Below, one piece after another: positions 1 through 64,000 of a stretch of 64,000 nucleotides of DNA; position 1 is the first letter of the stretch; every line of letters starts with the position of its first letter. The translations under genes and the position numbers were made by a program. Source of the stretch: a virus. Taxonomy: Duplodnaviria; Caudoviricetes. The notes under the pieces are model-generated. The model was not told the DNA's origin. It saw only the letters and a program-made list of their open reading frames with translations, and searched no databases. The stretch is taken from positions 128,001 through 192,000 of IMG/VR virus record IMGVR_UViG_3300028591_000083; one strand, written 5' to 3'.

Positions 1-274
1 GATCTTCTCCATTTGAAATAGCTTTATTTATTGCTCTGTAAACTTTTTTCCAACTAGGATTTCTTACTGAATTTCTCAAAAATCTTGCGTCATCGGCTGT
101 TGGAATAGAATTATCTTGTGTTGGAATAAAGCTATAGTCTGTTGGAATAAAGTTAAATTCTTTTGAAATTTCGTTATTGTGATCTATTTGTCTTTTTATA
201 TCGTCTTGCAGCTTCGCAATAGTTGCCATAAAGACTAAGTTTAGAATAAGTGAAATTACAAGTGCATATATCAT
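1..274 (-). CDS. hypothetical membrane protein, 5' part only (runs off window)
   Basis: ATG at 274 after GGAG RBS; N-terminal hydrophobic MIYALVISLILNLVFMATIA. Confidence 0.6.
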   Translation of the reverse strand, partial: MIYALVISLILNLVFMATIAKLQDDIKRQIDHNNEISKEFNFIPTDYSFIPTQDNSIPTADDARFLRNSVRNPSWKKVYRAINKAISNGED

Positions 275-278
275 ACTA

Positions 279-605
279 TTACTCCTTACTGCAAACAGTT
301 CCAGAGAAATTCAAATCTAGTTTGATTTCATTTCGTGAAAACATCTTTCCAGAATTTCCATATTCACAGAAAACAGGGTCATAACCTGCTGTATATGAAA
401 CTAAATGTCCTTTGAATGGAATAATTTGTAATTCATTTCCGCGCTTTACTTTAATTTCAATTTTAATAGGCTCCATAAGATAATCACCAAGATCTACTTC
501 AAGAATGTTAGCATATCTTACCTTTGTATTACAGTAAGTGCAGAATCCATCAGAAGTCAACTCTCCACCACAGTTAGGACAATTTGTTTGTAAGACTTTA
601 TTCAT
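279..605 (-). CDS. zinc-ribbon hypothetical protein
   Basis: CPNCGG...CTYC at N-terminus. Confidence 0.6.
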   Translation of the reverse strand: MNKVLQTNCPNCGGELTSDGFCTYCNTKVRYANILEVDLGDYLMEPIKIEIKVKRGNELQIIPFKGHLVSYTAGYDPVFCEYGNSGKMFSRNEIKLDLNFSGTVCSKE

Positions 606-1225
606 GTCCAGTATCCCTCCTCTTTAAGTTTACTGATTACATCATTGATTCTTCTATATATTTTTAATAGTTTAGTGTTTGTAAACTCACGATAGCTTTC
701 ACTCTTCCAAATATCAGGAACAAGGTCAATTATTTTTGAAGTATCAATACAAAACATTCTTTCATAGTTATAGTAGTTTTCTGGTACTGCATTAACTGGA
801 ATAAGCATATCTACAATTAGTTGATCCTTAAATAATGTCAAACTAAAAGCTACAGATTCTTGCTCAATTTCAAATTCACAACGAGTCTCAAGCGAGTCTG
901 AAAATTCTCTTGAAATCATATTAGAACAGCAACAGCCTTCATTTTCTGCCAAATAAAAATCAACAAATGCTTGCTTTAAATCAAAGTAAACCCGTCTTAA
1001 AAAGGCATCATAGTCTAGGTTATTCATATACTCTTCTCGTGAGGCAACATGCTTTAATACCCGAACCTCACCACTAAATAAATTATTTCTCGTTACACAA
1101 AGACCATTTTCAAACAAAAGATCATAAGGTGGTTGATCTATCGCTTTCAGAACAGAGAAATAGTATTTCCTATCTTTTCCTTTTCCACTGCTAAGAAAAT
1201 AAACGTCACCAACAATAAATTCCAT
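602..1225 (-). CDS. hypothetical protein (start revised to MEFIVG)
   Basis: AGGAGG RBS upstream of ATG at 1225. Confidence 0.6.
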   Translation of the reverse strand: MEFIVGDVYFLSSGKGKDRKYYFSVLKAIDQPPYDLLFENGLCVTRNNLFSGEVRVLKHVASREEYMNNLDYDAFLRRVYFDLKQAFVDFYLAENEGCCCSNMISREFSDSLETRCEFEIEQESVAFSLTLFKDQLIVDMLIPVNAVPENYYNYERMFCIDTSKIIDLVPDIWKSESYREFTNTKLLKIYRRINDVISKLKEEGYWT

Positions 1226-1226
1226 T

Positions 1227-1721
1227 TTAATTTTCCTCCTTGTTTTTACAGTTATGACACATATAATGATCAGACTCAACTTCACATTCAGAACCAATAT
1301 ATTTGATATGACAATTCACTTTTAGACGGAACTCATGAATGATATCTTTTAAGATTTTTGGGTTATTGATGCAATCATCAATATAAATGTAAACATCATA
1401 ATGAACGAATATTTCATCGTTGCATATAGGGTTTACAATTACTCTACCACGAGGAAAATAATCATAGCTTACAGTACATCCATTTTCCAATCTATAGTTG
1501 ACAAATTTATCATTCCATATTCTTTTATGTTCCAATGTTGTTGATATCTTCTCGCCTGTATCCACTTGTTTTGTAAAAGCTACAAGCTGTTCATTGATTA
1601 TCCAAAATATTCCCTCACTCGGAATATATGGCATATAATCTTCATACAATTCCGCCAAGAAGTGATTGCGGTTTTCCAACATTTTCACGATTTCTTCCTG
1701 CGAAGGTATTCTTTTATTCAT
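1227..1721 (-). CDS. hypothetical protein, GIFW...Y(F/Y)PRGRV...HYxC family; paralog of 43032..43460
   Basis: shared motifs GIFWI, HKxxW, YFPRGRV, HYMC; RBS AGGAGG before ATG 1721. Confidence 0.7.
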   Translation of the reverse strand: MNKRIPSQEEIVKMLENRNHFLAELYEDYMPYIPSEGIFWIINEQLVAFTKQVDTGEKISTTLEHKRIWNDKFVNYRLENGCTVSYDYFPRGRVIVNPICNDEIFVHYDVYIYIDDCINNPKILKDIIHEFRLKVNCHIKYIGSECEVESDHYMCHNCKNKEEN

Positions 1722-1750
1722 AAAAAATCCTCCTGACAATTCCTGTATAA

Positions 1751-1784
1751 ATATAGTATAACATACTATTAAGGAAATGTCAAG
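1751..1784 (-). promoter_or_regulatory. sigmaA-type promoter
   Basis: TTGACA-N17-TATACT with extended TG. Confidence 0.85.
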
Positions 1785-1806
1785 AGGATTTGAAAATAAT
1801 TATGAA

Positions 1807-2322
1807 TTAACAATATTGCTTAATCAGATCTCCGATAATGAAATGAAGTTTATCATCTGAAATTGTTCCTTGATTGTTCGCCAGTCCAACACTGTCACAA
1901 AGTTCGTGCTTTGATGTAATTTCAAATGTGAACCCTGACGGAGTTTTATCTACATTTACGGCACGAATGCAATCAAGTGCCGTTTCTACATTATCTAGGA
2001 ATCTAAGCACAATATCATAGTGAACAGCTTTATCGTGAAATGTCCAACAGAAGCTAGACTTTTCTTCACGGATGATGACATCAACTTCATATCTATAGCC
2101 AATAACTCTTTCCTGAACCTCTACTGGTCTGTCAACCGTATAGTTTACGTCACATTCTCCTCTTTTGTTTATAGCATTCATACTATCACAGTACATCACT
2201 GCATCTGCCTCAGTCAAGAATGCCGTTACAACTTTTGAATAACCTCTTTCATTGTAAACGATTGGAAAAATAGTCATACTTCGCTTAACTCCTTTACATT
2301 TTTTGCACAAACTGTGTAACAC
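1807..2322 (-). CDS. hypothetical protein (true start probably MTIFP near 2277)
   Basis: ORF track; co-oriented. Confidence 0.5.
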   Translation of the reverse strand: MLHSLCKKCKGVKRSMTIFPIVYNERGYSKVVTAFLTEADAVMYCDSMNAINKRGECDVNYTVDRPVEVQERVIGYRYEVDVIIREEKSSFCWTFHDKAVHYDIVLRFLDNVETALDCIRAVNVDKTPSGFTFEITSKHELCDSVGLANNQGTISDDKLHFIIGDLIKQYC

Positions 2323-2459
2323 AGTTTCATCTTTTCAGCTAGTTCTTTTGTGTCCTCGTTATTGTCCGATTTCTGATTTAGTTCCCAAATCAAAAGACCT
2401 AGTTCTTCTAGGTACTTTAGTGCTTCTTCTGCTTTTTTCTTTGTGGATACTTTCATTTG

Positions 2460-3068
2460 TTAAATTTCCTTTCTAATTTGAATAGAGTTTTGCTTATGAT
2501 CTACAACATAGTTGTAAAATCCGTAACAGATTTCAAATTTTGCATCCCTGATATCTTCTTCATTGGATACAACTAAATCAGCTAATTTTCTAATCTCCAT
2601 TAGATTGAATTTTTCGTTATCGTCTTTTAGTCTGCGATTCCATTCTGTCTGGTCAAATGATGCTCTGTGCTTAGCACGTTTCTCTCGTGTGGCATCACTT
2701 GCATCAACATAGACAACATATACATTTTCTTTGCCGTATTCTTTTATATAGTCTTTTGTTCCTTGAATATCAACGATTGTTCCATAGTTTACCTTTGTTG
2801 GATCTACTCTTGCTGAACCATAATACCAGATATCTTCTTTTCCGGCAACACAGGTTTTATACTCTCTTGTTTGAAAGAACTTACCATGATTCTTCATATC
2901 TTTGAAATATTGTTCACTCACAAAGAAATAATCAACGCCGTTACTCTCGTTTCCTCGCTTTGGTCTAGTGGTATGAGATATGATTTTCTGTACGAATTTA
3001 TCTTTTACAAGATCATTTAGAATTGTATCTTTTCCACTTGCTGATTTTCCACATAGAATAAGAATCAT
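2460..3068 (-). CDS. gmk: guanylate kinase
   Basis: GKSASGKDT P-loop, SHTTRPKRGNE..GVDYFF, WYYGS. Confidence 0.9.
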   Translation of the reverse strand: MILILCGKSASGKDTILNDLVKDKFVQKIISHTTRPKRGNESNGVDYFFVSEQYFKDMKNHGKFFQTREYKTCVAGKEDIWYYGSARVDPTKVNYGTIVDIQGTKDYIKEYGKENVYVVYVDASDATREKRAKHRASFDQTEWNRRLKDDNEKFNLMEIRKLADLVVSNEEDIRDAKFEICYGFYNYVVDHKQNSIQIRKEI

Positions 3069-3106
3069 TTAACTGAGCCTCCGTGTTAATTTTTCTACAT
3101 ATATAT

Positions 3107-3152
3107 ATTATAACACATCTTACTAAAAATGTCAAGTAAGATGTGTTATAAT
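3107..3152 (-). promoter_or_regulatory. sigmaA promoter embedded in a perfect 18-bp inverted repeat
   Basis: TTGACA-N17-TATAAT; arms 3107-3124 and 3135-3152. Confidence 0.85.
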
Positions 3153-3419
3153 TTTTTGATTTAATTTTATTCTTCGTTTGGAATAATAACTATAAACTTA
3201 GGATCAACAAAACATCTACATCTTGATCTTTCAATCCCATGTTTGGAGAACTCGTTGAACTTGTTAAAGACTTTATCGAATGTATTTATAAACTTACTCA
3301 ATGCGTCTACATTCGCTTCTGACAATGAATAGTCACTCTTTTGACACCTAAGTATATCGACAATTAGTTCTATATCATCAATCATGAAATATCCTTCGGG
3401 AAGTTTTACATCTTTCATT

Positions 3420-4235
3420 TTACTCTCCTTCGTTATTCACAACGTAAACCATAGCATTCTTAATAACTCCTTGATTCTTAAAAGGACAGTTATTCTTATT
3501 TGAATAATACAGATCTACAATATAATCTCCACCGCTACAATCGTCAACAAAGTAATATCCACTAAGTTCCGGAAACTCTGGAACATCCATATAAATAGTT
3601 GTTTGTTTTCCTTTATATGAATATCCACACTTAGGGATAATTCCTTTCACGCCCATAACAATACTTTTACTAGCTACTGATCCCATTACTCCGGAGCTAG
3701 TTGTTGAACAGTCAAGAAGTGTTCTTCCAGAACCACCTTTCAAACCATTCGGATTCTGATTCTTTGTTGGTGTATAGTATGTGAGTTTGAATACACCTAC
3801 TGGAATCAAATTATCGGCAATATCAGTTTTTGTTGCTTTTGTTGTGGTAGTTGTTACTTTCTTTTTTGTTGTTGAAATAGTGGTTGTTACTCCGGCAGTC
3901 GTTGTTCGTTTTAGTGGTAAAGTTGTATTGTCTTGTGCTGTTGATGTTACAACTTCGATTTCTGTAATACATGAAGTTGTATTGGTTGTGGTTTCTGCAA
4001 CAGAAGTTGTATTGGTTTCCGTGGTTTCAGTATCACTTGTTGATTCTGTAATAGTTTCTTCTGTTGTGCTTGTGGTTGTGTTTGTTGTCGTTTCTTGTGT
4101 TTCATATGATGTACCTACAATACTATTATCATTTGTTTCTCCTGCCGGAATATTGAAGAAACAAACCATAATAATAAATGTAAGTAGAACAAACATCATA
4201 ATGAACGCAATGTAAAAACCTTTCTTGAATCTCAT
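3420..4235 (-). CDS. membrane-anchored protein with Thr-rich stalk and C-terminal 3D/RlpA-like peptidoglycan-active domain
   Basis: N-terminal TM helix; poly-Thr linker; FKLTYY...SVA...VDDC..G..IVDLY pattern. Confidence 0.6.
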   Translation of the reverse strand: MRFKKGFYIAFIMMFVLLTFIIMVCFFNIPAGETNDNSIVGTSYETQETTTNTTTSTTEETITESTSDTETTETNTTSVAETTTNTTSCITEIEVVTSTAQDNTTLPLKRTTTAGVTTTISTTKKKVTTTTTKATKTDIADNLIPVGVFKLTYYTPTKNQNPNGLKGGSGRTLLDCSTTSSGVMGSVASKSIVMGVKGIIPKCGYSYKGKQTTIYMDVPEFPELSGYYFVDDCSGGDYIVDLYYSNKNNCPFKNQGVIKNAMVYVVNNEGE

Positions 4236-4255
4236 AGATATCTATCTCCTATTCT

Positions 4256-5200
4256 TTAATGTGCTTCAATATCGGCTTGGTGCAACAATTCAAGTAAAGC
4301 TCTGAATCTCTTTCCGTTATACTTTTCAAAGTTATCCAACTTGAAATTCTCATCAAAGAATCTCATGTGATTCTGAATCAGTGTAGCAACAGAAATTGCT
4401 TCTTCATCTGTTGCTGTAAACATATTGCTGAGATATGGATTTGACAATTCGCCGCACAAATACAAATATGCACCAACCTCTGCATGATTATAGTAATGTG
4501 CATGATCGTCAATCTTTCCGGAAAATGTTTCATAAGTCTTACAAATTGGCTTACCGATATCGTGATATAATGTTGCCATATTTAGAATTTTTCGGTCTGT
4601 ATCACTTAAATCCATATACATTGTTAATTCTACTACTCTTTGATATGCTTTCTCCATGTGTTCTGAAAGAGTAAGTGTATGATTTGGATTATCTTGATCC
4701 ATTCCAACTGTTTTCAGAAAATAATCTAATGCTTTATTTTTATTATATGGATGTCTTGTATAATAAACAGCTTCAAATCCTTCTTCTGTGGTAGGGACAG
4801 TCATGTGTTTTAACATTCTCATAATAACTTCTTCTGGCACTTTTCTTTCTCTTTGTGCATTTTGTTTCAAACACACATCAAGTTCGGTACACATAAGAAT
4901 TGCTACTTTTCTAATTTCTTTCGGAATTGTATTGAGAAATGCCCTACGTCTTTTTCTCGAAAGATTTGTTGCATCGTACACTACATTCTTTCCGGCAACA
5001 AACAACTTCTTAATCCGGCTATGAACTTCATTAAATACTTCATTATTATGTGTTTGATCATTTTCATCTTCAAACAGTTCTTTTCTGATTTCGTCAGAAG
5101 ATACAATCTCAGTATTACCGTCATCATTGATAAGAGCTTCATTTGCATGATATGATTTTCCTGAACCCGGAAGTCCTACCATCATAAAAAGTGTTTGCAT
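4256..5200 (-). CDS. polynucleotide kinase (AAA_33) fused to HD phosphohydrolase
   Basis: GLPGSGKS, SSDEIR, DATNL..RR; H..TLSEH, LYHDIGK, HYYNH, ADIEAH. Confidence 0.88.
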   Translation of the reverse strand: MQTLFMMVGLPGSGKSYHANEALINDDGNTEIVSSDEIRKELFEDENDQTHNNEVFNEVHSRIKKLFVAGKNVVYDATNLSRKRRRAFLNTIPKEIRKVAILMCTELDVCLKQNAQRERKVPEEVIMRMLKHMTVPTTEEGFEAVYYTRHPYNKNKALDYFLKTVGMDQDNPNHTLTLSEHMEKAYQRVVELTMYMDLSDTDRKILNMATLYHDIGKPICKTYETFSGKIDDHAHYYNHAEVGAYLYLCGELSNPYLSNMFTATDEEAISVATLIQNHMRFFDENFKLDNFEKYNGKRFRALLELLHQADIEAH

Positions 5201-5209
5201 TTCTATTAT

Positions 5210-5527
5210 TCACCCTTTCAGCATTCTTCTTTTCGTTGAATTTATTTCTTTATTTAGTTCCTTTATTTCTTTTTCTAACTTTTTAATTTTTGCTTCTTTC
5301 CACAACACGTCTTCCATATTTAATTCAAGGATATATACATCTTTATCAGCATGAATAATATCTTCTGTATTCTGAAACTTGTTTCTGCGACTAGAATCAA
5401 ATTTTTGTTTTTCTAAACAAGAAGATGAACAACGAACTATGCATTTAGGACTGTGACATGGGCTTTTCATTTCATATTTAGCATATTCCCACAATCTATC
5501 ATACTGATCTTCTGTAAGTTTAATCAT
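5210..5527 (-). CDS. Cys-containing hypothetical (start revised to MIKLTE); paralog of neighbours
   Basis: GAGGTG RBS; similar to 5520..5891. Confidence 0.55.
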   Translation of the reverse strand: MIKLTEDQYDRLWEYAKYEMKSPCHSPKCIVRCSSSCLEKQKFDSSRRNKFQNTEDIIHADKDVYILELNMEDVLWKEAKIKKLEKEIKELNKEINSTKRRMLKG

Positions 5528-5891
5528 CGCACACCTCAATGCTTTCTTCCATAAAATTCTTAAAATCTTCGCAAACTTGTGTGTACTTACGTGAAAGTTC
5601 TTCATATTCACTACCAATAGTAATCATGTTTGAATATTTGGTGCAGAAATCTTTTATAATGCTGTTGTCAAGCATTTTTAGCACATCCGAGAATTTAGAA
5701 TTCCTCTCTTCCTTAAATGCACGTTCTTCTCGACATCCACAGCACTCCCATCCAACTCCATGTGTAATGCACAACCCATGATGACTACCTTCTCTACATG
5801 GATCATTTTGCATAAATCTGCAATATTCTACCAAGTTACCGTATTCCTTGTTCGTTATCCTTGTTTTCATGTATGATCTACTCCTACTCAC
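5520..5891 (-). CDS. Cys-containing hypothetical protein
   Basis: ORF; overlapping stop/start with neighbours. Confidence 0.55.
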   Translation of the reverse strand: MSRSRSYMKTRITNKEYGNLVEYCRFMQNDPCREGSHHGLCITHGVGWECCGCREERAFKEERNSKFSDVLKMLDNSIIKDFCTKYSNMITIGSEYEELSRKYTQVCEDFKNFMEESIEVCDD

Positions 5892-6157
5892 TCATCAAAT
5901 CTTGTTTCAATCATGGCGTGAATTCCGTAAAGCATTTTTCTAGCGTTCTCTTTTGCATCAGAAGCGTGTTCAAGAAATTTCTCCGCATTATACAAATTGA
6001 TTGATGCATCAATATAGCTATGAATAATTGGATCTTTGATAATTTCTTTGATATCCTTATATTCTTTGAAATCCTCAACAGAATCACCTGTATCAATCAA
6101 ATATTTAATAAGGCGATCAACCTTTTCCTTTTCTGTAAGTGTGATTTGAACTTTCAT
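5888..6157 (-). CDS. hypothetical protein
   Basis: AGGAGG RBS; ORF. Confidence 0.55.
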   Translation of the reverse strand: MKVQITLTEKEKVDRLIKYLIDTGDSVEDFKEYKDIKEIIKDPIIHSYIDASINLYNAEKFLEHASDAKENARKMLYGIHAMIETRFDE

Positions 6158-6226
6158 TTACTTAGTCCTCCTTAATAAAATAATTGGCATACTCTTCATA
6201 TAGATTCTTAACCATATTTCTTTACA

Positions 6227-6526
6227 TTACCACCATATATAGATATAGAATTCGTGTGGCATTTTATCCTCATTAATCAGTTTTTCAAAAGCCTTATAAA
6301 TCTTATTATAGTTGGTCCATTCAGATTCATCCTCACTGCAATCTTCTGTCATTTCTTCAATGTTTACATCATCAATATAGCACATAGATCCATTTCCGTC
6401 ATCCCCGTATAGAGCCTCAAAAATTTCATGTTCGCTAAGACCTGTCATTTCTGTAAGAATAGGGTACAAATCATTAATATCGACTGTATCCCTTTTATTA
6501 AAAGGTACGATATATTTATTGTTCAT
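6227..6526 (-). CDS. acidic hypothetical protein
   Basis: AGGAGG RBS; ends YIWW. Confidence 0.55.
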   Translation of the reverse strand: MNNKYIVPFNKRDTVDINDLYPILTEMTGLSEHEIFEALYGDDGNGSMCYIDDVNIEEMTEDCSEDESEWTNYNKIYKAFEKLINEDKMPHEFYIYIWW

Positions 6527-6528
6527 TT

Positions 6529-7656
6529 TTAATTTTCCTCCTTGATAAAATAGTTAGAATACCAATGCCAATCCAATAATGTGAACCAACCATATGCATG
6601 ATGTTCGTAAGACTTCATCACAAGCGTTTTGAATCCACCGTCATGTACTGTCTTATTTACAATCTTAAAGAAATCATATCTTTTCATCTTTTCGTCAAAT
6701 GGAATATTGTCAAGCAATAAAGCTGCTTGTTTGATTTTGTTATACCGGTCTACAACAGCGTTAAACTTTTCTTGCAGATTTGGAAAATAACTAAGTAGTT
6801 CTTCATAGTCTCCTTCAAAGTATAGCTTGATAAAATACTTATCTGAGAACTGACCATTATTATACAGATAATGAAGTTGCAACCAATTAAGGTTTTTGAT
6901 CTTTAATCTGTCATTCTTGCTGTCTTTTACAACAATTCCTTCAAGCTCCTGCGCTTTGAATGTCGATACATATTCTTCAATGTCTTTCAGACTTTTGAAA
7001 TCATATACTTTAGGTCTATGAAAAATACATCTTGTTTCAACTTCTTCCAATGTCTTATTATTCCGACACATAAGAAAATACATATCTACTTTCTTATACG
7101 GAATAATGATTTGAAAGTTTGGTGAAACAAATTCAAAACAATACGTGCAATCAGGATCAAGCATTTCAATATTGAATCTTGTATGTTCATACTCTACAAG
7201 ATAATCATTGATCTCGTGTTGCATTCTTCTTAACTTCGTTGTGTTTCCGGCAGCTACCGTATCTTCTGCTAGATCAAATACTGATCTTGTTCCAAATCTC
7301 CACTTGCCGTCAAAGAAATACATGAATACAAGAGAACCATCAACTTTCTCTGTTGCAGAAATATTATTGTTTAATTCTGCCGCACAAGGTTCTCCAAGAT
7401 TATAGAACCTATTAAACCCGTATCGTACAACAGAACATTCATTTTCAATATCAAGAATCAATCCACGACATTCAGTTACAATGTCACTTGGTTCTGAAAG
7501 ACCATGAACATAATTAAATAAAACTAAATGATACGGTTTTCCAGTATCTTTGAATGTTCCGGTTTTATGCTTAGTTTGAATATGATAAGGAGAATCCTTA
7601 ATAAGGTTCTCCCAATCATCTTCATGTTCAAGAATAAATCTTTGAACAGCTAACAT
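6529..7656 (-). CDS. RNA ligase (T4 Rnl1-like)
   Basis: ECRGLIL, FNRFYN, motif I EKVDGS, CFEFVSP, EGIVV, RLKIKN. Confidence 0.9.
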   Translation of the reverse strand: MLAVQRFILEHEDDWENLIKDSPYHIQTKHKTGTFKDTGKPYHLVLFNYVHGLSEPSDIVTECRGLILDIENECSVVRYGFNRFYNLGEPCAAELNNNISATEKVDGSLVFMYFFDGKWRFGTRSVFDLAEDTVAAGNTTKLRRMQHEINDYLVEYEHTRFNIEMLDPDCTYCFEFVSPNFQIIIPYKKVDMYFLMCRNNKTLEEVETRCIFHRPKVYDFKSLKDIEEYVSTFKAQELEGIVVKDSKNDRLKIKNLNWLQLHYLYNNGQFSDKYFIKLYFEGDYEELLSYFPNLQEKFNAVVDRYNKIKQAALLLDNIPFDEKMKRYDFFKIVNKTVHDGGFKTLVMKSYEHHAYGWFTLLDWHWYSNYFIKEEN

Positions 7657-7665
7657 CTAATCACC

Positions 7666-7974
7666 TCAAAACTCAATATATGTTACATCCGAATATCCAA
7701 GAGCGTACAGGATGTTCATGCCAGACACACGCTTGCACTTTCTCCGGAGTTCTTCGTACTGAGAGCCGACACCTGTTACTGCTTTTGCAAAATAATCATC
7801 AGTGACATCATAATTAACTTCCCACACAAGAGTAGTGAAATCAAGATCAACTGTAATGTACTTATGATCTTCGAGTTTTGCAATGTATACCGTTTCACAA
7901 TCATCATACTTCTCAAATCCTCTTTCTTCGAGTTCCTTTTTGATATCCAACTCATTCACCTTAATTGTTTTCAT
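7666..7974 (-). CDS. hypothetical early protein (start revised to MKTIK)
   Basis: AGGAGG RBS downstream of promoter 8031-8064. Confidence 0.6.
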   Translation of the reverse strand: MKTIKVNELDIKKELEERGFEKYDDCETVYIAKLEDHKYITVDLDFTTLVWEVNYDVTDDYFAKAVTGVGSQYEELRRKCKRVSGMNILYALGYSDVTYIEF

Positions 7975-8030
7975 TTTTATTTCCTCCTGTTTGTTTGTGT
8001 TTTTGGTTTTTACAGTTTGTCTTACTGTAA

Positions 8031-8064
8031 ATATAGTATAACACATATTTGCTGAAAAGTCAAG
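8031..8064 (-). promoter_or_regulatory. sigmaA-type promoter
   Basis: TTGACT-N17-TATACT, extended TG. Confidence 0.8.
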
Positions 8065-8113
8065 AGATTTTCGGAATGTTTATATGAACACACAAAAATC
8101 TCTTGAATTTACA

Positions 8114-8371
8114 TTATTCGTTTGTATACTTTTTCATCCACGGTGCGTTTGCGATTTCGATGATTTTCTTCGCCTCATTCAAACATTTATAGCTGCAAAA
8201 CCATCTTGCTCTGTGTTTCTTGTTGTATGTTTTATAAGCCCATTGTCTTGTAGGGATACCAAATTGTTTATCACATACAGGACAAACAACAGAGTATGCT
8301 GTCTTTTTTTGAATTTCATCACTCAACAAGAATTCCTTGCTCATCTTTTTCAACCCCCATAATTTCATCAA
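8114..8371 (-). CDS. small zinc-finger protein
   Basis: CPVC...FCSYKC. Confidence 0.55.
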   Translation of the reverse strand: MMKLWGLKKMSKEFLLSDEIQKKTAYSVVCPVCDKQFGIPTRQWAYKTYNKKHRARWFCSYKCLNEAKKIIEIANAPWMKKYTNE

Positions 8372-9431
8372 TTTGTTGAATAGCCGCCGATCTCATTAAG
8401 TGCCATTCCATGAGAGAGCCGTATTTTCTTGTAATAACTGCAACAAACCTTCTTTGACTTGCCGCCGATGGTGGGTTTATTTCTCCTGAAAGAACTTTCT
8501 TTGTATAAGAATATCTATTACTATGTCTATACGATTCTATCATTTCATGTTTTTCATCGACTGTTAATTTATTTCGATTTTGTTTAAGAACTTCTTTCTT
8601 GTACTGTCTAGCTATAGCACGTTTACAGTCATCCAATGCTTCTTCAAATGTATGAGCTTTTGTGTGTGGTTTCAAATTATCACAAAACTCTTTGAATATT
8701 TGCTCTCTTTCTTTTTCAGATATCTTTTCCATAAGATCACTCATCTACTACAAATCCAAGACCAGTCAACAAAGGTTTCGGTTCTTGTTTTAGGAACTTT
8801 TCTTCTGGTGTTTCTTGTATTTCACTGTCAGCTGAGTCTCCCCACATGATTTTTAATGCCGGTTCATTGTGGCTAGTCCACTCGTCTGGTACTTTCATGT
8901 TTGTCTTCTTAAATGAGTATTCAAGTCTAGTTAAATAGTCTTTTAAGAAATCAATGTCACCAATATCATCTTCTAATATAGCACAACTACTCTGCCCATG
9001 TTTAATTGCTTTGTGAATTAACTTAGTTACTCTTCTCAATGTTTTCTGATTCTTCTTTTCCATAATTTTAGTAAGACTTGATTCAGACATAGCTAATGCA
9101 ACTTCTGCCGGAGGAATATCAATTTTTGGCTTTCTACAAAACATAGTTAATCACCTTTAATCAATTTCTTATTTAAGCATTAGCACTCTATTGCTAGATT
9201 TGCTGAAACTCTGAAAACTGGCTACGTGTGCAGTTACATAAAATGATCTATTTACATCTGACTTAGAAACGATTGTTGCATGAGGTTCTTCTGATATCAC
9301 AAAAACATATTGATCAAGAAGTTCGGCTGTTAATATGGCAAACATCTTATCTCCTTTCGGATTATCTCTGAAATCAACAACAAAATAAACATCCTTTTCT
9401 TTAAGATTTTTTGTATCCACGAACATATTAC

Positions 9432-9938
9432 TCAACCTCCTGAAACAATGAGTTCAATTTCATGCAAGCTAATAGGTTTATAATTATGTCGTTCAACACA
9501 AACACAAAGAAACCCATTCTTATATGTGTCATACATAGGACTATTATGAACATGACCGTAAACATTGATATACATTCCATTCAGTCTAAATGCATTTGGT
9601 TCGTGTGATAACAACATGAAATCATTTACAAGAATTGGGTTATCGTATACTTCTTTGAATCCTAATTTACGATATTTTTCATTATTCCATGTATCGTGAT
9701 TTCCTTTTACAAGCCTAATATTTCCATTTAGCTGAGAAACAATGTCCTTTACTTCTTCCGGCGAAAGACCTAATGAGAAATCACCTAAATGATAAACAGT
9801 ATCATTTTTCTTCACAACAGAATTCCATTGTTGAATCATATACCTATTCATCTGTTCAACAGAAACAAAAGGTCTGTCACAATAAGGAATAATGTTTGTA
9901 TGTCCAAAGTGTGTATCAGAAATAAACCATGTATTCAT
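9432..9938 (-). CDS. calcineurin-like metallophosphoesterase
   Basis: SDTHFGH, HLGD, GNHD, HEP, GHVH. Confidence 0.9.
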   Translation of the reverse strand: MNTWFISDTHFGHTNIIPYCDRPFVSVEQMNRYMIQQWNSVVKKNDTVYHLGDFSLGLSPEEVKDIVSQLNGNIRLVKGNHDTWNNEKYRKLGFKEVYDNPILVNDFMLLSHEPNAFRLNGMYINVYGHVHNSPMYDTYKNGFLCVCVERHNYKPISLHEIELIVSGG

Positions 9939-10762
9939 AGTTCGTACCTCATCTTATCAAAAATATCCTTATCACTTTCACCATTCATTTTCGGGTCAAT
10001 GCACATCAGGCTCCACACTTCCTTTGCAGTATAGTTGACAGGATACTGTTTCTTAAATCCTTCAACTCCATATCCGAAAATTACTTCATATTTATGTCCA
10101 TTAAGAGTAAATGTTACATCAAATCTGTGAACTTGATCTGTGGTTGTATAAGCATCTGGAATTTGCCACCAGTCCGTATTCTTATAAATACGTTCAAGTG
10201 TTTTAGATCTTCTCATGTTCTTAATAAAACGTGCATACTCTCTTTCAGAATAAGCACTCTTTCTCTCATTTTCCCAACCAATACATTTTTTATAATGCTC
10301 CCATGCTGTCATGTATTTATCTGGCTCATACTCAAACTGAGTTCCACAATCACTGAAATAGTAAGAATCATCCAAAAGACTAATCTTAATATCAATTCCG
10401 CAATTAAATGGATTCAACAGTTTCTCATGTGTTAATGTAGAATAAGTAATATTTTTGTTATCCGGATATGTGTCATTCGCAATACCACACAAAATAGTGC
10501 CGAGAATTTTAGTTCCTTTAACGATCATAATATGTGTTTTATAAAAGCACAACATAAGATCAGTATCGCCAACGTAGGCAAAGAAATCATCCTTAATAAA
10601 TTTCTTATTTCCGTAAAAGTCAAACGCACAATCAACAGGGTCTACACCCATATCAGATTTTTCCATAAACATATGATTGTTCGTGCAATCAATAAGTTTT
10701 CCATCTCTCAAAAGAATGTATCCATAATCTCTCATTGCCATAATTCTATACCTCACTTCCAA
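9935..10762 (-). CDS. hypothetical protein
   Basis: 275-aa ORF, co-oriented. Confidence 0.55.
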   Translation of the reverse strand: MEVRYRIMAMRDYGYILLRDGKLIDCTNNHMFMEKSDMGVDPVDCAFDFYGNKKFIKDDFFAYVGDTDLMLCFYKTHIMIVKGTKILGTILCGIANDTYPDNKNITYSTLTHEKLLNPFNCGIDIKISLLDDSYYFSDCGTQFEYEPDKYMTAWEHYKKCIGWENERKSAYSEREYARFIKNMRRSKTLERIYKNTDWWQIPDAYTTTDQVHRFDVTFTLNGHKYEVIFGYGVEGFKKQYPVNYTAKEVWSLMCIDPKMNGESDKDIFDKMRYEL

Positions 10763-11019
10763 GCATCTTTCTAAGAGCTACATTTTCTTCAAGCAGTGCA
10801 AAGTTCTTATAAAAAACATCCATTGTTTCTTTTGGAAACTTCCAAAGTCTAGTTGCTGTGATATGAAGATTGTCTTTTATTCCGTTCTTTTCGAGTTCAA
10901 ACTTCAATCCGGAAGTATTCATATTCAGCAATTTACCGGAGAATCCATGTTCTTATAGGTATTTAATTACAAACATATCAAGTTTGCAAAACTCTTTCTT
11001 TCCTTCATACTTTGAAATA

Positions 11020-11421
11020 TCAATCATTTTTATTTCCTCCTACAATCAACATATCAAATGGAGCCTCATCCTTCTTATGCGAGGGTAAGAAATTTAAACT
11101 AAATGCGCACACATATTTAACAATTTCTGCATTTGTGTCAATATCACACAAAGGTTCAACGTAGGCTGCCTTATCGAGAATAGTAAGAACTTCACACCAC
11201 GCGCTGTCAAACACGGTACATAATACTGTTTGCTCTGTATCTTTTCCAATATTAAAATCTGAAATATAACCGATTCTACGATTATCAGCATATAAGAACA
11301 CATTTCCTTTATTATATTCGGCAGTCTCAATGAAATTTTCAACCGCTTTTTCAACACCTAAATATTCAGGATAAGTCAATTTCAATCTGAATGTTTGAGT
11401 ATCTTTTTTGTATGTATTCAT
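11020..11421 (-). CDS. hypothetical protein
   Basis: GGAGG RBS after promoter. Confidence 0.55.
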   Translation of the reverse strand: MNTYKKDTQTFRLKLTYPEYLGVEKAVENFIETAEYNKGNVFLYADNRRIGYISDFNIGKDTEQTVLCTVFDSAWCEVLTILDKAAYVEPLCDIDTNAEIVKYVCAFSLNFLPSHKKDEAPFDMLIVGGNKND

Positions 11422-11456
11422 TTTAATCCTCCAAACATAGAGTATTTACCTTACAA

Positions 11457-11490
11457 ATATAGTATAACACATACTGTGGCGTTTGTCAAG
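11457..11490 (-). promoter_or_regulatory. sigmaA-type promoter
   Basis: TTGACA-N17-TATACT. Confidence 0.85.
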
Positions 11491-11507
11491 TGGTTGTGCA
11501 AAATAAA

Positions 11508-11551
11508 AATAACCAAAACTCAGTAAATGATTTGTTTGAGTTTTGGTTATT
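11508..11551 (-). terminator. intrinsic terminator of the DNA-modification operon
   Basis: 15-bp inverted repeat AATAACCAAAACTCA/TGAGTTTTGGTTATT followed by a U-tract on the minus strand. Confidence 0.75.
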
Positions 11552-11559
11552 ATGATTTA

Positions 11560-12453
11560 TTAAAATAACTTATTAGCACTTACTGTCTTAGTTTTGCTTT
11601 TCTCTGTCTTATAATTTATAATCAATACTTCATTAGTTTCACAATATCTGTCTTTCAGATTATAACTTGCAGCAGAATAATCAGTGTCGATATTCACAAT
11701 ATTGTATTTTTGCGCCCACCGTATTAGATTGTCATTCTTCATTCCTTTATGCTCTGTTACATTAGATAATGAAAATAGAATTCCTTTATCGTTTAGCGAA
11801 TCAAGCAACTGAAATAAATCAATGTCATCTTTGTCAGACCAACCATTGAATCCGCGCTTTCCGTCATTGTAAGATGCTGTTGATATTGAATATGGCGGAT
11901 CACAATAAACAAAATCTCCGGCAGATAAAATAGAGAAATCGAATGATCTGAAATCAACTGATGAAAACATAAAGTTCTTTGAATGTAAAGCATTGCAGAA
12001 TCGAATCAAGTTACTCTTTATATTCTCATTATATCTGCGCATTCCAAAAGAAGTATTGAACTCATGTTTACTGTTGAACCGTATTTGATGATTATATGAA
12101 AAACAAGTCAGTACAAATAAATCAATATTATTTCTAGTTCTGTTATATTCTTCTCTCAGTCTAAAATAAGAGTCTTTGTTATCGTTCGATAACCTATATT
12201 CAGCAATTCTTTCCTCAATTCGTTTGATCAGTTCATCTGTATCTATGCTTTGAAAATATTTATATAAATCAATTATATAAGAAATCTGATCATTTGCATA
12301 TATTGTATCTGCATTCACGTTGATTCCTACATTCAATCCGCCGCAAAATAGGTCAAAGAATTTTCCAATCTTATTTGGAAATACAGGAATAATTGAATCA
12401 AGTAATTTATATTTACCGCCGATATAATTCAATGGGCTTCTTATATAATTCAA
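11560..12453 (-). CDS. dam: Dam-family (D12) DNA adenine methyltransferase
   Basis: SPLNYIGGK, DLFCGG, RFN..EFN..FG, YCDPPY, EVLI.NY. Confidence 0.9.
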   Translation of the reverse strand: MNYIRSPLNYIGGKYKLLDSIIPVFPNKIGKFFDLFCGGLNVGINVNADTIYANDQISYIIDLYKYFQSIDTDELIKRIEERIAEYRLSNDNKDSYFRLREEYNRTRNNIDLFVLTCFSYNHQIRFNSKHEFNTSFGMRRYNENIKSNLIRFCNALHSKNFMFSSVDFRSFDFSILSAGDFVYCDPPYSISTASYNDGKRGFNGWSDKDDIDLFQLLDSLNDKGILFSLSNVTEHKGMKNDNLIRWAQKYNIVNIDTDYSAASYNLKDRYCETNEVLIINYKTEKSKTKTVSANKLF

Positions 12454-12465
12454 AGCATATTCACC

Positions 12466-13506
12466 TCAAAATAGTTTATTTTGTTTATTTGTAGTTTCTT
12501 TTAACTGCGGTTTCTTTAACTTAGATTCAACCAAATGAGCTTTATCTCTCTTAGCAAATTCAATTCTTCTTTCTGCAATATCACAATATTCTTTATTTAA
12601 CTCAATTCCTATAAAGCTGTAATTTGCATCACGATCATTGTTCTCGTAAGCAACAGCTTTTCCTGTGGAACCGCTACCCATAAACGGATCAAGTATTGTT
12701 TCTCCCTTTGGTGTTACAAGTCTTACTAAATATTGCATTAAGGAAGTTGGTTTTACGGTTGGATGAAAATTTTTATGCGGTGCTTTTTCACTTCCAAATT
12801 TCCCAGAGCAACTATTAACATCATCTACATAATCACCAATTCCTCCGCCACCTCCTACAGTTTGCTTTGTAGGTAGATCATCTAATCCCTCATCACGATC
12901 ACGCTTTGATGCCTTTGCACAATAAAAATATCTTGATGCTGACCCTGTGTCATTATAATTTGACGGTGCTTTCGGTTTATCACCATTAAACATTGATGTT
13001 TATTTATTATGATATTCTTTGCCAGAATAACTATACGGATTTCCACAATTTCCACTTCCGCTTATTGGAAATCCACCACAAACTTCATCAAAATCATCTT
13101 CATCGTATGTTAAAATCACATTAGCAGGAAATCTCCCATTATTGTTTATGTTCATTTCACCTTTATCTTTTTTAAGAACATATGAGGATGCATCTGTATC
13201 TGCGCCATGTTCTATCCTATATCCATTTATTTTTCTATAAAGTGGATTAGTTGCCGGATTCTTAGTATCTTCAAATGGTACTCTGCACTCATCTATATTT
13301 ATTCCACCAACTCCATACTTCAATACATTATCAACACAAGAACCATTGAAAGGTTTACGGGCTACTATTATAGGCTCGTAAGCTGGTTTAAGCTGTGTAC
13401 CAATCTGTTGAAGTTCGTTTATACAGTCAGGAATTATAAACTTACCGTCATCATCTTGTATTATTGAAATGATATTACCATTAACATTTACTTGATATTC
13501 TTTCAT
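12466..13506 (-). pseudogene. C-terminal part of an N4/N6 (beta-class) DNA methyltransferase, interrupted by one in-frame TAA at 13000-13002
   Basis: LKPAYEPI.VARKP, GRFPANVI, then in frame ...HNK*TSMFNG...SASRYF, HPTVKP, LDPFMGSGST. Confidence 0.75.
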
Positions 13507-14068
13507 AATCCTCTAAAACCTTTCGTAATTCATCAACTGTGGCATCTGCTTTAATTCGATTTGCCCTATTGCTAATAATTCTTATATTCCCTTTAACATA
13601 TCCTTTTGTACTATCAATTCTATCAACTGACGGACTATTATCTGTTGGTGCATGAACACCATCGTTTGAAATTATAGGTATTCCTAAAACGGGGCAAATA
13701 TCTGGTATTTGTGGTATATCATCAAGGGTTAAATTAAATTCAATCCCCTTCTGCTTCGCTCGTTTCTTTATAGAACACAGCATCTTATATCTTTTATTAG
13801 ATTTATTATGTAATTCTTCATACTGCCGATTACTCTCGGTTAGACATTTAAGCGAGCAGTAGTGATTGGCACTTCTGTTGTAATGTGTTTTTCCTCCTTT
13901 ATAAACATATGGTTTACCACAATAATCACATAATCTTGTGTGTGATTCTATAAATTGTTGTTTTGCGTATTTATAATAATGGTCTTTGCAGCAAAAATTA
14001 TGTTTCTTAATAATATATTGTTTAATTTCAAACTCCTTATTACAATAAGCACATTTTACTCTTTCCAT
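13481..14068 (-). mobile_element. free-standing HNH homing endonuclease with N-terminal zinc fingers
   Basis: CAYC..FCC, CDYC..YCS repeats; CPVLG...SVDRIDSTKGYVKGNIRIISNRANRIK. Confidence 0.85.
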
Positions 14069-14445
14069 TGAATATCTGTAACTCCCTGTTCTCTTAATTG
14101 CTCTTCTATATTTTTTAATACCTTATTGCCTATATTCATAGACTTAGGAAAACCTGAACCAAATAAATACATAATAGTATCTCTTATTTCAAATCCTGCG
14201 TCTTCAATAGCACAAGCAATCCTATGTTGAGTTCTTGGTGCTGCGAAAGATAGAAGATATCCACCCGGTTTTAATACTCGTAAACACTTCTTCCATGTTT
14301 CAACTGAAAAAGCTACTCCACGATTATCCCAATCATTTCCCATAAAATTTATCTCATAAGGAGGATCAGTTACAATACTTCCGATACTGTTTTCTTCTAG
14401 TTTATCTAATTCTTCTAACATATCTCCATTTATCAACTTAATCAT
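14056..14445 (-). CDS. N-terminal part of the split N4/N6 DNA methyltransferase
   Basis: VTDPPY, RVLKPGG, AIEDAGFEIRD, GSGFPKS. Confidence 0.85.
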   Translation of the reverse strand: MIKLINGDMLEELDKLEENSIGSIVTDPPYEINFMGNDWDNRGVAFSVETWKKCLRVLKPGGYLLSFAAPRTQHRIACAIEDAGFEIRDTIMYLFGSGFPKSMNIGNKVLKNIEEQLREQGVTDIQWKE

Positions 14446-14454
14446 CTTGTCACC

Positions 14455-15069
14455 TCAAAATAGTTTATTTTGTAATGTATTCTGTAATCTCTCTCTTGCA
14501 AGATTGTAGTATCGCTCGTTGATCTCGAAACCAAGATATTGACATCCAAACAACTTACACGCAACAAGAGATGATCCACTTCCAACATGAGTATCAAGAA
14601 TCTTCATATCTTTTGTTGCGAATGTGTTTAATAAATATGAATATAGCTCTACTGGTTTTTGAGTTGGATGAATTTTCTTTGTAGTTCTATTATCAAATCT
14701 AAATAGTTTAGCCGGTTTGTCATAAGAAGTCCACGCTAATTCTATTTGTGAAAAATTATCCCACGGCTGAACTTTATCCCAACAGACTATACACCTTGTC
14801 GGCGGAAGGTTGAAATAATTTCCGCCCCATATAATTTGATTTTTACTGACTCTAAATAATTCATCAAAATATTCCTGAGTAGGAGCGACATCCCATTCAT
14901 GAATACAGTCTGAATTGATGATTCTATTCTTTAATTTTCCTCTACAATGTGTTGAAGATTTGTCTAATCCATACGGAGGATCAACAATAGCAATATCAAA
15001 ATATTTATCTGGAATTTCTTTTAATGCTTCCATACAGTCTATGTTGTATAAATCATTTAGTTTATACAT
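14455..15069 (-). CDS. N4/N6 DNA methyltransferase
   Basis: IVDPPY, IWGGNYF, ELAWTS, HPTQKP, LDTHVGSGSS. Confidence 0.9.
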   Translation of the reverse strand: MYKLNDLYNIDCMEALKEIPDKYFDIAIVDPPYGLDKSSTHCRGKLKNRIINSDCIHEWDVAPTQEYFDELFRVSKNQIIWGGNYFNLPPTRCIVCWDKVQPWDNFSQIELAWTSYDKPAKLFRFDNRTTKKIHPTQKPVELYSYLLNTFATKDMKILDTHVGSGSSLVACKLFGCQYLGFEINERYYNLARERLQNTLQNKLF

Positions 15070-15078
15070 CTTATCACC

Positions 15079-15984
15079 TCAAAATAATTTATTCTTTTGC
15101 TCAATAATATATTCATTCAACCGATCATTGGATAAGTTGAAGTAATCTTCATCTAACTCAAATCCTATAAATCCTCTTTCATTTCTATATGCTGAAAGCA
15201 TAGTTAAACCAGAGCCGGAAAATGGATCAAGAATTAGATCGCCTTTATTACTGCTTGCAAGTATCAATCTATCAATCAGCTTTTGTGGCTTCTGTGTTGG
15301 ATGATATCTTTTTTCTTCATAGAAATTTATATCTCTCCAAACATCTGTAATTCCTAGCTGTGCGTTATATGTTTGTGATATCTTTTTATACTGCATATTA
15401 AACTGCAAAATCTCCTGTAGCTTGTTCCACAACTCTTCCGTTGGTATCTGTTTGCATACATTATCTCCTGTATAAATGCTCCACATACCGCCGCCATTAG
15501 ATTTTACACCTAATTTTTCGTTAATCTCTTTTGCGCTTAATCCAATCTCTTTTTGACGTTGTTTCAAGAATTCCTTAACAAATTGCTTTGAATCTTTTAT
15601 AAGAAACAATATGCTCTCTGTTACGTTCGGAAACATTTTATAGTTCTTTGTAGCTCTACCTGAAACAGACTTAATTCCTTTATCAATTATAATTTGCTGT
15701 CTTAATTCAAATCCAAATCTCTCCAATATTGGAAGTAGTTTACACAACATTCTAAAATATCCGAATAAATACATCGTTCCGCATTTTCTGAGAACTCTAT
15801 TTACTTCTGAAATCCATTTTTCAGACCATTCTAAATAGTCTAATTCTGTGCGCCAAATATAATCCCATTTCTCATCAATTACCTTAAAATACGGAGGATC
15901 TGAAATTATAAGATCAACAGATTCATTTTCAATATGATTTTTAATTCCTGTAATGCAGTCTTCTTTGAACAATTTTACAGACAT
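15079..15984 (-). CDS. N4/N6 DNA methyltransferase with internal HTH-like insertion
   Basis: SDPPY, HPTQKP, LDPFSGSG; insert FLKQRQKEIGLSAKEINEKLG. Confidence 0.88.
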   Translation of the reverse strand: MSVKLFKEDCITGIKNHIENESVDLIISDPPYFKVIDEKWDYIWRTELDYLEWSEKWISEVNRVLRKCGTMYLFGYFRMLCKLLPILERFGFELRQQIIIDKGIKSVSGRATKNYKMFPNVTESILFLIKDSKQFVKEFLKQRQKEIGLSAKEINEKLGVKSNGGGMWSIYTGDNVCKQIPTEELWNKLQEILQFNMQYKKISQTYNAQLGITDVWRDINFYEEKRYHPTQKPQKLIDRLILASSNKGDLILDPFSGSGLTMLSAYRNERGFIGFELDEDYFNLSNDRLNEYIIEQKNKLF

Positions 15985-15986
15985 AA

Positions 15987-16913
15987 TTATTTTCCTCTTT
16001 CTTTTGGATATGAATATGTTTTATTCTTTTCTTCAAACTCTTTTCTCAAACGCCTAGTCTCTAACTTCGATGCTCCAAGAACGTACACATATTTATGTTT
16101 TGGCGGGATATTCACTTTCTCTGATTTAGATTGCATCTTCTTAGAATACTCACGCAACTGATTTTCAACATCATCAGGAATATTATTAAATATAACTTTA
16201 TCACCAATAGACCAATTAGACTGCCACTCAATTCCCAAATCCTGCGCGTATCTTTTATAATAACTTCTGCTCCTAAAAGTTCGATCAGATATCAATTTTC
16301 CGCTGTACGGAGATATGTATTTGAATTTAGCGCCGAAACTATTTCCAAGATAATAGAAATTCAATGACTGATAAATTGTTCCTAATTCCTTTGCAGACGG
16401 ATCAGAATAAGCCGAGAACAAACGATATTTAGTATTCTTTACCATCCAACGAATACACCAACTAACAAAAGCGCTTCCTAAACACTTAGGCGACCATGAT
16501 ATACAAGCACCTCTTGAAATAAGTATCTCGATATCTTTTGTATTTTCTCCAAGCATATTTGAATATGCTGTTGGATTTCCCATTGTTACTACTCCGGCTA
16601 GAATATTATTATAATATGCACCGAAATAATGAGTTGTATTTAACGCAATATCTCCTAACCATTCATGTCTTTTTATAAACTGCCTCGCACAAGCCTTATC
16701 AAAATCACTTGTAATCCGCCTAAACTCAAATTCTGATACTTTCAGATCTTCATAATTTATTTCGTCAGGCAACAGCTTCAAATCATCTAATAGATTATTC
16801 AATCTTATATCATATTGCCAGCAGTGCGTCTTGTTATACGATTGCATTCTTTCTTGTTGCATTTTTCTTGAATCTGAATAATCGTCTTGAAAAAGTTTTA
16901 TTCTGTTTGGCAT
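15987..16913 (-). CDS. mom: Mom-family (GNAT) adenine modification enzyme
   Basis: ARQFIKRHEWLG, FGAY...AGV, ISRGAC, SAYSDP..ELGTIYQSLNFYYLG, KHKYVY. Confidence 0.78.
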   Translation of the reverse strand: MPNRIKLFQDDYSDSRKMQQERMQSYNKTHCWQYDIRLNNLLDDLKLLPDEINYEDLKVSEFEFRRITSDFDKACARQFIKRHEWLGDIALNTTHYFGAYYNNILAGVVTMGNPTAYSNMLGENTKDIEILISRGACISWSPKCLGSAFVSWCIRWMVKNTKYRLFSAYSDPSAKELGTIYQSLNFYYLGNSFGAKFKYISPYSGKLISDRTFRSRSYYKRYAQDLGIEWQSNWSIGDKVIFNNIPDDVENQLREYSKKMQSKSEKVNIPPKHKYVYVLGASKLETRRLRKEFEEKNKTYSYPKERGK

Positions 16914-16920
16914 ATTTACC

Positions 16921-18135
16921 TCAAAATAATTTCTTCTTTCTACTATTTTCTTTTATAGTAGCTTCTACTCTTTGTTTTCCTACTGCGCAATATGGATTTT
17001 CTTCTGAATTGCATAATTCTACATCTATATATCTTAAAGAATATCCACTTTCATAATTTAATTTTTCACAAGCTACAGCATGAGTACAACTTCCGGCTGT
17101 TATATCAATAGTAAGTCCTTCTTTCGGCGTAATTAGTTTAATTAACCAAGAAATTAGATCTATTGGTTTTAGAGTTACATGAGGATTTCTTTTACCGTTT
17201 GGAAGTAGTCTTTCTGACGGACTTACTTTAGGACAGTATTTGAAAACAGGAAATAATCTTGAACCGCCACCTGAATCTCCATATCCGCCAAGAGAATCAT
17301 TCTTATAGTTATCGTTGGTTTCTTGATTGAACGCTCCGTAAATATGTCTTGCACGACATACTGTAGATGCTTTACCAGAACAACCTGTTGATTTTGTAAC
17401 TCCTGTTTGCCTATCAACTTCATCTGTGATATTGTCAGCTAAAACAATATTCGGCGGAAATCTACCGGCTTCATTTGCAGGAACCGCAATGTCTTGAGCA
17501 TAAGCTCCATAAACTTTATCTTCTTTATTTGAATAATTAGTAGTTGGATTCTTAGAAGCCTTTGCATTTAACATATCAATATCTTCTTTTGAAATAGGAA
17601 CTCTACAAGCTCCTATATTCATTCCGCCAACTCCGTACTTTTCAATATTCTCAATATATGTTCCTTCTAATGGTTTTTGAAAGATTGTTATTGTTTCGTG
17701 TGCTGGTTTTAGCCCTGCTGTTTTCCAATCATTCCATTTTTCTGAAAATTCTGAACTGCTGACCCCATTCTTTCGATCATACATTTTTCCGATATCTTGA
17801 TTTGACGGCATACCGCTGCAATAGATCCAATCAACTTCTTCAACAATAGTAAATCCAGAATCTTCAAAAGCAGATTTCATTCTATGATTAGTTTTAGGAC
17901 TTCCAAAGATAGCTGCATATGATCCATGTTTCATAATTCTGATAAGTTCTTTTGCTCGTTCTTCGCACCACCCATAGAAGTTCTTACTGGAATCCCAATT
18001 TTTTCCCATAAAATCAATAGCGTAAGGAAAATCAGATATGCATGAATCAATAGAATTATCTTCTACTGATTTCATCCATTCTATATTATCTGCGTTTATA
18101 ATTTTGCCGGATTTAGATTCATAAATTATTTCCAT
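16921..18135 (-). CDS. divergent N4/N6 DNA methyltransferase
   Basis: SDFPY, LKPAHETI, GRFPPN, HVTLKP, DITAGSCT. Confidence 0.8.
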   Translation of the reverse strand: MEIIYESKSGKIINADNIEWMKSVEDNSIDSCISDFPYAIDFMGKNWDSSKNFYGWCEERAKELIRIMKHGSYAAIFGSPKTNHRMKSAFEDSGFTIVEEVDWIYCSGMPSNQDIGKMYDRKNGVSSSEFSEKWNDWKTAGLKPAHETITIFQKPLEGTYIENIEKYGVGGMNIGACRVPISKEDIDMLNAKASKNPTTNYSNKEDKVYGAYAQDIAVPANEAGRFPPNIVLADNITDEVDRQTGVTKSTGCSGKASTVCRARHIYGAFNQETNDNYKNDSLGGYGDSGGGSRLFPVFKYCPKVSPSERLLPNGKRNPHVTLKPIDLISWLIKLITPKEGLTIDITAGSCTHAVACEKLNYESGYSLRYIDVELCNSEENPYCAVGKQRVEATIKENSRKKKLF

Positions 18136-18173
18136 TATTAACTATTTCCTTTCTACTGAAAGTAATTCTTTAT

Positions 18174-18214
18174 TTTATTATAACACAAACCGCCTGAAAT
18201 GTCAAGCGGTTTGT
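18174..18214 (-). promoter_or_regulatory. sigmaA promoter of the modification operon, overlapping a hairpin
   Basis: TTGACA-N17-TATAAT; arms ACAAACCGC/GCGGTTTGT. Confidence 0.8.
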
Positions 18215-18222
18215 AGTTATTT

Positions 18223-18684
18223 TTAAGTTACGTTTTTCAGAAGTTCATCAATCTTATCATAGGCTTCGCCGCTGTCAATAATTCCTACTGTTGAAAGATT
18301 ATCTGCTAGCCATGAGAAATAAGCAATGCATAAAGTATCTAGTTCTTCTTTAATAGTCATAATGTCTTTCGTGTTTTTGAAATTCTCTTTTCTGCAAACA
18401 TTTCTAACTGAAATTGTAATCCAGTTATCATCTGTTACTCTATCTTGTCTTTTTCCATATGTTGCATCATAGATGAACTTCTTTTTAGGCAACCTCTTAT
18501 TTCCTTTCTGAATATCAATGTCAGAAAGAAACGATACAATTTCCTGTTTCCAGTGATTTCGAGCCGAATTATTCTTATCCAATACAAGGTAAAGTAAATG
18601 TTCAATTATCTTTACAGTTCTTGCTTTGAGATCACGCTCAATTTCTTTTCTCTGCTCTACGAATTCAAACAATCTGATAACCAT
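18223..18684 (-). CDS. DUF29-like helical protein, paralog 1 (start revised to MVIRLFE)
   Basis: IIEHLL...NHWKQEI..F...LP...IYD.TYG...CRKEN...YFSWL. Confidence 0.65.
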   Translation of the reverse strand: MVIRLFEFVEQRKEIERDLKARTVKIIEHLLYLVLDKNNSARNHWKQEIVSFLSDIDIQKGNKRLPKKKFIYDATYGKRQDRVTDDNWITISVRNVCRKENFKNTKDIMTIKEELDTLCIAYFSWLADNLSTVGIIDSGEAYDKIDELLKNVT

Positions 18685-18715
18685 AGCACATTCCCTCCAA
18701 TAGATTCTTACTAAA

Positions 18716-18747
18716 TATAGTATAACATACAAATACTAAAATGTCAA
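18716..18747 (-). promoter_or_regulatory. sigmaA-type promoter
   Basis: TTGACA-N17-TATACT. Confidence 0.8.
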
Positions 18748-18771
18748 TATCTTTTAAGAAATGAATATGTT

Positions 18772-19218
18772 TTAACTATATCTATTCACAACACATCCAG
18801 TAGGGAATGAAGAATCTTGATATACACAATCATCAGCAATAGTTACAGAAGTTAATCCTGTATCCAAGAAAGATAGATAATCTATATATTTTACTGATGG
18901 TGGTATTGTTACTGATGTTAGATTTGTTAGTCCTCTACAAGCCGCCGGAGTTGTAATGTGATTTGTTATTTGTGAGGAAACAGGACAACCATAATAATTC
19001 TTAACATTTAGAGTTGTCCAAAATTTAATTCCAGAAACATTTAAGCTATCAATAGGAACTAAACCATTAACACATACATATGTTCCACGGAGATTCCAAA
19101 CAAATTTAATTCCGGTAGTATTAATAGTATCTACTATATCTGATGTTAGTTGAGTTGGATATGGAAGTCCTGATAGTATGACATCTACTGATTTCCAATG
19201 TGTTTGTGTCCATGACAT
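18772..19218 (-). CDS. protein with BspA-type leucine-rich repeats
   Basis: ACRGLTNLTSVTIPPSVKYIDYLSF..TGLTSVTI. Confidence 0.7.
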   Translation of the reverse strand: MSWTQTHWKSVDVILSGLPYPTQLTSDIVDTINTTGIKFVWNLRGTYVCVNGLVPIDSLNVSGIKFWTTLNVKNYYGCPVSSQITNHITTPAACRGLTNLTSVTIPPSVKYIDYLSFLDTGLTSVTIADDCVYQDSSFPTGCVVNRYS

Positions 19219-19235
19219 GATTAGATCACCTCACC

Positions 19236-20243
19236 TTACGGCACAAATCCAATATCAAGAAGTTTTTGTTCTGATTTTAATTCATCTAATGTTAGCCAAT
19301 ACCATCTTCCGGATGAATCAGATCCTTTTGTTATTACTGTTCCATATGCTGATGAATCTGTTGCAAATATTGTTGTTGCTGTTGAATCGAATGCGTTAAT
19401 TGATACAGGAGCAGATACACCAGATGCCACAGATGGATTCACAAATGCTATATAATTATATGCGCCAAGATACATTCCAAAAATATTATTAGGACTTTGA
19501 ATTATTGGATTCTTAAATATGAAACTATTATAACAATCATTATTATTTTTGAATCGGATTAAAGGATAATCCCATGAATTTCCTTGACTTCGTATGTAGA
19601 AACCATCTAGTATGAATATGTTATTTGTTGTTGATCTACTACTGTTGTGCATCGGATAAAATATTTTATAATTTGAATACATAATTCCAGAAGAAGCATT
19701 ATTTTTGATATAGATAGAACAATTATTAAATGCAACATAATTTGCAAGACCGCACATATATGTCGTACTGCCAGATGCATACCCATAAACGCTTAAAGAT
19801 ACAGTTGAGTTTTTAAGCATGGCATATGAGTTAGTTCCTGAATAAAAGGCGTATAGACCGTATGATTCAGTACCAGTTGGTTTAAAGAAACAATCAATGA
19901 AATCAATATTTTCTATTGTTGTTCCCTGACCATTAAAATTCTCGTAAAAATGTATAAAACAAGAATCTTTAACTGTTAAACCACGTATATATTTTTTTGT
20001 GTCTGCATAGATTTTTACTACGGTGGTTGCGAAAGACCCCCCAGCACAGTTAATAGCTCCCGCATATCCAATATAATTAGGATCATCTGCACAATCAATA
20101 TCTTGAGTTAATTTAATATAATAAGGACCACTTGTATTTCCATTTACATTTCCGCTTCTGGCATCTGTTATGATTTTATACAGCTCAGTTATCGTGCTTG
20201 GGATTGCTGGATCTGCTGAACTTCCTGTTCCTGTATAAGCCAT
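19236..20243 (-). CDS. beta-rich putative virion/adhesin-like protein
   Basis: N-terminal TGTGSSADP..(I)..TEL, YIKLTQDIDC; N/S/G/Y-rich beta-helix-like body. Confidence 0.5.
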   Translation of the reverse strand: MAYTGTGSSADPAIPSTITELYKIITDARSGNVNGNTSGPYYIKLTQDIDCADDPNYIGYAGAINCAGGSFATTVVKIYADTKKYIRGLTVKDSCFIHFYENFNGQGTTIENIDFIDCFFKPTGTESYGLYAFYSGTNSYAMLKNSTVSLSVYGYASGSTTYMCGLANYVAFNNCSIYIKNNASSGIMYSNYKIFYPMHNSSRSTTNNIFILDGFYIRSQGNSWDYPLIRFKNNNDCYNSFIFKNPIIQSPNNIFGMYLGAYNYIAFVNPSVASGVSAPVSINAFDSTATTIFATDSSAYGTVITKGSDSSGRWYWLTLDELKSEQKLLDIGFVP

Positions 20244-20307
20244 AAATGATCAACTCCTTTGAGGAATAAAATTTCTACTTATATTGTTGATATTTGGCGA
20301 TATAAAG

Positions 20308-20351
20308 AAAGAACGATAGAAGTTTTTTCTACATTCCTTCTATCGTTCTTT
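20308..20351. terminator. intrinsic terminator
   Basis: 15-bp IR AAAGAACGATAGAAG/CTTCTATCGTTCTTT. Confidence 0.7.
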
Positions 20352-22235
20352 TTCTTATAGTAGCTTTATTGAATCTTTTTGTTCTGTTTTAGCTAATCTT
20401 TTCATTTCAGATTCTAACTTATCATATAATTGCATAATTATTTCATTTGTTTCTGTGAATTCTTTTGGTGTTATTTGATCTCTTGTTTCTACTTTGTCTG
20501 CCAGTGAATCAGCAAATTGTCTTGCGGCTCTTTCGTGAAACCATCCAACAGATGCATAAAGAGTCATCAACTCTTTCACTGTAAATTCCATTTTTATTCA
20601 TCCTCCGGAATAAGATTTAGTTTTCCAAGATTTAGCTGACCAAATACAAACATCCTCAATCTTAGATCTTCATGAAGAATTGTGTAACATCCTACATGAA
20701 CAAGCATTCTTTGAAGTTTATCATATAGGCTATCTGCTGTTTTTCGCTGAATATCATTTCCTGCACCTACTTTTACAATAATCAGTGGCGGATTGCAAGT
20801 TGTAAGAAGATTTGCAAGTGCGTAGATAGTGTTGCTATCAAAATCGCTAGCTTCGATATGAATTTCATAAAAGCATTCATCTCTACTGATATTGTCAAAA
20901 CAATGTTTCATCTTCTCTCTGTAAAGAGAAATGCATTCTTTTTGTATATTTGAATATCCATTTTTTACATCAAACACACTACCATATAGAATTCTCATTA
21001 TTCATCCTCCGTTTTATGTTTTCTTTCATCCAAGACATAAGGTTTTTCATCTTCTGTTTTGCAGAAGAACTCTTTAAGGTCAAACCAGTTATCTTTAATA
21101 ATATTGCCAATCTTATGAATGGAGGAACCCCAACCGTCAGACTCTACACGAATATATTTACCTTTAAGATCTTCCCATTTCTCAACTCCAACTGTGTTCA
21201 TAATTTTCATCATTGCTACAATAGCGGAGCCATTACCTTTCCAGTAATCTGCACCAAGATAACCAACACCATTTACATACTGCCCAATACCACAACACCA
21301 TCCGTAACCCTCAACAAAAATAGTAAAAGTAAGAACTCCGTGATCTGCCATAGAAATAGAAACATCCTTAATCTTTGCATTTTCAATATTACTCATTTTT
21401 TAACTTCCTTCCAGTAACCTTTTAAGAATTCAAATCTTCCAACATGAGAATTACAGATCAAATCTGCTCCGTCTTTTTGTGTTTCTACTAAGCTAATTCC
21501 TCCTTTTTTAGAATTCATATCACTTTTGTTTACAAACTCTTTACAGAATTCCACTCCGGCTTCACGAGTTTCAAAAATATCTAAGAAAGTGGTGGTAAAG
21601 GGTTTCAAAAGCCCATCCCTTACATATCTCTCCACTACATATATTCTCATTTATTTTTACCCTCCACCTGTTTAACAGTTTTCCACGTTTCAAGATGAAT
21701 ACTAGTATCTCCGTCAACCATACCAACACCTGGAATAAAGTCTTTCCAATTACTCTTGCTGAGAGCATAATCAACAATTCTTGCTTGTTCTGGAGTAAGT
21801 TTAACCCAACCAGATCCAGTAGAAACACCATCTCCACAAGAATCCATGTAGAAATAATAAGGTCTTCCTTCTACTGGTTTGTCTGGATCATAAACAAAAA
21901 TATATGCAACCTCAGTAAAATAAGTAAAACCAGTTACAATACCATAACCAATGCTATAATCTACAACTTCAGCTTTTAACCATTTTTTATCAAAAGTTTC
22001 AGCATCCCATTCCTTTTTAGTGAACAAAGGACTATTAGTAACTTCATTACCAACTTGCTCAAAAACCTTGAATGTGGTAGCTCCCTGAACACATTTCGGA
22101 AGTTTCTTTTCAATAAAATTTTTAAGAGTCATTGTTCAGTTCCTCCATTTATTTCTCTCTATTACTACTAACCTATACATTTACATTAAAATTCATACAG
22201 CGAAATCTTTCTTTTACAGTGGATTCAGAACATAG

Positions 22236-22571
22236 TTAATCCTCCATTTTAATCTTACCAATCTTATATAATTCTTGCTTATATCGTCTGTGCTCCTTAA
22301 CTGTCTTTGCCCGTTCTTCTTTAGTTTCCTGATAGTCTTTCCAATGCTCTTTGATTCTTCTGTCATTCTTACTCTTTGATTCAGGATTTACAGTTATAAG
22401 AATTAGTTTTTTACTTACTGAGTATTCTTTTGCTAGACCATTGAGACTATAAAATCCCGTTCCGTACTTTTCTCGGATTTCTTGTTTCTGTTCTTCTGTC
22501 AATTTTCTTCTTCTGTCTAGTTGTTCTGGGAGTTTGATTTTTTCTGATTTATAAGGCATTTTAATCTTCAC
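22236..22571 (-). CDS. HTH DNA-binding protein
   Basis: KLTEEQKQEIR..Y....SLNGLAKEYSVSKKLI. Confidence 0.65.
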   Translation of the reverse strand: MKIKMPYKSEKIKLPEQLDRRRKLTEEQKQEIREKYGTGFYSLNGLAKEYSVSKKLILITVNPESKSKNDRRIKEHWKDYQETKEERAKTVKEHRRYKQELYKIGKIKMED

Positions 22572-23382
22572 TCACTTCTACAAATTCTCCGTTTTTGATT
22601 GTATAGAAAACATTTTCTTTAATTCTGACTCCATCTACTTGTTCTGTTTTTACACATACAGGAATAAAAGTTCCTTCCTCGTTTCTTTTCCATTCTGTTA
22701 GTGTAATCCAAGATCCTTTTACAGCACTCACCTTATTATCATATCCAGAACAAACAATTACTGAATTTTCTCCCGTTGATTTAATAGTTGCGGAATCACC
22801 AGAGCTTGCAAGTTGTGAATGATTTCCAGAGCTTACAATTCTTGTGCAGTTACCGGAGATTGCAAGCTGTGAACAATAGCCAGAGCTTGCAAGTTGTGAA
22901 TGATTTCCAGAGCTTGCAAGGTTTGCATCGTCACCAGAGCTTGCAAGTTTCGCACCATGACCAGAACTTGCGAGTTTTGCTAAATTACCAGAGCCTACGA
23001 GTTGCGCGAAATTGCAAGAGCTTGCGAGTTTTGCGTAATTACAAGGGCTTGCGAGTTGTGCAAAAGCATTATCGTTTTCATTATTATCTACAAAATCAAT
23101 AAATGCATAAATAATTCTCATTAGTGATAATCTTGCACCGATCTTAATTTTCTTCCCACATACCTTAGTATCTTCTCTTCGTTCACTGGACACTTCATCA
23201 AGTTCAACTTCATGAATTTCACTATCTGTTATATTATAATATGTCCAACAATCTAAAGGATTCAAACAGGCATGGAATCCAGATTCACAAAGTTTTGCTT
23301 TACCCTCATAATATTCTTTTCCTTCTTCAAACTGAAATCCTCTACAAGTCATGTCCTTATTAAATGCCTTATATGCTTTCAT
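22561..23382 (-). CDS. phage protein with 9-aa tandem repeats (start revised to MKAYKAF)
   Basis: KAFNKDMTCRGFQFEEG...CESGFHACLNPLD; LASSG repeats; AGGAGG RBS. Confidence 0.75.
   Translation of the reverse strand: MKAYKAFNKDMTCRGFQFEEGKEYYEGKAKLCESGFHACLNPLDCWTYYNITDSEIHEVELDEVSSERREDTKVCGKKIKIGARLSLMRIIYAFIDFVDNNENDNAFAQLASPCNYAKLASSCNFAQLVGSGNLAKLASSGHGAKLASSGDDANLASSGNHSQLASSGYCSQLAISGNCTRIVSSGNHSQLASSGDSATIKSTGENSVIVCSGYDNKVSAVKGSWITLTEWKRNEEGTFIPVCVKTEQVDGVRIKENVFYTIKNGEFVEVSED
22800..23060 (-). repeat. about 27-bp coding tandem repeat (LASSGNxxx)
   Basis: recurring CCAGAGCTTGCAAG units on the + strand. Confidence 0.8.
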
Positions 23383-23756
23383 TTTTATATCCTCCTTAAA
23401 AACAATTATAGCTATGAACAGATTTAACATCTTTTGTAAAATGTTTATATGTTTTGATAAATCTGTCAAGAAGTCATACTTCTCTTCTCCATTCTTTTCT
23501 CTCTTCCGGAAACTCGCTTCTTCGCATTTCTTCATTACAGTGACCAGACTCAAAGAATGTACTTAAAACATATTGACATTCACGAACCATATCTGCAATA
23601 GTCCAATTTTCAGTTCCTTCTGAAAGCGGTTCACCGATTGTTTTGTGCTCGTATCCACACATATTCATAATCTTGTTATACCGCTTAATAGCGGTTTCCA
23701 TATTCAGATTTTTCATAATAGATCCTCCTGTTCAAATTTCTTTCCTCTTTCCTTAC

Positions 23757-23792
23757 AAATATAGTATAACACATTTTATTCAAAAAGTCAAG
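23757..23792 (-). promoter_or_regulatory. sigmaA-type promoter
   Basis: TTGACT-N17-TATACT. Confidence 0.8.
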
Positions 23793-24288
23793 TCCTTATT
23801 GAATAAATATAGATAGAAAAATCCACAGCTATTTGCCGTGGATTTGTGTATTATATACAAATAATTAAAATCAATAATAAATAACTCCACCAGAACTGAG
23901 TTGAAATAGAATTCTCTCGGATGGTTTTCTGTATCCGGCTTCTGTATAACTTGATTTAGTTACAAGATTTCTTGCAAATTTATCATAAAGAAGTGCTATT
24001 TCCTTTTCAATAATTTCTTCATCGTCACACAATTCTTCAAAATCAAGAATAATGATTGCATACTTTGAATCAAGTAAGATATCTAAAGCGGCATCTATAG
24101 AACTCGGTGTATACCAGAAATCACATAACTGAAAAGAAATTTCCACAACCTTATTTATTTCCGGATCTATTGGAAGTACAAATGCGTCTAAATATTTTGC
24201 TCTTAGTTCTTGTTCTATTTCACTTAGTTTCTGCACAACTAATTGCATATCATATCACCGTCCTCAAAATTGCTCCATGTGGAACATT

Positions 24289-24873
24289 TCACACTCCACC
24301 TTGGTTATCGTGTCCAATAACATCAAATCTATAAATCTGCTCGGCTCTTGGATATTTATCAAAATCAACAAAACTCATGAACTCTGAATACTTGCGAACA
24401 TAGGACTTGTGCTCACCGAACATTTCTTGATATGTAATAAGAGGTTCATTTGTTTCTCGTACGCAATCTCGTGAAATCGCAGTAACAACGTAGATATAAT
24501 CTTTTTCTGACATCGTTGCTTTGAAATGTCTTACAATATCACCAACTACTATTCTAGGTCTTACGGAGCACTTATTGTAGAAATCAATACATACCATCGT
24601 GTAATTTTCAACAAATCTAAATAGTCTTTCTTCATCTTCAAAATAAGATATATCTGCTCTTGAAGATGTATACATATTTATTGTATGATTATTTGAGTTT
24701 TGATTATTTGATTTTTTATGTATGATTATCTGAACTGCTGTATTTTCGCCAAGATAGATGAATTGCCAGATGTGAAGATCTGACTGTTTTGTATTCTTTA
24801 CAAGGGTATTTAATGATGAATTGTAGATGTATTCGCCAGTATTTTTGAAATCTTCTATGTTCAATTTAATCAC
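24289..24873 (-). CDS. DUF1653-domain protein
   Basis: GDIVRHFK...Y.V..I......LITYQ.M.G...YVR.YSEFMS.VD..KYP...Q.YRF. Confidence 0.75.
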   Translation of the reverse strand: MIKLNIEDFKNTGEYIYNSSLNTLVKNTKQSDLHIWQFIYLGENTAVQIIIHKKSNNQNSNNHTINMYTSSRADISYFEDEERLFRFVENYTMVCIDFYNKCSVRPRIVVGDIVRHFKATMSEKDYIYVVTAISRDCVRETNEPLITYQEMFGEHKSYVRKYSEFMSFVDFDKYPRAEQIYRFDVIGHDNQGGV

Positions 24874-25283
24874 AGCCTTTCAAAGCTAAATGTTTGATTT
24901 CTGTTTGTATAGTATATTTTTTTAATTCCAAAATCTTTAATCGCCGCCATGCAAACATCACACGGTCTTGCCAACCTGAAATCCCCGTCTTTCTTCTTTG
25001 AGATAATAACAATTTCACATTTATCAAACCGGAATTTTGGATGAACCTTACCAAGACAGTTTACCTCAGAATGTTCTTTATCAACAAAGTTCTCAATATA
25101 TTTTAGATCGGTTGTAAGTCTATATTTATTTTGCAGCGGAGAAGTTTTATCAGAATTGATACCAAAACTAACTACCTTTCCTTTATATATAAGAAAAGAT
25201 ACTGTTTTGGTATTCTTATATGGTTTATCTGTGTAGATATAATCGTACATTCTACACAAACTATTAAGCAATTTATTAGTCAT
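24870..25283 (-). CDS. zinc-dependent cytidine/dCMP deaminase-fold protein
   Basis: HSE...ARPCDVC...GIKKIYYT. Confidence 0.8.
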   Translation of the reverse strand: MTNKLLNSLCRMYDYIYTDKPYKNTKTVSFLIYKGKVVSFGINSDKTSPLQNKYRLTTDLKYIENFVDKEHSEVNCLGKVHPKFRFDKCEIVIISKKKDGDFRLARPCDVCMAAIKDFGIKKIYYTNRNQTFSFERL

Positions 25284-25289
25284 AATTAG

Positions 25290-25757
25290 TTAGTATTTAT
25301 CCAATGTGTTCAAAACCGTATCAATGTACTCATAGCATTCTTCATCATCAATAACGCCGTCCTCAGATAAATGAGATGCTAACCATGAAAAATAACAACT
25401 ACATACAAAATCAACATTGTTTTGGGCTACTTCAATATCGTCTGGGATTTCAATGTTTTCTTTTCTACAAACGGCTTTAAGCCTAGTAGAGAACCATTTA
25501 TAATTTTGTATCTGATCTCTTTTTACACCATACGTGTTATCATAAATGAAGTCTCTTTTTGGTAACTTCTTGCCACCTTTTAGAAATTCAATATCATACA
25601 GAAATGAGTAAATTTCCTGTTTCCAGTGATTTCGGTTTATATTGTTTGGAGATAATGTAAGGTACATTAGATGTTCAACGATTTTAGGTGTTACGTTTAT
25701 TAACCTTCTTTGAATTTCTTTTTTCTCCAACGCGAACTCAGTAATCAATCTAATCAC
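25290..25757 (-). CDS. DUF29-like helical protein, paralog 2
   Basis: IVEHLM...NHWKQEIYSF...LP...IYDNTYG...CRKEN...YFSWL. Confidence 0.65.
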   Translation of the reverse strand: MIRLITEFALEKKEIQRRLINVTPKIVEHLMYLTLSPNNINRNHWKQEIYSFLYDIEFLKGGKKLPKRDFIYDNTYGVKRDQIQNYKWFSTRLKAVCRKENIEIPDDIEVAQNNVDFVCSCYFSWLASHLSEDGVIDDEECYEYIDTVLNTLDKY

Positions 25758-25766
25758 AATATCACC

Positions 25767-26216
25767 TCAAATAAGTTCATCTATCTTATTTTTGCATGAA
25801 CTCCTTGTTACTTTTCCTGATTTTGAAAGAGTATTCGACAACCACTTAAAATATTCGGCACAGATTATATCAAAATCTGTCTGTATGGAACCAATATCTT
25901 CCGGAATGTCAATATTTTCCTCCTCACAGATAGATTCAATTTGCCGATTAAAATATTCGTTATTCAAAATATTATCTTGCCAAACTCCATAAGTAGAGTC
26001 ATATATAAACCGTTCTGTCGGGAGTTTCTTTGTTGACTTCAAAATAGGTACGTTGTTAATAAACGCATATATTTCAGATGTCCAGTTATCTCTGTTCACA
26101 TTTTTCGGATCAAGAACAATGCATAGAAGGTGCTCAATAATTTCTACTGACCTGTCAATGAGCCTATCTTCCAGATGTCTCTTTTCAATAGCTAACTCTG
26201 TGAGCAATCTAATCAC
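25767..26216 (-). CDS. DUF29-like helical protein, paralog 3
   Basis: IIEHLL...NWTSEIYAF...LP..FIYDSTYG...CEEEN...YFKWL. Confidence 0.65.
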   Translation of the reverse strand: MIRLLTELAIEKRHLEDRLIDRSVEIIEHLLCIVLDPKNVNRDNWTSEIYAFINNVPILKSTKKLPTERFIYDSTYGVWQDNILNNEYFNRQIESICEEENIDIPEDIGSIQTDFDIICAEYFKWLSNTLSKSGKVTRSSCKNKIDELI

Positions 26217-26596
26217 TGAAATAATCCTTTCTCCATGTTACTTCAATATGTCCACAATTTACACATTTAAGAACCTCAACTGTTGCATTCTCATGAGTTT
26301 CGACAATTTCATATAAACATGGATCAATTTCATCTTGTGTGCCTAGCAGACTAAATGAATCGCCGCATTTATTTGATTTCGAGCAAACATATTCAAATGT
26401 TCCGGTTACTACTTCTTCAGGATAACTTCTTCCTCCACCGTACCAACACTTATTTTGTGGAACATAAATAAAATCCTCATTATATACTCTAAACTTTGGC
26501 TTACCTTCAATGAGTGGAGTTATTTCCAGATCACCATGAAATGCTTTGTAACCTTCCGATTCAATCATCTTTGAATCCTCCTATTTCATATTCTTA

Positions 26597-26630
26597 AATA
26601 TAGTATATCACAAAAATCATTCTTTGTCAA
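26597..26630 (-). promoter_or_regulatory. sigmaA-type promoter
   Basis: TTGACA-N17-TATACT. Confidence 0.75.
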
Positions 26631-26872
26631 TAGGTTTATCGAAATATTTATTTGCTTCCTCTACCAACTCTTTGATATCAGAAGCAATTACAGGAAAATC
26701 TACTCCACCTAAAGTTCTGAAACGACCGATATATGTATCATCTGTTAGATCGTGAAAACAGCTTTTCATAATCAGTCTATTATCTAGTGCTGCTTCAATA
26801 GCCGATTTACCAAGAAAGCTAAAATCTACTCGCTCAATATTTTCATCAATCTTTACAAATCTCATAAGAGAT

Positions 26873-29113
26873 TCAGTTGCTTTCTTTACAATGTTTGCGC
26901 TTACCCTGCTTTTCATGTGTAGCTACCTCCAAATACAATTTATCGTTTTTCAATTTAACATTTATACTACTGTTTTCAAAACATCCAAACTTATCGCTAT
27001 TCAATATCAAATCATCTAAATATGATTCAATATTTCGTTCAATAAATCTTACTCCATTCTTTCTATCAAAGCTATGTTCACACATAAAGTCAATGGCTTT
27101 ATCACTAAATAGAATCTCTGTTCTTAATTTTTCCATATATCTTTGTGATATTTTTGATAGCTTTAGATTGAATATTCTACTAGATAATTCTTTTGTGATT
27201 GGCTTAAACATAATGATTGAATCTAATCTATTCCTGAACTCAGGAGATAGGAAGTTATTTACTGCGTTTGTCACCGCAGATTCTCTGAATTCTGTTTCAG
27301 TAAATCCGATTTGTTTTGTTTCAAGATATTCTTTACATCCTAGATTTGAAGTCATTATAATCAGACAGTTTCTAAAATCAACTGTTTCTCCATTTGCTTC
27401 TGTCAACCTACCGCAATCCATTATTTGAAGAAAAACATTCAATACATCTTTATGTGCTTTTTCAATTTCATCAAGAAGTATTACAGAAAATGGATTATGT
27501 TTAACGTGTTCTGTCAAGGCACCTCCTGCGTGAAATCCGACATAGCCGGGTGGAGAGCCAATAATTTTAGAAACTGAATGTGATTCCATAAACTCAGACA
27601 TATCTAATCGAATAAAACTTTCGTCTGAGAATATGTGTTTTGCAATTAGTTTACTCAATTCTGTTTTTCCTGTTCCTGTAGATCCTACAAAAAGAACAGA
27701 TGCTATTGGCTTTTCAACATTGTTTAGTCCTACAAAATAACGCTTGATGTACCGCATCATAGTATCTACGGCTTCATCCTGTCCAATAATAGATGCTTTT
27801 ATATCTTTGGTTATTTTATCTATGTCTGGTTTCTGTTGATCTTTTGTTTCAATATTTAAGTAACTCATAAGTAAGTTACTTACAAGTTTATTATCCGGAT
27901 CACAACCACTTAGCTTTGCCTGAACACATACTTTATCTAAAATATCTAACGCCTTATCTGGAAAATACCGATTCCGTATATACAAGTCACACATATCAAT
28001 AATACACTGACACACTGAATCTGATACTGTCACACCGTGAAATTTCTCATAAGCACTTTTTGAATTCTTTACGATTTCAAATGCTACTTCTTTCGTTGGT
28101 TCAGCAATATGAATTTTTTGAAATCTTCGTTCAAACGCCCTGTCTGTTTCAATCTTCCGGTACTCTTTTTCTGTCGTGCATCCAATGACAATAGATTCTC
28201 TTGAAAGAAAATTCTTTAATACACTTTCTATTGGAACACTATCACTATCACCTGTACCACTCGTAAACAATGTATGAATCTCATCAATGAACAGTATAAT
28301 ATTCCTATGTGATTCTAATTCTGAGATTAGTTCTTGAAGTCTTTTTTCAAGATCACCTCTATACGTGGTTCCACTTACTAACTTATTAGTGTCGAGTGAA
28401 AAAACACATTTACCTTCTAACTGTTTCGGGCATTTTTCTGATTGAATATAATTACAGATACCATAAACAACAGAGGTTTTACCTACACCTGTATTTCCAA
28501 CCAGAAGAACATTTGATTTTTTCATCTGACAAAGTGTTTTAATACTTTTTTCAATTTCAACTTCTCTTCCGAAACAATCACGATGTTTTATCATCAATGG
28601 ATTTATTAGATATTCACCATAAGCACATAACTTAGATGACATCGGATTTCCTATTTTTCCAACAATAAATGTGAGTACATCTTTACGTGCTTTTTCGGAA
28701 GCATTATTAAATAATGCATTTTCAAAAAATATGTAGCTTTTCAAACTCTTATTTGATAACAGCAGGTATGTAACATACTGAGTAAGAAGTTCTGAATCAA
28801 TCTTCTGCTTGTATGATCTGATAAAGAATAAATAATTATCTAAGAATTCCTCAAACTCATATGATAACTTTATATCCTCATACTCAAAATACTTCTTCTC
28901 TGCTGCACCATCTTGTTTCAACATCGTATTGATTACTTTGTCATAGCTTTCTTTTATATTATCTACTACAATCTTTTTTACAATTCCTTGTTGAACGCAT
29001 AAAGCGGAGAACAATTCTGTATCAATCACTTCATATTTATTTGGAAGCATTCTGAATGTAAGTTGTGCCGTTTTAGGTAGTTTTGTAAAAAAGTCTACAT
29101 ATTTTGATTGCAA
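26873..29113 (-). CDS. ClpA/ClpB-family AAA+ ATPase
   Basis: GNTGVGKT, GTTYRGDLE, FIDEIH, AFERRFQ, FPDKALD, GSTGTGKT, RLDMSEF, GSPPGYVG, LLDEIEKAH, PEFRNRLD. Confidence 0.92.
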   Translation of the reverse strand: MQSKYVDFFTKLPKTAQLTFRMLPNKYEVIDTELFSALCVQQGIVKKIVVDNIKESYDKVINTMLKQDGAAEKKYFEYEDIKLSYEFEEFLDNYLFFIRSYKQKIDSELLTQYVTYLLLSNKSLKSYIFFENALFNNASEKARKDVLTFIVGKIGNPMSSKLCAYGEYLINPLMIKHRDCFGREVEIEKSIKTLCQMKKSNVLLVGNTGVGKTSVVYGICNYIQSEKCPKQLEGKCVFSLDTNKLVSGTTYRGDLEKRLQELISELESHRNIILFIDEIHTLFTSGTGDSDSVPIESVLKNFLSRESIVIGCTTEKEYRKIETDRAFERRFQKIHIAEPTKEVAFEIVKNSKSAYEKFHGVTVSDSVCQCIIDMCDLYIRNRYFPDKALDILDKVCVQAKLSGCDPDNKLVSNLLMSYLNIETKDQQKPDIDKITKDIKASIIGQDEAVDTMMRYIKRYFVGLNNVEKPIASVLFVGSTGTGKTELSKLIAKHIFSDESFIRLDMSEFMESHSVSKIIGSPPGYVGFHAGGALTEHVKHNPFSVILLDEIEKAHKDVLNVFLQIMDCGRLTEANGETVDFRNCLIIMTSNLGCKEYLETKQIGFTETEFRESAVTNAVNNFLSPEFRNRLDSIIMFKPITKELSSRIFNLKLSKISQRYMEKLRTEILFSDKAIDFMCEHSFDRKNGVRFIERNIESYLDDLILNSDKFGCFENSSINVKLKNDKLYLEVATHEKQGKRKHCKESN

Positions 29114-29396
29114 TTTTCATCACCGCCAGAACTGTGGATTTTCGTACTTCCTGTACTCTGCATCAAGTTTCTTTAGCTTTCTGTCACACATATAAATCTT
29201 ATGATGTGTTTTCTGTCTCGTCAGTGTATATTCGCGCTTATCTTCAACAAGACCTTCTTTTAGTTTTTCACTCATTCTATCAAGATCAGCATAGTATTCC
29301 TCTATGCAATCTTTAAGTGTTTTTCTTTCTTTTTCAATAGTTCTTAAAATGAAATCTCTATCAATTTTCATTCCAAACATCTAGTTCACCTCATAT

Positions 29397-29428
29397 CTAT
29401 TATAACACAAAGTATAGAAAAAGTCAAG
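29397..29428 (-). promoter_or_regulatory. sigmaA-type promoter
   Basis: TTGACT-N17-TATAAT. Confidence 0.8.
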
Positions 29429-29557
29429 TATTACAACAAAAAATCACTCAGATATTTCTACCTGAGTGACTATGATTCTTTCTTTTACACCGTGAATCTA
29501 CGGTGTTATCTAGCCAACAAGTTTTCTTTTTATCGTGGTTACTTTCCAACGCTGTCT

Positions 29558-30271
29558 TCATAACTCTAAGCTGTCTGCTGTTTGACTAATCCAACCTCTA
29601 TAATTCTTTGTTAGCTTACAAACAGCAACTCTTGGATCATTGAAACTTTGAAAATAATCCATATACTTTACAAATGAATCTTTTGGATCATCAATATCTT
29701 TTTGTAGGTTGTGTCCAATGACGATTACTTTACAATCATCATTTACTCTAGTGAGGATTTTCTTTAGATCTGGAAATCCGACATTTTGAGCTTCGTCAAT
29801 AATAACAACCTTATTCTCAAAGTTTGTTCCTCTTAGATATGTATGTGTTAGACATTTTACATAACCAGTTGATTCTTTATTTGCGGATGCTAATGAATCA
29901 TTATATATTGCCTTTGGCGGAAAAATATTACATTTAATCATTGCTTGATATAGCGGTTCAAAATAAACCTCTGATTTTTCTGTAATATCACCCGGCAAGA
30001 ATCCTTGTTTACCTTCACCGTATGGACTCACAACATAAATAATACCATCGTATTTTCCATACTCGTAAAGTAGATTTGCAGTTGCGAATGCCATGACCGT
30101 TTTGCCTGATCCGGCTCTGGCGTTGCAGAACACAATTCTAACAGACTCATCCCATATATTGTCTCTAAAATATCTTTGATCTTCATCTAATGTAAACCCA
30201 TAGAAAGGATGTTCAGAAAGTGTTTCCGGAGCATCTTTTGGTGCTTCAACTACTTTCTTTGGTCGTGCCAT
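29558..30271 (-). CDS. phoH: PhoH-like ATPase
   Basis: AGSGKT, GFLPGDI.EK, YLRGTNF, IDEAQN, ILTR. Confidence 0.9.
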   Translation of the reverse strand: MARPKKVVEAPKDAPETLSEHPFYGFTLDEDQRYFRDNIWDESVRIVFCNARAGSGKTVMAFATANLLYEYGKYDGIIYVVSPYGEGKQGFLPGDITEKSEVYFEPLYQAMIKCNIFPPKAIYNDSLASANKESTGYVKCLTHTYLRGTNFENKVVIIDEAQNVGFPDLKKILTRVNDDCKVIVIGHNLQKDIDDPKDSFVKYMDYFQSFNDPRVAVCKLTKNYRGWISQTADSLEL

Positions 30272-30286
30272 AAGGCATCACTCTCC

Positions 30287-30655
30287 TTAGAATAATTTTG
30301 GTTTTGATTTAGTGCTAAGATGTGTTAGAACAATATCTTCCTTCTTTTTCTTGATATCTGAGGATTTATGTGAATTATCTGCGCCTGTCACTATTTCAAC
30401 AAACCGAATATCGGAATCTTCATATTTACACCGAACATATTTTATTGACATTGTTTTAGATATAATATAAGCATCAAACTCATACTCATTAGCTGAAGAA
30501 GCTATTTCATCACTATATTTATCTGAATCCACATATGCCAAATAATATATTAAGCTGTCTGTTGCAGAAACGTATTTTAGTTTATTATTTATTAAATATT
30601 TTGAAGATATTGTTCTATTCTTTGGAATCTTTTTAATGTCTGATTGGAAGTCCAT
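30287..30655 (-). CDS. hypothetical protein with C-terminal KLF tail
   Basis: ends KSKPKLF*. Confidence 0.55.
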   Translation of the reverse strand: MDFQSDIKKIPKNRTISSKYLINNKLKYVSATDSLIYYLAYVDSDKYSDEIASSANEYEFDAYIISKTMSIKYVRCKYEDSDIRFVEIVTGADNSHKSSDIKKKKEDIVLTHLSTKSKPKLF

Positions 30656-31208
30656 TATTCACTGTTCCGGTATCTATTAAATCTTTAATTGGGTATGTTT
30701 TGAACGGTTCAACCCAATCCCATTCGTCAGCAACAAAGTTTGGAATATCTGAAATAGACTTATCCGTGTATCTTGTTTCAAGTTGATCTGTTACATATAC
30801 TGCTGTTTTTATCATATTAGGATACAAACACTTAATATAGTCTCTGTATACATATCTATACCCAGAGGCATATAAACCTTTCAGTATTTCAACAACTTGT
30901 TCTGTCAAAACGATTGGAAGTGATATACGTACATTAAATCCAAAATTATTCAATACTGTGATTATATCATCATTTTGCATTCTTGCTGTTTCTGGTATAA
31001 TCGTTGAGTGGATATCTGTTCCAAATGCGGCGAAATAAACTTCATTTGTATTATAGTCAATAACAGATATCTTTGTTCCTTCTAATTTATCTGAATTATA
31101 TTCAGATACGACAATCCTAAGACTGTCGTATCCTTCTGATCTTGCTTTAACTAATTGTTTCCAATTAGATATTTCTAAAATAGTATTCATTATTATACCA
31201 CCTTACAA

Positions 31209-32513
31209 TTAAGATGTTCTGACAGTCCAGCCGGTAGCGCCACCATTATAAACAACATAACCGGGACTAACACCATCACCTTCTTGTGCTGTGTATAGGT
31301 CGTTGATTTTAGGCTGAATTGCTTCAAGTCTGCCAAGAACAGAATACTGATCTGTTTGTCCGGCAGGTGCAGCTTTAGATGCCGCTCTATGAAGAATGTC
31401 ATACCATATTGTTCCAGACGTTGAATCTGTTCCTAGTTTTGTTGAAACGGAATTTACATTAGTTCCAACTCCGCTAATGCTGCCAAAAACAGAAGAACTG
31501 GATGTATCGCCAGAGTTTCCTATCTTACCGCTCACATTATTCACTGATCCAAAAATAGTAGATGTTCCTGTATCAGAATCAGAACCAAGTGTTGATTTGA
31601 CACTATTTACTTTTCCAAATACAGAGGTACTTGACGAGGAATCATCCGATGTTCCTATTGTAGAATATAGTGTTGGATGTCCATCTGTTCCAAAAGCTCC
31701 CAACTGATTCACACTAATATTTTCAAAATTCGCTTCCTCAATATCTGTTTGTTGTTTAACTGAACATGATACTGAACGTACAGTTCCTCCATAAGCGTCT
31801 GAATCATTTTCATCTCTAAGAGCTTTAGAAATAGTATACAAATCTGTATCAGCTTTAATATTTGTAGCAACCTTGTTTATCTTATCGTTTGTGGAAGATA
31901 GAACTTGTTGCATTGCACTATAACCAACATTCATTTGCTGCCCAAGACCAACAAAATCGTCACTTCCGATAACAAGTGTTTTTGCAAGCTCGGATGCCGT
32001 TTTTGGAATAATCATTGGATGTTCCTCACTAACAATTTCCGGTGTTCTGTCAATCGTTATATCTGAGAAATCTTCATCTGCAAACTTTTCAGAGAAATTA
32101 ACTTGTGAACCTGTCAAATCATAATGCAGTTGATACGTCATTCTATCAATGGCTCTTACAACTGGGTTGTCTGTTTGTTGTTCTGCTATTGCTTTCTCTA
32201 GCTTATCTATCCACTCTTTAGCATACTTATTTAACTTAGATAACTTATCTTTTTTATTTATCTGGATTGATCCGGCACTTACCTTTTCAGGAAATTCAGA
32301 GGTTCTATCATCAATATATACAGGCATTGAGTTGCCAGATACAAATATCATAAAACCTTTGAATTTTACACCGAATTTAATTTTAGCCCAGAATGTTGTA
32401 TTTCCAACCAATAGAGATAGTTCATCAAACCGTATCAATAATGGGTCTGACATTCTAAGAACTGTTGGATATTCAGTTGTTGGTGTGTACGCCACAACTA
32501 TCACCGCTCTCAA
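31209..32513 (-). CDS. putative virion structural/fibre-like protein with Ser/Gly-rich repeats
   Basis: repeats of (I/L)G.S.D....S(V/I)FG.(V/I)..V. Confidence 0.5.
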   Translation of the reverse strand: MRAVIVVAYTPTTEYPTVLRMSDPLLIRFDELSLLVGNTTFWAKIKFGVKFKGFMIFVSGNSMPVYIDDRTSEFPEKVSAGSIQINKKDKLSKLNKYAKEWIDKLEKAIAEQQTDNPVVRAIDRMTYQLHYDLTGSQVNFSEKFADEDFSDITIDRTPEIVSEEHPMIIPKTASELAKTLVIGSDDFVGLGQQMNVGYSAMQQVLSSTNDKINKVATNIKADTDLYTISKALRDENDSDAYGGTVRSVSCSVKQQTDIEEANFENISVNQLGAFGTDGHPTLYSTIGTSDDSSSSTSVFGKVNSVKSTLGSDSDTGTSTIFGSVNNVSGKIGNSGDTSSSSVFGSISGVGTNVNSVSTKLGTDSTSGTIWYDILHRAASKAAPAGQTDQYSVLGRLEAIQPKINDLYTAQEGDGVSPGYVVYNGGATGWTVRTS

Positions 32514-33548
32514 ATAATGTTAAAGGAAATCCTGTCCTTCCGGAATTCCACTACTTCTATTGTTTGTAAATATTCTTTATAAAATGTTAAAATACCTGTA
32601 TTTGTTATATCTGGATCTTGATGCTTAAACAGTCCATTTCTATCATCGGCAAACACATCAACTTTATGAATTGGTTTCAAATACCAAGAATAGATATTTT
32701 GTCCTGACACATTGATGTGCCAGCCCCAATTAAGTTCATATTCTTTACATGAATCAATGTGCAACTTTACAACATCACCCGGAAGCAGGAAACCAATTCC
32801 TAAAACATAGAGACATTCTGTTGTATAAGTATATTCTCCTTTATTATATGTTGTTGCAACATCATCTTTAATTTGTGTCAGTGTTGAAAACTGCCCATTT
32901 TCATCAAATGTCACAGCAATACTTCCTGTTAGAAGATTTCCTTCTAAATCATAAAAGGAGAAATACTGCAATGAATCACTTTCTCTACTATCATGCAACT
33001 TGTTAAATTCATCAAACATTTTTAATCGTCACCTTTCTGTTCTTCTACATCAATAACTTCTGATTCTTCTGAGAACTTTGAAAGCTGAGATAACAGACTT
33101 CCGGCTAGATTTCTAATAGCATCTCTTGAATCGGCATCTAAAACAGTTGCTTTTTGACCATCCGGAGTAATAATATTTGTTGTATTGAAGACAACGCTTT
33201 GCAGCCGATCATCTTTCAATACCTGAGAAACTGTTTCATTTGCATCTGCCAAACATTTAGAAATTGTTTCCATAGCCATAGACAGCATCGTAATACTCTC
33301 AGGCTCGTTCTCAATTCTATTGTTCACAGCTTCTATAAACTTATCCTCTAATTTTTCTAAAAAGTTTGTTAGTTTAATAATCCTATTCAAACTATTTCTT
33401 GCTTGTGCTACAACAAATAACTTCGTTCTAGCCATCAGTTGTTCGCCGTTTATATCTACTGGATTTTCAAGATCATTATTAGCAAGTTGTTTCATCATTA
33501 TCATAGATGAATTTTCAGAATCACCTATTTTGATTGCTAATTCTTCGC

Positions 33549-33983
33549 TCATTCAAATCCCTCCACCATTCTCTTATACAGCTCAGTTAATCTCTGAGAA
33601 TATAGTGTTGATAGTGCTTCTGCTAGTTCTGTGTTTTTCTTTGCATAAGCCATTGATACATCTGACTTGAATGCGCTTGTTGGCTCAAATTCAAAATCAA
33701 AATGTAATGATGGTTCGTCAGTCAGTCTGTGCTTTTCATGAAACACTCTTGGCTTAACTGTAACTGTTCCAATCAGAGGAATTTCCACATTCGCTACTCT
33801 ATCTTCTATTGGAGTATCTTCTGAAAACTGACATACTTGTTCTGTTACTTTGTAAGCCATAATCAACTCAATCAGGCGGAGGAAGTCAAAATTGTATCTG
33901 TAAGAGCTTCCTTGTAGCTGCTCTATTTCTCTCGCCATAACTTTTGCTTCTGTAGAAGAAACGCTACCTTTTAATCGTGCCAT
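33549..33983 (-). CDS. possible HU/IHF-like DNA-binding protein
   Basis: VEIPLIGTVTVKPR...FEFEPTSAFKSDV resembles the HU arm/fold. Confidence 0.4.
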   Translation of the reverse strand: MARLKGSVSSTEAKVMAREIEQLQGSSYRYNFDFLRLIELIMAYKVTEQVCQFSEDTPIEDRVANVEIPLIGTVTVKPRVFHEKHRLTDEPSLHFDFEFEPTSAFKSDVSMAYAKKNTELAEALSTLYSQRLTELYKRMVEGFE

Positions 33984-34683
33984 AGTTAATCTAACTCCTT
34001 TAATGTTCTTAGTAAAGTTTTCCTATTCTTTGATAATAGTCTAAGAAGTTTTACAACGCACTTCTTCACCTGTTCAAAATCATCACAATCCACATATACC
34101 TCTAACTTGTGTAACACAGAATCGAAGTCATCATTTTCTCTTTTGTATATAGAAGATAACTTTTTATGCACACAGGAATTGAAGAAGTCCTGCTTTGATA
34201 TCGGATTATTTATTCTTTTTTCTAGTCTATCACAACTAGCAATTATGATTGGCTTCATTACATCATGGTTCATCGGATATCACCGCCTAATCAATAGTCA
34301 CGATTTCCTATCTTTGTTTTTGCTAGAGTTGCTTTTAGCTTTTCTAACTTATTTTTTGCAAGTTTTCCTGATCCTGTTCTATATCCTGCCATAACAACAG
34401 CATCTTTCCACGGTCTTTTCTCAACTTCTGCATACTGGAACAATCTAAGAACCTGAATTGCATCTGCGAATTCTTCTTTTGTTGGAATCTTAATTGTTCT
34501 TCCTGCCATATATTGAACAATGTTTTCAAATGATTCAACATCTGTCAAATAACACAACTCAGAAATAATCGAGTATTCAGGTACTTCATGCAAGTCATAC
34601 AAAAGACTGCACATAATAGAATAAACATCTGAATCTCTTAATTTTCCAATAAGATCATTTACATTTTCAACCATGATACTACC

Positions 34684-35433
34684 TCACATATCTCTCAGGT
34701 CACTGTTTTCTAATTCTGTATATTCGGCATCAAATGCAACATCTAGGTCTGCATCTGTATTATCCATAATAGAATCTGTAAATCCAAGATTTCTTACTTT
34801 CTTCTTGAATTGCTCAATGATAATTCCAACATATGGAATCAACGAATCACTTAGCCTAAAATATGTTCTTGGCTTATTTTCAATGTCTCGAAGAAGATTC
34901 AAACAAACATTTGTATACACTGCTGTATACTCCATTGTATCTTCTACAAATTTAGTATGGCTCATTACATCACGGATGACAGAATCAATATGCTCAAGAG
35001 TAAATCTTCTTTCCATATTATCAAATTCTTCTATGCATGACATTGAAGAACTTGCGCACATTCGTTTAACTGTTTCTTTTAGTACCGGATTATCTTGAAC
35101 ATTTATAATTTCATGCTCAACACGTTTCTGTCTTGTAACATAGGTTAGCTTAATCATTTTACCGATGTAATAAATCCAAGCATAGATTTTCTTTCCGCCT
35201 AAAACACTCATCCAAACATCGGCAGCAATGTCGTGACAAACATCATCAACACCACAATAACCAAATACAAACTTATTTTGATTCACATAAATATACGCAA
35301 GTGATTTCAAAAGAGTATACATTTCTTCATTTTGTGGATCATTCTCTGCAAGATAAGTAAGTCGTTTCTCAATCTTCATAACGCTCTTACTTCTCTTACT
35401 GTTTGCTACATCATAATCTGCTCCCAATGTCAA
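34684..35433 (-). CDS. possible divergent sigma-factor-like protein
   Basis: DDVCHDIAADVW...YAWIY resembles sigma region 2; weak. Confidence 0.3.
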   Translation of the reverse strand: MTLGADYDVANSKRSKSVMKIEKRLTYLAENDPQNEEMYTLLKSLAYIYVNQNKFVFGYCGVDDVCHDIAADVWMSVLGGKKIYAWIYYIGKMIKLTYVTRQKRVEHEIINVQDNPVLKETVKRMCASSSMSCIEEFDNMERRFTLEHIDSVIRDVMSHTKFVEDTMEYTAVYTNVCLNLLRDIENKPRTYFRLSDSLIPYVGIIIEQFKKKVRNLGFTDSIMDNTDADLDVAFDAEYTELENSDLRDM

Positions 35434-35609
35434 TCACCTTCTTCTATTTCAAATAGCGATATTTGATGTTTCCGTTCTGCTTTCCACAATCTGTAGCATT
35501 TTGGACCGAAACCAATCTCTTTACTTGCATTTCCTTTTAATGGTCTACCGCATCTACGACAAAACACAACCATGTTATCTAAATCAACATTCTGTTTATC
35601 TTCTTCCAT
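35430..35609 (-). CDS. 59-aa zinc-finger (DUF6011-like) protein, missed by the ORF track
   Basis: MEEDKQNVDLDNMVVFCRRCGRPLKGNASKEIGFGPKCYRLWKAERKHQISLFEIEEGD; AAGGAG RBS. Confidence 0.8.
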   Translation of the reverse strand: MEEDKQNVDLDNMVVFCRRCGRPLKGNASKEIGFGPKCYRLWKAERKHQISLFEIEEGD

Positions 35610-35621
35610 ACAAATACTCCT

Positions 35622-36563
35622 TTACAAGATATTTACCAGTAAATAATCAACAACCATTTCTGGTTGAATACTTCCATCTTTTACACCTCTATCGCAGTAT
35701 CTTACATACTTCAAAAACCGAACAAGCTCAGAATTACTATATTTTCCAACAAAATGCTTACTGTTCTTAATCTGGAATCCTGTAAGACCTGTTGAATCAG
35801 CAATATTCTTAATATTTCCGGCTGTTTGAACTTGAAGAACTGTTTTTACTTTCGTATGTAAAAGTGAAATGATAGCAAGCGGATTATCGCCGCGCTCTTT
35901 GGATTCTTCCAGTAACTCATACACAGACTTTACATCTCTATCAAGAATCGCATCAATCAAATCAAACATTTCACCTTCAACATCAATATAGAAAGCTCCT
36001 TCATTATAGCATTCTTTGAAAGCATCCATATAAGATATTGATCTGAAATTAGCAAGACTTTTGACCTTATCAATTTCAAGAAGAATTCTTCCATAATCAT
36101 TATGTGTGATATCGCACAAGTATTTACAGCATTTATCCGTAATGTCTACGTCATTCTTAATATACTTAGTAAGAACTTCAACAGATAAAGGCTGAAACTC
36201 TGTAATATAATCATCAAACGTCTTACTGAACTTTGAACGTGCATCAATATCTAAGTATTTTACAATAAGTGTTGCTTTTGCTCGTTCAAGTTTCTTTACA
36301 ATGTCTTTCCATATTGATTCTTCCGTGAGAAATTCCTTATCATACCGAACAAGATACAGTTGCTTTCCAGAATCAAATAAATTACGTCTGTCTAAATTCC
36401 TGTATACTGAATCTACCGTATCGGCTTCAATGATATTTAATCCGATACCGTCTGCAACCTTTTGAATATAAATATCAAGAATTGTATATTCTGCTCCTGC
36501 AAACACATAAAAATTCCTGAATTCTTTTTTCAATAGGCTGTTACATAACTCTAAAAGATTCAT
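35622..36563 (-). CDS. holA: clamp loader delta subunit (start revised to MNLLELC)
   Basis: FYVFAGAE, RNLF clamp-contact motif, ILLEIDKV, FDLIDAIL, D..VK.G. Confidence 0.78.
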   Translation of the reverse strand: MNLLELCNSLLKKEFRNFYVFAGAEYTILDIYIQKVADGIGLNIIEADTVDSVYRNLDRRNLFDSGKQLYLVRYDKEFLTEESIWKDIVKKLERAKATLIVKYLDIDARSKFSKTFDDYITEFQPLSVEVLTKYIKNDVDITDKCCKYLCDITHNDYGRILLEIDKVKSLANFRSISYMDAFKECYNEGAFYIDVEGEMFDLIDAILDRDVKSVYELLEESKERGDNPLAIISLLHTKVKTVLQVQTAGNIKNIADSTGLTGFQIKNSKHFVGKYSNSELVRFLKYVRYCDRGVKDGSIQPEMVVDYLLVNIL

Positions 36564-37411
36564 ATTGCACCGCCTGAAACGTCTAAATGCGTATTCAAAA
36601 TCCAATTATCAAGTATCATTTGCTTATTGCTTCCCTTTTGGCACAGCTCAGACAAATGTTTACTTGTCTGCTTTATGATCTTTGCAAACGCCTCATAATC
36701 TTCTCTTGAACATTTCTCTTTCATTGAACTTTCGCACACAAGCATAACACACCGCATAAACAATACAGGATCAAACTTGTCATCTTCATCTTTTTTAACA
36801 TTTAATGAAGAACTAATCTTGAATTCATTGTAGATTTTTGCAAACCCTATATTCTGAACAAACTTGTCTGCCAAATCATACAAACCGATAACATCAATAG
36901 AATTACATATTGTAATATCTTTTGGACAAGTGCTTATCTGATATGCAATTTTCTCCGTTTTATCTCTAAGACTTAAATCCATTGTCTTTGCATATTCTTT
37001 CAAATCAATAACAGAATAATTATTGAGATGAAATACTGTTGCTCTACTGATGATTGTTGGTAGTACGTTTGATAGATTTTGAACTGTCATAATGAAGTAT
37101 GCGTCATTCGGCGGCTCTTCTGTCACTTTTAAGAGTGCATTCTTTGCGCCAACTGACATATCATCTGCATCAAAAATCATAAATAGTGTTTTTGCTACAG
37201 TGTTGTATGCTTTTGAAATTGTATCTCTAACATCATCAATAGATGTTCCACATGGAACAAAAGTGCATCCAAGTTTTTTAGATGTCCACTCAGACATTAC
37301 TTTCTTTCCAAAACCTTCCGGAGATGTAAATATACAAAATCTTGGGAATTTATCTCGCTCAATTAACGATTCTATTCTTTGCTTTAATTCTTTTTGTCCA
37401 CATACATACAT
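36560..37411 (-). CDS. holB: clamp loader delta-prime subunit
   Basis: PEGFGKK, DADDMS..AKNALLK.TEEPP, VLPTIISR. Confidence 0.85.
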   Translation of the reverse strand: MYVCGQKELKQRIESLIERDKFPRFCIFTSPEGFGKKVMSEWTSKKLGCTFVPCGTSIDDVRDTISKAYNTVAKTLFMIFDADDMSVGAKNALLKVTEEPPNDAYFIMTVQNLSNVLPTIISRATVFHLNNYSVIDLKEYAKTMDLSLRDKTEKIAYQISTCPKDITICNSIDVIGLYDLADKFVQNIGFAKIYNEFKISSSLNVKKDEDDKFDPVLFMRCVMLVCESSMKEKCSREDYEAFAKIIKQTSKHLSELCQKGSNKQMILDNWILNTHLDVSGGAI

Positions 37412-37414
37412 TAA

Positions 37415-39655
37415 TTAACCCTCCGAACAAAGAAGAATAAACTGAGATTCAATCATTGGTTTCGGTGTAGATTCCCACTTAATATCTGTATTCAGCTTCA
37501 TTACAGCATTAAGAAGATCTGAGAAGAAAGAATAGTGTTCTTTTGTATATGACTTCATCTTATCTTCATATGATGTCGGCAATTTCAAGAACTCAAAAGA
37601 ACGGCAAACATCATATTTGCACAGGTCAAGAACAAAGTAATTGTATTCATTAATAAACTGTTTAAGATCAATACCATCTCTGTGAATAGTCTCAATAATT
37701 TCAATAACTTTTTGCTTATTCATATTATATAGAGAATCTGTCAACTCAAACATAATACTATAATCAATAGAACCAAGAGCTTTTGTAACAATATCTAAAG
37801 TAAGATTATCTGAATATCCGAGTGCTTTTTCCATAAGAGTAATAGCATCTCGCATTCCACCTTCAGACAGCTTCGCAATATAATCAATCGCATCTTCTGT
37901 ATATGTGTAGTTATGTCCTTCATTATTTTCTGAATCAAGGATGAATTTCAATCTGTTCACAACTCCGGAATGCGAAATACGCTTAAAATCATATCTTTGA
38001 ACTCTTGAAAGAATTGTTTTCGGAAATTTCTGAGGATCTGTAGAACAAAAAATAAAAACACTTGTCGGTACCGGCTCTTCAATAGATTTCAGTGCAGCTT
38101 CCCACGCTGCTTTAGAGAAGTTGTGAGCTTCGTCAAGTAAAAACACACGGTAATCAGTTCCAATAGGCTTACTTCTTGCTTGATTTAGAATACTCTTCAT
38201 ATCTTCAACACCGTTATGTGAAGCCGCATCCAATTCTACTATTGTAGAATTGATAGAGTTTGCAAAAGTTCTTGCCAATGTTGTATTGTGAGTTGGAACA
38301 AAATTATCTGTTATATATGTATGATCTTCATGGTCTACATAAATACACTGACATTCTTCTTTTCCAACATATTTTATTGCCACTATTTTTTTAATCGGAT
38401 CACTCTGTCTTTTTTTCCTCCTTCTTAAATGTTTCTCAGAGGAACAATATACAAGATTATTTGGAAACTTTACATGATGCCTATATGATGTTGAGCAAAT
38501 AACTTTTTCCCCATCTTTATTTATATAATTTGATTGTCTACTGGTTACAGTATCTCTACACCCCAAAGACCTTACAAGGAATGAAAAGTCATCCGATAAC
38601 TGCTTACTAGATGTTGAAAACTCAGTTACGCCATTTTCAGATGTATATCCGTCAGAATCAAAAAGTCCTCTCAAGAGTTCCAATCTCGTATCTATGTCAT
38701 TTAATAAATATTCTTTCGGTATAAATTTATCTGTTGATTTAACACAAATACCAAGATTCCTTAAGTCATCTCTGAAGCTAACATGGTTTGAATAATTATC
38801 GTTCGCTACTCTTTTTATTTTTCCAAATAACTCAGGATATTTTCCAAACGTAGTTGATGCATCTCCTGTTGAAATTCTATATATTGTTTCTTGATCAAAT
38901 TTTGGATACCCGATAGAATTCAAATCCTCAATTAACTTATATGGTCCTTTATATGTTATATTATTAAATATATAGAAATTCTTAAAATTATCTTGTTTTC
39001 CGGAGATTCTGTAATCATACTTTGATCTATATTTAACATCACAGTCATACTTACTCAAAATATCAGATACCTTGTCTATTACATCTTTCTCGTTGTTTGA
39101 GAATCCAAAGCTACCTCCGCATAAGTTACCGTCACCTAAAAGAAATCCAACTAAATAAGGATCAATGGGGATTTCTTTTTTTGAAAACGGTACTGTTGGT
39201 ATCTCAACGCGCAATTTCTTTTTAGAGGTTTCAAACAATTTAATTAAATCACGGGTTTCTATAACAAAATAATCATTTCCTTTTCGTTTTCCATTATATG
39301 TATAGATGCAGTTCAAATGATTATCAGCAACACGTATTGATGTTTTGTCGTTAAAACATATTTCATACACATCTCTAACACCTTGATTAAATACACCAGA
39401 AACAACTGCAACGCTGCCTGTGTGCGTGATTACCTCTGAACCGCACTTAATGTCTTTCATCTTAACAAACCCGTTCGGCGTCAGAACATCACTGTCAAGC
39501 GGCTGTGCTTTACCACATCCAGAAGATCCGCAGAACAGATACGTATTCCTAATCTTATTCTCTTTAATATGATTCAATAAGATATCTTTTACAACGGATT
39601 GTTCTACAGTGTCTTCAAATGTTTTCGGGCGATACTTTACAGCTAATGATTGCAT
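37415..39655 (-). CDS. dnaX: clamp loader gamma/tau subunit containing an intein
   Basis: LAVKYRPKTF, GSSGCGK|intein|TTLAR, ELDAAS, LDEAH, LKSIEEP, TILSR, GGMRDA. Confidence 0.93.
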   Translation of the reverse strand: MQSLAVKYRPKTFEDTVEQSVVKDILLNHIKENKIRNTYLFCGSSGCGKAQPLDSDVLTPNGFVKMKDIKCGSEVITHTGSVAVVSGVFNQGVRDVYEICFNDKTSIRVADNHLNCIYTYNGKRKGNDYFVIETRDLIKLFETSKKKLRVEIPTVPFSKKEIPIDPYLVGFLLGDGNLCGGSFGFSNNEKDVIDKVSDILSKYDCDVKYRSKYDYRISGKQDNFKNFYIFNNITYKGPYKLIEDLNSIGYPKFDQETIYRISTGDASTTFGKYPELFGKIKRVANDNYSNHVSFRDDLRNLGICVKSTDKFIPKEYLLNDIDTRLELLRGLFDSDGYTSENGVTEFSTSSKQLSDDFSFLVRSLGCRDTVTSRQSNYINKDGEKVICSTSYRHHVKFPNNLVYCSSEKHLRRRKKRQSDPIKKIVAIKYVGKEECQCIYVDHEDHTYITDNFVPTHNTTLARTFANSINSTIVELDAASHNGVEDMKSILNQARSKPIGTDYRVFLLDEAHNFSKAAWEAALKSIEEPVPTSVFIFCSTDPQKFPKTILSRVQRYDFKRISHSGVVNRLKFILDSENNEGHNYTYTEDAIDYIAKLSEGGMRDAITLMEKALGYSDNLTLDIVTKALGSIDYSIMFELTDSLYNMNKQKVIEIIETIHRDGIDLKQFINEYNYFVLDLCKYDVCRSFEFLKLPTSYEDKMKSYTKEHYSFFSDLLNAVMKLNTDIKWESTPKPMIESQFILLCSEG
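38285..39508 (-). mobile_element. 408-aa Ala1 intein with LAGLIDADG homing endonuclease, inserted in Walker A of DnaX
   Basis: starts AQPLDSDVLT, ends PTHN/T; VGFLLGDG and LRGLFDSDG motifs. Confidence 0.92.
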
Positions 39656-39702
39656 AAGGCTTCCTCCTAAACTGACTGTATAATTTGAATGAATCTTATG
39701 TA

Positions 39703-39735
39703 ATTAGTATAACACATTTTTGAAAAAAAGTCAAG
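39703..39735 (-). promoter_or_regulatory. sigmaA-type promoter
   Basis: TTGACT-N17-TATACT. Confidence 0.8.
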
Positions 39736-39790
39736 TGATTTATAGAAAATAAATGAAAGACCTTGCTAAAAATTAGCAAGGTTTTATTGG

Positions 39791-40132
39791 TTATTCCTCT
39801 GAATCCAAAAACTCTACAAACTTCTTCATCACTTGTTCGTTTATGACATAATAATTATTATTGTCACCGAAATCAAATGCAAGAATTGGATGTTTTTTAC
39901 CCATTGCAAAACACTGTTCTTCGAGTTTTTCAAGCCATTCTTTTTTAATTGAAAATGACTTCTTTTCTGTTGTTGCTGTTTTACATTCGATCAAGCATTT
40001 ATCTGAATATAAATCTCCTTTAAGGAACGCACTTGAACCGGAGCTTGTTTGAACTTTAGCCCCAATATTCTTTGCTGTTCGTCTTTCATGTCTATCACTA
40101 TAATATCTATTTGAATTCTTATTATTTACCAT
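39791..40132 (-). CDS. PD-(D/E)xK nuclease, Holliday-junction-resolvase-like
   Basis: HERR.A...SGS...KGD...IECKT...SI.KEWL. Confidence 0.75.
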   Translation of the reverse strand: MVNNKNSNRYYSDRHERRTAKNIGAKVQTSSGSSAFLKGDLYSDKCLIECKTATTEKKSFSIKKEWLEKLEEQCFAMGKKHPILAFDFGDNNNYYVINEQVMKKFVEFLDSEE

Positions 40133-40670
40133 CTTCCAATCTCCTATTCAAGAAATCACAACAAACCTCACAATCTTCAAGTCGCTCAAACAATTCTTCA
40201 TTATACAAGCATCTGCCGGAGGTTGTGAGATAATCTTCTTCATCGAATCCTTCCATAACACTGGAACATCTTACACGGAACACACACTCGCCATCGAAAC
40301 ACAGATACATCGAATCTTCACCATCATCAATCACAGAACGGACAGTTATTTCTTTTGAAAAGTATTTCTTCTTCCGGTAGAAACAATCACACATCTTAAA
40401 GTGATCGTCATTATCTGATCCAATATGAACAATACCAGTACCATTACATTTCTTACAAACCTCAGAATTCTTATAATACATTAGACTTGGTTTGTAAATT
40501 GTTTTTAATACTGTTTCATAATACGGTGTTTCATAATATGTAAGTTCATATTCTTTTTGTTCCGGATTTTCTAATGCTGTTTTCAGCTTTGTAAGATATT
40601 CGATCTCATTGTTGATTTTTTCAATGATATTATCATTCATGCATAACATCTCCCAATATAAATATAATTT

Positions 40671-40749
40671 AGGAAAGCGTGATTCAGATGTGTGATATCC
40701 GAATCACGCCAGCAGCGTTTCACTGCTTTCACCAAAGGTGTTGTTTCCT
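40671..40749 (-). ncRNA. candidate four-way-junction structured RNA
   Basis: closing AGGAAA/TTTCCT enclosing three hairpins (CACC/GGTG, AGCAG/CTGCT, 13-bp GCGTGATTCGGAT/ATCTGAATCACGC). Confidence 0.5.
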
Positions 40750-40881
40750 CAGTTGGTTTTTAACGGAGGTACAAACAAAAACGAACCCGAAAGACACAAA
40801 TAGGCAAAAAAGTATCTGCTAAAGTAGCTTGTTTGTAACAGAATTGATCTCTAAACCAACAAACAATCAGTTCTGTCTGAA

Positions 40882-40954
40882 CTCCCGATACTGGACTTGA
40901 ACCAGTGACACCCTGATTAACAGTCAGGTGCTCTACCAACTGAGCTAATCGGGA
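40882..40954 (-). tRNA. tRNA-Asn(GTT), CCA not encoded
   Basis: cloverleaf TCCCGATTAGCTCAGTTGGTAGAGCACCTGACTGTTAATCAGG...GGTTCAAGTCC. Confidence 0.95.
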
Positions 40955-40961
40955 ATATAAA

Positions 40962-41113
40962 TGTCGGAGGTAGGGTTTGAACCTACACAGGAATAGCATG
41001 AACAAAGAGTATTTGTTTGACGTCATCCTAGGCTATAGTCAAACTCATCCTTGTTTAATTCTTTCCAACCGGAGCCTGCTTCCGGCGCGTCATACCTATT
41101 GCGCCACTCCAAC
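40962..41113 (-). ncRNA. tRNA-Leu(CAG)-like RNA with 82-nt variable arm and non-canonical anticodon loop
   Basis: acceptor GTTGGAG/CTCCGAC, Leu-type D arm, CCGGA-AGCAGGC-TCCGG, T arm GTAGG-TTCAAAC-CCTAC. Confidence 0.75.
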
Positions 41114-41668
41114 GTATAAATCAGTCAAAACTTAATCATTATTCTTTTCATATGATATCTTCTGTCTCCTAATCACCTCACTGGAAATCCGTCATAATTT
41201 TTCTAATTCTTTTCACCGCATCAATATCTGTGATTTCCTGTTTCGACTCCCTCACAAGACATTCACCAATAAGAAATAAAATATGTTGCTGTTTAATGCA
41301 CTCATCCCTGAGTTTGTTAATATCATCACACTCAAGAATATATAATTTATTCATCATCTAAACCACCTCACTTCTGCCCGTCTCCAGTTTGAGCCATTTA
41401 AGATTAGCGGATGTTATCTGTTCCTCTGTTACCTTGCCGTAAAAAATCGCCCGACTGTGTAATGCATTTATTATTAAGCTAGTAAGTTCTTTTGCAATCT
41501 CTTCGTCATTCATATGACGGATGCGATCACCATTTGTTATTGGATTTGCAGGTATGAAATTATCGCATGAATAAGAAAACGCATTATAAACAGACTGCTT
41601 ATCAATCAAGCAAGTGCATCCGTCAGCGTCCCAATCAGCATACTTGCATTCTTTACAACATCTTTGAT

Positions 41669-42364
41669 TCATTCCACCCACTCCTCCGCTTCTTGACGAT
41701 TGATAAAGAAGTGAATTCCTGTTGCACATTCTTCAAACCGATCTTCACAGAAATTAGGTTCTGTTACGGTTTCACCAACTTTATAGATAAATTCGTCATC
41801 ATAGTTACTTGCAATTTCATTCAATTCAGTTGATTCCCCACTTACTGTTTCGATTGCAAGTACAACAGCTTTGTCACATCTGCACTTACGTCCTGTCGCG
41901 CTTGATCTCCGTGCATCTTCCGGAATAAATAATTTCACAATATGTCCGTTTGCTTTCTTCCATGCCGTGAAACTTCCACTGTCAGGACATACCATCGGAA
42001 TGAATGGAACATTTTTAGCACCACGAAGATCAGCATCTTGCAAATTAGCACGCCACAGATCAGCACCGCTCAGATCAACCCTACACAAGTAAGCATCTCG
42101 AAGATTAGCACAATACAGATCAGCACCACTTAGGTTAGCTCCACTCAGGTCAGCCTCTTGCAGATTAGCCTTTAACAAGTTAGCTTCACGTAGGTCAGCA
42201 TATTGCAAGTCGGCACCGCTCAGGTTCGCGCAACGTAAGTCAACACCATGTAGGTCAACACCTAGTAAGTTAGCAGAACACAGGTCAGCAAGTTCTCCGC
42301 CTTTCTGACCATTTAGCCACTTTTTGTGTTTCTCAATAATATTTTTCAACTTATAACTCAGCAT
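41669..42364 (-). CDS. pentapeptide-repeat protein with conserved C-terminal domain
   Basis: A(D/N)L repeats; RRSSATGRKCRC...CATGIHFF. Confidence 0.88.
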   Translation of the reverse strand: MLSYKLKNIIEKHKKWLNGQKGGELADLCSANLLGVDLHGVDLRCANLSGADLQYADLREANLLKANLQEADLSGANLSGADLYCANLRDAYLCRVDLSGADLWRANLQDADLRGAKNVPFIPMVCPDSGSFTAWKKANGHIVKLFIPEDARRSSATGRKCRCDKAVVLAIETVSGESTELNEIASNYDDEFIYKVGETVTEPNFCEDRFEECATGIHFFINRQEAEEWVE

Positions 42365-43031
42365 GACTATAACCTCATTTAGAAGGATGTTGCACGTTAT
42401 GAAAATTATTAAAATTATTCAAAATTACATATCAACTTTAATAAATTTTCTTTATTGTTCATTATGATGTTTAGTCATAATTACTACAATTTGCTGTAAC
42501 GCACAGCAGCTATCCCATTTTATTGGGACTACTTTTTTTTGTTAAAATTTACTAAATTTATGACTCAATATAATATCGCTCTTGTTACATTTTTCAGCAT
42601 CATGTGCCGTAACAAATAAATTTTGCTTTATATTAAATTGATTTTTAGTAAATTCATACAAATACTTTAATTTTGTTTCATATGTTTAATGCTCTCTCAA
42701 ACCATATATCTTATTTCTTATCTTTTTTCTCTAAATATGATAATCTAGCTCTTGTGAATAGTTTATTATATTCCTTTCTTAGCTCTTCAACTGATTCCAT
42801 AACCAACATAATCGTTAATGAAAAATTAAAAATCGGACATAAAACCCATATCATTGGAACAATTACAATTACAAAAAACAAATCTCTACACTTAATATCT
42901 GTATTTTCTTTCTTCCAATCTTTTAGTTCTGGAATATATGCATAGACCATATTAACTATTGCACCAAGTACACAAAGAATGTATAATATAAGAACTATCC
43001 ATAAAAATATCTTCATATTATAGAAACTCCT

Positions 43032-43460
43032 TTACAGCTCGTCCAAATAACATTTATAGTGTTCGCTTCCATCTGCTATCATTTTAATCTTCTTAATTCC
43101 GTTGTGTTGTGTAAGATGAAATTTATCAATTACAAACTGCTTTAATTCATCCTGTGGAATTTGTGGTGAGTGAAATATCTTTGCTATTCCATTGCTGATC
43201 TCAACTCTTCCTCTTGGATAATATGAAAAATCTTTTCCACCAGTATATTTTCCTCCAAGAGTAGACCAAACTTTTTTATGATTATAGTTGTCTGAACCCG
43301 TAGATGACATTGTACTAGAAATCTGAAACTCAGGATCATTGATATCACCGTTAAAATCACACGGGATAGTAAAATATAGTTCTGATTTGTCTACATTATC
43401 AACATCTTTAATCCAGAAAATACCACGGTATAATTGAGTATCTTCCACTAAAAGTTTCAT
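43032..43460 (-). CDS. hypothetical protein, paralog of 1227..1721
   Basis: GIFWI, HKKVW, YYPRGRV, HYKC. Confidence 0.7.
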   Translation of the reverse strand: MKLLVEDTQLYRGIFWIKDVDNVDKSELYFTIPCDFNGDINDPEFQISSTMSSTGSDNYNHKKVWSTLGGKYTGGKDFSYYPRGRVEISNGIAKIFHSPQIPQDELKQFVIDKFHLTQHNGIKKIKMIADGSEHYKCYLDEL

Positions 43461-43485
43461 ATTGATTTCCTTTCCATTTGATTTT

Positions 43486-43559
43486 TGGTGTTGTATAAAG
43501 GAATCGAACCTTCATGTAAAGAACAATCAATATTTTACATCCTAACCGTAGGAAACAAC
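43486..43559 (-). ncRNA. degenerate tRNA-like RNA with CCA end
   Basis: GTTGT/ACAAC-A-CCA acceptor, T arm GAAGG-TTCGATT-CCTTT, mini D hairpin, 7-bp stem with 13-nt loop. Confidence 0.6.
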
Positions 43560-43673
43560 AAAAATAGGTTGCGTAAGACTGAATAAGAATCTTACGCGAA
43601 AATAAAAATAAGATGAAATAATGAAGTGTTTTAAGGAGACAACAAAAACGAGTCATCATCTATTACGATGATG

Positions 43674-43760
43674 TGGTGCTGGTAGTGGGACTTGAACCCA
43701 CACGCCATCTCTGACAACGGATTTTGAGTCCGTTATGTCTGCCAATTCCGTCATACCAGC
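43674..43760 (-). tRNA. tRNA-Leu(CAA)
   Basis: cloverleaf, long variable arm, loop CTCAAAA, encoded CCA. Confidence 0.95.
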
Positions 43761-43771
43761 ATTTTTTAATT

Positions 43772-43843
43772 GGGCAGGAGAACTAAGACACATCTTGTTC
43801 TCCTTTTAGGAAGTTCTGTTGATTTATCAACATATCCTTGCCC
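43772..43843 (-). ncRNA. candidate three-way-junction RNA between two tRNAs
   Basis: GGGCA/TGCCC closing stem; TGTTGAT/ATCAACA and GGAGAACAAGA/TCTT(A)GTTCTCC hairpins. Confidence 0.5.
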
Positions 43844-43846
43844 GTT

Positions 43847-43938
43847 TGGTGGATCTTCTGGGACTCGAACCCAGACAAAGCCTTGTAAGGGTCTACGCTT
43901 TATAAGAACGTGGCTTTCACCGATTAAGCTAAAGATCC
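43847..43938 (-). tRNA. tRNA-Ile(TAT) with long variable arm
   Basis: GGATCTT/AAGATCC-A-CCA, loop CTTATAA, about 20-nt variable region. Confidence 0.85.
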
Positions 43939-43983
43939 ATATTATTTAAGTTTTTATATGATTGACATATAGATTTTTGCAAA

Positions 43984-44379
43984 TTAGTCTATTCGACTGT
44001 TTAACCAAACTCTCAAAATCTCACCTGCTGTAAACTCAGGATTCAAATTCAACTGCTTCAACACAGATCGAACAAATTTAGCATCAAGTTTATCATCACA
44101 TCCTTTTATGATGTCCCATTCACAAACCTCTAAGGCTTCTGAAAATTCTTTGTGCTCTTTTATCCACTCTTTAATCTGTCTTTTCTTTTCTGCTTTTTCC
44201 TTGTCCTTTGACTTATCTCTATTTTTATACGCGAATGCGGAATATGCTTTCTGTGCGGTTTTATACCCGTATCCTTGAGCATCATCCAATACCTCACCAG
44301 TATTTTCGTCAATTATTACAAATCTATCTGAATACTTTGAGGATAATTTATCAATATTAATTGCTTTTATACCCCTCAT
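43984..44379 (-). CDS. hypothetical protein
   Basis: GEVLDDAQGYGYKTAQKA; GGAG RBS. Confidence 0.6.
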   Translation of the reverse strand: MRGIKAINIDKLSSKYSDRFVIIDENTGEVLDDAQGYGYKTAQKAYSAFAYKNRDKSKDKEKAEKKRQIKEWIKEHKEFSEALEVCEWDIIKGCDDKLDAKFVRSVLKQLNLNPEFTAGEILRVWLNSRID

Positions 44380-44409
44380 AGCAATTCTCCAATCATGTCT
44401 TACAATACA

Positions 44410-44856
44410 TCACATAAGTAATGTCAATTCACTAATAACATCTTTTCTGGTTACTCTACCAACAGAAGAAAGTCTTTCAGAAAGCCATTTGAAATATTGA
44501 GAACAAACATAATCTAACTGTTTAGAAATATTGTAAACATTAAAATTATTTTCAATATTTTCCTTGTCGCAAACATCTTCTATAAGAACGGACATCCAAT
44601 TCACATCTGAAATACAGTCCTGAATTTTTCCGTATGTCCAATCATATATTTGTTTCTGTGTTGGATATTTATTTGTTGACAATAACTTCTTTACAGAAGA
44701 AATGAATGAATATATTTCTGTTTGCCAATGAGAAGCACAGTCGCTTTCAGGAGCAAGAATCAGATATAGAATATGTTCTATCACGATATCTGTTCTGTTT
44801 GTAAGATATCTTTCGATTTCTTTTTTACTATCTGCAAATTCTAACAATTCAATCAT
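44410..44856 (-). CDS. DUF29-like helical protein, paralog 4 (start revised to MIELLE)
   Basis: VIEHIL...SHWQTEIYSF...YP...IYDWTYG...CDKEN...YFKWL. Confidence 0.65.
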   Translation of the reverse strand: MIELLEFADSKKEIERYLTNRTDIVIEHILYLILAPESDCASHWQTEIYSFISSVKKLLSTNKYPTQKQIYDWTYGKIQDCISDVNWMSVLIEDVCDKENIENNFNVYNISKQLDYVCSQYFKWLSERLSSVGRVTRKDVISELTLLM

Positions 44857-44888
44857 ATTAATCACATCCAATCTTCAATATATTTTAT

Positions 44889-44964
44889 TGGTGGCTAGAC
44901 CTTGAGTTGAACAAGGTTCTTACGATTTTCAGTCGTAGGCACTGACCGCATATACCATCTAGCC
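44889..44964 (-). tRNA. tRNA-Phe(GAA)
   Basis: GGCTAGA/TCTAGCC-A-CCA, TACGA-CTGAAAA-TCGTA. Confidence 0.9.
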
Positions 44965-44968
44965 ACAA

Positions 44969-45042
44969 TCGGAATGACAGGACTTGAACCTGCGACTTCA
45001 TGGTCCCAAACCATGCGCTCTACCAAACTGAGTTACATTCCG
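44969..45042 (-). tRNA. tRNA-Pro(TGG), CCA not encoded
   Basis: CGGAATG/CATTCCG, CATGG-TTTGGGA-CCATG. Confidence 0.95.
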
Positions 45043-45051
45043 TTATTTTGA

Positions 45052-45122
45052 TTGCCTATGGTTGAGTCGAACAACCGATGCCTGTGTCAAAGACAGGTGC
45101 CTTTCCGCTTGGCTAATAGGCA
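45052..45122 (-). tRNA. tRNA-Gln(TTG), CCA not encoded
   Basis: TGCCTAT/ATAGGCA, CCTGT-CTTTGAC-ACAGG. Confidence 0.92.
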
Positions 45123-45280
45123 GTATTGAAAAGAATGTGCTACTAAAACAGGATAATGGCGAACCTGAAACCTCGCACAATAATTAGGTTTTTTACCAAA
45201 AGGAGGTGTGCTGAGAAAAATGAAAATAATTGACCCAAGTGGGTACGAAAGGAAATATTAGGAATTATTCATTCCATGAA

Positions 45281-45313
45281 TATAGTATAGCATAATTTAG
45301 TTTATTTGTCAAG
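45281..45313 (-). promoter_or_regulatory. sigmaA promoter of the tRNA operon
   Basis: TTGACA-N17-TATACT. Confidence 0.85.
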
Positions 45314-45336
45314 TGAATTTGAATAAATTTTTCATT

Positions 45337-45906
45337 TTAATTAAAGCCAATAGAGAGTGTGTCCATTTTAATGCATTCATCTTCTGACAAACAAGTTACA
45401 ATCTTCAAAGCTGTTTCTTTTGAAATATTTGCAACTGCAATTCTTCCATTTACAATAATTGAACAAGTATTTGATTTCTTACTTTCAATTTCTTTATCGT
45501 TTGTTTTCTTTGCAATCTTAGGTTCAACAGTTTCTTTGAAATCTGTGCCGATAGGAGTATTGAATGCAGATGCCCATACTCCTGTAGGAACTGAAGTTGT
45601 ACCTTCAATAAATCCTTCTTTTACATCTTCTGTCTTTTCAACTGCAACTTCTTTATTTTCTGTCAAATCAATGTGAAATGCTTCGAGAAGTTCAGGTGCA
45701 AACTTGTTCTTATGTTCTGTCATATACTCAATGAGATGTCTTCGCGTTACTCTAAATCTCCTTCTCCCGTTTTCACTTAGTTTGTCCTGCTTAACTGCTT
45801 TCAGATCACCTTTGTTTACAAGTCGGAGGACTGTGCAATAAGCACATCCAATCATTTGTGCGATCTCATTCAATGAGTATCCTCGCTTCTTTGTGTTGTA
45901 CGCCAT
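45337..45906 (-). CDS. excisionase/HTH_17-type DNA-binding protein
   Basis: YSLNEIAQMIG....TVLRLVNKGDLKA...FRV. Confidence 0.75.
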   Translation of the reverse strand: MAYNTKKRGYSLNEIAQMIGCAYCTVLRLVNKGDLKAVKQDKLSENGRRRFRVTRRHLIEYMTEHKNKFAPELLEAFHIDLTENKEVAVEKTEDVKEGFIEGTTSVPTGVWASAFNTPIGTDFKETVEPKIAKKTNDKEIESKKSNTCSIIVNGRIAVANISKETALKIVTCLSEDECIKMDTLSIGFN

Positions 45907-45977
45907 AGTTTCTTCTCCTTTTTAGTTTTATTGGTTTGTTGTTTTCATGTGCGGTACTGTCCGTATCGCTTTTGTAA

Positions 45978-46011
45978 ATATAGTATAACACATAATCCGT
46001 CATTTGTCAAG
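45978..46011 (-). promoter_or_regulatory. sigmaA-type promoter
   Basis: TTGACA-N17-TATACT. Confidence 0.85.
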
Positions 46012-46213
46012 CATTTTCTCACAAAAAATACTTACAAATAACGGATTGCTACAATATTCTATTTTGTGCAATTATTACAAGTGTAATGGCTACCGTCAAT
46101 AAATAATTGACATTCATTGCTTACGACAACACCTCATATTACAGTCTCAAAACCGCAAAAACGTAAACCTGACTGATTTTGGTTTAGTTAGAAATGAGGA
46201 ACTTGAGAAGAAA

Positions 46214-46822
46214 TCAATTTAGATGTTCATTTTCGACAACGTAAGTTGACATCATGTCTGCCATGTGAAGTGCAAATGCTAAAGTATTATTATTAAATGC
46301 ATTTCCCATATCATAATTAGAATTGTACGGCGAAATATCAAAAGCTCCCATGTGCCAATGAATTGCTTGCTTTTCTTCTTCTGTCAACATGATAAAATCT
46401 TGTAGCTTATATACAGATGCAGAAGCGTGTCCTAATCTAAGCTGATTTGGATTATATTCAAATACTTCAATTTGCTCCCACTCTCCGGTATCCTTATTTT
46501 TCACATTCTTTGTTGCCTTTACGTACTTATCAATTTTACAAAGATCATGAAACAAAGAAACGATTACAAGTGTTTCTTCTGAATATTTATCAGGATCATT
46601 CGGAAAGATGTACTTTATCATGTCCTTCAATGTATAATATACATTGATACTATGTTCAACAAGACCACCCTCATAAGCACCGTGATATTTTGTACTTGCC
46701 GGACAAGTATAGAATCCGTTATCGTCAAGATAATCCATGAGATCACAAATTCCATCCCTGTGAATAGTATTACATACAATATCAATAAACTCTTTGCGCT
46801 GAGATTCTACATTGCAACCCAT
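46214..46822 (-). CDS. HD-domain hydrolase (start revised to MGCNVE)
   Basis: PASTKYHGAYEGGLVEHS, FHDLCK, GH, IHWHMG, LHMAD. Confidence 0.88.
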   Translation of the reverse strand: MGCNVESQRKEFIDIVCNTIHRDGICDLMDYLDDNGFYTCPASTKYHGAYEGGLVEHSINVYYTLKDMIKYIFPNDPDKYSEETLVIVSLFHDLCKIDKYVKATKNVKNKDTGEWEQIEVFEYNPNQLRLGHASASVYKLQDFIMLTEEEKQAIHWHMGAFDISPYNSNYDMGNAFNNNTLAFALHMADMMSTYVVENEHLN

Positions 46823-46833
46823 ATTAATTCTCC

Positions 46834-48882
46834 TTATAAAAAGATTACACACTTATTTTTTGCTCGTGTTATACCAACATAAAATACCTTATACTCATCT
46901 TTATCCTTTGTTGGTTTTATTGGGAATTTACCATACAAAGCAATATTGTCATCTTCAAGACCCTTTGATTTGTGAACTGTCATTATCTTGATTTTATTCT
47001 CTGCCATGATTTTATTTTTCTGATCTTCTGATTCAGGCGCATTCATTACAGAATAAAACTTAACTCCGAGCTTCTTCAATCTGGCACCGAGTTCATACAG
47101 CTCTTTATTCGTTCTTGTAAGAAACATCCAACTCTCATTTTTATCTAAAGAATTTACGAACGATTCAAGCTGTGTTTTTGAATTGAACTTTACCTCTCCA
47201 ACAGTTTCATTCTTGCAAACACAATCTTTTTTAATAATATCATCTGCTTGCGCAATGATCATGTTTGCATAATTCATAATCTGTTGTGCTGTTCTATAGT
47301 TTTCAGTGAGATAAAATTCTTTCCATTCAGGATCTTTCATCAATGACAAGAAGATTCCAACATCTCCGCCTTTGAACGCATAAATACTGTTGTGTGTTGC
47401 AAATCCATCAGAAACATAAGTACCTGTATTTTGAACCTCAATACAATAAACCTCTTGTGTTTTTCTCTCTAAGCAAACATCTGTAATTTCATGATATACA
47501 ATTCCCTTGTATTCGTTGTTGTATGTTGGAACTACATAGATTAAAGACATGATTTCTGGAATAAGATTGCAAGCTCTAACCTCAATAACATTATCTGAGA
47601 ACATTGGTGTATGCTTAGATAGTAATGGGAAGTTGATATCTTTTCCATAAGCTGAGAGCAATGTTTCTACTCTTGCTCTGATGTCGTTACATCTTGATTC
47701 TTCTGTATATACTCCCGGTACTGCAAGTGGAATGCCATAACTGTATGCACAAAGCTGCGCCGAATCAACACAATCACTATTGTGATTATACTTAGCAAGA
47801 ATCCAGATATCTGTAATCTCGCCATGACCACAAGTGAATAAATACTCATTTAATTTTATTCTGAAATATGCAGAACCTATAAAATATTCACCTGTTGTTG
47901 TTCTACACAAGAATAAAACGCTGATCGTTGATTCATCTGATACGCAGTTAAGTCTCGCAAAACATCTATGATTTGGAGTATACTCAGGCATACCAACCTC
48001 TGTTACAGCTCTTACAATAGAATCGGTTACAGATGTTTGAGTAGAACTTACCATATTAAAAGATAGCTCTTGTGTTCTTGGATCATATGATTTAACATAA
48101 TCTCCAATTACAATATCCTCTATCTTCTTTTCTCCGCTTTCTGTATCAACAATAGTTCCGGCAGGTTGACATTGATAATCGTCACCAATCCAGAAATTAT
48201 GTCTCGCTCCTAACTTCTTTAAGAATTTATATTCTAACCATCCAATATCCTGAAGCTCATCTACAAACAAGTATTCAAGAATAACTCCGGATTCTTCAAA
48301 ATACTTAGTGCTTAGTTTTAGAAGTTCATCAAATGAAATAATGTGATTCATCTCACAGAGCGTTTTAACTGTTTCTGTATAATTATAATTAGATTCTTCA
48401 CCAAGAAGATATCTAATCTCTTTATATACTTTCGGATCTGTGAACTTATATGGCAGTTCAGATTCAGAAAGAAGCCCTCTATTCACAAGTTTGCGCAATC
48501 TTAAAAAGATAACATAATCATCCATCGTGCAATATCTGGCGTAACTTGGAATCAATGACTTCATGAACTCATTTTGATGAAGCTCTGAAAAGATATCATA
48601 TTCAAATCCTGTTTTCTTCAACAATTTATTTGCATAAGAGTGTATTGTTCCAATGAAACATTTGTTTGATTTTGGAACATCTTTCAGTCGTTTCTTCAAT
48701 TCATCGGCTGCAAGATTTGTAAATGTAATAACAACCACTGATTTCGGTTCAACACCGGAAATGAGAACCTGACGAACTTTCTCCGTCAGTGTTCTCGTTT
48801 TTCCTGCTCCGGAACCAGCATCCACTATGATATTTCGTTCTTTACAATCTACAATCTGTTTTTGTTGCTTGCTAAGTTCCAC
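46834..48882 (-). CDS. UvrD/Rep-like SF1 helicase containing an intein
   Basis: AGSGAGKT, ITFTN.AA, VDELQD, GDDYQ|intein|SIYAF.G, LTENYR, TVHKSKGLE, YVGITRAK. Confidence 0.9.
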   Translation of the reverse strand: MELSKQQKQIVDCKERNIIVDAGSGAGKTRTLTEKVRQVLISGVEPKSVVVITFTNLAADELKKRLKDVPKSNKCFIGTIHSYANKLLKKTGFEYDIFSELHQNEFMKSLIPSYARYCTMDDYVIFLRLRKLVNRGLLSESELPYKFTDPKVYKEIRYLLGEESNYNYTETVKTLCEMNHIISFDELLKLSTKYFEESGVILEYLFVDELQDIGWLEYKFLKKLGARHNFWIGDDYQCQPAGTIVDTESGEKKIEDIVIGDYVKSYDPRTQELSFNMVSSTQTSVTDSIVRAVTEVGMPEYTPNHRCFARLNCVSDESTISVLFLCRTTTGEYFIGSAYFRIKLNEYLFTCGHGEITDIWILAKYNHNSDCVDSAQLCAYSYGIPLAVPGVYTEESRCNDIRARVETLLSAYGKDINFPLLSKHTPMFSDNVIEVRACNLIPEIMSLIYVVPTYNNEYKGIVYHEITDVCLERKTQEVYCIEVQNTGTYVSDGFATHNSIYAFKGGDVGIFLSLMKDPEWKEFYLTENYRTAQQIMNYANMIIAQADDIIKKDCVCKNETVGEVKFNSKTQLESFVNSLDKNESWMFLTRTNKELYELGARLKKLGVKFYSVMNAPESEDQKNKIMAENKIKIMTVHKSKGLEDDNIALYGKFPIKPTKDKDEYKVFYVGITRAKNKCVIFL
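47389..48171 (-). mobile_element. 261-aa intein lacking LAGLIDADG motifs
   Basis: starts CQPAGTIV, block B TPNH, ends VYCIEV...ATHN/S. Confidence 0.9.
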
Positions 48883-48893
48883 AATAGCACCTC

Positions 48894-50051
48894 TTATCTA
48901 TCGTAAATAAATCTATCTACATACTTCTTAATCATGTCAAGAATATCCTTGTTTTCTTCTTTTTCAAGGAATGGAATCAATTTTGCCTGACCTTGAACCT
49001 TTATCTCAGACAAATTACCATCCTCGTCTGTATTGCAAAGAACTTCACCAGTATCCTTATCAATAAATGTAAACCAAGCTCCGGATTGATGAATAACATC
49101 TGTTGAAATAGCAATATCAATGATATCGTTCAACGGCAAGATACCTTTATCATAAGTAAGTGTATAGAATCCTAGCTTTCTGTTTGGTTTACATACCTTT
49201 GTTTTTAGAACATGAATCTGTACCTTATGTCCATAAGGACTTTCTGCTTTCTTAGCTAGATCCTTAAACGATTCATCAAACGGTGTTCCCTGTCTGAATT
49301 GAAGTCTTACAGAGCATGAGTGTTTCCAGCATCTACCGCCGGGCGTTACCGTTGTTGGTCCACCATATCCTGCGTTTAAGTTATCACGAACTTGATTTAT
49401 TCCGATCAAAGCACAGTTAGTCTTAGCACAAACTGTCTCGATCTTCTTTGAAAACTTAGTAAGTGCTCTTGAAATTCCACCATATGTTGAATCTTCAATA
49501 GTCTTTTCCATTTCCTGCTGAGACACCATAGCACCAAGACTATCAATAATACAAAGACCAATAGATCCTGTATCAATAAGCTGTGATATCATTTCAAAAA
49601 TTTCTTCTGCGCTTTGAGAATCAGGAGACATGAACAATGCTTTTGAAGAATCGAATCCTAGTGTTTGCGCCCATTCTTCATCAAATGTATTTTCACAGTC
49701 TACCCAAAATACCTTTAACGGACCTCTTTCTCTCAATTCAAGAAGTGTTGCTGATTGTTCCTTTGTCAACTTATCAGCATTCTCATAGGCTTCAATCTTT
49801 GATTTCCAATCCTCTTCAAACATCTTCTGAGCATTTGCTGCAATATCAATCGCTGTTGTCGTTTTTCCAGAACCTTCCTCACCCGAAAATTCTGCAATTC
49901 TTCCAAGAGGAATTCCACCATAAAGCATATAATTCGCTCTTGGACTACTAAATGGGATTCTTTGACAATTATGAACGGTTGTTCCTACTGAGAACAAGTC
50001 TGATTTATACTTTTTATTAAAATCTTTTAATAGTGTTTCAATCTTATTCAC
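48894..50051 (-). CDS. recA: RecA recombinase
   Basis: GGIPLGRI.E..G.EGSGKTT, IDSLGA, INQVR, TPGG...KH. Confidence 0.93.
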   Translation of the reverse strand: MNKIETLLKDFNKKYKSDLFSVGTTVHNCQRIPFSSPRANYMLYGGIPLGRIAEFSGEEGSGKTTTAIDIAANAQKMFEEDWKSKIEAYENADKLTKEQSATLLELRERGPLKVFWVDCENTFDEEWAQTLGFDSSKALFMSPDSQSAEEIFEMISQLIDTGSIGLCIIDSLGAMVSQQEMEKTIEDSTYGGISRALTKFSKKIETVCAKTNCALIGINQVRDNLNAGYGGPTTVTPGGRCWKHSCSVRLQFRQGTPFDESFKDLAKKAESPYGHKVQIHVLKTKVCKPNRKLGFYTLTYDKGILPLNDIIDIAISTDVIHQSGAWFTFIDKDTGEVLCNTDEDGNLSEIKVQGQAKLIPFLEKEENKDILDMIKKYVDRFIYDR

Positions 50052-50569
50052 TGAAACTCACTCCTATCTTTATTCGGTGCAGAACGCTCCATCTCAAATG
50101 ATTGCATTCTCCTTGTCATGATCTTCTTAGCCGACTGCAAAAGTTCAATAGCAATCGTTACTTTTTGTTTAATAACATCATACGCTTTATTATATACAAT
50201 AGAAATAAGAATTTCATCTGCTAACTTATTTTCTGCGTATGCTTTTCTGATAGGTCCTGCTCCGTCAGCTTCCATATAGAAATCATTGAACTGAGTTTTG
50301 AATGCCGTTTCAGCAATATCACTTCTGATTCCAATGTGTTCCTGTGCGTCACCGACATAATAAAGTAATGCCGGAAGTGTCATGATGATATCATCTAATT
50401 CTGCATCGGTGACTTCATAAGAATTGTCAGCAATAATATCGGACACATATTTTACATATTTATCTAACTTATCACAACAATCTGAAACAATAGAACCTAC
50501 GATGCTTTCAATATACGTTGCATCTTCTTCTGTCTGTTTCTTTAAGAATTCTAACTTATACTTATTCAT
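50048..50569 (-). CDS. possible UvsY-like recombination mediator
   Basis: helical protein directly upstream of recA; context-based. Confidence 0.35.
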   Translation of the reverse strand: MNKYKLEFLKKQTEEDATYIESIVGSIVSDCCDKLDKYVKYVSDIIADNSYEVTDAELDDIIMTLPALLYYVGDAQEHIGIRSDIAETAFKTQFNDFYMEADGAGPIRKAYAENKLADEILISIVYNKAYDVIKQKVTIAIELLQSAKKIMTRRMQSFEMERSAPNKDRSEFQ

Positions 50570-51084
50570 TTACTATTCACCTCGCCCCACATCAAGTCCG
50601 ATTCTTTATGAAGATTTGATAAAGCCATATCTCCAAAGTAATCAAACAAAACCTTCTTTTTTCTTCCATCTAAAATAAAGTGTCTAACACTGTTCTCACC
50701 AGTAATATCAGAAATATTCAGCGATTTTGCACCAGATTTTCTATGTTCCCATAAGTCTTTGATATTTACAAAAACTGTAAGATCATAATCAATAAACCAA
50801 ACACAAACACCTGCTACACATCTATATAACTTACTCTTTTCGTACATACCTTCCCACTGATTCTTTGTTATTGCTCCGGCATAGTTTAGAGTATTTCCAT
50901 ATAAACACTTGCACTCTAAATAAAACATATCAGGAGAACTAAACATAGAGAAGTCACAAATATTTCTTACACCTGAATATCCTGCCATCGGGTCAGGAAG
51001 CCTATCAAACGAAACATTCTTTAACTTTTCAAATGCTTTTCTGATAGCTCCTTCAAAATCCTTACCTCTGTTTACAGCTCTCAT
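50566..51084 (-). CDS. recU: RecU-like Holliday junction resolvase
   Basis: NRGKDFE, CDF, LECK, I..NQ. Confidence 0.8.
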   Translation of the reverse strand: MRAVNRGKDFEGAIRKAFEKLKNVSFDRLPDPMAGYSGVRNICDFSMFSSPDMFYLECKCLYGNTLNYAGAITKNQWEGMYEKSKLYRCVAGVCVWFIDYDLTVFVNIKDLWEHRKSGAKSLNISDITGENSVRHFILDGRKKKVLFDYFGDMALSNLHKESDLMWGEVNSK

Positions 51085-52043
51085 GATTTATCCACCTTAC
51101 ACTGTGTTCTGTATTCACAATATTGACATACTTTTGGATTTACTTCATTCTTAGGTGGAACAATCTTATTTTTTACATAAGATTCACAACAATCAATTCT
51201 GTTCTCAATGTATCGCTTATTCTCATCCGTGACATGAAGAATATAGCTTTTCTTCGTACATAGATCACGATTTTCATATAAGAACAATACATCTTCAATT
51301 CCGAATTCAAGCGCATACGTATACGCTTGATGTCTGTGAACATCCGCAATATATTGTCGTTCACCAAATTTGTATGAAGATTCTGTCTTACACTCAAAGA
51401 CATACATTTTTCCACGGTATTTTAATAGTCCATCACACAGAAATACAAGATTCAGATTAGGATCAAATACCTTTGTTTCAAATTCTTCTTTTTCAAGAAC
51501 TTCAAGCGGAAGATTGTTTTCTTTGATGTATGTTTCAACATCAATGTATTCACAATCAACTCCGTACTCTTTCATTTGACACAAAACATTCTGGATTCTT
51601 TTATGTCTGTCTGTTCCTGACTCGCAGATACCATAAAATTCACTTGTTTTGTCTGACTGCTTATCTAAATTTGCACCAATGATTTGATAATACATTTGTC
51701 GTGTGCAGTTCATTGATGACGGCTTATAATGCTGTGACGGCTTACCGTCATAATATTCAACAATGTAATATTCCTGATCGTTGGTATGATATACAACTCC
51801 TGTTTTAGAATACAGCATTGATTCATCACAGGTTTCCGGCAGTACATCTAGGCATACAACATTTACTTGTTTTCCTGAGTTGTTTATACTAGATAACTCA
51901 ATCTTCTTAAAAAAACATTTTGCTGTACGCTCGTTCATTTTTCGTAACGTATAGTCAAAATCTCGCAAAAAGGATACCTCGATTGGGGTATCCTTTTCAC
52001 TTACCATTCGACTAATGTTAAATAACGACTTAGCCTTTGGCAT
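51081..52043 (-). CDS. Cas4-like PD-(D/E)xK exonuclease
   Basis: PSS..C.RQ.YY, GTDRH, CDGL, FECKT, HQAYTY, CQYCEY...C. Confidence 0.8.
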   Translation of the reverse strand: MPKAKSLFNISRMVSEKDTPIEVSFLRDFDYTLRKMNERTAKCFFKKIELSSINNSGKQVNVVCLDVLPETCDESMLYSKTGVVYHTNDQEYYIVEYYDGKPSQHYKPSSMNCTRQMYYQIIGANLDKQSDKTSEFYGICESGTDRHKRIQNVLCQMKEYGVDCEYIDVETYIKENNLPLEVLEKEEFETKVFDPNLNLVFLCDGLLKYRGKMYVFECKTESSYKFGERQYIADVHRHQAYTYALEFGIEDVLFLYENRDLCTKKSYILHVTDENKRYIENRIDCCESYVKNKIVPPKNEVNPKVCQYCEYRTQCKVDKS

Positions 52044-52054
52044 AAATATTCTCC

Positions 52055-53170
52055 TTATTCATCTTCATCATCAAATCTTGGATCATTCAAAAGTCCAATG
52101 ACCTGTGTAATACTTCCGTCTTTTACTGTGATAGTTGACGGATTTCCATAGTAAATATGAACAGATTCACCAGAACGTGCAACCAACTGCTTTCTGATTG
52201 CATTCGTATCAATGCAGCAAGTATAATCCTTGAAATTATTACTACCCTGATACGAAATAGTCTCAATAGCATCAGAATTCATTGATTCAAGTTTAACACC
52301 ATCTTTTGTGAAAGTCATGTAAATTCCGTCAAGCTCAGATGGTCTTTTATCCTTCTTATCAATGAACAGAGACAGTCTATCTACCGCACTGATAATATGA
52401 GATTTTGGAAGAACACAGTCTGAAGGATATTCGGCAGAACAGTAATCCTTAATTCTGTCAACAGGATATGCACCATCATCACTAACTGTTACAGAGAACA
52501 ACTTTACGGTATCTGTTTCAAACAGAATGTTATTCTCATACATCTTAACATAGATTTCTTCTTCGTTTACCATACTGAGAAGATCGAATACAGATGGAGC
52601 AATCAATGTTCTAGTTCCGAAAGTCTCAACATCGTTTTCACAGATATTGTATTCATCACCGGAAATAACACAATCATCGGCACACATATATCGTGTGAGA
52701 TACGGCTTCTCCAAAGATGTGGAAAGACAAGGCTTATTGTATTTAACAATACTCTTGATAACAGCGGTCTTGATTGTGCATTCATTATCAGGACTATTGA
52801 TCTCATGTTCCGGATACTGAATTTCAGAACCATCAACATCAACCTGAATCGGAATCTTATATGTTCCGTTACCGATAATTGAAATAGAATCAGATGTAAG
52901 AGAAATCCTTACTGATTCAGAAGTTGTTTTTGAAACCAGTTTACTGAACCTGTCAACGTCCACAGTGAAGGACATATTATCGCCTGAAACATCATTTTTT
53001 CTCACAGTCCAATAATTATCTCCGTCTGTTGTTGTAAGACTGAGAACATTGTCTTTCAGCTCAACGTGCATAAAACAAGTAATCACGCTATAAGGCAGAT
53101 TTCCTGCGCCTTTTACTGAGCGTGAAACAAGATTTTGTAGTTCTTTAATATTGATAACAAACTGACTCAT
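52055..53170 (-). CDS. dnaN: DNA sliding clamp (Pol III beta-like)
   Basis: 371 aa; LSLTTTD, F.KLVSK, YP motifs, AVDRLSLF; clamp loader in same window. Confidence 0.8.
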   Translation of the reverse strand: MSQFVINIKELQNLVSRSVKGAGNLPYSVITCFMHVELKDNVLSLTTTDGDNYWTVRKNDVSGDNMSFTVDVDRFSKLVSKTTSESVRISLTSDSISIIGNGTYKIPIQVDVDGSEIQYPEHEINSPDNECTIKTAVIKSIVKYNKPCLSTSLEKPYLTRYMCADDCVISGDEYNICENDVETFGTRTLIAPSVFDLLSMVNEEEIYVKMYENNILFETDTVKLFSVTVSDDGAYPVDRIKDYCSAEYPSDCVLPKSHIISAVDRLSLFIDKKDKRPSELDGIYMTFTKDGVKLESMNSDAIETISYQGSNNFKDYTCCIDTNAIRKQLVARSGESVHIYYGNPSTITVKDGSITQVIGLLNDPRFDDEDE

Positions 53171-53207
53171 GGTGTATTATACCTCCATAAAACCAAACTT
53201 CATATTT

Positions 53208-53239
53208 ACATCATAGCACAAAACATGAAAAATGTCAAG
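53208..53239 (-). promoter_or_regulatory. sigmaA-type promoter
   Basis: TTGACA-N17-TATGAT. Confidence 0.7.
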
Positions 53240-53252
53240 ATGGATTTTGAAA

Positions 53253-55628
53253 TTAGTCATCATCTTCATCTTCATCATCCTCAAGTTCTGCTTCGTCTAA
53301 GTCTTTGCCATACCAACTCTTGAATAGCTCAGTATCGCATTTCAGCGGAACACAAAGATCTTTTCCGGCATGAATCATACAATAACTCATTAACTCAGCA
53401 CATCTCTTTGCATTCTTAATAGGGCATTCGGCAATGATTTCATCATGTACCGGAATCAGCATTCTAAATCCTAATTCTTTGAGTTCTTCATTATTGAATA
53501 ATTCTATCTGAGCTTTCTTCGTAAGTTCAGCGGCAGTTCCCTGTACTACTGAATTAACGCACTTTCTCTTAGCCTTACGGATGAAAGCTGTATTGTCCTT
53601 AATCTTGAATCCCTGATTCTTAATCCGTTCCTTCATTTCCTCTCGCTTCTTATAGCCATAACAATTTAACAATTTGTTTGTTAAATCTCTTACAACACTT
53701 TCAGGAACTTCTGAGGATTGTGAAGCATCTGGATTAAGTGGGTCAAAATCTGGATTGTAGCCATCCTTATATTCAAACTCATAGTAAGGAAGTTGCATAT
53801 CCGGCAACTGTCGTCTGTGTCCCCACAGTGTTTCAGCATATCCGTTCTCTCTTGCTTGATCTTCGCAATAATCAATAAAACTTGCTAAACCATCAAACTT
53901 TGAAAGAACTTTGTCATAAATAGTTTGTGCTTCTTTTACTGTCTTACCAAGTTGTTCTGCTATTGATGGTATTCCTCTGCCATATAAAATTCCCAATACG
54001 ATTTTTTTGCTTTCACTTCGTCTTTTCTTGCCATCCGGATTAGTTGTTCCATCCGGTCTAAACTCGCAACAATCTTCATATGTCGTGTTAAATGACACAG
54101 CAGCTATCTCAGAATAAACATCTTTATCATCCTGATATGCCTTTATCATTTTTTGATCGTTACTTAAATGTGCTGTAACTCTAACTTCCTGTCCGGAATA
54201 GTCACAAGACATTAAAGTATATCCTTTTGTTGCTGTGAAGAGCTGTCTGATATCATGTCCTGAATCAATTACAGTTCCATCACTCAGTACAAATGGTTGT
54301 GACGGGATTTGTTGCAAGTTTGGAGAATTTGAAGAAATACGTGATGTTGCTGCTCCATACTGGTTATACTTACCATGAATACGCTTATCTGGATATTGTT
54401 TTGCAATATCTGGAAGTGTATCAATGAAAGCACGAATAACCTTAAAGAACGCCTTATAGTCAAGAAGTGCTTTACAGAATGGATGATCTATCTGTTTAAG
54501 AATATTTTTGTCTGTTCCTCTAGGCTTCTTTGGATCAACAACAGGCAAATTAAGAATATCATATAGAATAATTGCTAACTGCTGAGAACTATTAAAATTC
54601 ACTGGATCTGTTAGCACACAATTCGGATGTGTTCTTTTGTAATCTTCTACAAGATGAAGATACGGTTTGAACACATTTCTAAGGTTTTCTTCCATCTTGT
54701 CAGAAAGATCATGATACTTCTTTTGCAACTTTTCTGCATATTCAAAATCACACGTAACGCCTGTCTGCTCCATTGAAATAAATGTTGGCATTGATTTCAT
54801 TTCAATATTAAAGAAAGCGTTTGATAATTTCTGCATATGCTTTGATTCGTAATAAATTCCAGTTGGTTCAAGATACTGCGCCTGAAATTCATACAATTCA
54901 TGAGTATAGATAGCATCAGATGCGGCATAAAGATACGCTGTTGTTATCGGGATAAGATTGAATGGAATATTGTCAAACAATTTTCCAAATGTCAATGCTT
55001 CTCCGCGATTTCCCCAACAATACTTCTTATGCAATGCTTTCAACGATTTCTGACCTCTAGGCTCTTCGCTGTTTAAGCACATTGCCGCAACAGACGTATC
55101 AAAGTATGGAGTAAACCAAACATTGATATGATTTCCTAAGAAACGAATATCGAATGGGGCATTAAACCATACTGTCTTTGTATTTGCATCAACTAACTTT
55201 TGAAAATACTTTGTTAAAATTTCAACAGGAAGTTGATCTTTACATTTAACATTGGTTATATAGCTCACATGGTTTACAGGAATATATGCTGGTTTCATTG
55301 TTGGCGTATATATACAAATACCTACAAGTTGATCTATGATTGGATCAAGACCTGTAGTTTCTGTATCTATACTGATTATTCCGTTTTCTATACATTTATC
55401 AATGTATGCTGATAAATCTTCTTCTTTCTGAATAAGTTGCAGTTCATCCTCTTTACCTTCAAATTTTGACTTCACAAGGGAAATAATAGCTTGTATTCGG
55501 TCAAGTAGCTTTCCACTGCCTTTTAGTTGTACGGCAGTGGAAGACTTGACTGGTTTTGAGGATGATTTGGCTAATCTTTTGTCTCGTTCCTTACTTGAAC
55601 GTGAGGAATCTAAGCCAAAAAATCCCAT
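53253..55628 (-). CDS. polA: family A DNA polymerase with 3'-5' exonuclease
   Basis: IDTETTGL, NAPFD, YAASDA, RISS.SPNLQQIP, CDYSGQEVR, R...K....GILYG, VQGTAA, VHDE. Confidence 0.95.
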   Translation of the reverse strand: MGFFGLDSSRSSKERDKRLAKSSSKPVKSSTAVQLKGSGKLLDRIQAIISLVKSKFEGKEDELQLIQKEEDLSAYIDKCIENGIISIDTETTGLDPIIDQLVGICIYTPTMKPAYIPVNHVSYITNVKCKDQLPVEILTKYFQKLVDANTKTVWFNAPFDIRFLGNHINVWFTPYFDTSVAAMCLNSEEPRGQKSLKALHKKYCWGNRGEALTFGKLFDNIPFNLIPITTAYLYAASDAIYTHELYEFQAQYLEPTGIYYESKHMQKLSNAFFNIEMKSMPTFISMEQTGVTCDFEYAEKLQKKYHDLSDKMEENLRNVFKPYLHLVEDYKRTHPNCVLTDPVNFNSSQQLAIILYDILNLPVVDPKKPRGTDKNILKQIDHPFCKALLDYKAFFKVIRAFIDTLPDIAKQYPDKRIHGKYNQYGAATSRISSNSPNLQQIPSQPFVLSDGTVIDSGHDIRQLFTATKGYTLMSCDYSGQEVRVTAHLSNDQKMIKAYQDDKDVYSEIAAVSFNTTYEDCCEFRPDGTTNPDGKKRRSESKKIVLGILYGRGIPSIAEQLGKTVKEAQTIYDKVLSKFDGLASFIDYCEDQARENGYAETLWGHRRQLPDMQLPYYEFEYKDGYNPDFDPLNPDASQSSEVPESVVRDLTNKLLNCYGYKKREEMKERIKNQGFKIKDNTAFIRKAKRKCVNSVVQGTAAELTKKAQIELFNNEELKELGFRMLIPVHDEIIAECPIKNAKRCAELMSYCMIHAGKDLCVPLKCDTELFKSWYGKDLDEAELEDDEDEDDD

Positions 55629-55647
55629 ATAAAATCACCTCAAACCA

Positions 55648-56319
55648 TTATGAAATATCAGGGCGAGTTGTTCCCCTTCTTCTTGGTACATCCTCAGAGC
55701 GATCTCTGCGGCGAACTCCATCATTTTCTGTATCAGAGGACGGATTAAATGTTCTGTTCTCGACAAAGTTCTTCATCTCATCAAATGTTAGTTTAAGAAG
55801 CATACCGTTCTCAGGTGTCGGCATATCGACTTCTTCAAGCAGATCTTCAAGAGTGGTATCATCAGTACCATCATGAATGATCTCATAAGTGGTGTTTTCA
55901 TCACCGGCAGCACCATTACGCTCAATGATGAAAGTGTTAGAACAGAACGGAGAACCTTTTTCTACCATAAGAGTTGAAAGCTGTTTATACATCTTCTTTC
56001 CGCGATCCCAGATAACAGCTTCTTCATCATCTACCTTATACATTGGAATGTAGAACTTTGTAATTGTCTTTCTGTCTGCCATGTTTGGAGATGAACAACA
56101 CGGACAAGTTTCAAGCGGATCACCGTACTCTCTGAGGCAGTCAACAGAACGATAATTGCCGTACTTGTCTTTAACTCTGTGTACGCAGTAACCTTCAACA
56201 TCATCAAGAGAGTTATACATGAAGCGAACACGACAAGTATCTCCGTCATTCTTTAGTGAGAAATAACCGGATGACTCATTGGAATAATTCTGTAGGTCTT
56301 GCTGTGCATTGAATTTCAT
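55648..56319 (-). CDS. single-stranded DNA-binding protein (gp32-like)
   Basis: YFSLKNDGD..RVRF, H...C...CP.C zinc site, IERNG....TTY. Confidence 0.75.
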   Translation of the reverse strand: MKFNAQQDLQNYSNESSGYFSLKNDGDTCRVRFMYNSLDDVEGYCVHRVKDKYGNYRSVDCLREYGDPLETCPCCSSPNMADRKTITKFYIPMYKVDDEEAVIWDRGKKMYKQLSTLMVEKGSPFCSNTFIIERNGAAGDENTTYEIIHDGTDDTTLEDLLEEVDMPTPENGMLLKLTFDEMKNFVENRTFNPSSDTENDGVRRRDRSEDVPRRRGTTRPDIS

Positions 56320-56404
56320 AAGGCAACTTCCTTTCGCGTTATAAAAATATTATATAAACAGCAAAAGCTGTATATACCGATAAAATAAACAAAAGGCTCA
56401 CAGA

Positions 56405-56725
56405 TTATTTCACTGTGAGCCTTGTGGTCATTGTACGCTTTGCGATCTTATCAAAGAGTTCCTGTGACACAATGCTTTTTACATCAGATGCCGAAACACT
56501 TTCTTTTACATACTTGGAAAGCGTTGCCTTATGACACCCAACAATGATTTCATTAGAACCGCTGTTCTCAATAGCTTCCTTGATCTTTGCATCAAGTTCT
56601 TCTACAATCCGCTTGGCTTCGTCAATCATATTCTTGTATTCCTGACGCTGCTCAATGATTGCAAGCAGTTCTGCATCGTTCACAGTTACGATTTCTTTAG
56701 TTTCAGTATTTTTCTTTGTAGCCAT
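56405..56725 (-). CDS. coiled-coil hypothetical protein
   Basis: strong RBS, A/C-rich leader; resembles 62844..63260. Confidence 0.6.
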   Translation of the reverse strand: MATKKNTETKEIVTVNDAELLAIIEQRQEYKNMIDEAKRIVEELDAKIKEAIENSGSNEIIVGCHKATLSKYVKESVSASDVKSIVSQELFDKIAKRTMTTRLTVK

Positions 56726-56893
56726 TTTCTTTTCCTCCGTTTTTGTTGTTTTGGGTTTTTGTGTTTTTTGATTCTTTGTTTTTATTGTTCAGCCTACCCA
56801 CCGCCCAATAGGATAGGCTGAACCTTAAGAAAGTGTGTCAAAAAATGAAAACCGCAGATTTTGGATTATTCCTTGCGATATTTCCTTTGACAA

Positions 56894-56927
56894 TTATAGT
56901 ATAGCACATTTTTTGAGATTTGTCAAG
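56894..56927 (-). promoter_or_regulatory. sigmaA-type promoter
   Basis: TTGACA-N17-TATACT. Confidence 0.85.
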
Positions 56928-56948
56928 TGGTTTTTGAAAATTTTTTTT

Positions 56949-57968
56949 TCAAAAAATTTCTTGAAGATTATCGAATTCATCTTTCGATAAATCATTGATA
57001 TCTTTTCCTGTTGGAACAACTAACTCAGATATTAATTTTGAACTTCCTAAATACTTACGTAATTTCTGTCTACCTTTATTTCCGGCAGCATCAGGATCAA
57101 GACCTAATACTATTTTTCTGCAAGGAAGATTCTTTATTTGCTTGTATTGTAAATCTGTCCCTGTTCCATGAAGAGCAACTGCATATTTGCCATACACCCA
57201 ACAAGTGAGACAGTTGAATATAGATTCACATATAATTATCTCTGAGGGAAATGTATCTAATTGTTTTAGCTCGTAAACTCCATATACAGGCTTATCTACT
57301 CCAACAGGAAAACTAAAGAATTTTCCTTCTACTGATCTACGAGCTATAAATAGTACATTTCCTTCTTCGTCTTTAATTGGGAATGTTAGACACGGAATTA
57401 CTTTATCGCCAAACTTTGTTTTCAGCGTGAAATTCTTATCGTATCCAACATCGAACATCTCAATAATATCGTCTGTTAGCTTTCGCTTATACATATATGG
57501 ATGTGTATATCTATATGAATCTAGTTCTTCTTCTGTTATATAATTTTGTTTCTGATCTTCTTTATTTTTCTTGCCGCGAGACATATCTAATTTAATTTCG
57601 GGTCTGTTTTCATACTCAACAGTCAAGAAATTCTTTCTTAGCCACTGAGTACCGAATGCTCCGAAATCATTTCTTCCGAACAGAGCACTTATCATTTCTT
57701 CAAGAGAACCGACATAGCCACAAGTAAAGCAATGCACAGTTCCAGACTTAATCAACTTATCGCCTTTTTTAATGTCTCTTGTTGTGATACCACAAGAGGG
57801 TTTAGATTCTTGACCTCCTTTATGAAAAGGACAAGTTATCTGAATTGTATTTGGAAGAACACGAATATCATGAAGTCTATCAATTCCATTTAGTGCTAGC
57901 TGAGTTCTAAGTTCAACTAGCACTTCTTCTTCATCTGCCAAAATAGGCATTCCCATTACTTCAAACAT
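56949..57968 (-). CDS. dnaG: DNA primase
   Basis: CPFH...HCFTC zinc finger, ICES, TOPRIM DPDAAG, KDIND. Confidence 0.9.
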   Translation of the reverse strand: MFEVMGMPILADEEEVLVELRTQLALNGIDRLHDIRVLPNTIQITCPFHKGGQESKPSCGITTRDIKKGDKLIKSGTVHCFTCGYVGSLEEMISALFGRNDFGAFGTQWLRKNFLTVEYENRPEIKLDMSRGKKNKEDQKQNYITEEELDSYRYTHPYMYKRKLTDDIIEMFDVGYDKNFTLKTKFGDKVIPCLTFPIKDEEGNVLFIARRSVEGKFFSFPVGVDKPVYGVYELKQLDTFPSEIIICESIFNCLTCWVYGKYAVALHGTGTDLQYKQIKNLPCRKIVLGLDPDAAGNKGRQKLRKYLGSSKLISELVVPTGKDINDLSKDEFDNLQEIF

Positions 57969-58241
57969 TTATCCTTCTCCAGCAAAGTCAACAGAAACAT
58001 AAGATGTGTAATTTTCATCGTAAAAAATAACCTTTGGAAAAAGCGCATACATGGATGAGCAGTATTTCAGAAGATTGTATGGCGTTACACCGTCACCAAT
58101 TTTGAATCTGAGTGTAGTATCTGAAATATCTGTTCCAATCTCTTTTTCAATAATCAATTCACGATTCTTAAAAATAAGGTGTCCATTTTCTGAAAGATAT
58201 TCTTTTGTGTAGCATTTCGGCTGTATTCCAATACCGTTCAT
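57969..58241 (-). CDS. small protein with tail-fibre/hyaluronidase N-terminal-type motif
   Basis: E...E.......RFKIGDGVTPYNLL. Confidence 0.55.
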   Translation of the reverse strand: MNGIGIQPKCYTKEYLSENGHLIFKNRELIIEKEIGTDISDTTLRFKIGDGVTPYNLLKYCSSMYALFPKVIFYDENYTSYVSVDFAGEG

Positions 58242-58255
58242 TTACAATCAACTCC

Positions 58256-59566
58256 TTAGAATGGTTCTGATCTTGCTTTTCTGGTAAGCGGCTGCTTATT
58301 CTCTACAAGCTCTCTGCCGTGCGATCTTGTACTTGGTTCTGTTGATTCAGAATATTCATCTGGATTCGCATTGTATGAAAATTCTCCTGTATCAATTTGC
58401 CAATCATAGCACAGCTTTGTTCCTACTTTACAGTTACGCGCTTTAGTTACTTCCATTTTCAATTTGCTGTCTTTCTGTCGGATGGAAAGAACCTTTGACG
58501 CATTGTGTGAAATTCCGTCTGAATCTCTAATGCTTTCAAGTGCCGGAACACTGCCGTCTTCTTCTATTCCATTTCTGTTTGCCTGTACGACTGCAATAAT
58601 CGGAATTTTAAGTTCACAGCTAAGAGACATTAAATCCTCGCTAATATTTGTTAGTGATGTGGTCTTATTGTCTCCTTTATGATATCGTTCATCACTGAGA
58701 TACGTAATACCGTCAATACCAAGAACATCCAACTTATGTTGTAAACAGAACTTTCTTAGTTTTGACACAGTGATTTTTCTGTTGAAGTCTAGCGGTGTTG
58801 CAACTATGAACTTATTTTTTGCGTTTGTTTTCAAATCATCAATGTATTCTTCATAGTTCTCAACGTCTTTACCTGTATACAAAGCAAAGTTTGAAAAATG
58901 TTTATTCAGTGAATCAAATCTGTAACCAACAGATTCTTCACTCATCTCAGGAGAAATGTAACCTACATTTCCACCTATCTTCCAGTTGTGAGTTAAAATC
59001 TTTGCCAGAACCCAAGACTTACCATTATTTGTCCTAGCAACGATTACCATAAATTCTTCGCCTAGTGCTAGACCACCTATAACTTCATCAAGTTCTTTGA
59101 ATCCAGTTGGACGCATCCAAGGCTCATCTGAATCACGCTTAAATTTATATGTTTCAAGTCTAAGGTCTGCTTGTGCAATAATATCGGTACCGCAAGCACC
59201 GCTCATAACCTGAATATTCTGCAACTCTGATCTAAGATAGTCTACTGCGGCAACAGAATCAGATTGTGTTAGCTCTGCTACCTTATTTATAATGGGAACT
59301 AATTTCTGATATTGATATTCTTCCATTAGTTTTTCCAGTAAATAGGAATCACTCTCTGTGACTTCCATTACTGTGAAATCCTCAAATTTATCAAGGAATG
59401 TTTCAATATCAGGAACATTGCCGAACTTTCTATAGTGATTGTATATGAAATCATACTCTGTTGCATATTCGCAAAAGTGTTCAGATTCCAAATCATTGTC
59501 GAACGCAAAATCTAAAGATTTAGCTTTCAGTATCTTGTTCAGAACTTGAAGCTGTATCATCCTCAC
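58256..59566 (-). CDS. dnaB: DnaB-like replicative helicase
   Basis: PTGF.ELD..IGG, ARTNNGKS, SPEM, IDG, QANR, SDGI, KARN. Confidence 0.92.
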   Translation of the reverse strand: MRMIQLQVLNKILKAKSLDFAFDNDLESEHFCEYATEYDFIYNHYRKFGNVPDIETFLDKFEDFTVMEVTESDSYLLEKLMEEYQYQKLVPIINKVAELTQSDSVAAVDYLRSELQNIQVMSGACGTDIIAQADLRLETYKFKRDSDEPWMRPTGFKELDEVIGGLALGEEFMVIVARTNNGKSWVLAKILTHNWKIGGNVGYISPEMSEESVGYRFDSLNKHFSNFALYTGKDVENYEEYIDDLKTNAKNKFIVATPLDFNRKITVSKLRKFCLQHKLDVLGIDGITYLSDERYHKGDNKTTSLTNISEDLMSLSCELKIPIIAVVQANRNGIEEDGSVPALESIRDSDGISHNASKVLSIRQKDSKLKMEVTKARNCKVGTKLCYDWQIDTGEFSYNANPDEYSESTEPSTRSHGRELVENKQPLTRKARSEPF

Positions 59567-60302
59567 TCATCTCCAAACTATTTAAGAATTCTGCATAGGT
59601 GTTTCTCTTTCTCCTGTCCGGACCTGAAACACATAAGCAGTCAGATGAACCGCAAACACGCGATTCAAGTCTATGATCCATTACTCTCAGTTCATTTGGA
59701 GTTAAATTGCTTGTGAAGATATTACATTTCTTAGAGAACATTCTTTCATTGATATAGGAATATAGCCACTGTGATTCATATTGTGTTGGATCTGTCTGCC
59801 CGATATCATCCCAGATAACAACATCACAATTCTGAATCTCACGCAGAAATTCTCTATAATCCTCTGATTTATATGTCATGTTTAGCTTTGCATCTCGTAA
59901 GAAAGACGGAACACTGACATATAGACCTCTTGTGTTATATGCTGTGGTTTCGGCTACCTGTGCAAAGTAGTTGTTCATCAACTTTACTGCCCAGCTCGTT
60001 TTTCCTGTACCCGGTTTTCCGAACAAATACAGATTGAATCCTTTTTTAACAAAGAATTCAATGTCTGCTCGAATGACATCAAGCGAATTGATGACTTCAT
60101 CTGATAGACTTGATGTGTCTAAGTCTTGTGCTTTCCACATACTTTTAGGCAAATTACTCATTTGAAACAGGTAATCTGTCTGCGTGAATTTCTTACAGTG
60201 TGATGTGCAAGCATCAGTTCCATACTTATCACAGAAATTCTTATACCAACAGTTTTGGATATCATCTCTGTGAACATAGCGATCATCTCTCATAGCAAAC
60301 AA
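59520..60302 (-). CDS. DnaC/IstB-like helicase loader
   Basis: GKPGTGKT, IWDDIG, INER, IFTSN, RLESR. Confidence 0.88.
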   Translation of the reverse strand: MFAMRDDRYVHRDDIQNCWYKNFCDKYGTDACTSHCKKFTQTDYLFQMSNLPKSMWKAQDLDTSSLSDEVINSLDVIRADIEFFVKKGFNLYLFGKPGTGKTSWAVKLMNNYFAQVAETTAYNTRGLYVSVPSFLRDAKLNMTYKSEDYREFLREIQNCDVVIWDDIGQTDPTQYESQWLYSYINERMFSKKCNIFTSNLTPNELRVMDHRLESRVCGSSDCLCVSGPDRRKRNTYAEFLNSLEMSEDDTASSSEQDTES

Positions 60303-60314
60303 CCTCCACTAATT

Positions 60315-61946
60315 TTATGTCCAAGGCTTGTTGAAGTCAACATCCTTAAACCTAGAATCGTTAGGATTTTTACGCTTTGCATCCTCTACATCTTGTCTTC
60401 TTCTATCTTCATTGAACTTCGCAAAAGATTCAAGCGTGATACATTTTGCCTTTAATTTCTTTGTTTCGTTATAATTTTCAACAATAAGATACGGTTTATT
60501 ATTCTGAATAGAATTTGTTACTGAATCAACCAACATATCATCGTTCATACAAAACAGCCTGAGATTGTTCAATGCCGCTGAGAACATCGGCTTTGTCATA
60601 CTCTTTCCAACTTTCGTTTCATGAATGTAAGTCAACAAAGCATCTTCCAAGCCATCGCAAAGCTGATAATATCCATCAACAATGAACTTGTGAACAAGGA
60701 TTTCCTTTTCTTCCATATCCACAGAATCGTCTTGTTGCGCTGTTGCCGGTCTATATGCAAGAGCCGCATATGAATTTACATATGATTTCTTAACGCTTTC
60801 AACCCTATCATTAAGCGTTTTACAAATATCAGACAAATCTTCCAACATCAGACGGAATTGATTTACAGTACATGATTTTCCTTTAGGAACTTCTGTTACG
60901 TATGCACTGAGCCACTTCTTCAACTCCTGAGAACAATCGTTTCCTTCTTGACAAATGTAGGCATCAATTTCTGCCAACTTAACAGGAATATCAACCTCAG
61001 ATCTATCTACAAGATACAGTGAACGGTAGTTGTTCATGTAGGATTTTCTAACACCTTCAATCATTCTATCCACTGTTCTGCCATGAGTATACAGATTGTC
61101 TAATTGATTCTGCCACTGTGCCGGAGTATAACTTCTTCCGTTCTGTGTATCTAAGAAACTATTAAGAAGATTTAACAATTCTTCATTATTGTATGCATTC
61201 ATTACAATGAAGCTCTTATTCATATCACGCTTAATTACGTCCCATTCATTCCGTTTAACTCTACCTGATTTCTTCGGCTCATCAAACAATTTGTTATTTG
61301 CTTTCTTAGATTCTACCTTCTTCTGTTTTTTCGGCTTATCTGATTTTTCTGGATTTGATCTAAACGGATCAACATAGTTAGTGTCTCTATTTTCAGCAAT
61401 ACGATTAAATACGTCAGAAAGACTGATTTCAGAAACATCCATCCCGCCAAGTTCACAAGCAAGCTCCCCAAGTGTTATACAGAGCTTAATATTCTTCTTC
61501 TTGTGCCACTCTAGCATACCGTTCAGGTAACTATCAATAATTCCTGAATCATTTGGAAATGCTGATTTTAGTGCAAAGGAATAGCTTTCGATGAAATTCT
61601 TATATGTAGGAAAATCTGCTTCCTCACACATTTCCGTGACCTGTTTCATATTTACACGATAATTATTGTGTTTAATCATCGGATTCAACTCATCGAGTTC
61701 TGTTGCTTTATATACAAATCCATTGGATACCAATGTATCAATGTTTCTGGAAATTGTTTGTCTTGCTACACCGAACCACTTTTCCATTTCATTGAGAGGT
61801 GTGTGGCAAGCATGAACAGAATCAAATGACTGAGTAAATAAGTATGAAAATATCAAAAGCTGAGTTCCGGACAATCCCAGAACTGTTCTCATCCAAGCCC
61901 AAACGATTAGGTTTGGTGTGGTGTCTGAAATATTTTTCTTTTGCAC
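60315..61946 (-). CDS. replication initiator: N-terminal wHTH plus three repeated C-terminal domains
   Basis: WM...LGLSG.QLLIFSY, RQTISR.I..LV..G; directly upstream of loader and helicase. Confidence 0.7.
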   Translation of the reverse strand: MQKKNISDTTPNLIVWAWMRTVLGLSGTQLLIFSYLFTQSFDSVHACHTPLNEMEKWFGVARQTISRNIDTLVSNGFVYKATELDELNPMIKHNNYRVNMKQVTEMCEEADFPTYKNFIESYSFALKSAFPNDSGIIDSYLNGMLEWHKKKNIKLCITLGELACELGGMDVSEISLSDVFNRIAENRDTNYVDPFRSNPEKSDKPKKQKKVESKKANNKLFDEPKKSGRVKRNEWDVIKRDMNKSFIVMNAYNNEELLNLLNSFLDTQNGRSYTPAQWQNQLDNLYTHGRTVDRMIEGVRKSYMNNYRSLYLVDRSEVDIPVKLAEIDAYICQEGNDCSQELKKWLSAYVTEVPKGKSCTVNQFRLMLEDLSDICKTLNDRVESVKKSYVNSYAALAYRPATAQQDDSVDMEEKEILVHKFIVDGYYQLCDGLEDALLTYIHETKVGKSMTKPMFSAALNNLRLFCMNDDMLVDSVTNSIQNNKPYLIVENYNETKKLKAKCITLESFAKFNEDRRRQDVEDAKRKNPNDSRFKDVDFNKPWT

Positions 61947-61980
61947 ACAGCATCAACTCCTCCGGATATATTGTAAGAGG

Positions 61981-62511
61981 TCAATTCCAAATATCAGTAT
62001 CGTAGCACATTAAAACCGTATGTAGATAATCAATATTTATGATGTAGCAATCATCTCGCTCATGTCCAAGTGTTGCTGACTCTGGGGCTTTTCTTCTGAA
62101 AATCATATTCTTTTTAATAAGACGATCAAGAATCGCATGGGCTTCTTTCGGCGTGATTCTCAACCAATTCTCAATATCTCCGGAACATTCAAGATATCCC
62201 CACGGCTGACTAGGATTTGTAAAATGAATTACATGAGCGAGAGCCACTTTTTCATCGTCTGGAAGTTCAAAATCCGGATCATCTGGAAAATGTCTAAACA
62301 TCCATGCTGGAATACGAACAGGCGCAGGAATCTTACCAATAGGAAACAATACAAATCTTCGCTTGAATTCCTCAGAAGCACCTTCCATCAATGCAGTATT
62401 GAACTTTTCCTTACGGCGCAATTCCTTACTAAGATATTTGTCGATGATCTTCTTCTTGTCCTGTGATAATGTTTCTTTATTTGAAATAATTTCATATTCC
62501 GTTTTAGTCAT
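61981..62511 (-). CDS. wHTH-containing replication-associated protein
   Basis: IENWL.I....AHAILDRL.KK..I.R. Confidence 0.5.
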   Translation of the reverse strand: MTKTEYEIISNKETLSQDKKKIIDKYLSKELRRKEKFNTALMEGASEEFKRRFVLFPIGKIPAPVRIPAWMFRHFPDDPDFELPDDEKVALAHVIHFTNPSQPWGYLECSGDIENWLRITPKEAHAILDRLIKKNMIFRRKAPESATLGHERDDCYIINIDYLHTVLMCYDTDIWN

Positions 62512-62543
62512 TTAAAACACTCTCCTCAAATATGGATAGTAAA

Positions 62544-62770
62544 AACTACCGATTTTACCTAACGGGCTGCGGAACCGTTAAATAAAATCGGTAGTTATAT
62601 ATAGTAATTGGAGTTGTTGTGGTTTGAGTAAATGAACAACAGTACAATGACAGGAAGCCTTATGTTGTTTGCACCCGATTATCAAATTTTTTTGAAATCT
62701 TAATTTTATCTCAAACGAACAATTCCTCCAAATCACTCACTCAGTATTCCGCAGCAACAATCTGTTGTTT
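62544..62770 (-). promoter_or_regulatory. structured 5' leader/attenuator of the replication-initiator operon
   Basis: terminator hairpin 62544-62596 whose loop TTCCGCAGC is complementary to GCTGCGGAA at 62747-62755. Confidence 0.7.
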
Positions 62771-62776
62771 ATGGTC

Positions 62777-62808
62777 TTAGTATAACACATCTCAAACGAT
62801 TTGTCAAT
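62777..62808 (-). promoter_or_regulatory. sigmaA-type promoter
   Basis: TTGACA-N17-TATACT. Confidence 0.85.
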
Positions 62809-62843
62809 AGCGGAATAGCATCTTCTACGTTATGCACAAATAG

Positions 62844-63260
62844 TTATTCATTTAGTGTTTTCTTCTGTGTGCATTTTAACGTAACAATATCAGGCTTCTC
62901 TTTCTTAAATGGTTTTAGGTCATTCGGATTGATATCGCCATGATATAACAGTGATTCCAGAACATCGAAATCTACATAATCTTTCTGCTTTACAAGATCA
63001 GGTTTATTCAATGTTTTACAATATTCTGTCAGAGCTTCCTCATCCCAAGATACATTCGGTCTTGACGAAACATTCAAACTAATGCCGCTATCAGATACAA
63101 ATTTAGTAACACCGTAGTCAGCCATTGTTTGTTTAATAAACAAATTTAGTGCTTTTCTTTTGTTATCGAAAGACTTTGCTTCTTCATCAGCGGCGTTATA
63201 ATCTTCACATAGTTGATTCAGAGTGTCTTTCTGAATCTGTGTTAAAATGATCTCAGACAT
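62844..63260 (-). CDS. coiled-coil hypothetical protein (Gam/Gp157-like)
   Basis: heptad N-terminus, IK..M...G...F. Confidence 0.45.
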   Translation of the reverse strand: MSEIILTQIQKDTLNQLCEDYNAADEEAKSFDNKRKALNLFIKQTMADYGVTKFVSDSGISLNVSSRPNVSWDEEALTEYCKTLNKPDLVKQKDYVDFDVLESLLYHGDINPNDLKPFKKEKPDIVTLKCTQKKTLNE

Positions 63261-63615
63261 CTTCGGTTACTCCTTTTTTAGTATAGGTACAATACTTCTG
63301 ATTGAACTCTGCCATGATTCCGGCTCTACCTCTCGGAAGATAATCCTGAAATTTCATAATCTCAGGAATCGAACTTCTGTACCAGTATCTTGGTCCTCTA
63401 CTATGAATTCTTACATAATCTGGCAGTTTCGGCATATCTTTCGGCTTGCTGTAATTAGGATCTTCCTGCCACTTATACCACATTGTGAGTGTCTTTGTAC
63501 TTACATTCAAAATTCCGCTGACCTCAGAAGCAGACAGCAAATCGGAAAAAGCACATCCGGCAATATTTTCAATCTTAGCAATTTCTTTCTTAGTCATAAT
63601 TACCTTTCCTTTCAA
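63253..63615 (-). CDS. MerR/excisionase-type HTH protein
   Basis: LSASEVSGILNVSTKTL..WY...LP...R..RYW. Confidence 0.7.
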   Translation of the reverse strand: MKGKVIMTKKEIAKIENIAGCAFSDLLSASEVSGILNVSTKTLTMWYKWQEDPNYSKPKDMPKLPDYVRIHSRGPRYWYRSSIPEIMKFQDYLPRGRAGIMAEFNQKYCTYTKKGVTEDV

Positions 63616-63617
63616 AT

Positions 63618-64000
63618 TTAATTTTGTGACAATAGATAATTTAGTATTTTCGGGTTCTTAAAGATATCTTCTTCCTTATCAATTATGATATCGGATATCT
63701 TTCCTTTTCTGTATACAATGTTATGTATACGTTCGTCTATTGTTCCTTTACACATCAATGTTATAATGTTTGGACTTTCCTTTGTACCTATTCTATGTAC
63801 TCTATCTTCGCATTGATCTTTTTTGGCTCTGTTCCACGGTTCATCTAAAAAGATTACAGTAGATGCTGCTGTAAGAGTTAGACCAGTACCCATTGCATCA
63901 ATCGTGCCTAAAAGAACTTTGCAAGACTTGTTCGTCATGAACCTGTCTTTTTCGGCTTCTCTGCAATCAGTATTTTCTCCTGTATACAAGGCAGGATTAA
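63618..64000 (-). CDS. SNF2-like SF2 helicase, C-terminal part
   Basis: MGTGLTLT.A..VIF.D.PWN....QCEDRVHRIG. Confidence 0.88.
   Translation of the reverse strand, partial: NPALYTGENTDCREAEKDRFMTNKSCKVLLGTIDAMGTGLTLTAASTVIFLDEPWNRAKKDQCEDRVHRIGTKESPNIITLMCKGTIDERIHNIVYRKGKISDIIIDKEEDIFKNPKILNYLLSQN

Follow-up and report, generated by a model that had tools for sequence, protein, structure and literature searches.

Why should five DNA methyltransferase (MTase) open reading frames of one phage, belonging to two unrelated families, all carry Lys-Leu-Phe directly before the stop codon? The locus lies in a window of 64,000 nucleotides (the whole stretch of DNA analysed here) from a phage genome of 207,349 bp. 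The first-pass annotation had reported these KLF-stop ends, and the ORFs, their ends and their coordinates were all confirmed: one D12-class and four PF01555 MTase ORFs on the minus strand end in ..SANKLF, ..KQNKLF, ..LQNKLF, ..QKNKLF and ..RKKKLF (stops at 11560, 12466, 14455, 15079 and 16921, respectively). Its description of the ORF at 12466 as an MTase held only in part, since this is the C-terminal piece of a single PF01555 gene that has been broken into three by a 195-aa ORF and a stop. All three align in the same order along the 404-aa paralogue, the outer two matching its residues 11-116 and 316-391. No Pfam match was obtained for the middle piece alone, nor for the 195-aa ORF at E<=0.01; judged from sequence alone, an HNH-like motif near the C-terminus of the latter leaves open the possibility of a homing endonuclease.

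Table 1. Coordinates of the methyltransferase locus, the 122-aa ORF and the replication genes within the window.
Feature	Coordinates	Strand	Evidence
D12-class N6-adenine DNA methyltransferase, 297 aa	11560..12453	minus	PF02086 E=6.6e-37
C-terminal piece (175 aa, SAM-binding region) of split PF01555 MTase, ..KQNKLF	12466..12993	minus	PF01555 E=1.4e-20
Middle piece (168 aa) of split MTase	13000..13506	minus	residues 142-264 of 404-aa paralogue, E=3e-15
195-aa Cys-rich ORF inserted in split MTase gene	13481..14068	minus	ORF list
N-terminal piece (129 aa, DPPY catalytic motif) of split MTase	14056..14445	minus	PF01555 E=4.5e-9
PF01555 MTase, 204 aa, ..LQNKLF	14455..15069	minus	Pfam PF01555
PF01555 MTase, 301 aa, ..EQKNKLF	15079..15984	minus	PF01555 E=1.2e-42
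Mom-like DNA-modification protein, 308 aa	15987..16913	minus	PF25680 E=1.9e-15
PF01555 MTase, 404 aa, ..NSRKKKLF	16921..18135	minus	PF01555 E=1.1e-20
122-aa protein of unknown function, ..SKPKLF (AAA TTA TTC TAA)	30287..30655	minus	ORF end
Clamp-loader delta subunit	35622..36605	minus	PF21694 DNA_pol3_delta_C E=4.9e-14
Clamp-loader delta-prime-like subunit	36560..37411	minus	PF13177 E=9.3e-22
Clamp-loader gamma/tau subunit	37415..39655	minus	PF13177, PF22608, PF12169
Beta-type sliding clamp, 371 aa, acidic end ..NDPRFDDEDE	52055..53170	minus	profile match to bacterial beta clamps
Family A DNA polymerase (PolA), 791 aa	53253..55628	minus	PF00476 E=1.6e-81

In a crude ORF set of the whole genome (n=325), 7 KLF-stop ends were found where 0.18 would be expected (binomial P ~1e-9), so that the genome-wide count suggested by the first-pass annotation favours its reading. 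No other C-terminal tripeptide in this set is as common as KLF (seven occurrences, against three for the runner-up), and the two carriers besides the five MTases are an NAD-dependent DNA ligase and the 122-aa ORF. The tail is present in 6/6 of the MTases plus ligase and in 2/319 of the remaining ORFs (Fisher P = 1.8e-11), and a chance origin is thereby excluded. Recent duplication does not explain the five MTases: the PF01555 paralogues are 24-40% identical over motif regions only, and none of them is matched significantly by the D12 enzyme.

Alternatively, KLF could be the by-product of a nucleotide junction, either a 3′ cassette boundary or a coupling signal (AAAYTATTT TGA GGTGA) spread by recombination. 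An exact 15-mer, AAAYTATTTTGAGGT, is indeed common to 4/5 MTase ends, and its 4 matches in the window exceed the 1.2 expected (4 being reached in 2/100 shuffles). Moreover, the stop can lie within the ribosome site of the next gene, as does the TGA of 14455..15069 within GAGGTGA. However, at eleven further TGA-GGTG junctions of this genome the protein ends are unrelated, and the D12 MTase is tailed even though its stop region reads TAA TAA and neither a ribosome site nor a coupled gene follows. The five MTases spell KLF as AAG TTA TTT (once), AAA CTA TTT (twice) or AAA TTA TTT (twice), whereas the codons differ again in the ligase (AAG TTG TTC) and the 122-aa ORF. All MTases of two relatives, L014 (5/5) and L015 (7/7), end in [K/R/T]-L-F, with Leu encoded by CTA, TTA, TTG or CTG, K swapping with R, and seven different sequences after the stop; the L014 orthologue of 14455..15069, for example, ends in ..LQKKLF followed by TAA TAA. 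The tail is also conserved across many phages in ligase and DpdA, whose genes are unlinked. As a sufficient explanation, the junction by-product is thus refuted by the other junctions, the ligase tails and the relatives' codons and downstream DNA, and as a rival it can be regarded as all but excluded.

At the protein level, the D12 tail (..KTVSANKLF) comes after a variable linker of ~16 residues beyond the last conserved strand (EVLIINY), and 14 phage-lineage homologues differ in this linker but all have L296 and F297. Alignments of D12 and DpdA-like proteins alike show the final L-F as the sole invariant part after the variable linker. The KLF end of 15079..15984 is retained in 12/12 of its closest homologues (72-89% identity), and the L015 counterpart of 16921..18135 (400 aa) ends in ..RNKKLF. 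The tail is therefore under protein-level selection, as had been argued earlier from its varied codons; the phage's own codons, the L014 and L015 tails, the invariant L-F and the ligase codons all bear this out.

Bacterial beta-clamp motifs (QL[S/D]LF, QLxLxL) occur on Pol II, III, IV and V, MutS, MutL, Hda, LigA and transposases. In the next tier of homologues of 15079..15984 (~70% identity), RQLSLF, QQMSLPI and QQISLPL are frequent ends. More broadly, ends of the form Q-x-x-[LM]-x-[LFIP] (RQLSLF, QQMSLPI, EQMTLML) were found in ~86/120 D12 homologues and ~52/120 PF01555 homologues, against a background of 0.5% of internal positions, and the carriers include the MTase of a MamI-type R-M system on the Campylobacter showae chromosome. 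For two of these MTases, the tail thus occupies the site of canonical clamp motifs in more distant homologues, as would be expected if it served in clamp docking, and this supports that reading. This comparison with bacterial tails was likewise favourable to the first-pass annotation, in that cellular homologues lack the KLF tail and many carry a canonical clamp motif in its place. The consensus Q is kept in only two of the five phage tails (QNKLF), and its hydrophobic second position in none.

The phage encodes a beta-type clamp and a delta, delta-prime and gamma/tau loader, as had been claimed. A 101-member family profile of the clamp matches solved bacterial beta clamps over their full length (7evp E=4e-20), while the single sequence stays under Pfam cut-offs; the gamma/tau gene is broken by a LAGLIDADG intein (PF14528/PF05204). 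C-termini in the clamp family (837 representatives) are mostly acidic, and 64% of 150 of these proteins have at least 2 acidic residues among their six final ones.

The tail co-occurs with this clamp family. Near the clamp in 57 viral loci, LF is the top C-terminal dipeptide (72/1034 crude ORFs; next EE with 38), and the LF-ended proteins comprise N6/N4 (PF01555) and C5 MTases, DpdA-like enzymes, a class-I SAM MTase and an Nlig-Ia protein. Across 50 clamp-bearing records, 10/11 PF01555 MTases have an LF tail, the exception lying in one clamp-bearing fragment (L159). DpdA-like proteins found independently of the clamp have LF ends in 69/77 cases, and the clamp is present in 23/23 near-complete records among the 50 DpdA-like records searched. 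Conversely, among 80 viral D12 MTases picked by domain motifs, the basic-LF tail was seen in 0/79 complete ORFs (most end in ..EVLITNY, and the few tails seen are Q-type), and the clamp family in 0/43 of their records, including 0/18 near-complete ones, against 5/5 in the positive control. These counts overstate the number of independent events, since many of the 57 and 80 IMG/VR loci are closely related and were drawn from a single sample. Among cultured phages with this clamp, the DpdA of Dp-1, whose DNA contains dPreQ1 (PMC6884629), ends in ..RQRRLF, and that of Flasso in ..QGKLF. Queuovirinae DpdA proteins end in ..[QM]ELF or ..LQDLFDE; their clamp was not detected by the clamp-protein search of cultured phages, and an annotated clamp gene directly follows dpdA in 3/5 Gram-negative-host phages checked.

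These data also bear on whether the tail, as a divergent host-type motif, might bind the host beta clamp instead of or besides that of the phage. The two QNKLF tails (matching Q1, L4 and F5 of the consensus) and the host-type motifs of related MTases on other elements speak for this. However, the basic-LF form is found only in lineages encoding the phage clamp family, both being absent from the domain-motif D12 set above, and a phage that has a clamp and loader of its own would be expected to put that clamp on the DNA it replicates. We consider host-clamp binding very unlikely.

Beyond the MTases, the tail marks DNA-sealing as well as DNA-modifying enzymes. Phage-lineage LigA proteins (n=28) carry a K/P-rich extension of 20-30 aa ending in [KR][KRGS][LF]F, whereas other LigA proteins (n=92, including Ruminococcus and Lachnospiraceae) end right after the BRCT domain. 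The ligase is thus an independent, unlinked and classical clamp client with the same tail, which probably reflects clamp docking, in the absence of binding data. The phage PolA starts with MGFFGLD.. followed by a linker and has an acidic C-terminus; most PolA N-termini of clamp-encoding relatives have M-x-(x)-[LF]-[LF] or KSLF before a basic linker. The Mom-like protein has an N-terminal extension of ~16 residues (MPNRIKLFQDD..) that is absent from its three relatives (52-57% identity), which begin at its residue ~17-21; this extension might be an N-terminal copy of the tag. That start, the KPKLF end of the 122-aa protein and an internal NNKLF in the initiator-like protein (residue 219) had all been noted correctly before, but the last adds no support: with 36 KLF tripeptides in the crude proteome, it is unremarkable.

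The 122-aa protein, for which no Pfam family, PHROG family or viral relative was found, was placed near Mu-transposase C-terminal domains by an Atlas feature search (score 0.91; a weak lead only). ClpX recognises the basic-hydrophobic C-terminus of MuA, which the phage tail resembles, and the tail could accordingly be a C-terminal unfoldase or protease signal limiting the lifetime of DNA-modifying enzymes. The Atlas lead would fit this possibility, as would a ClpB-like double AAA+ ATPase (26873..29113) encoded two genes from the 122-aa protein. However, such a signal accounts neither for the clamp motifs at the same site in homologues nor for the ligase tail, the N-terminal LF motif of PolA and the link with the clamp family, and we deem it very improbable.

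Co-folding of the clamp dimer with D12 residues 258-297 scored 0.58, against 0.02 for the best of 3 controls; runs agreed in at least 55% of contacts with a partner pLDDT of at least 39, and no interface was returned. The pass mark is reached by 58/80 solved complexes and 2/110 mismatched pairs, but passes at <=0.60 comprise only 7 of the 80 solved complexes plus both passing mismatches. Because beta-clamp-peptide complexes have already been solved, the pass may moreover reflect mere likeness to them. This model prediction, made for the D12 tail only, therefore lends no more than weak support to the clamp-tail pairing; the AF2 model of the D12 enzyme (mean pLDDT 59.5) was too poor to show specific tail disorder.

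This weakness leaves room for a receptor other than the clamp, namely another replisome protein inherited with it (PolA, SSB, loader, helicase or Cas4-like nuclease). Since a conserved Dp-1-like replication module (PolA, SSB, Cas4-like nuclease, RecU, recombinase and loader) accompanies the clamp, co-occurrence cannot tell the latter from its module partners, and the acidic C-terminus of PolA could also attract a basic tail. Against this, distant homologues carry a motif specific for the beta clamp at the same position, ligases count among the classical clients of the clamp, known clamp motifs have LF-COOH at their core, and the Queuovirinae combine LF-type DpdA ends with the clamp gene position mentioned above. 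We therefore regard this alternative as unlikely.

Taken together, we propose that [K/R]-x-[L/F]-F-COOH (here xKLF) is a transferable tag that docks enzymes to the beta-type clamp encoded by the phage itself, a reading that we consider likely (probability ~0.68), with binding inferred in the absence of binding data. The tag terminates a short variable linker on the enzymes that carry it, and the clamp at 52055..53170 would be the receptor, put on behind the fork by the phage loader and serving as a tool-belt. The Leu-Phe pair may enter the hydrophobic client pocket like L4-F5 of bacterial QL[SD]LF, while the preceding basic residues may be drawn to the acidic C-terminal tail typical of the clamp family. 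Clients would be enzymes needing fresh duplex: the five MTase reading frames (two classes) and the NAD-ligase, with the Mom-like enzyme as a putative further client via its N-terminal copy, and C5 methyltransferases and DpdA 7-deazaguanine transglycosylases in related phages. A tag on enzymes that act on fresh duplex would place modification and nick sealing close behind replication and, if the proposal is true, new phage DNA is modified and sealed while being copied. Both the binding and its geometry remain inferred, and the clamp has not been shown to be the receptor rather than a co-inherited protein. The first-pass inference of a clamp-docking tag on modification enzymes is thus supported with binding unproven, and the purpose that it named, protection from restriction, is likewise inferred and not shown.

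The literature searched contains no description of such clamp-docking tails on phage MTases and, including recent reviews, makes no link of DNA-modification enzymes to the beta-type clamp. Among the nearest known systems are bacterial beta-clamp clients, which share the short motif at a flexible terminus ending in Leu-Phe, a ligase among the clients, a beta-type (DnaN-like) receptor with a bacterial-type loader, and the canonical motif at the same site in distant homologues of two phage MTases. The phage form differs in usually lacking the Q and the hydrophobic second residue, in the acidic C-terminal tail of its clamp family, and in having DNA-modification enzymes as clients. In T4 and RB69, C-terminal clamp tails on the gp43 polymerase, gp33 and gp55 dock to gp45, a clamp that acts in T4-type late transcription according to the literature. 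There too, a phage-encoded clamp is the hub for C-terminal hydrophobic peptides of several phage proteins, but gp45 is a trimer rather than a beta-type dimer, the peptide is another one, and the clients are polymerase and transcription factors. Phage Mu relies on the host beta clamp in its late transcription (PMC12867686), where MuC is similarly a phage protein recruited via a clamp, but this involves a host clamp and a transcription factor rather than a tag shared family-wide by DNA-modifying enzymes. Phage DpdA (Hutinet et al. 2019, PMC6884629) shares the LF-type tails, in Dp-1, Flasso, 9g, Seuratvirus and Nipunavirus, whereas the present window encodes MTases and a Mom-like enzyme and no DpdA; the words "clamp" and "C-terminal" were absent from the text of that study when searched for. 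In eukaryotes, DNMT1 is coupled to PCNA via a PIP box (cited in PMC9690074), and here as well a DNA methyltransferase is tethered to a sliding clamp and methylation trails replication. That system differs in its trimeric PCNA, its internal Qxx[LIM]xx[FY][FY] motif and its purpose, the upkeep of CpG marks, whereas in the phage one tag is found on many enzymes of several classes, in a virus.

The window covers bases 128,001–192,000 of one viral contig of 207,349 bp, listed in IMG/VR as linear with a CheckV completeness estimate of 89%; the contig has a G+C content of ~33% and holds almost all of its genes on the minus strand. The first-pass annotation, made from the sequence alone, had claimed that five methyltransferase ORFs end in K-L-F followed by a stop codon, and this held exactly at all five. 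It had also proposed a genome-wide count against expectation, which we ran on a crude set of 325 non-overlapping ORFs (93% coverage). KLF was the commonest C-terminal tripeptide, with 7 cases vs 3 for the runner-up, and was in strong excess over the 0.18 cases expected from the frequency of KLF in the same proteins (binomial P = 1e-9). The tail (the basic-LF tail, in general form a C-terminal [K/R]-x-[L/F]-F) was present in 6/6 of the methyltransferases plus ligase vs 2/319 of the remaining ORFs (P = 1.8e-11). The tail is very likely a selected protein motif. An internal NNKLF of the initiator, also cited there, is unremarkable and adds nothing. The MSVKLF start of the 301-aa methyltransferase was likewise set aside, because it lies inside a conserved N-terminal strand of PF01555 enzymes.

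Positions of the features discussed (window coordinates unless marked as genome)
Feature	Position	Strand	Remark
404-aa PF01555 methyltransferase	16921..18135	(-)	first of the 11560-18135 cluster in minus-strand order
Mom-like protein	within 11560-18135	(-)	second in cluster, after the 404-aa methyltransferase
301-aa PF01555 methyltransferase	15079..15984	(-)	next after the Mom-like protein
204-aa PF01555 methyltransferase	14455..15069	(-)	next after the Mom-like protein, with the 301-aa enzyme
Split PF01555 methyltransferase	12466-14445 (14056..14445, 13000..13506, 12466..12993)	(-)	after the 204-aa enzyme; three ORFs, interrupted by a stop and an inserted ORF of 195 aa
Inserted 195-aa ORF	13481..14068		within the split methyltransferase
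297-aa D12-class methyltransferase	11560..12453	(-)	last in cluster
ClpB-like and PhoH-like ATPases	26873-30271	(-)	
122-aa ORF	30287..30655		ends KLF; inside the window
59-aa Zn-ribbon-like protein	35430-35609	(-)	CRRCG..GPKC
Clamp loader	35622..39655		delta (PF21694), delta-prime (PF13177), gamma/tau (PF13177, PF22608, PF12169)
Gamma/tau subunit	37415-39655	(-)	
UvrD-like helicase	46834-48882	(-)	
Cas4-like nuclease	51081..52043	(-)	adjoins clamp
Predicted beta-type sliding clamp	52055..53170	(-)	
Family A polymerase	53253-55628	(-)	adjoins clamp
206-aa protein	genome 63845-64465 (L001:3846-4466)	(-)	outside the window
695-aa NAD-dependent DNA ligase	genome 94346..96433		ends KLF; outside the window; adenylation, OB, HhH and BRCT domains

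Neither Pfam nor PHROG offered a family for the 122-aa KLF protein, and no viral relatives were found. In an Atlas search, Mu-transposase C-terminal domains came up as no more than a weak lead (score 0.91; 155–167 shared features, under the 170 typical of true family members). Two ATPases are encoded directly downstream of this ORF, one PhoH-like and one a ClpB-like double AAA+ enzyme of 746 aa. The 206-aa protein of unknown function ends in ..EQVKEDGLF; this LF end lacks basic residues, and whether it belongs to the same tag is uncertain.

A serious rival explanation is that KLF is merely the by-product of a nucleotide-level junction motif, which the first-pass annotation had named as an outcome that would refute its clamp-docking idea. 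In its favour, the string AAAYTATTT TGA GGTGA is common to 4/5 methyltransferase ends, and in this string the stop codon forms part of the ribosome-binding site of the next gene. However, the genome has 17 TGA-GG junctions, and the 11 GGTG ones outside the methyltransferases and ligase end in unrelated residues, while the D12 methyltransferase carries the tail even though its TAA TAA is followed by no gene. Other codons also specify K-L-F, namely AAG TTG TTC in the ligase and AAA TTA TTC in the 122-aa ORF. Moreover, the related phage contigs L014 (212 kb) and L015 have 5/5 and 7/7 intact methyltransferases, respectively, ending in [K/R/T]-L-F, with Leu encoded by CTA, TTA, TTG or CTG and with differing sequences past the stop, and their non-methyltransferase neighbour genes lack the tail. 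Junctions, codons and relatives thus show the junction to be insufficient as an explanation. The tail is under protein-level selection, and the enzyme classes that bear it have been identified.

All five tailed methyltransferase ORFs scored above the curated domain cut-off (PF01555 or PF02086), their activity and target sites being untested. Because the PF01555 paralogues share just 24–40% identity, over motif regions, and the D12 methyltransferase has no significant match to the others, the common tail is not a relic of recent duplication. A megablast of window positions 11000-19000 found no match among cultured phages, and a related-locus search with the 404-aa methyltransferase returned a single distant locus (L003, from a 414-kb phage), whose methyltransferase is tail-less and whose record lacks a clamp of this phage's clamp family. 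As a separate observation, the three pieces of the split methyltransferase are collinear with the 404-aa paralogue; the inserted Cys-rich ORF, with an HNH-like motif, overlaps both of its neighbours, and a TAA sits 6 nt upstream of the next ATG. Such an arrangement could have arisen by insertion of a homing endonuclease or an intron, or the gene could be a pseudogene or encode an enzyme of several subunits.

The same C-terminal position was compared in homologues. Those of the D12 methyltransferase within the phage lineage (59–88% identity) keep an invariant L-F-COOH behind a freely varying linker of ~16 residues, and EQMTLML, EQLSLIPE or EQLTLTL takes its place in the next tier, at ~60% identity, where some members are on contigs as long as 2 Mb. 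Similarly, the 12/12 closest homologues of the 301-aa methyltransferase (72–89% identity) end in ..KLF, and RQLSLF, KQMTLF, QQMSLPI and QQISLPL are frequent ends in the tier of ~70% identity. These ends are the bacterial beta-clamp-binding pentapeptide (QL[S/D]LF) and hexapeptide (QLxLxL), motifs described for Pol II/III/IV, MutS and Hda. By a simple pattern that matches 0.5% of internal positions, a C-terminal Q-type motif was found in ~86/120 D12 and ~52/120 PF01555 homologues. The tail is the positional equivalent of canonical clamp motifs in homologous methyltransferases. As to whether cellular homologues carry the tail equally often, which would have counted against the clamp-docking idea, the KLF tail is absent there and many have a canonical clamp motif instead. 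One of these canonical ends (..RQLSLLI) was seen on the methyltransferase of a MamI-type restriction-modification system on the Campylobacter showae chromosome (L018/L019:8001-8900), and ..EQMTLML on a methyltransferase of an integrative element (L016:8001-8897), beside two methyltransferases without any tail. Bacterial restriction-modification methyltransferases may be tethered to the clamp, perhaps widely. An AF2 model of the D12 methyltransferase (mean pLDDT 59.5) was rejected as a source on tail disorder: the tail is of low confidence but so are many core segments, and the model therefore provides no evidence for disorder.

The ligase offered an independent test. Among 120 LigA homologues, 28 run 20–30 residues past the BRCT domain through a K/P-rich linker that ends in [KR][KRGS][LF]F (such as KRKLF, KKSLF, KRGLF and RRGFF), 5 of these 28 being on contigs of 200–220 kb. 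The other 92 end right past BRCT and include Ruminococcus- and Lachnospiraceae-named proteins.

The association of the tail with the clamp was assessed at 57 viral loci around homologous clamp genes, the search having been seeded with an 8-row alignment (a 101-row alignment was too diverse). Over the 1034 crude ORFs of these loci, LF was the top C-terminal dipeptide (72 cases, followed by EE with 38), with K or R in front of it in nearly all cases. Ten sampled tailed proteins included PF01555 methyltransferases, a C5 methyltransferase (PF00145), DpdA-like guanine transglycosylases (phrog_887), a class-I SAM methyltransferase, a DUF6884 protein and a small Nlig-Ia ligase-like protein, and 10/11 above-cut-off PF01555 methyltransferases from 50 clamp-bearing records had a [KR]x[LF]F end. 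As a control, 80 viral D12 methyltransferases were collected solely by domain motifs. Their complete ORFs showed no basic-LF tail (0/79), the majority ending at the domain boundary (..EVLITNY), two in EQMTLML-type ends and three in ..SLF, ..ELF or ..ALF; no clamp was found in the 43 control records searched, including 18 near-complete ones, with a search that recovered 5/5 known positives. Among DpdA-like genes found independently of the clamp, 69/77 complete cases had an LF end, and the clamp was present in 45/50 of their records (23/23 of the near-complete ones). The tail is associated with the clamp family. The co-occurrence counts run too high because one sample contributed close relatives, and since the whole replication module travels with the clamp, they argue for a replisome receptor and bear on the clamp itself only indirectly.

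In cultured phages, DpdA ends in RQRRLF in Dp-1, whose DNA contains dPreQ1 (PMC6884629), and in QGKLF in Flasso. Five phages of Gram-negative hosts (L261-L265; 4/5 Queuovirinae) have DpdA ends of ..LQDLFDE, ..IQELF, ..VMELF, ..QMELF or ..LELF. Their records were not picked up in the clamp-protein search of cultured phages, so a clamp-motif-like tail recurs in phages whose clamp escaped this search. In 3/5, namely 9g, Pseudomonas TIVP-H6 and a Stenotrophomonas phage (L261, L263 and L265), an annotated replicative clamp gene lies directly downstream of dpdA; two of these three are Queuovirinae. DpdA of clamp-less cultured phages could for this reason not serve as a negative control, no clean negative set being available.

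The first-pass annotation had further claimed that the phage encodes its own beta clamp and a delta/delta-prime/gamma loader, and this held by profile match and by loader domains, respectively. As a single sequence, the clamp ORF stays under the Pfam gathering score for PF00712, PF02767 and PF02768 (21.9 vs 24.4; 17.8 vs 27), and 837 of 1.84 billion representatives are related to it. A 101-member clamp profile matched 35 sequences of solved beta clamps over its full length (positions 1–351), among them 7evp (E = 4e-20) and Bacillus subtilis 4tr6 (E = 1e-18). The clamp is a divergent, phage-specific branch of the beta clamps. The closest cultured phages bearing this clamp type are Clostridium phiCTP1 and FA88, Bacillus Flasso, and Streptococcus Dp-1 and MS1, and Dp-1 has its genes arranged as here, from the clamp through a Cas4-like nuclease, a RecU-like resolvase and an unknown to a recombinase. 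Members of the clamp family end in an acidic tail past the last strand (..TQIIALLEDEE; DDEDE in this phage); of 150 representatives, 64% have two or more D/E among their final six residues, and K/R are rare. The C-terminus of bacterial beta clamps lines the client pocket. A basic tail would be well matched by an acidic extension at this site.

Elsewhere in the window, the gamma/tau subunit contains a LAGLIDADG intein, and the UvrD-like helicase has a weak match to the PF14890 intein-splicing domain (23.1 bits vs the 35.8-bit cut-off), consistent with an intein. If one protein is expected to hold the clamp, it is a replicative polymerase. The family A polymerase starts with MGFFGLD and ends in the acidic ..EDDEDEDDD, and most recoverable N-termini of its counterparts in clamp-encoding relatives (loci L020-L078) are alike (MAGFFNLP, MSGLFNLPP, MALFDMP, MALFNFN, MPSVKSLF), a [LF][LF] or KSLF motif being followed by a basic low-complexity linker. 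This motif is a candidate N-terminal site through which the replicative polymerase might bind the clamp. In the Cas4-like nuclease, the N-terminal MPKAKSLF was dropped as evidence because it is not conserved in the sole close relative with a readable N-terminus (L020). The Mom-like protein has an N-terminal extension of ~16 residues (MPNRIKLF..) that is absent from three relatives; no clamp was found in the records of these relatives, which are incomplete. Finally, the Zn-ribbon-like protein, encoded directly downstream of the clamp-loader delta gene, has the genome's only canonical host-type clamp motif (..KHQISLFEIEEGD); a role in binding or blocking a clamp, of host or phage, is conceivable.

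Modelling of the C-terminal peptides against the clamp, as the first-pass annotation had proposed, was run for the D12 tail by co-folding a clamp dimer with residues 258-297 of the methyltransferase, both as alignments. The score was 0.58, and the best of three controls reached 0.02. The co-fold mark is reached by 58/80 solved complexes and 2/110 mismatched pairs, but with a score of 0.60 or less it is reached by only 7/80 solved complexes and by both passing mismatches. Runs agreed in at least 55% of contacts, with a partner pLDDT of at least 39. No interface was returned, and a seat for the tail in the hydrophobic cleft between clamp domains II and III, where the bacterial motif binds, is inferred by analogy. 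Since beta-clamp–peptide complexes are present in the PDB, the pass may reflect likeness. The predicted result is weak support for clamp docking and shifts the odds slightly.

In the mechanism we propose, the tail is a portable peptide by which enzymes dock onto the clamp that the phage itself encodes. The phage loader would leave clamps on the new duplex, and these would recruit the ligase, the methyltransferases and the Mom-like enzyme, as well as C5 methyltransferases and DpdA in relatives, such that sealing and modification would closely follow synthesis. That the tail docks to the replisome is likely, with binding inferred. That the phage clamp is the receptor we favour with more reserve (probability ~0.68), binding and geometry both being inferred. 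Any biological benefit of docking, such as protection from restriction, is inferred as well.

A bolder reading, which taken as a whole we would not yet bet on, is that these phages have a private clamp-client code. Under this reading, basic-LF tails would be read by a divergent, acidic-tailed beta-type clamp but not by the host clamp, and host QLxLF clients would go unread by the phage clamp. Captured enzymes (methyltransferases of any class, Mom, DpdA, ligase) would become fork-coupled by swapping a few C-terminal residues. In bacteria, mobile elements and phage families alike, the kind of tail would follow the kind of clamp (QLSLF with host beta, [KR]xLF with Dp-1-like and [QM]ELF with Queuovirinae clamps). 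Tethering to the clamp would then be a general means, overlooked so far, by which prokaryotic restriction-modification and phage modification enzymes keep pace with replication.

How protective DNA modifications keep up with replication is an open question in a 2025 restriction-modification review (PMC12707154). The terms 'clamp', 'DnaN' and 'replisome' do not occur in that review or in a 2026 review of prokaryotic methyltransferases, and no description of clamp motifs in prokaryotic or phage methyltransferases or DpdA was found in the limited collection of literature searched. Clamp-binding motifs as such are known; what these sources lack is the proposal of prokaryotic and phage DNA-modifying enzymes as clamp clients. 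If the tails bind clamps, phage and many bacterial modification enzymes would be replisome clients, like DNMT1 on PCNA. Timely protection of new DNA by a captured methyltransferase would then hinge on a few C-terminal residues, and tail type could predict which clamp a mobile element relies on. Tail removal is suggested as a simple means to weaken phage anti-restriction modification, and the motif could be of use for finding more clamp clients.

Compared with the bacterial beta-clamp motif (Q1, hydrophobic 2, L4, F/L5), the phage tails ANKLF, QNKLF (twice), KNKLF and KKKLF have L4 and F5 in 5/5, Q1 in 2/5 and a hydrophobic residue 2 in 0/5. The strict consensus is unmet, and the tail is therefore a variant rather than the canonical motif. 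Its location at the very C-terminus, after variable linkers of 7–30 residues and with L-F invariant, fits the flexible-terminus criterion of the bacterial motif. In contrast to the PIP-box (Qxx[LIM]xx[FY][FY]) of DNMT1-like PCNA clients, the phage tails lack PIP-box spacing, and the phage clamp is beta-type, so that by analogy the likeness to DNMT1 and other PCNA clients would be functional alone. By the same kind of analogy, the tail would work like bacterial clamp-binding motifs, T4-type clamp tails and DNMT1–PCNA coupling.
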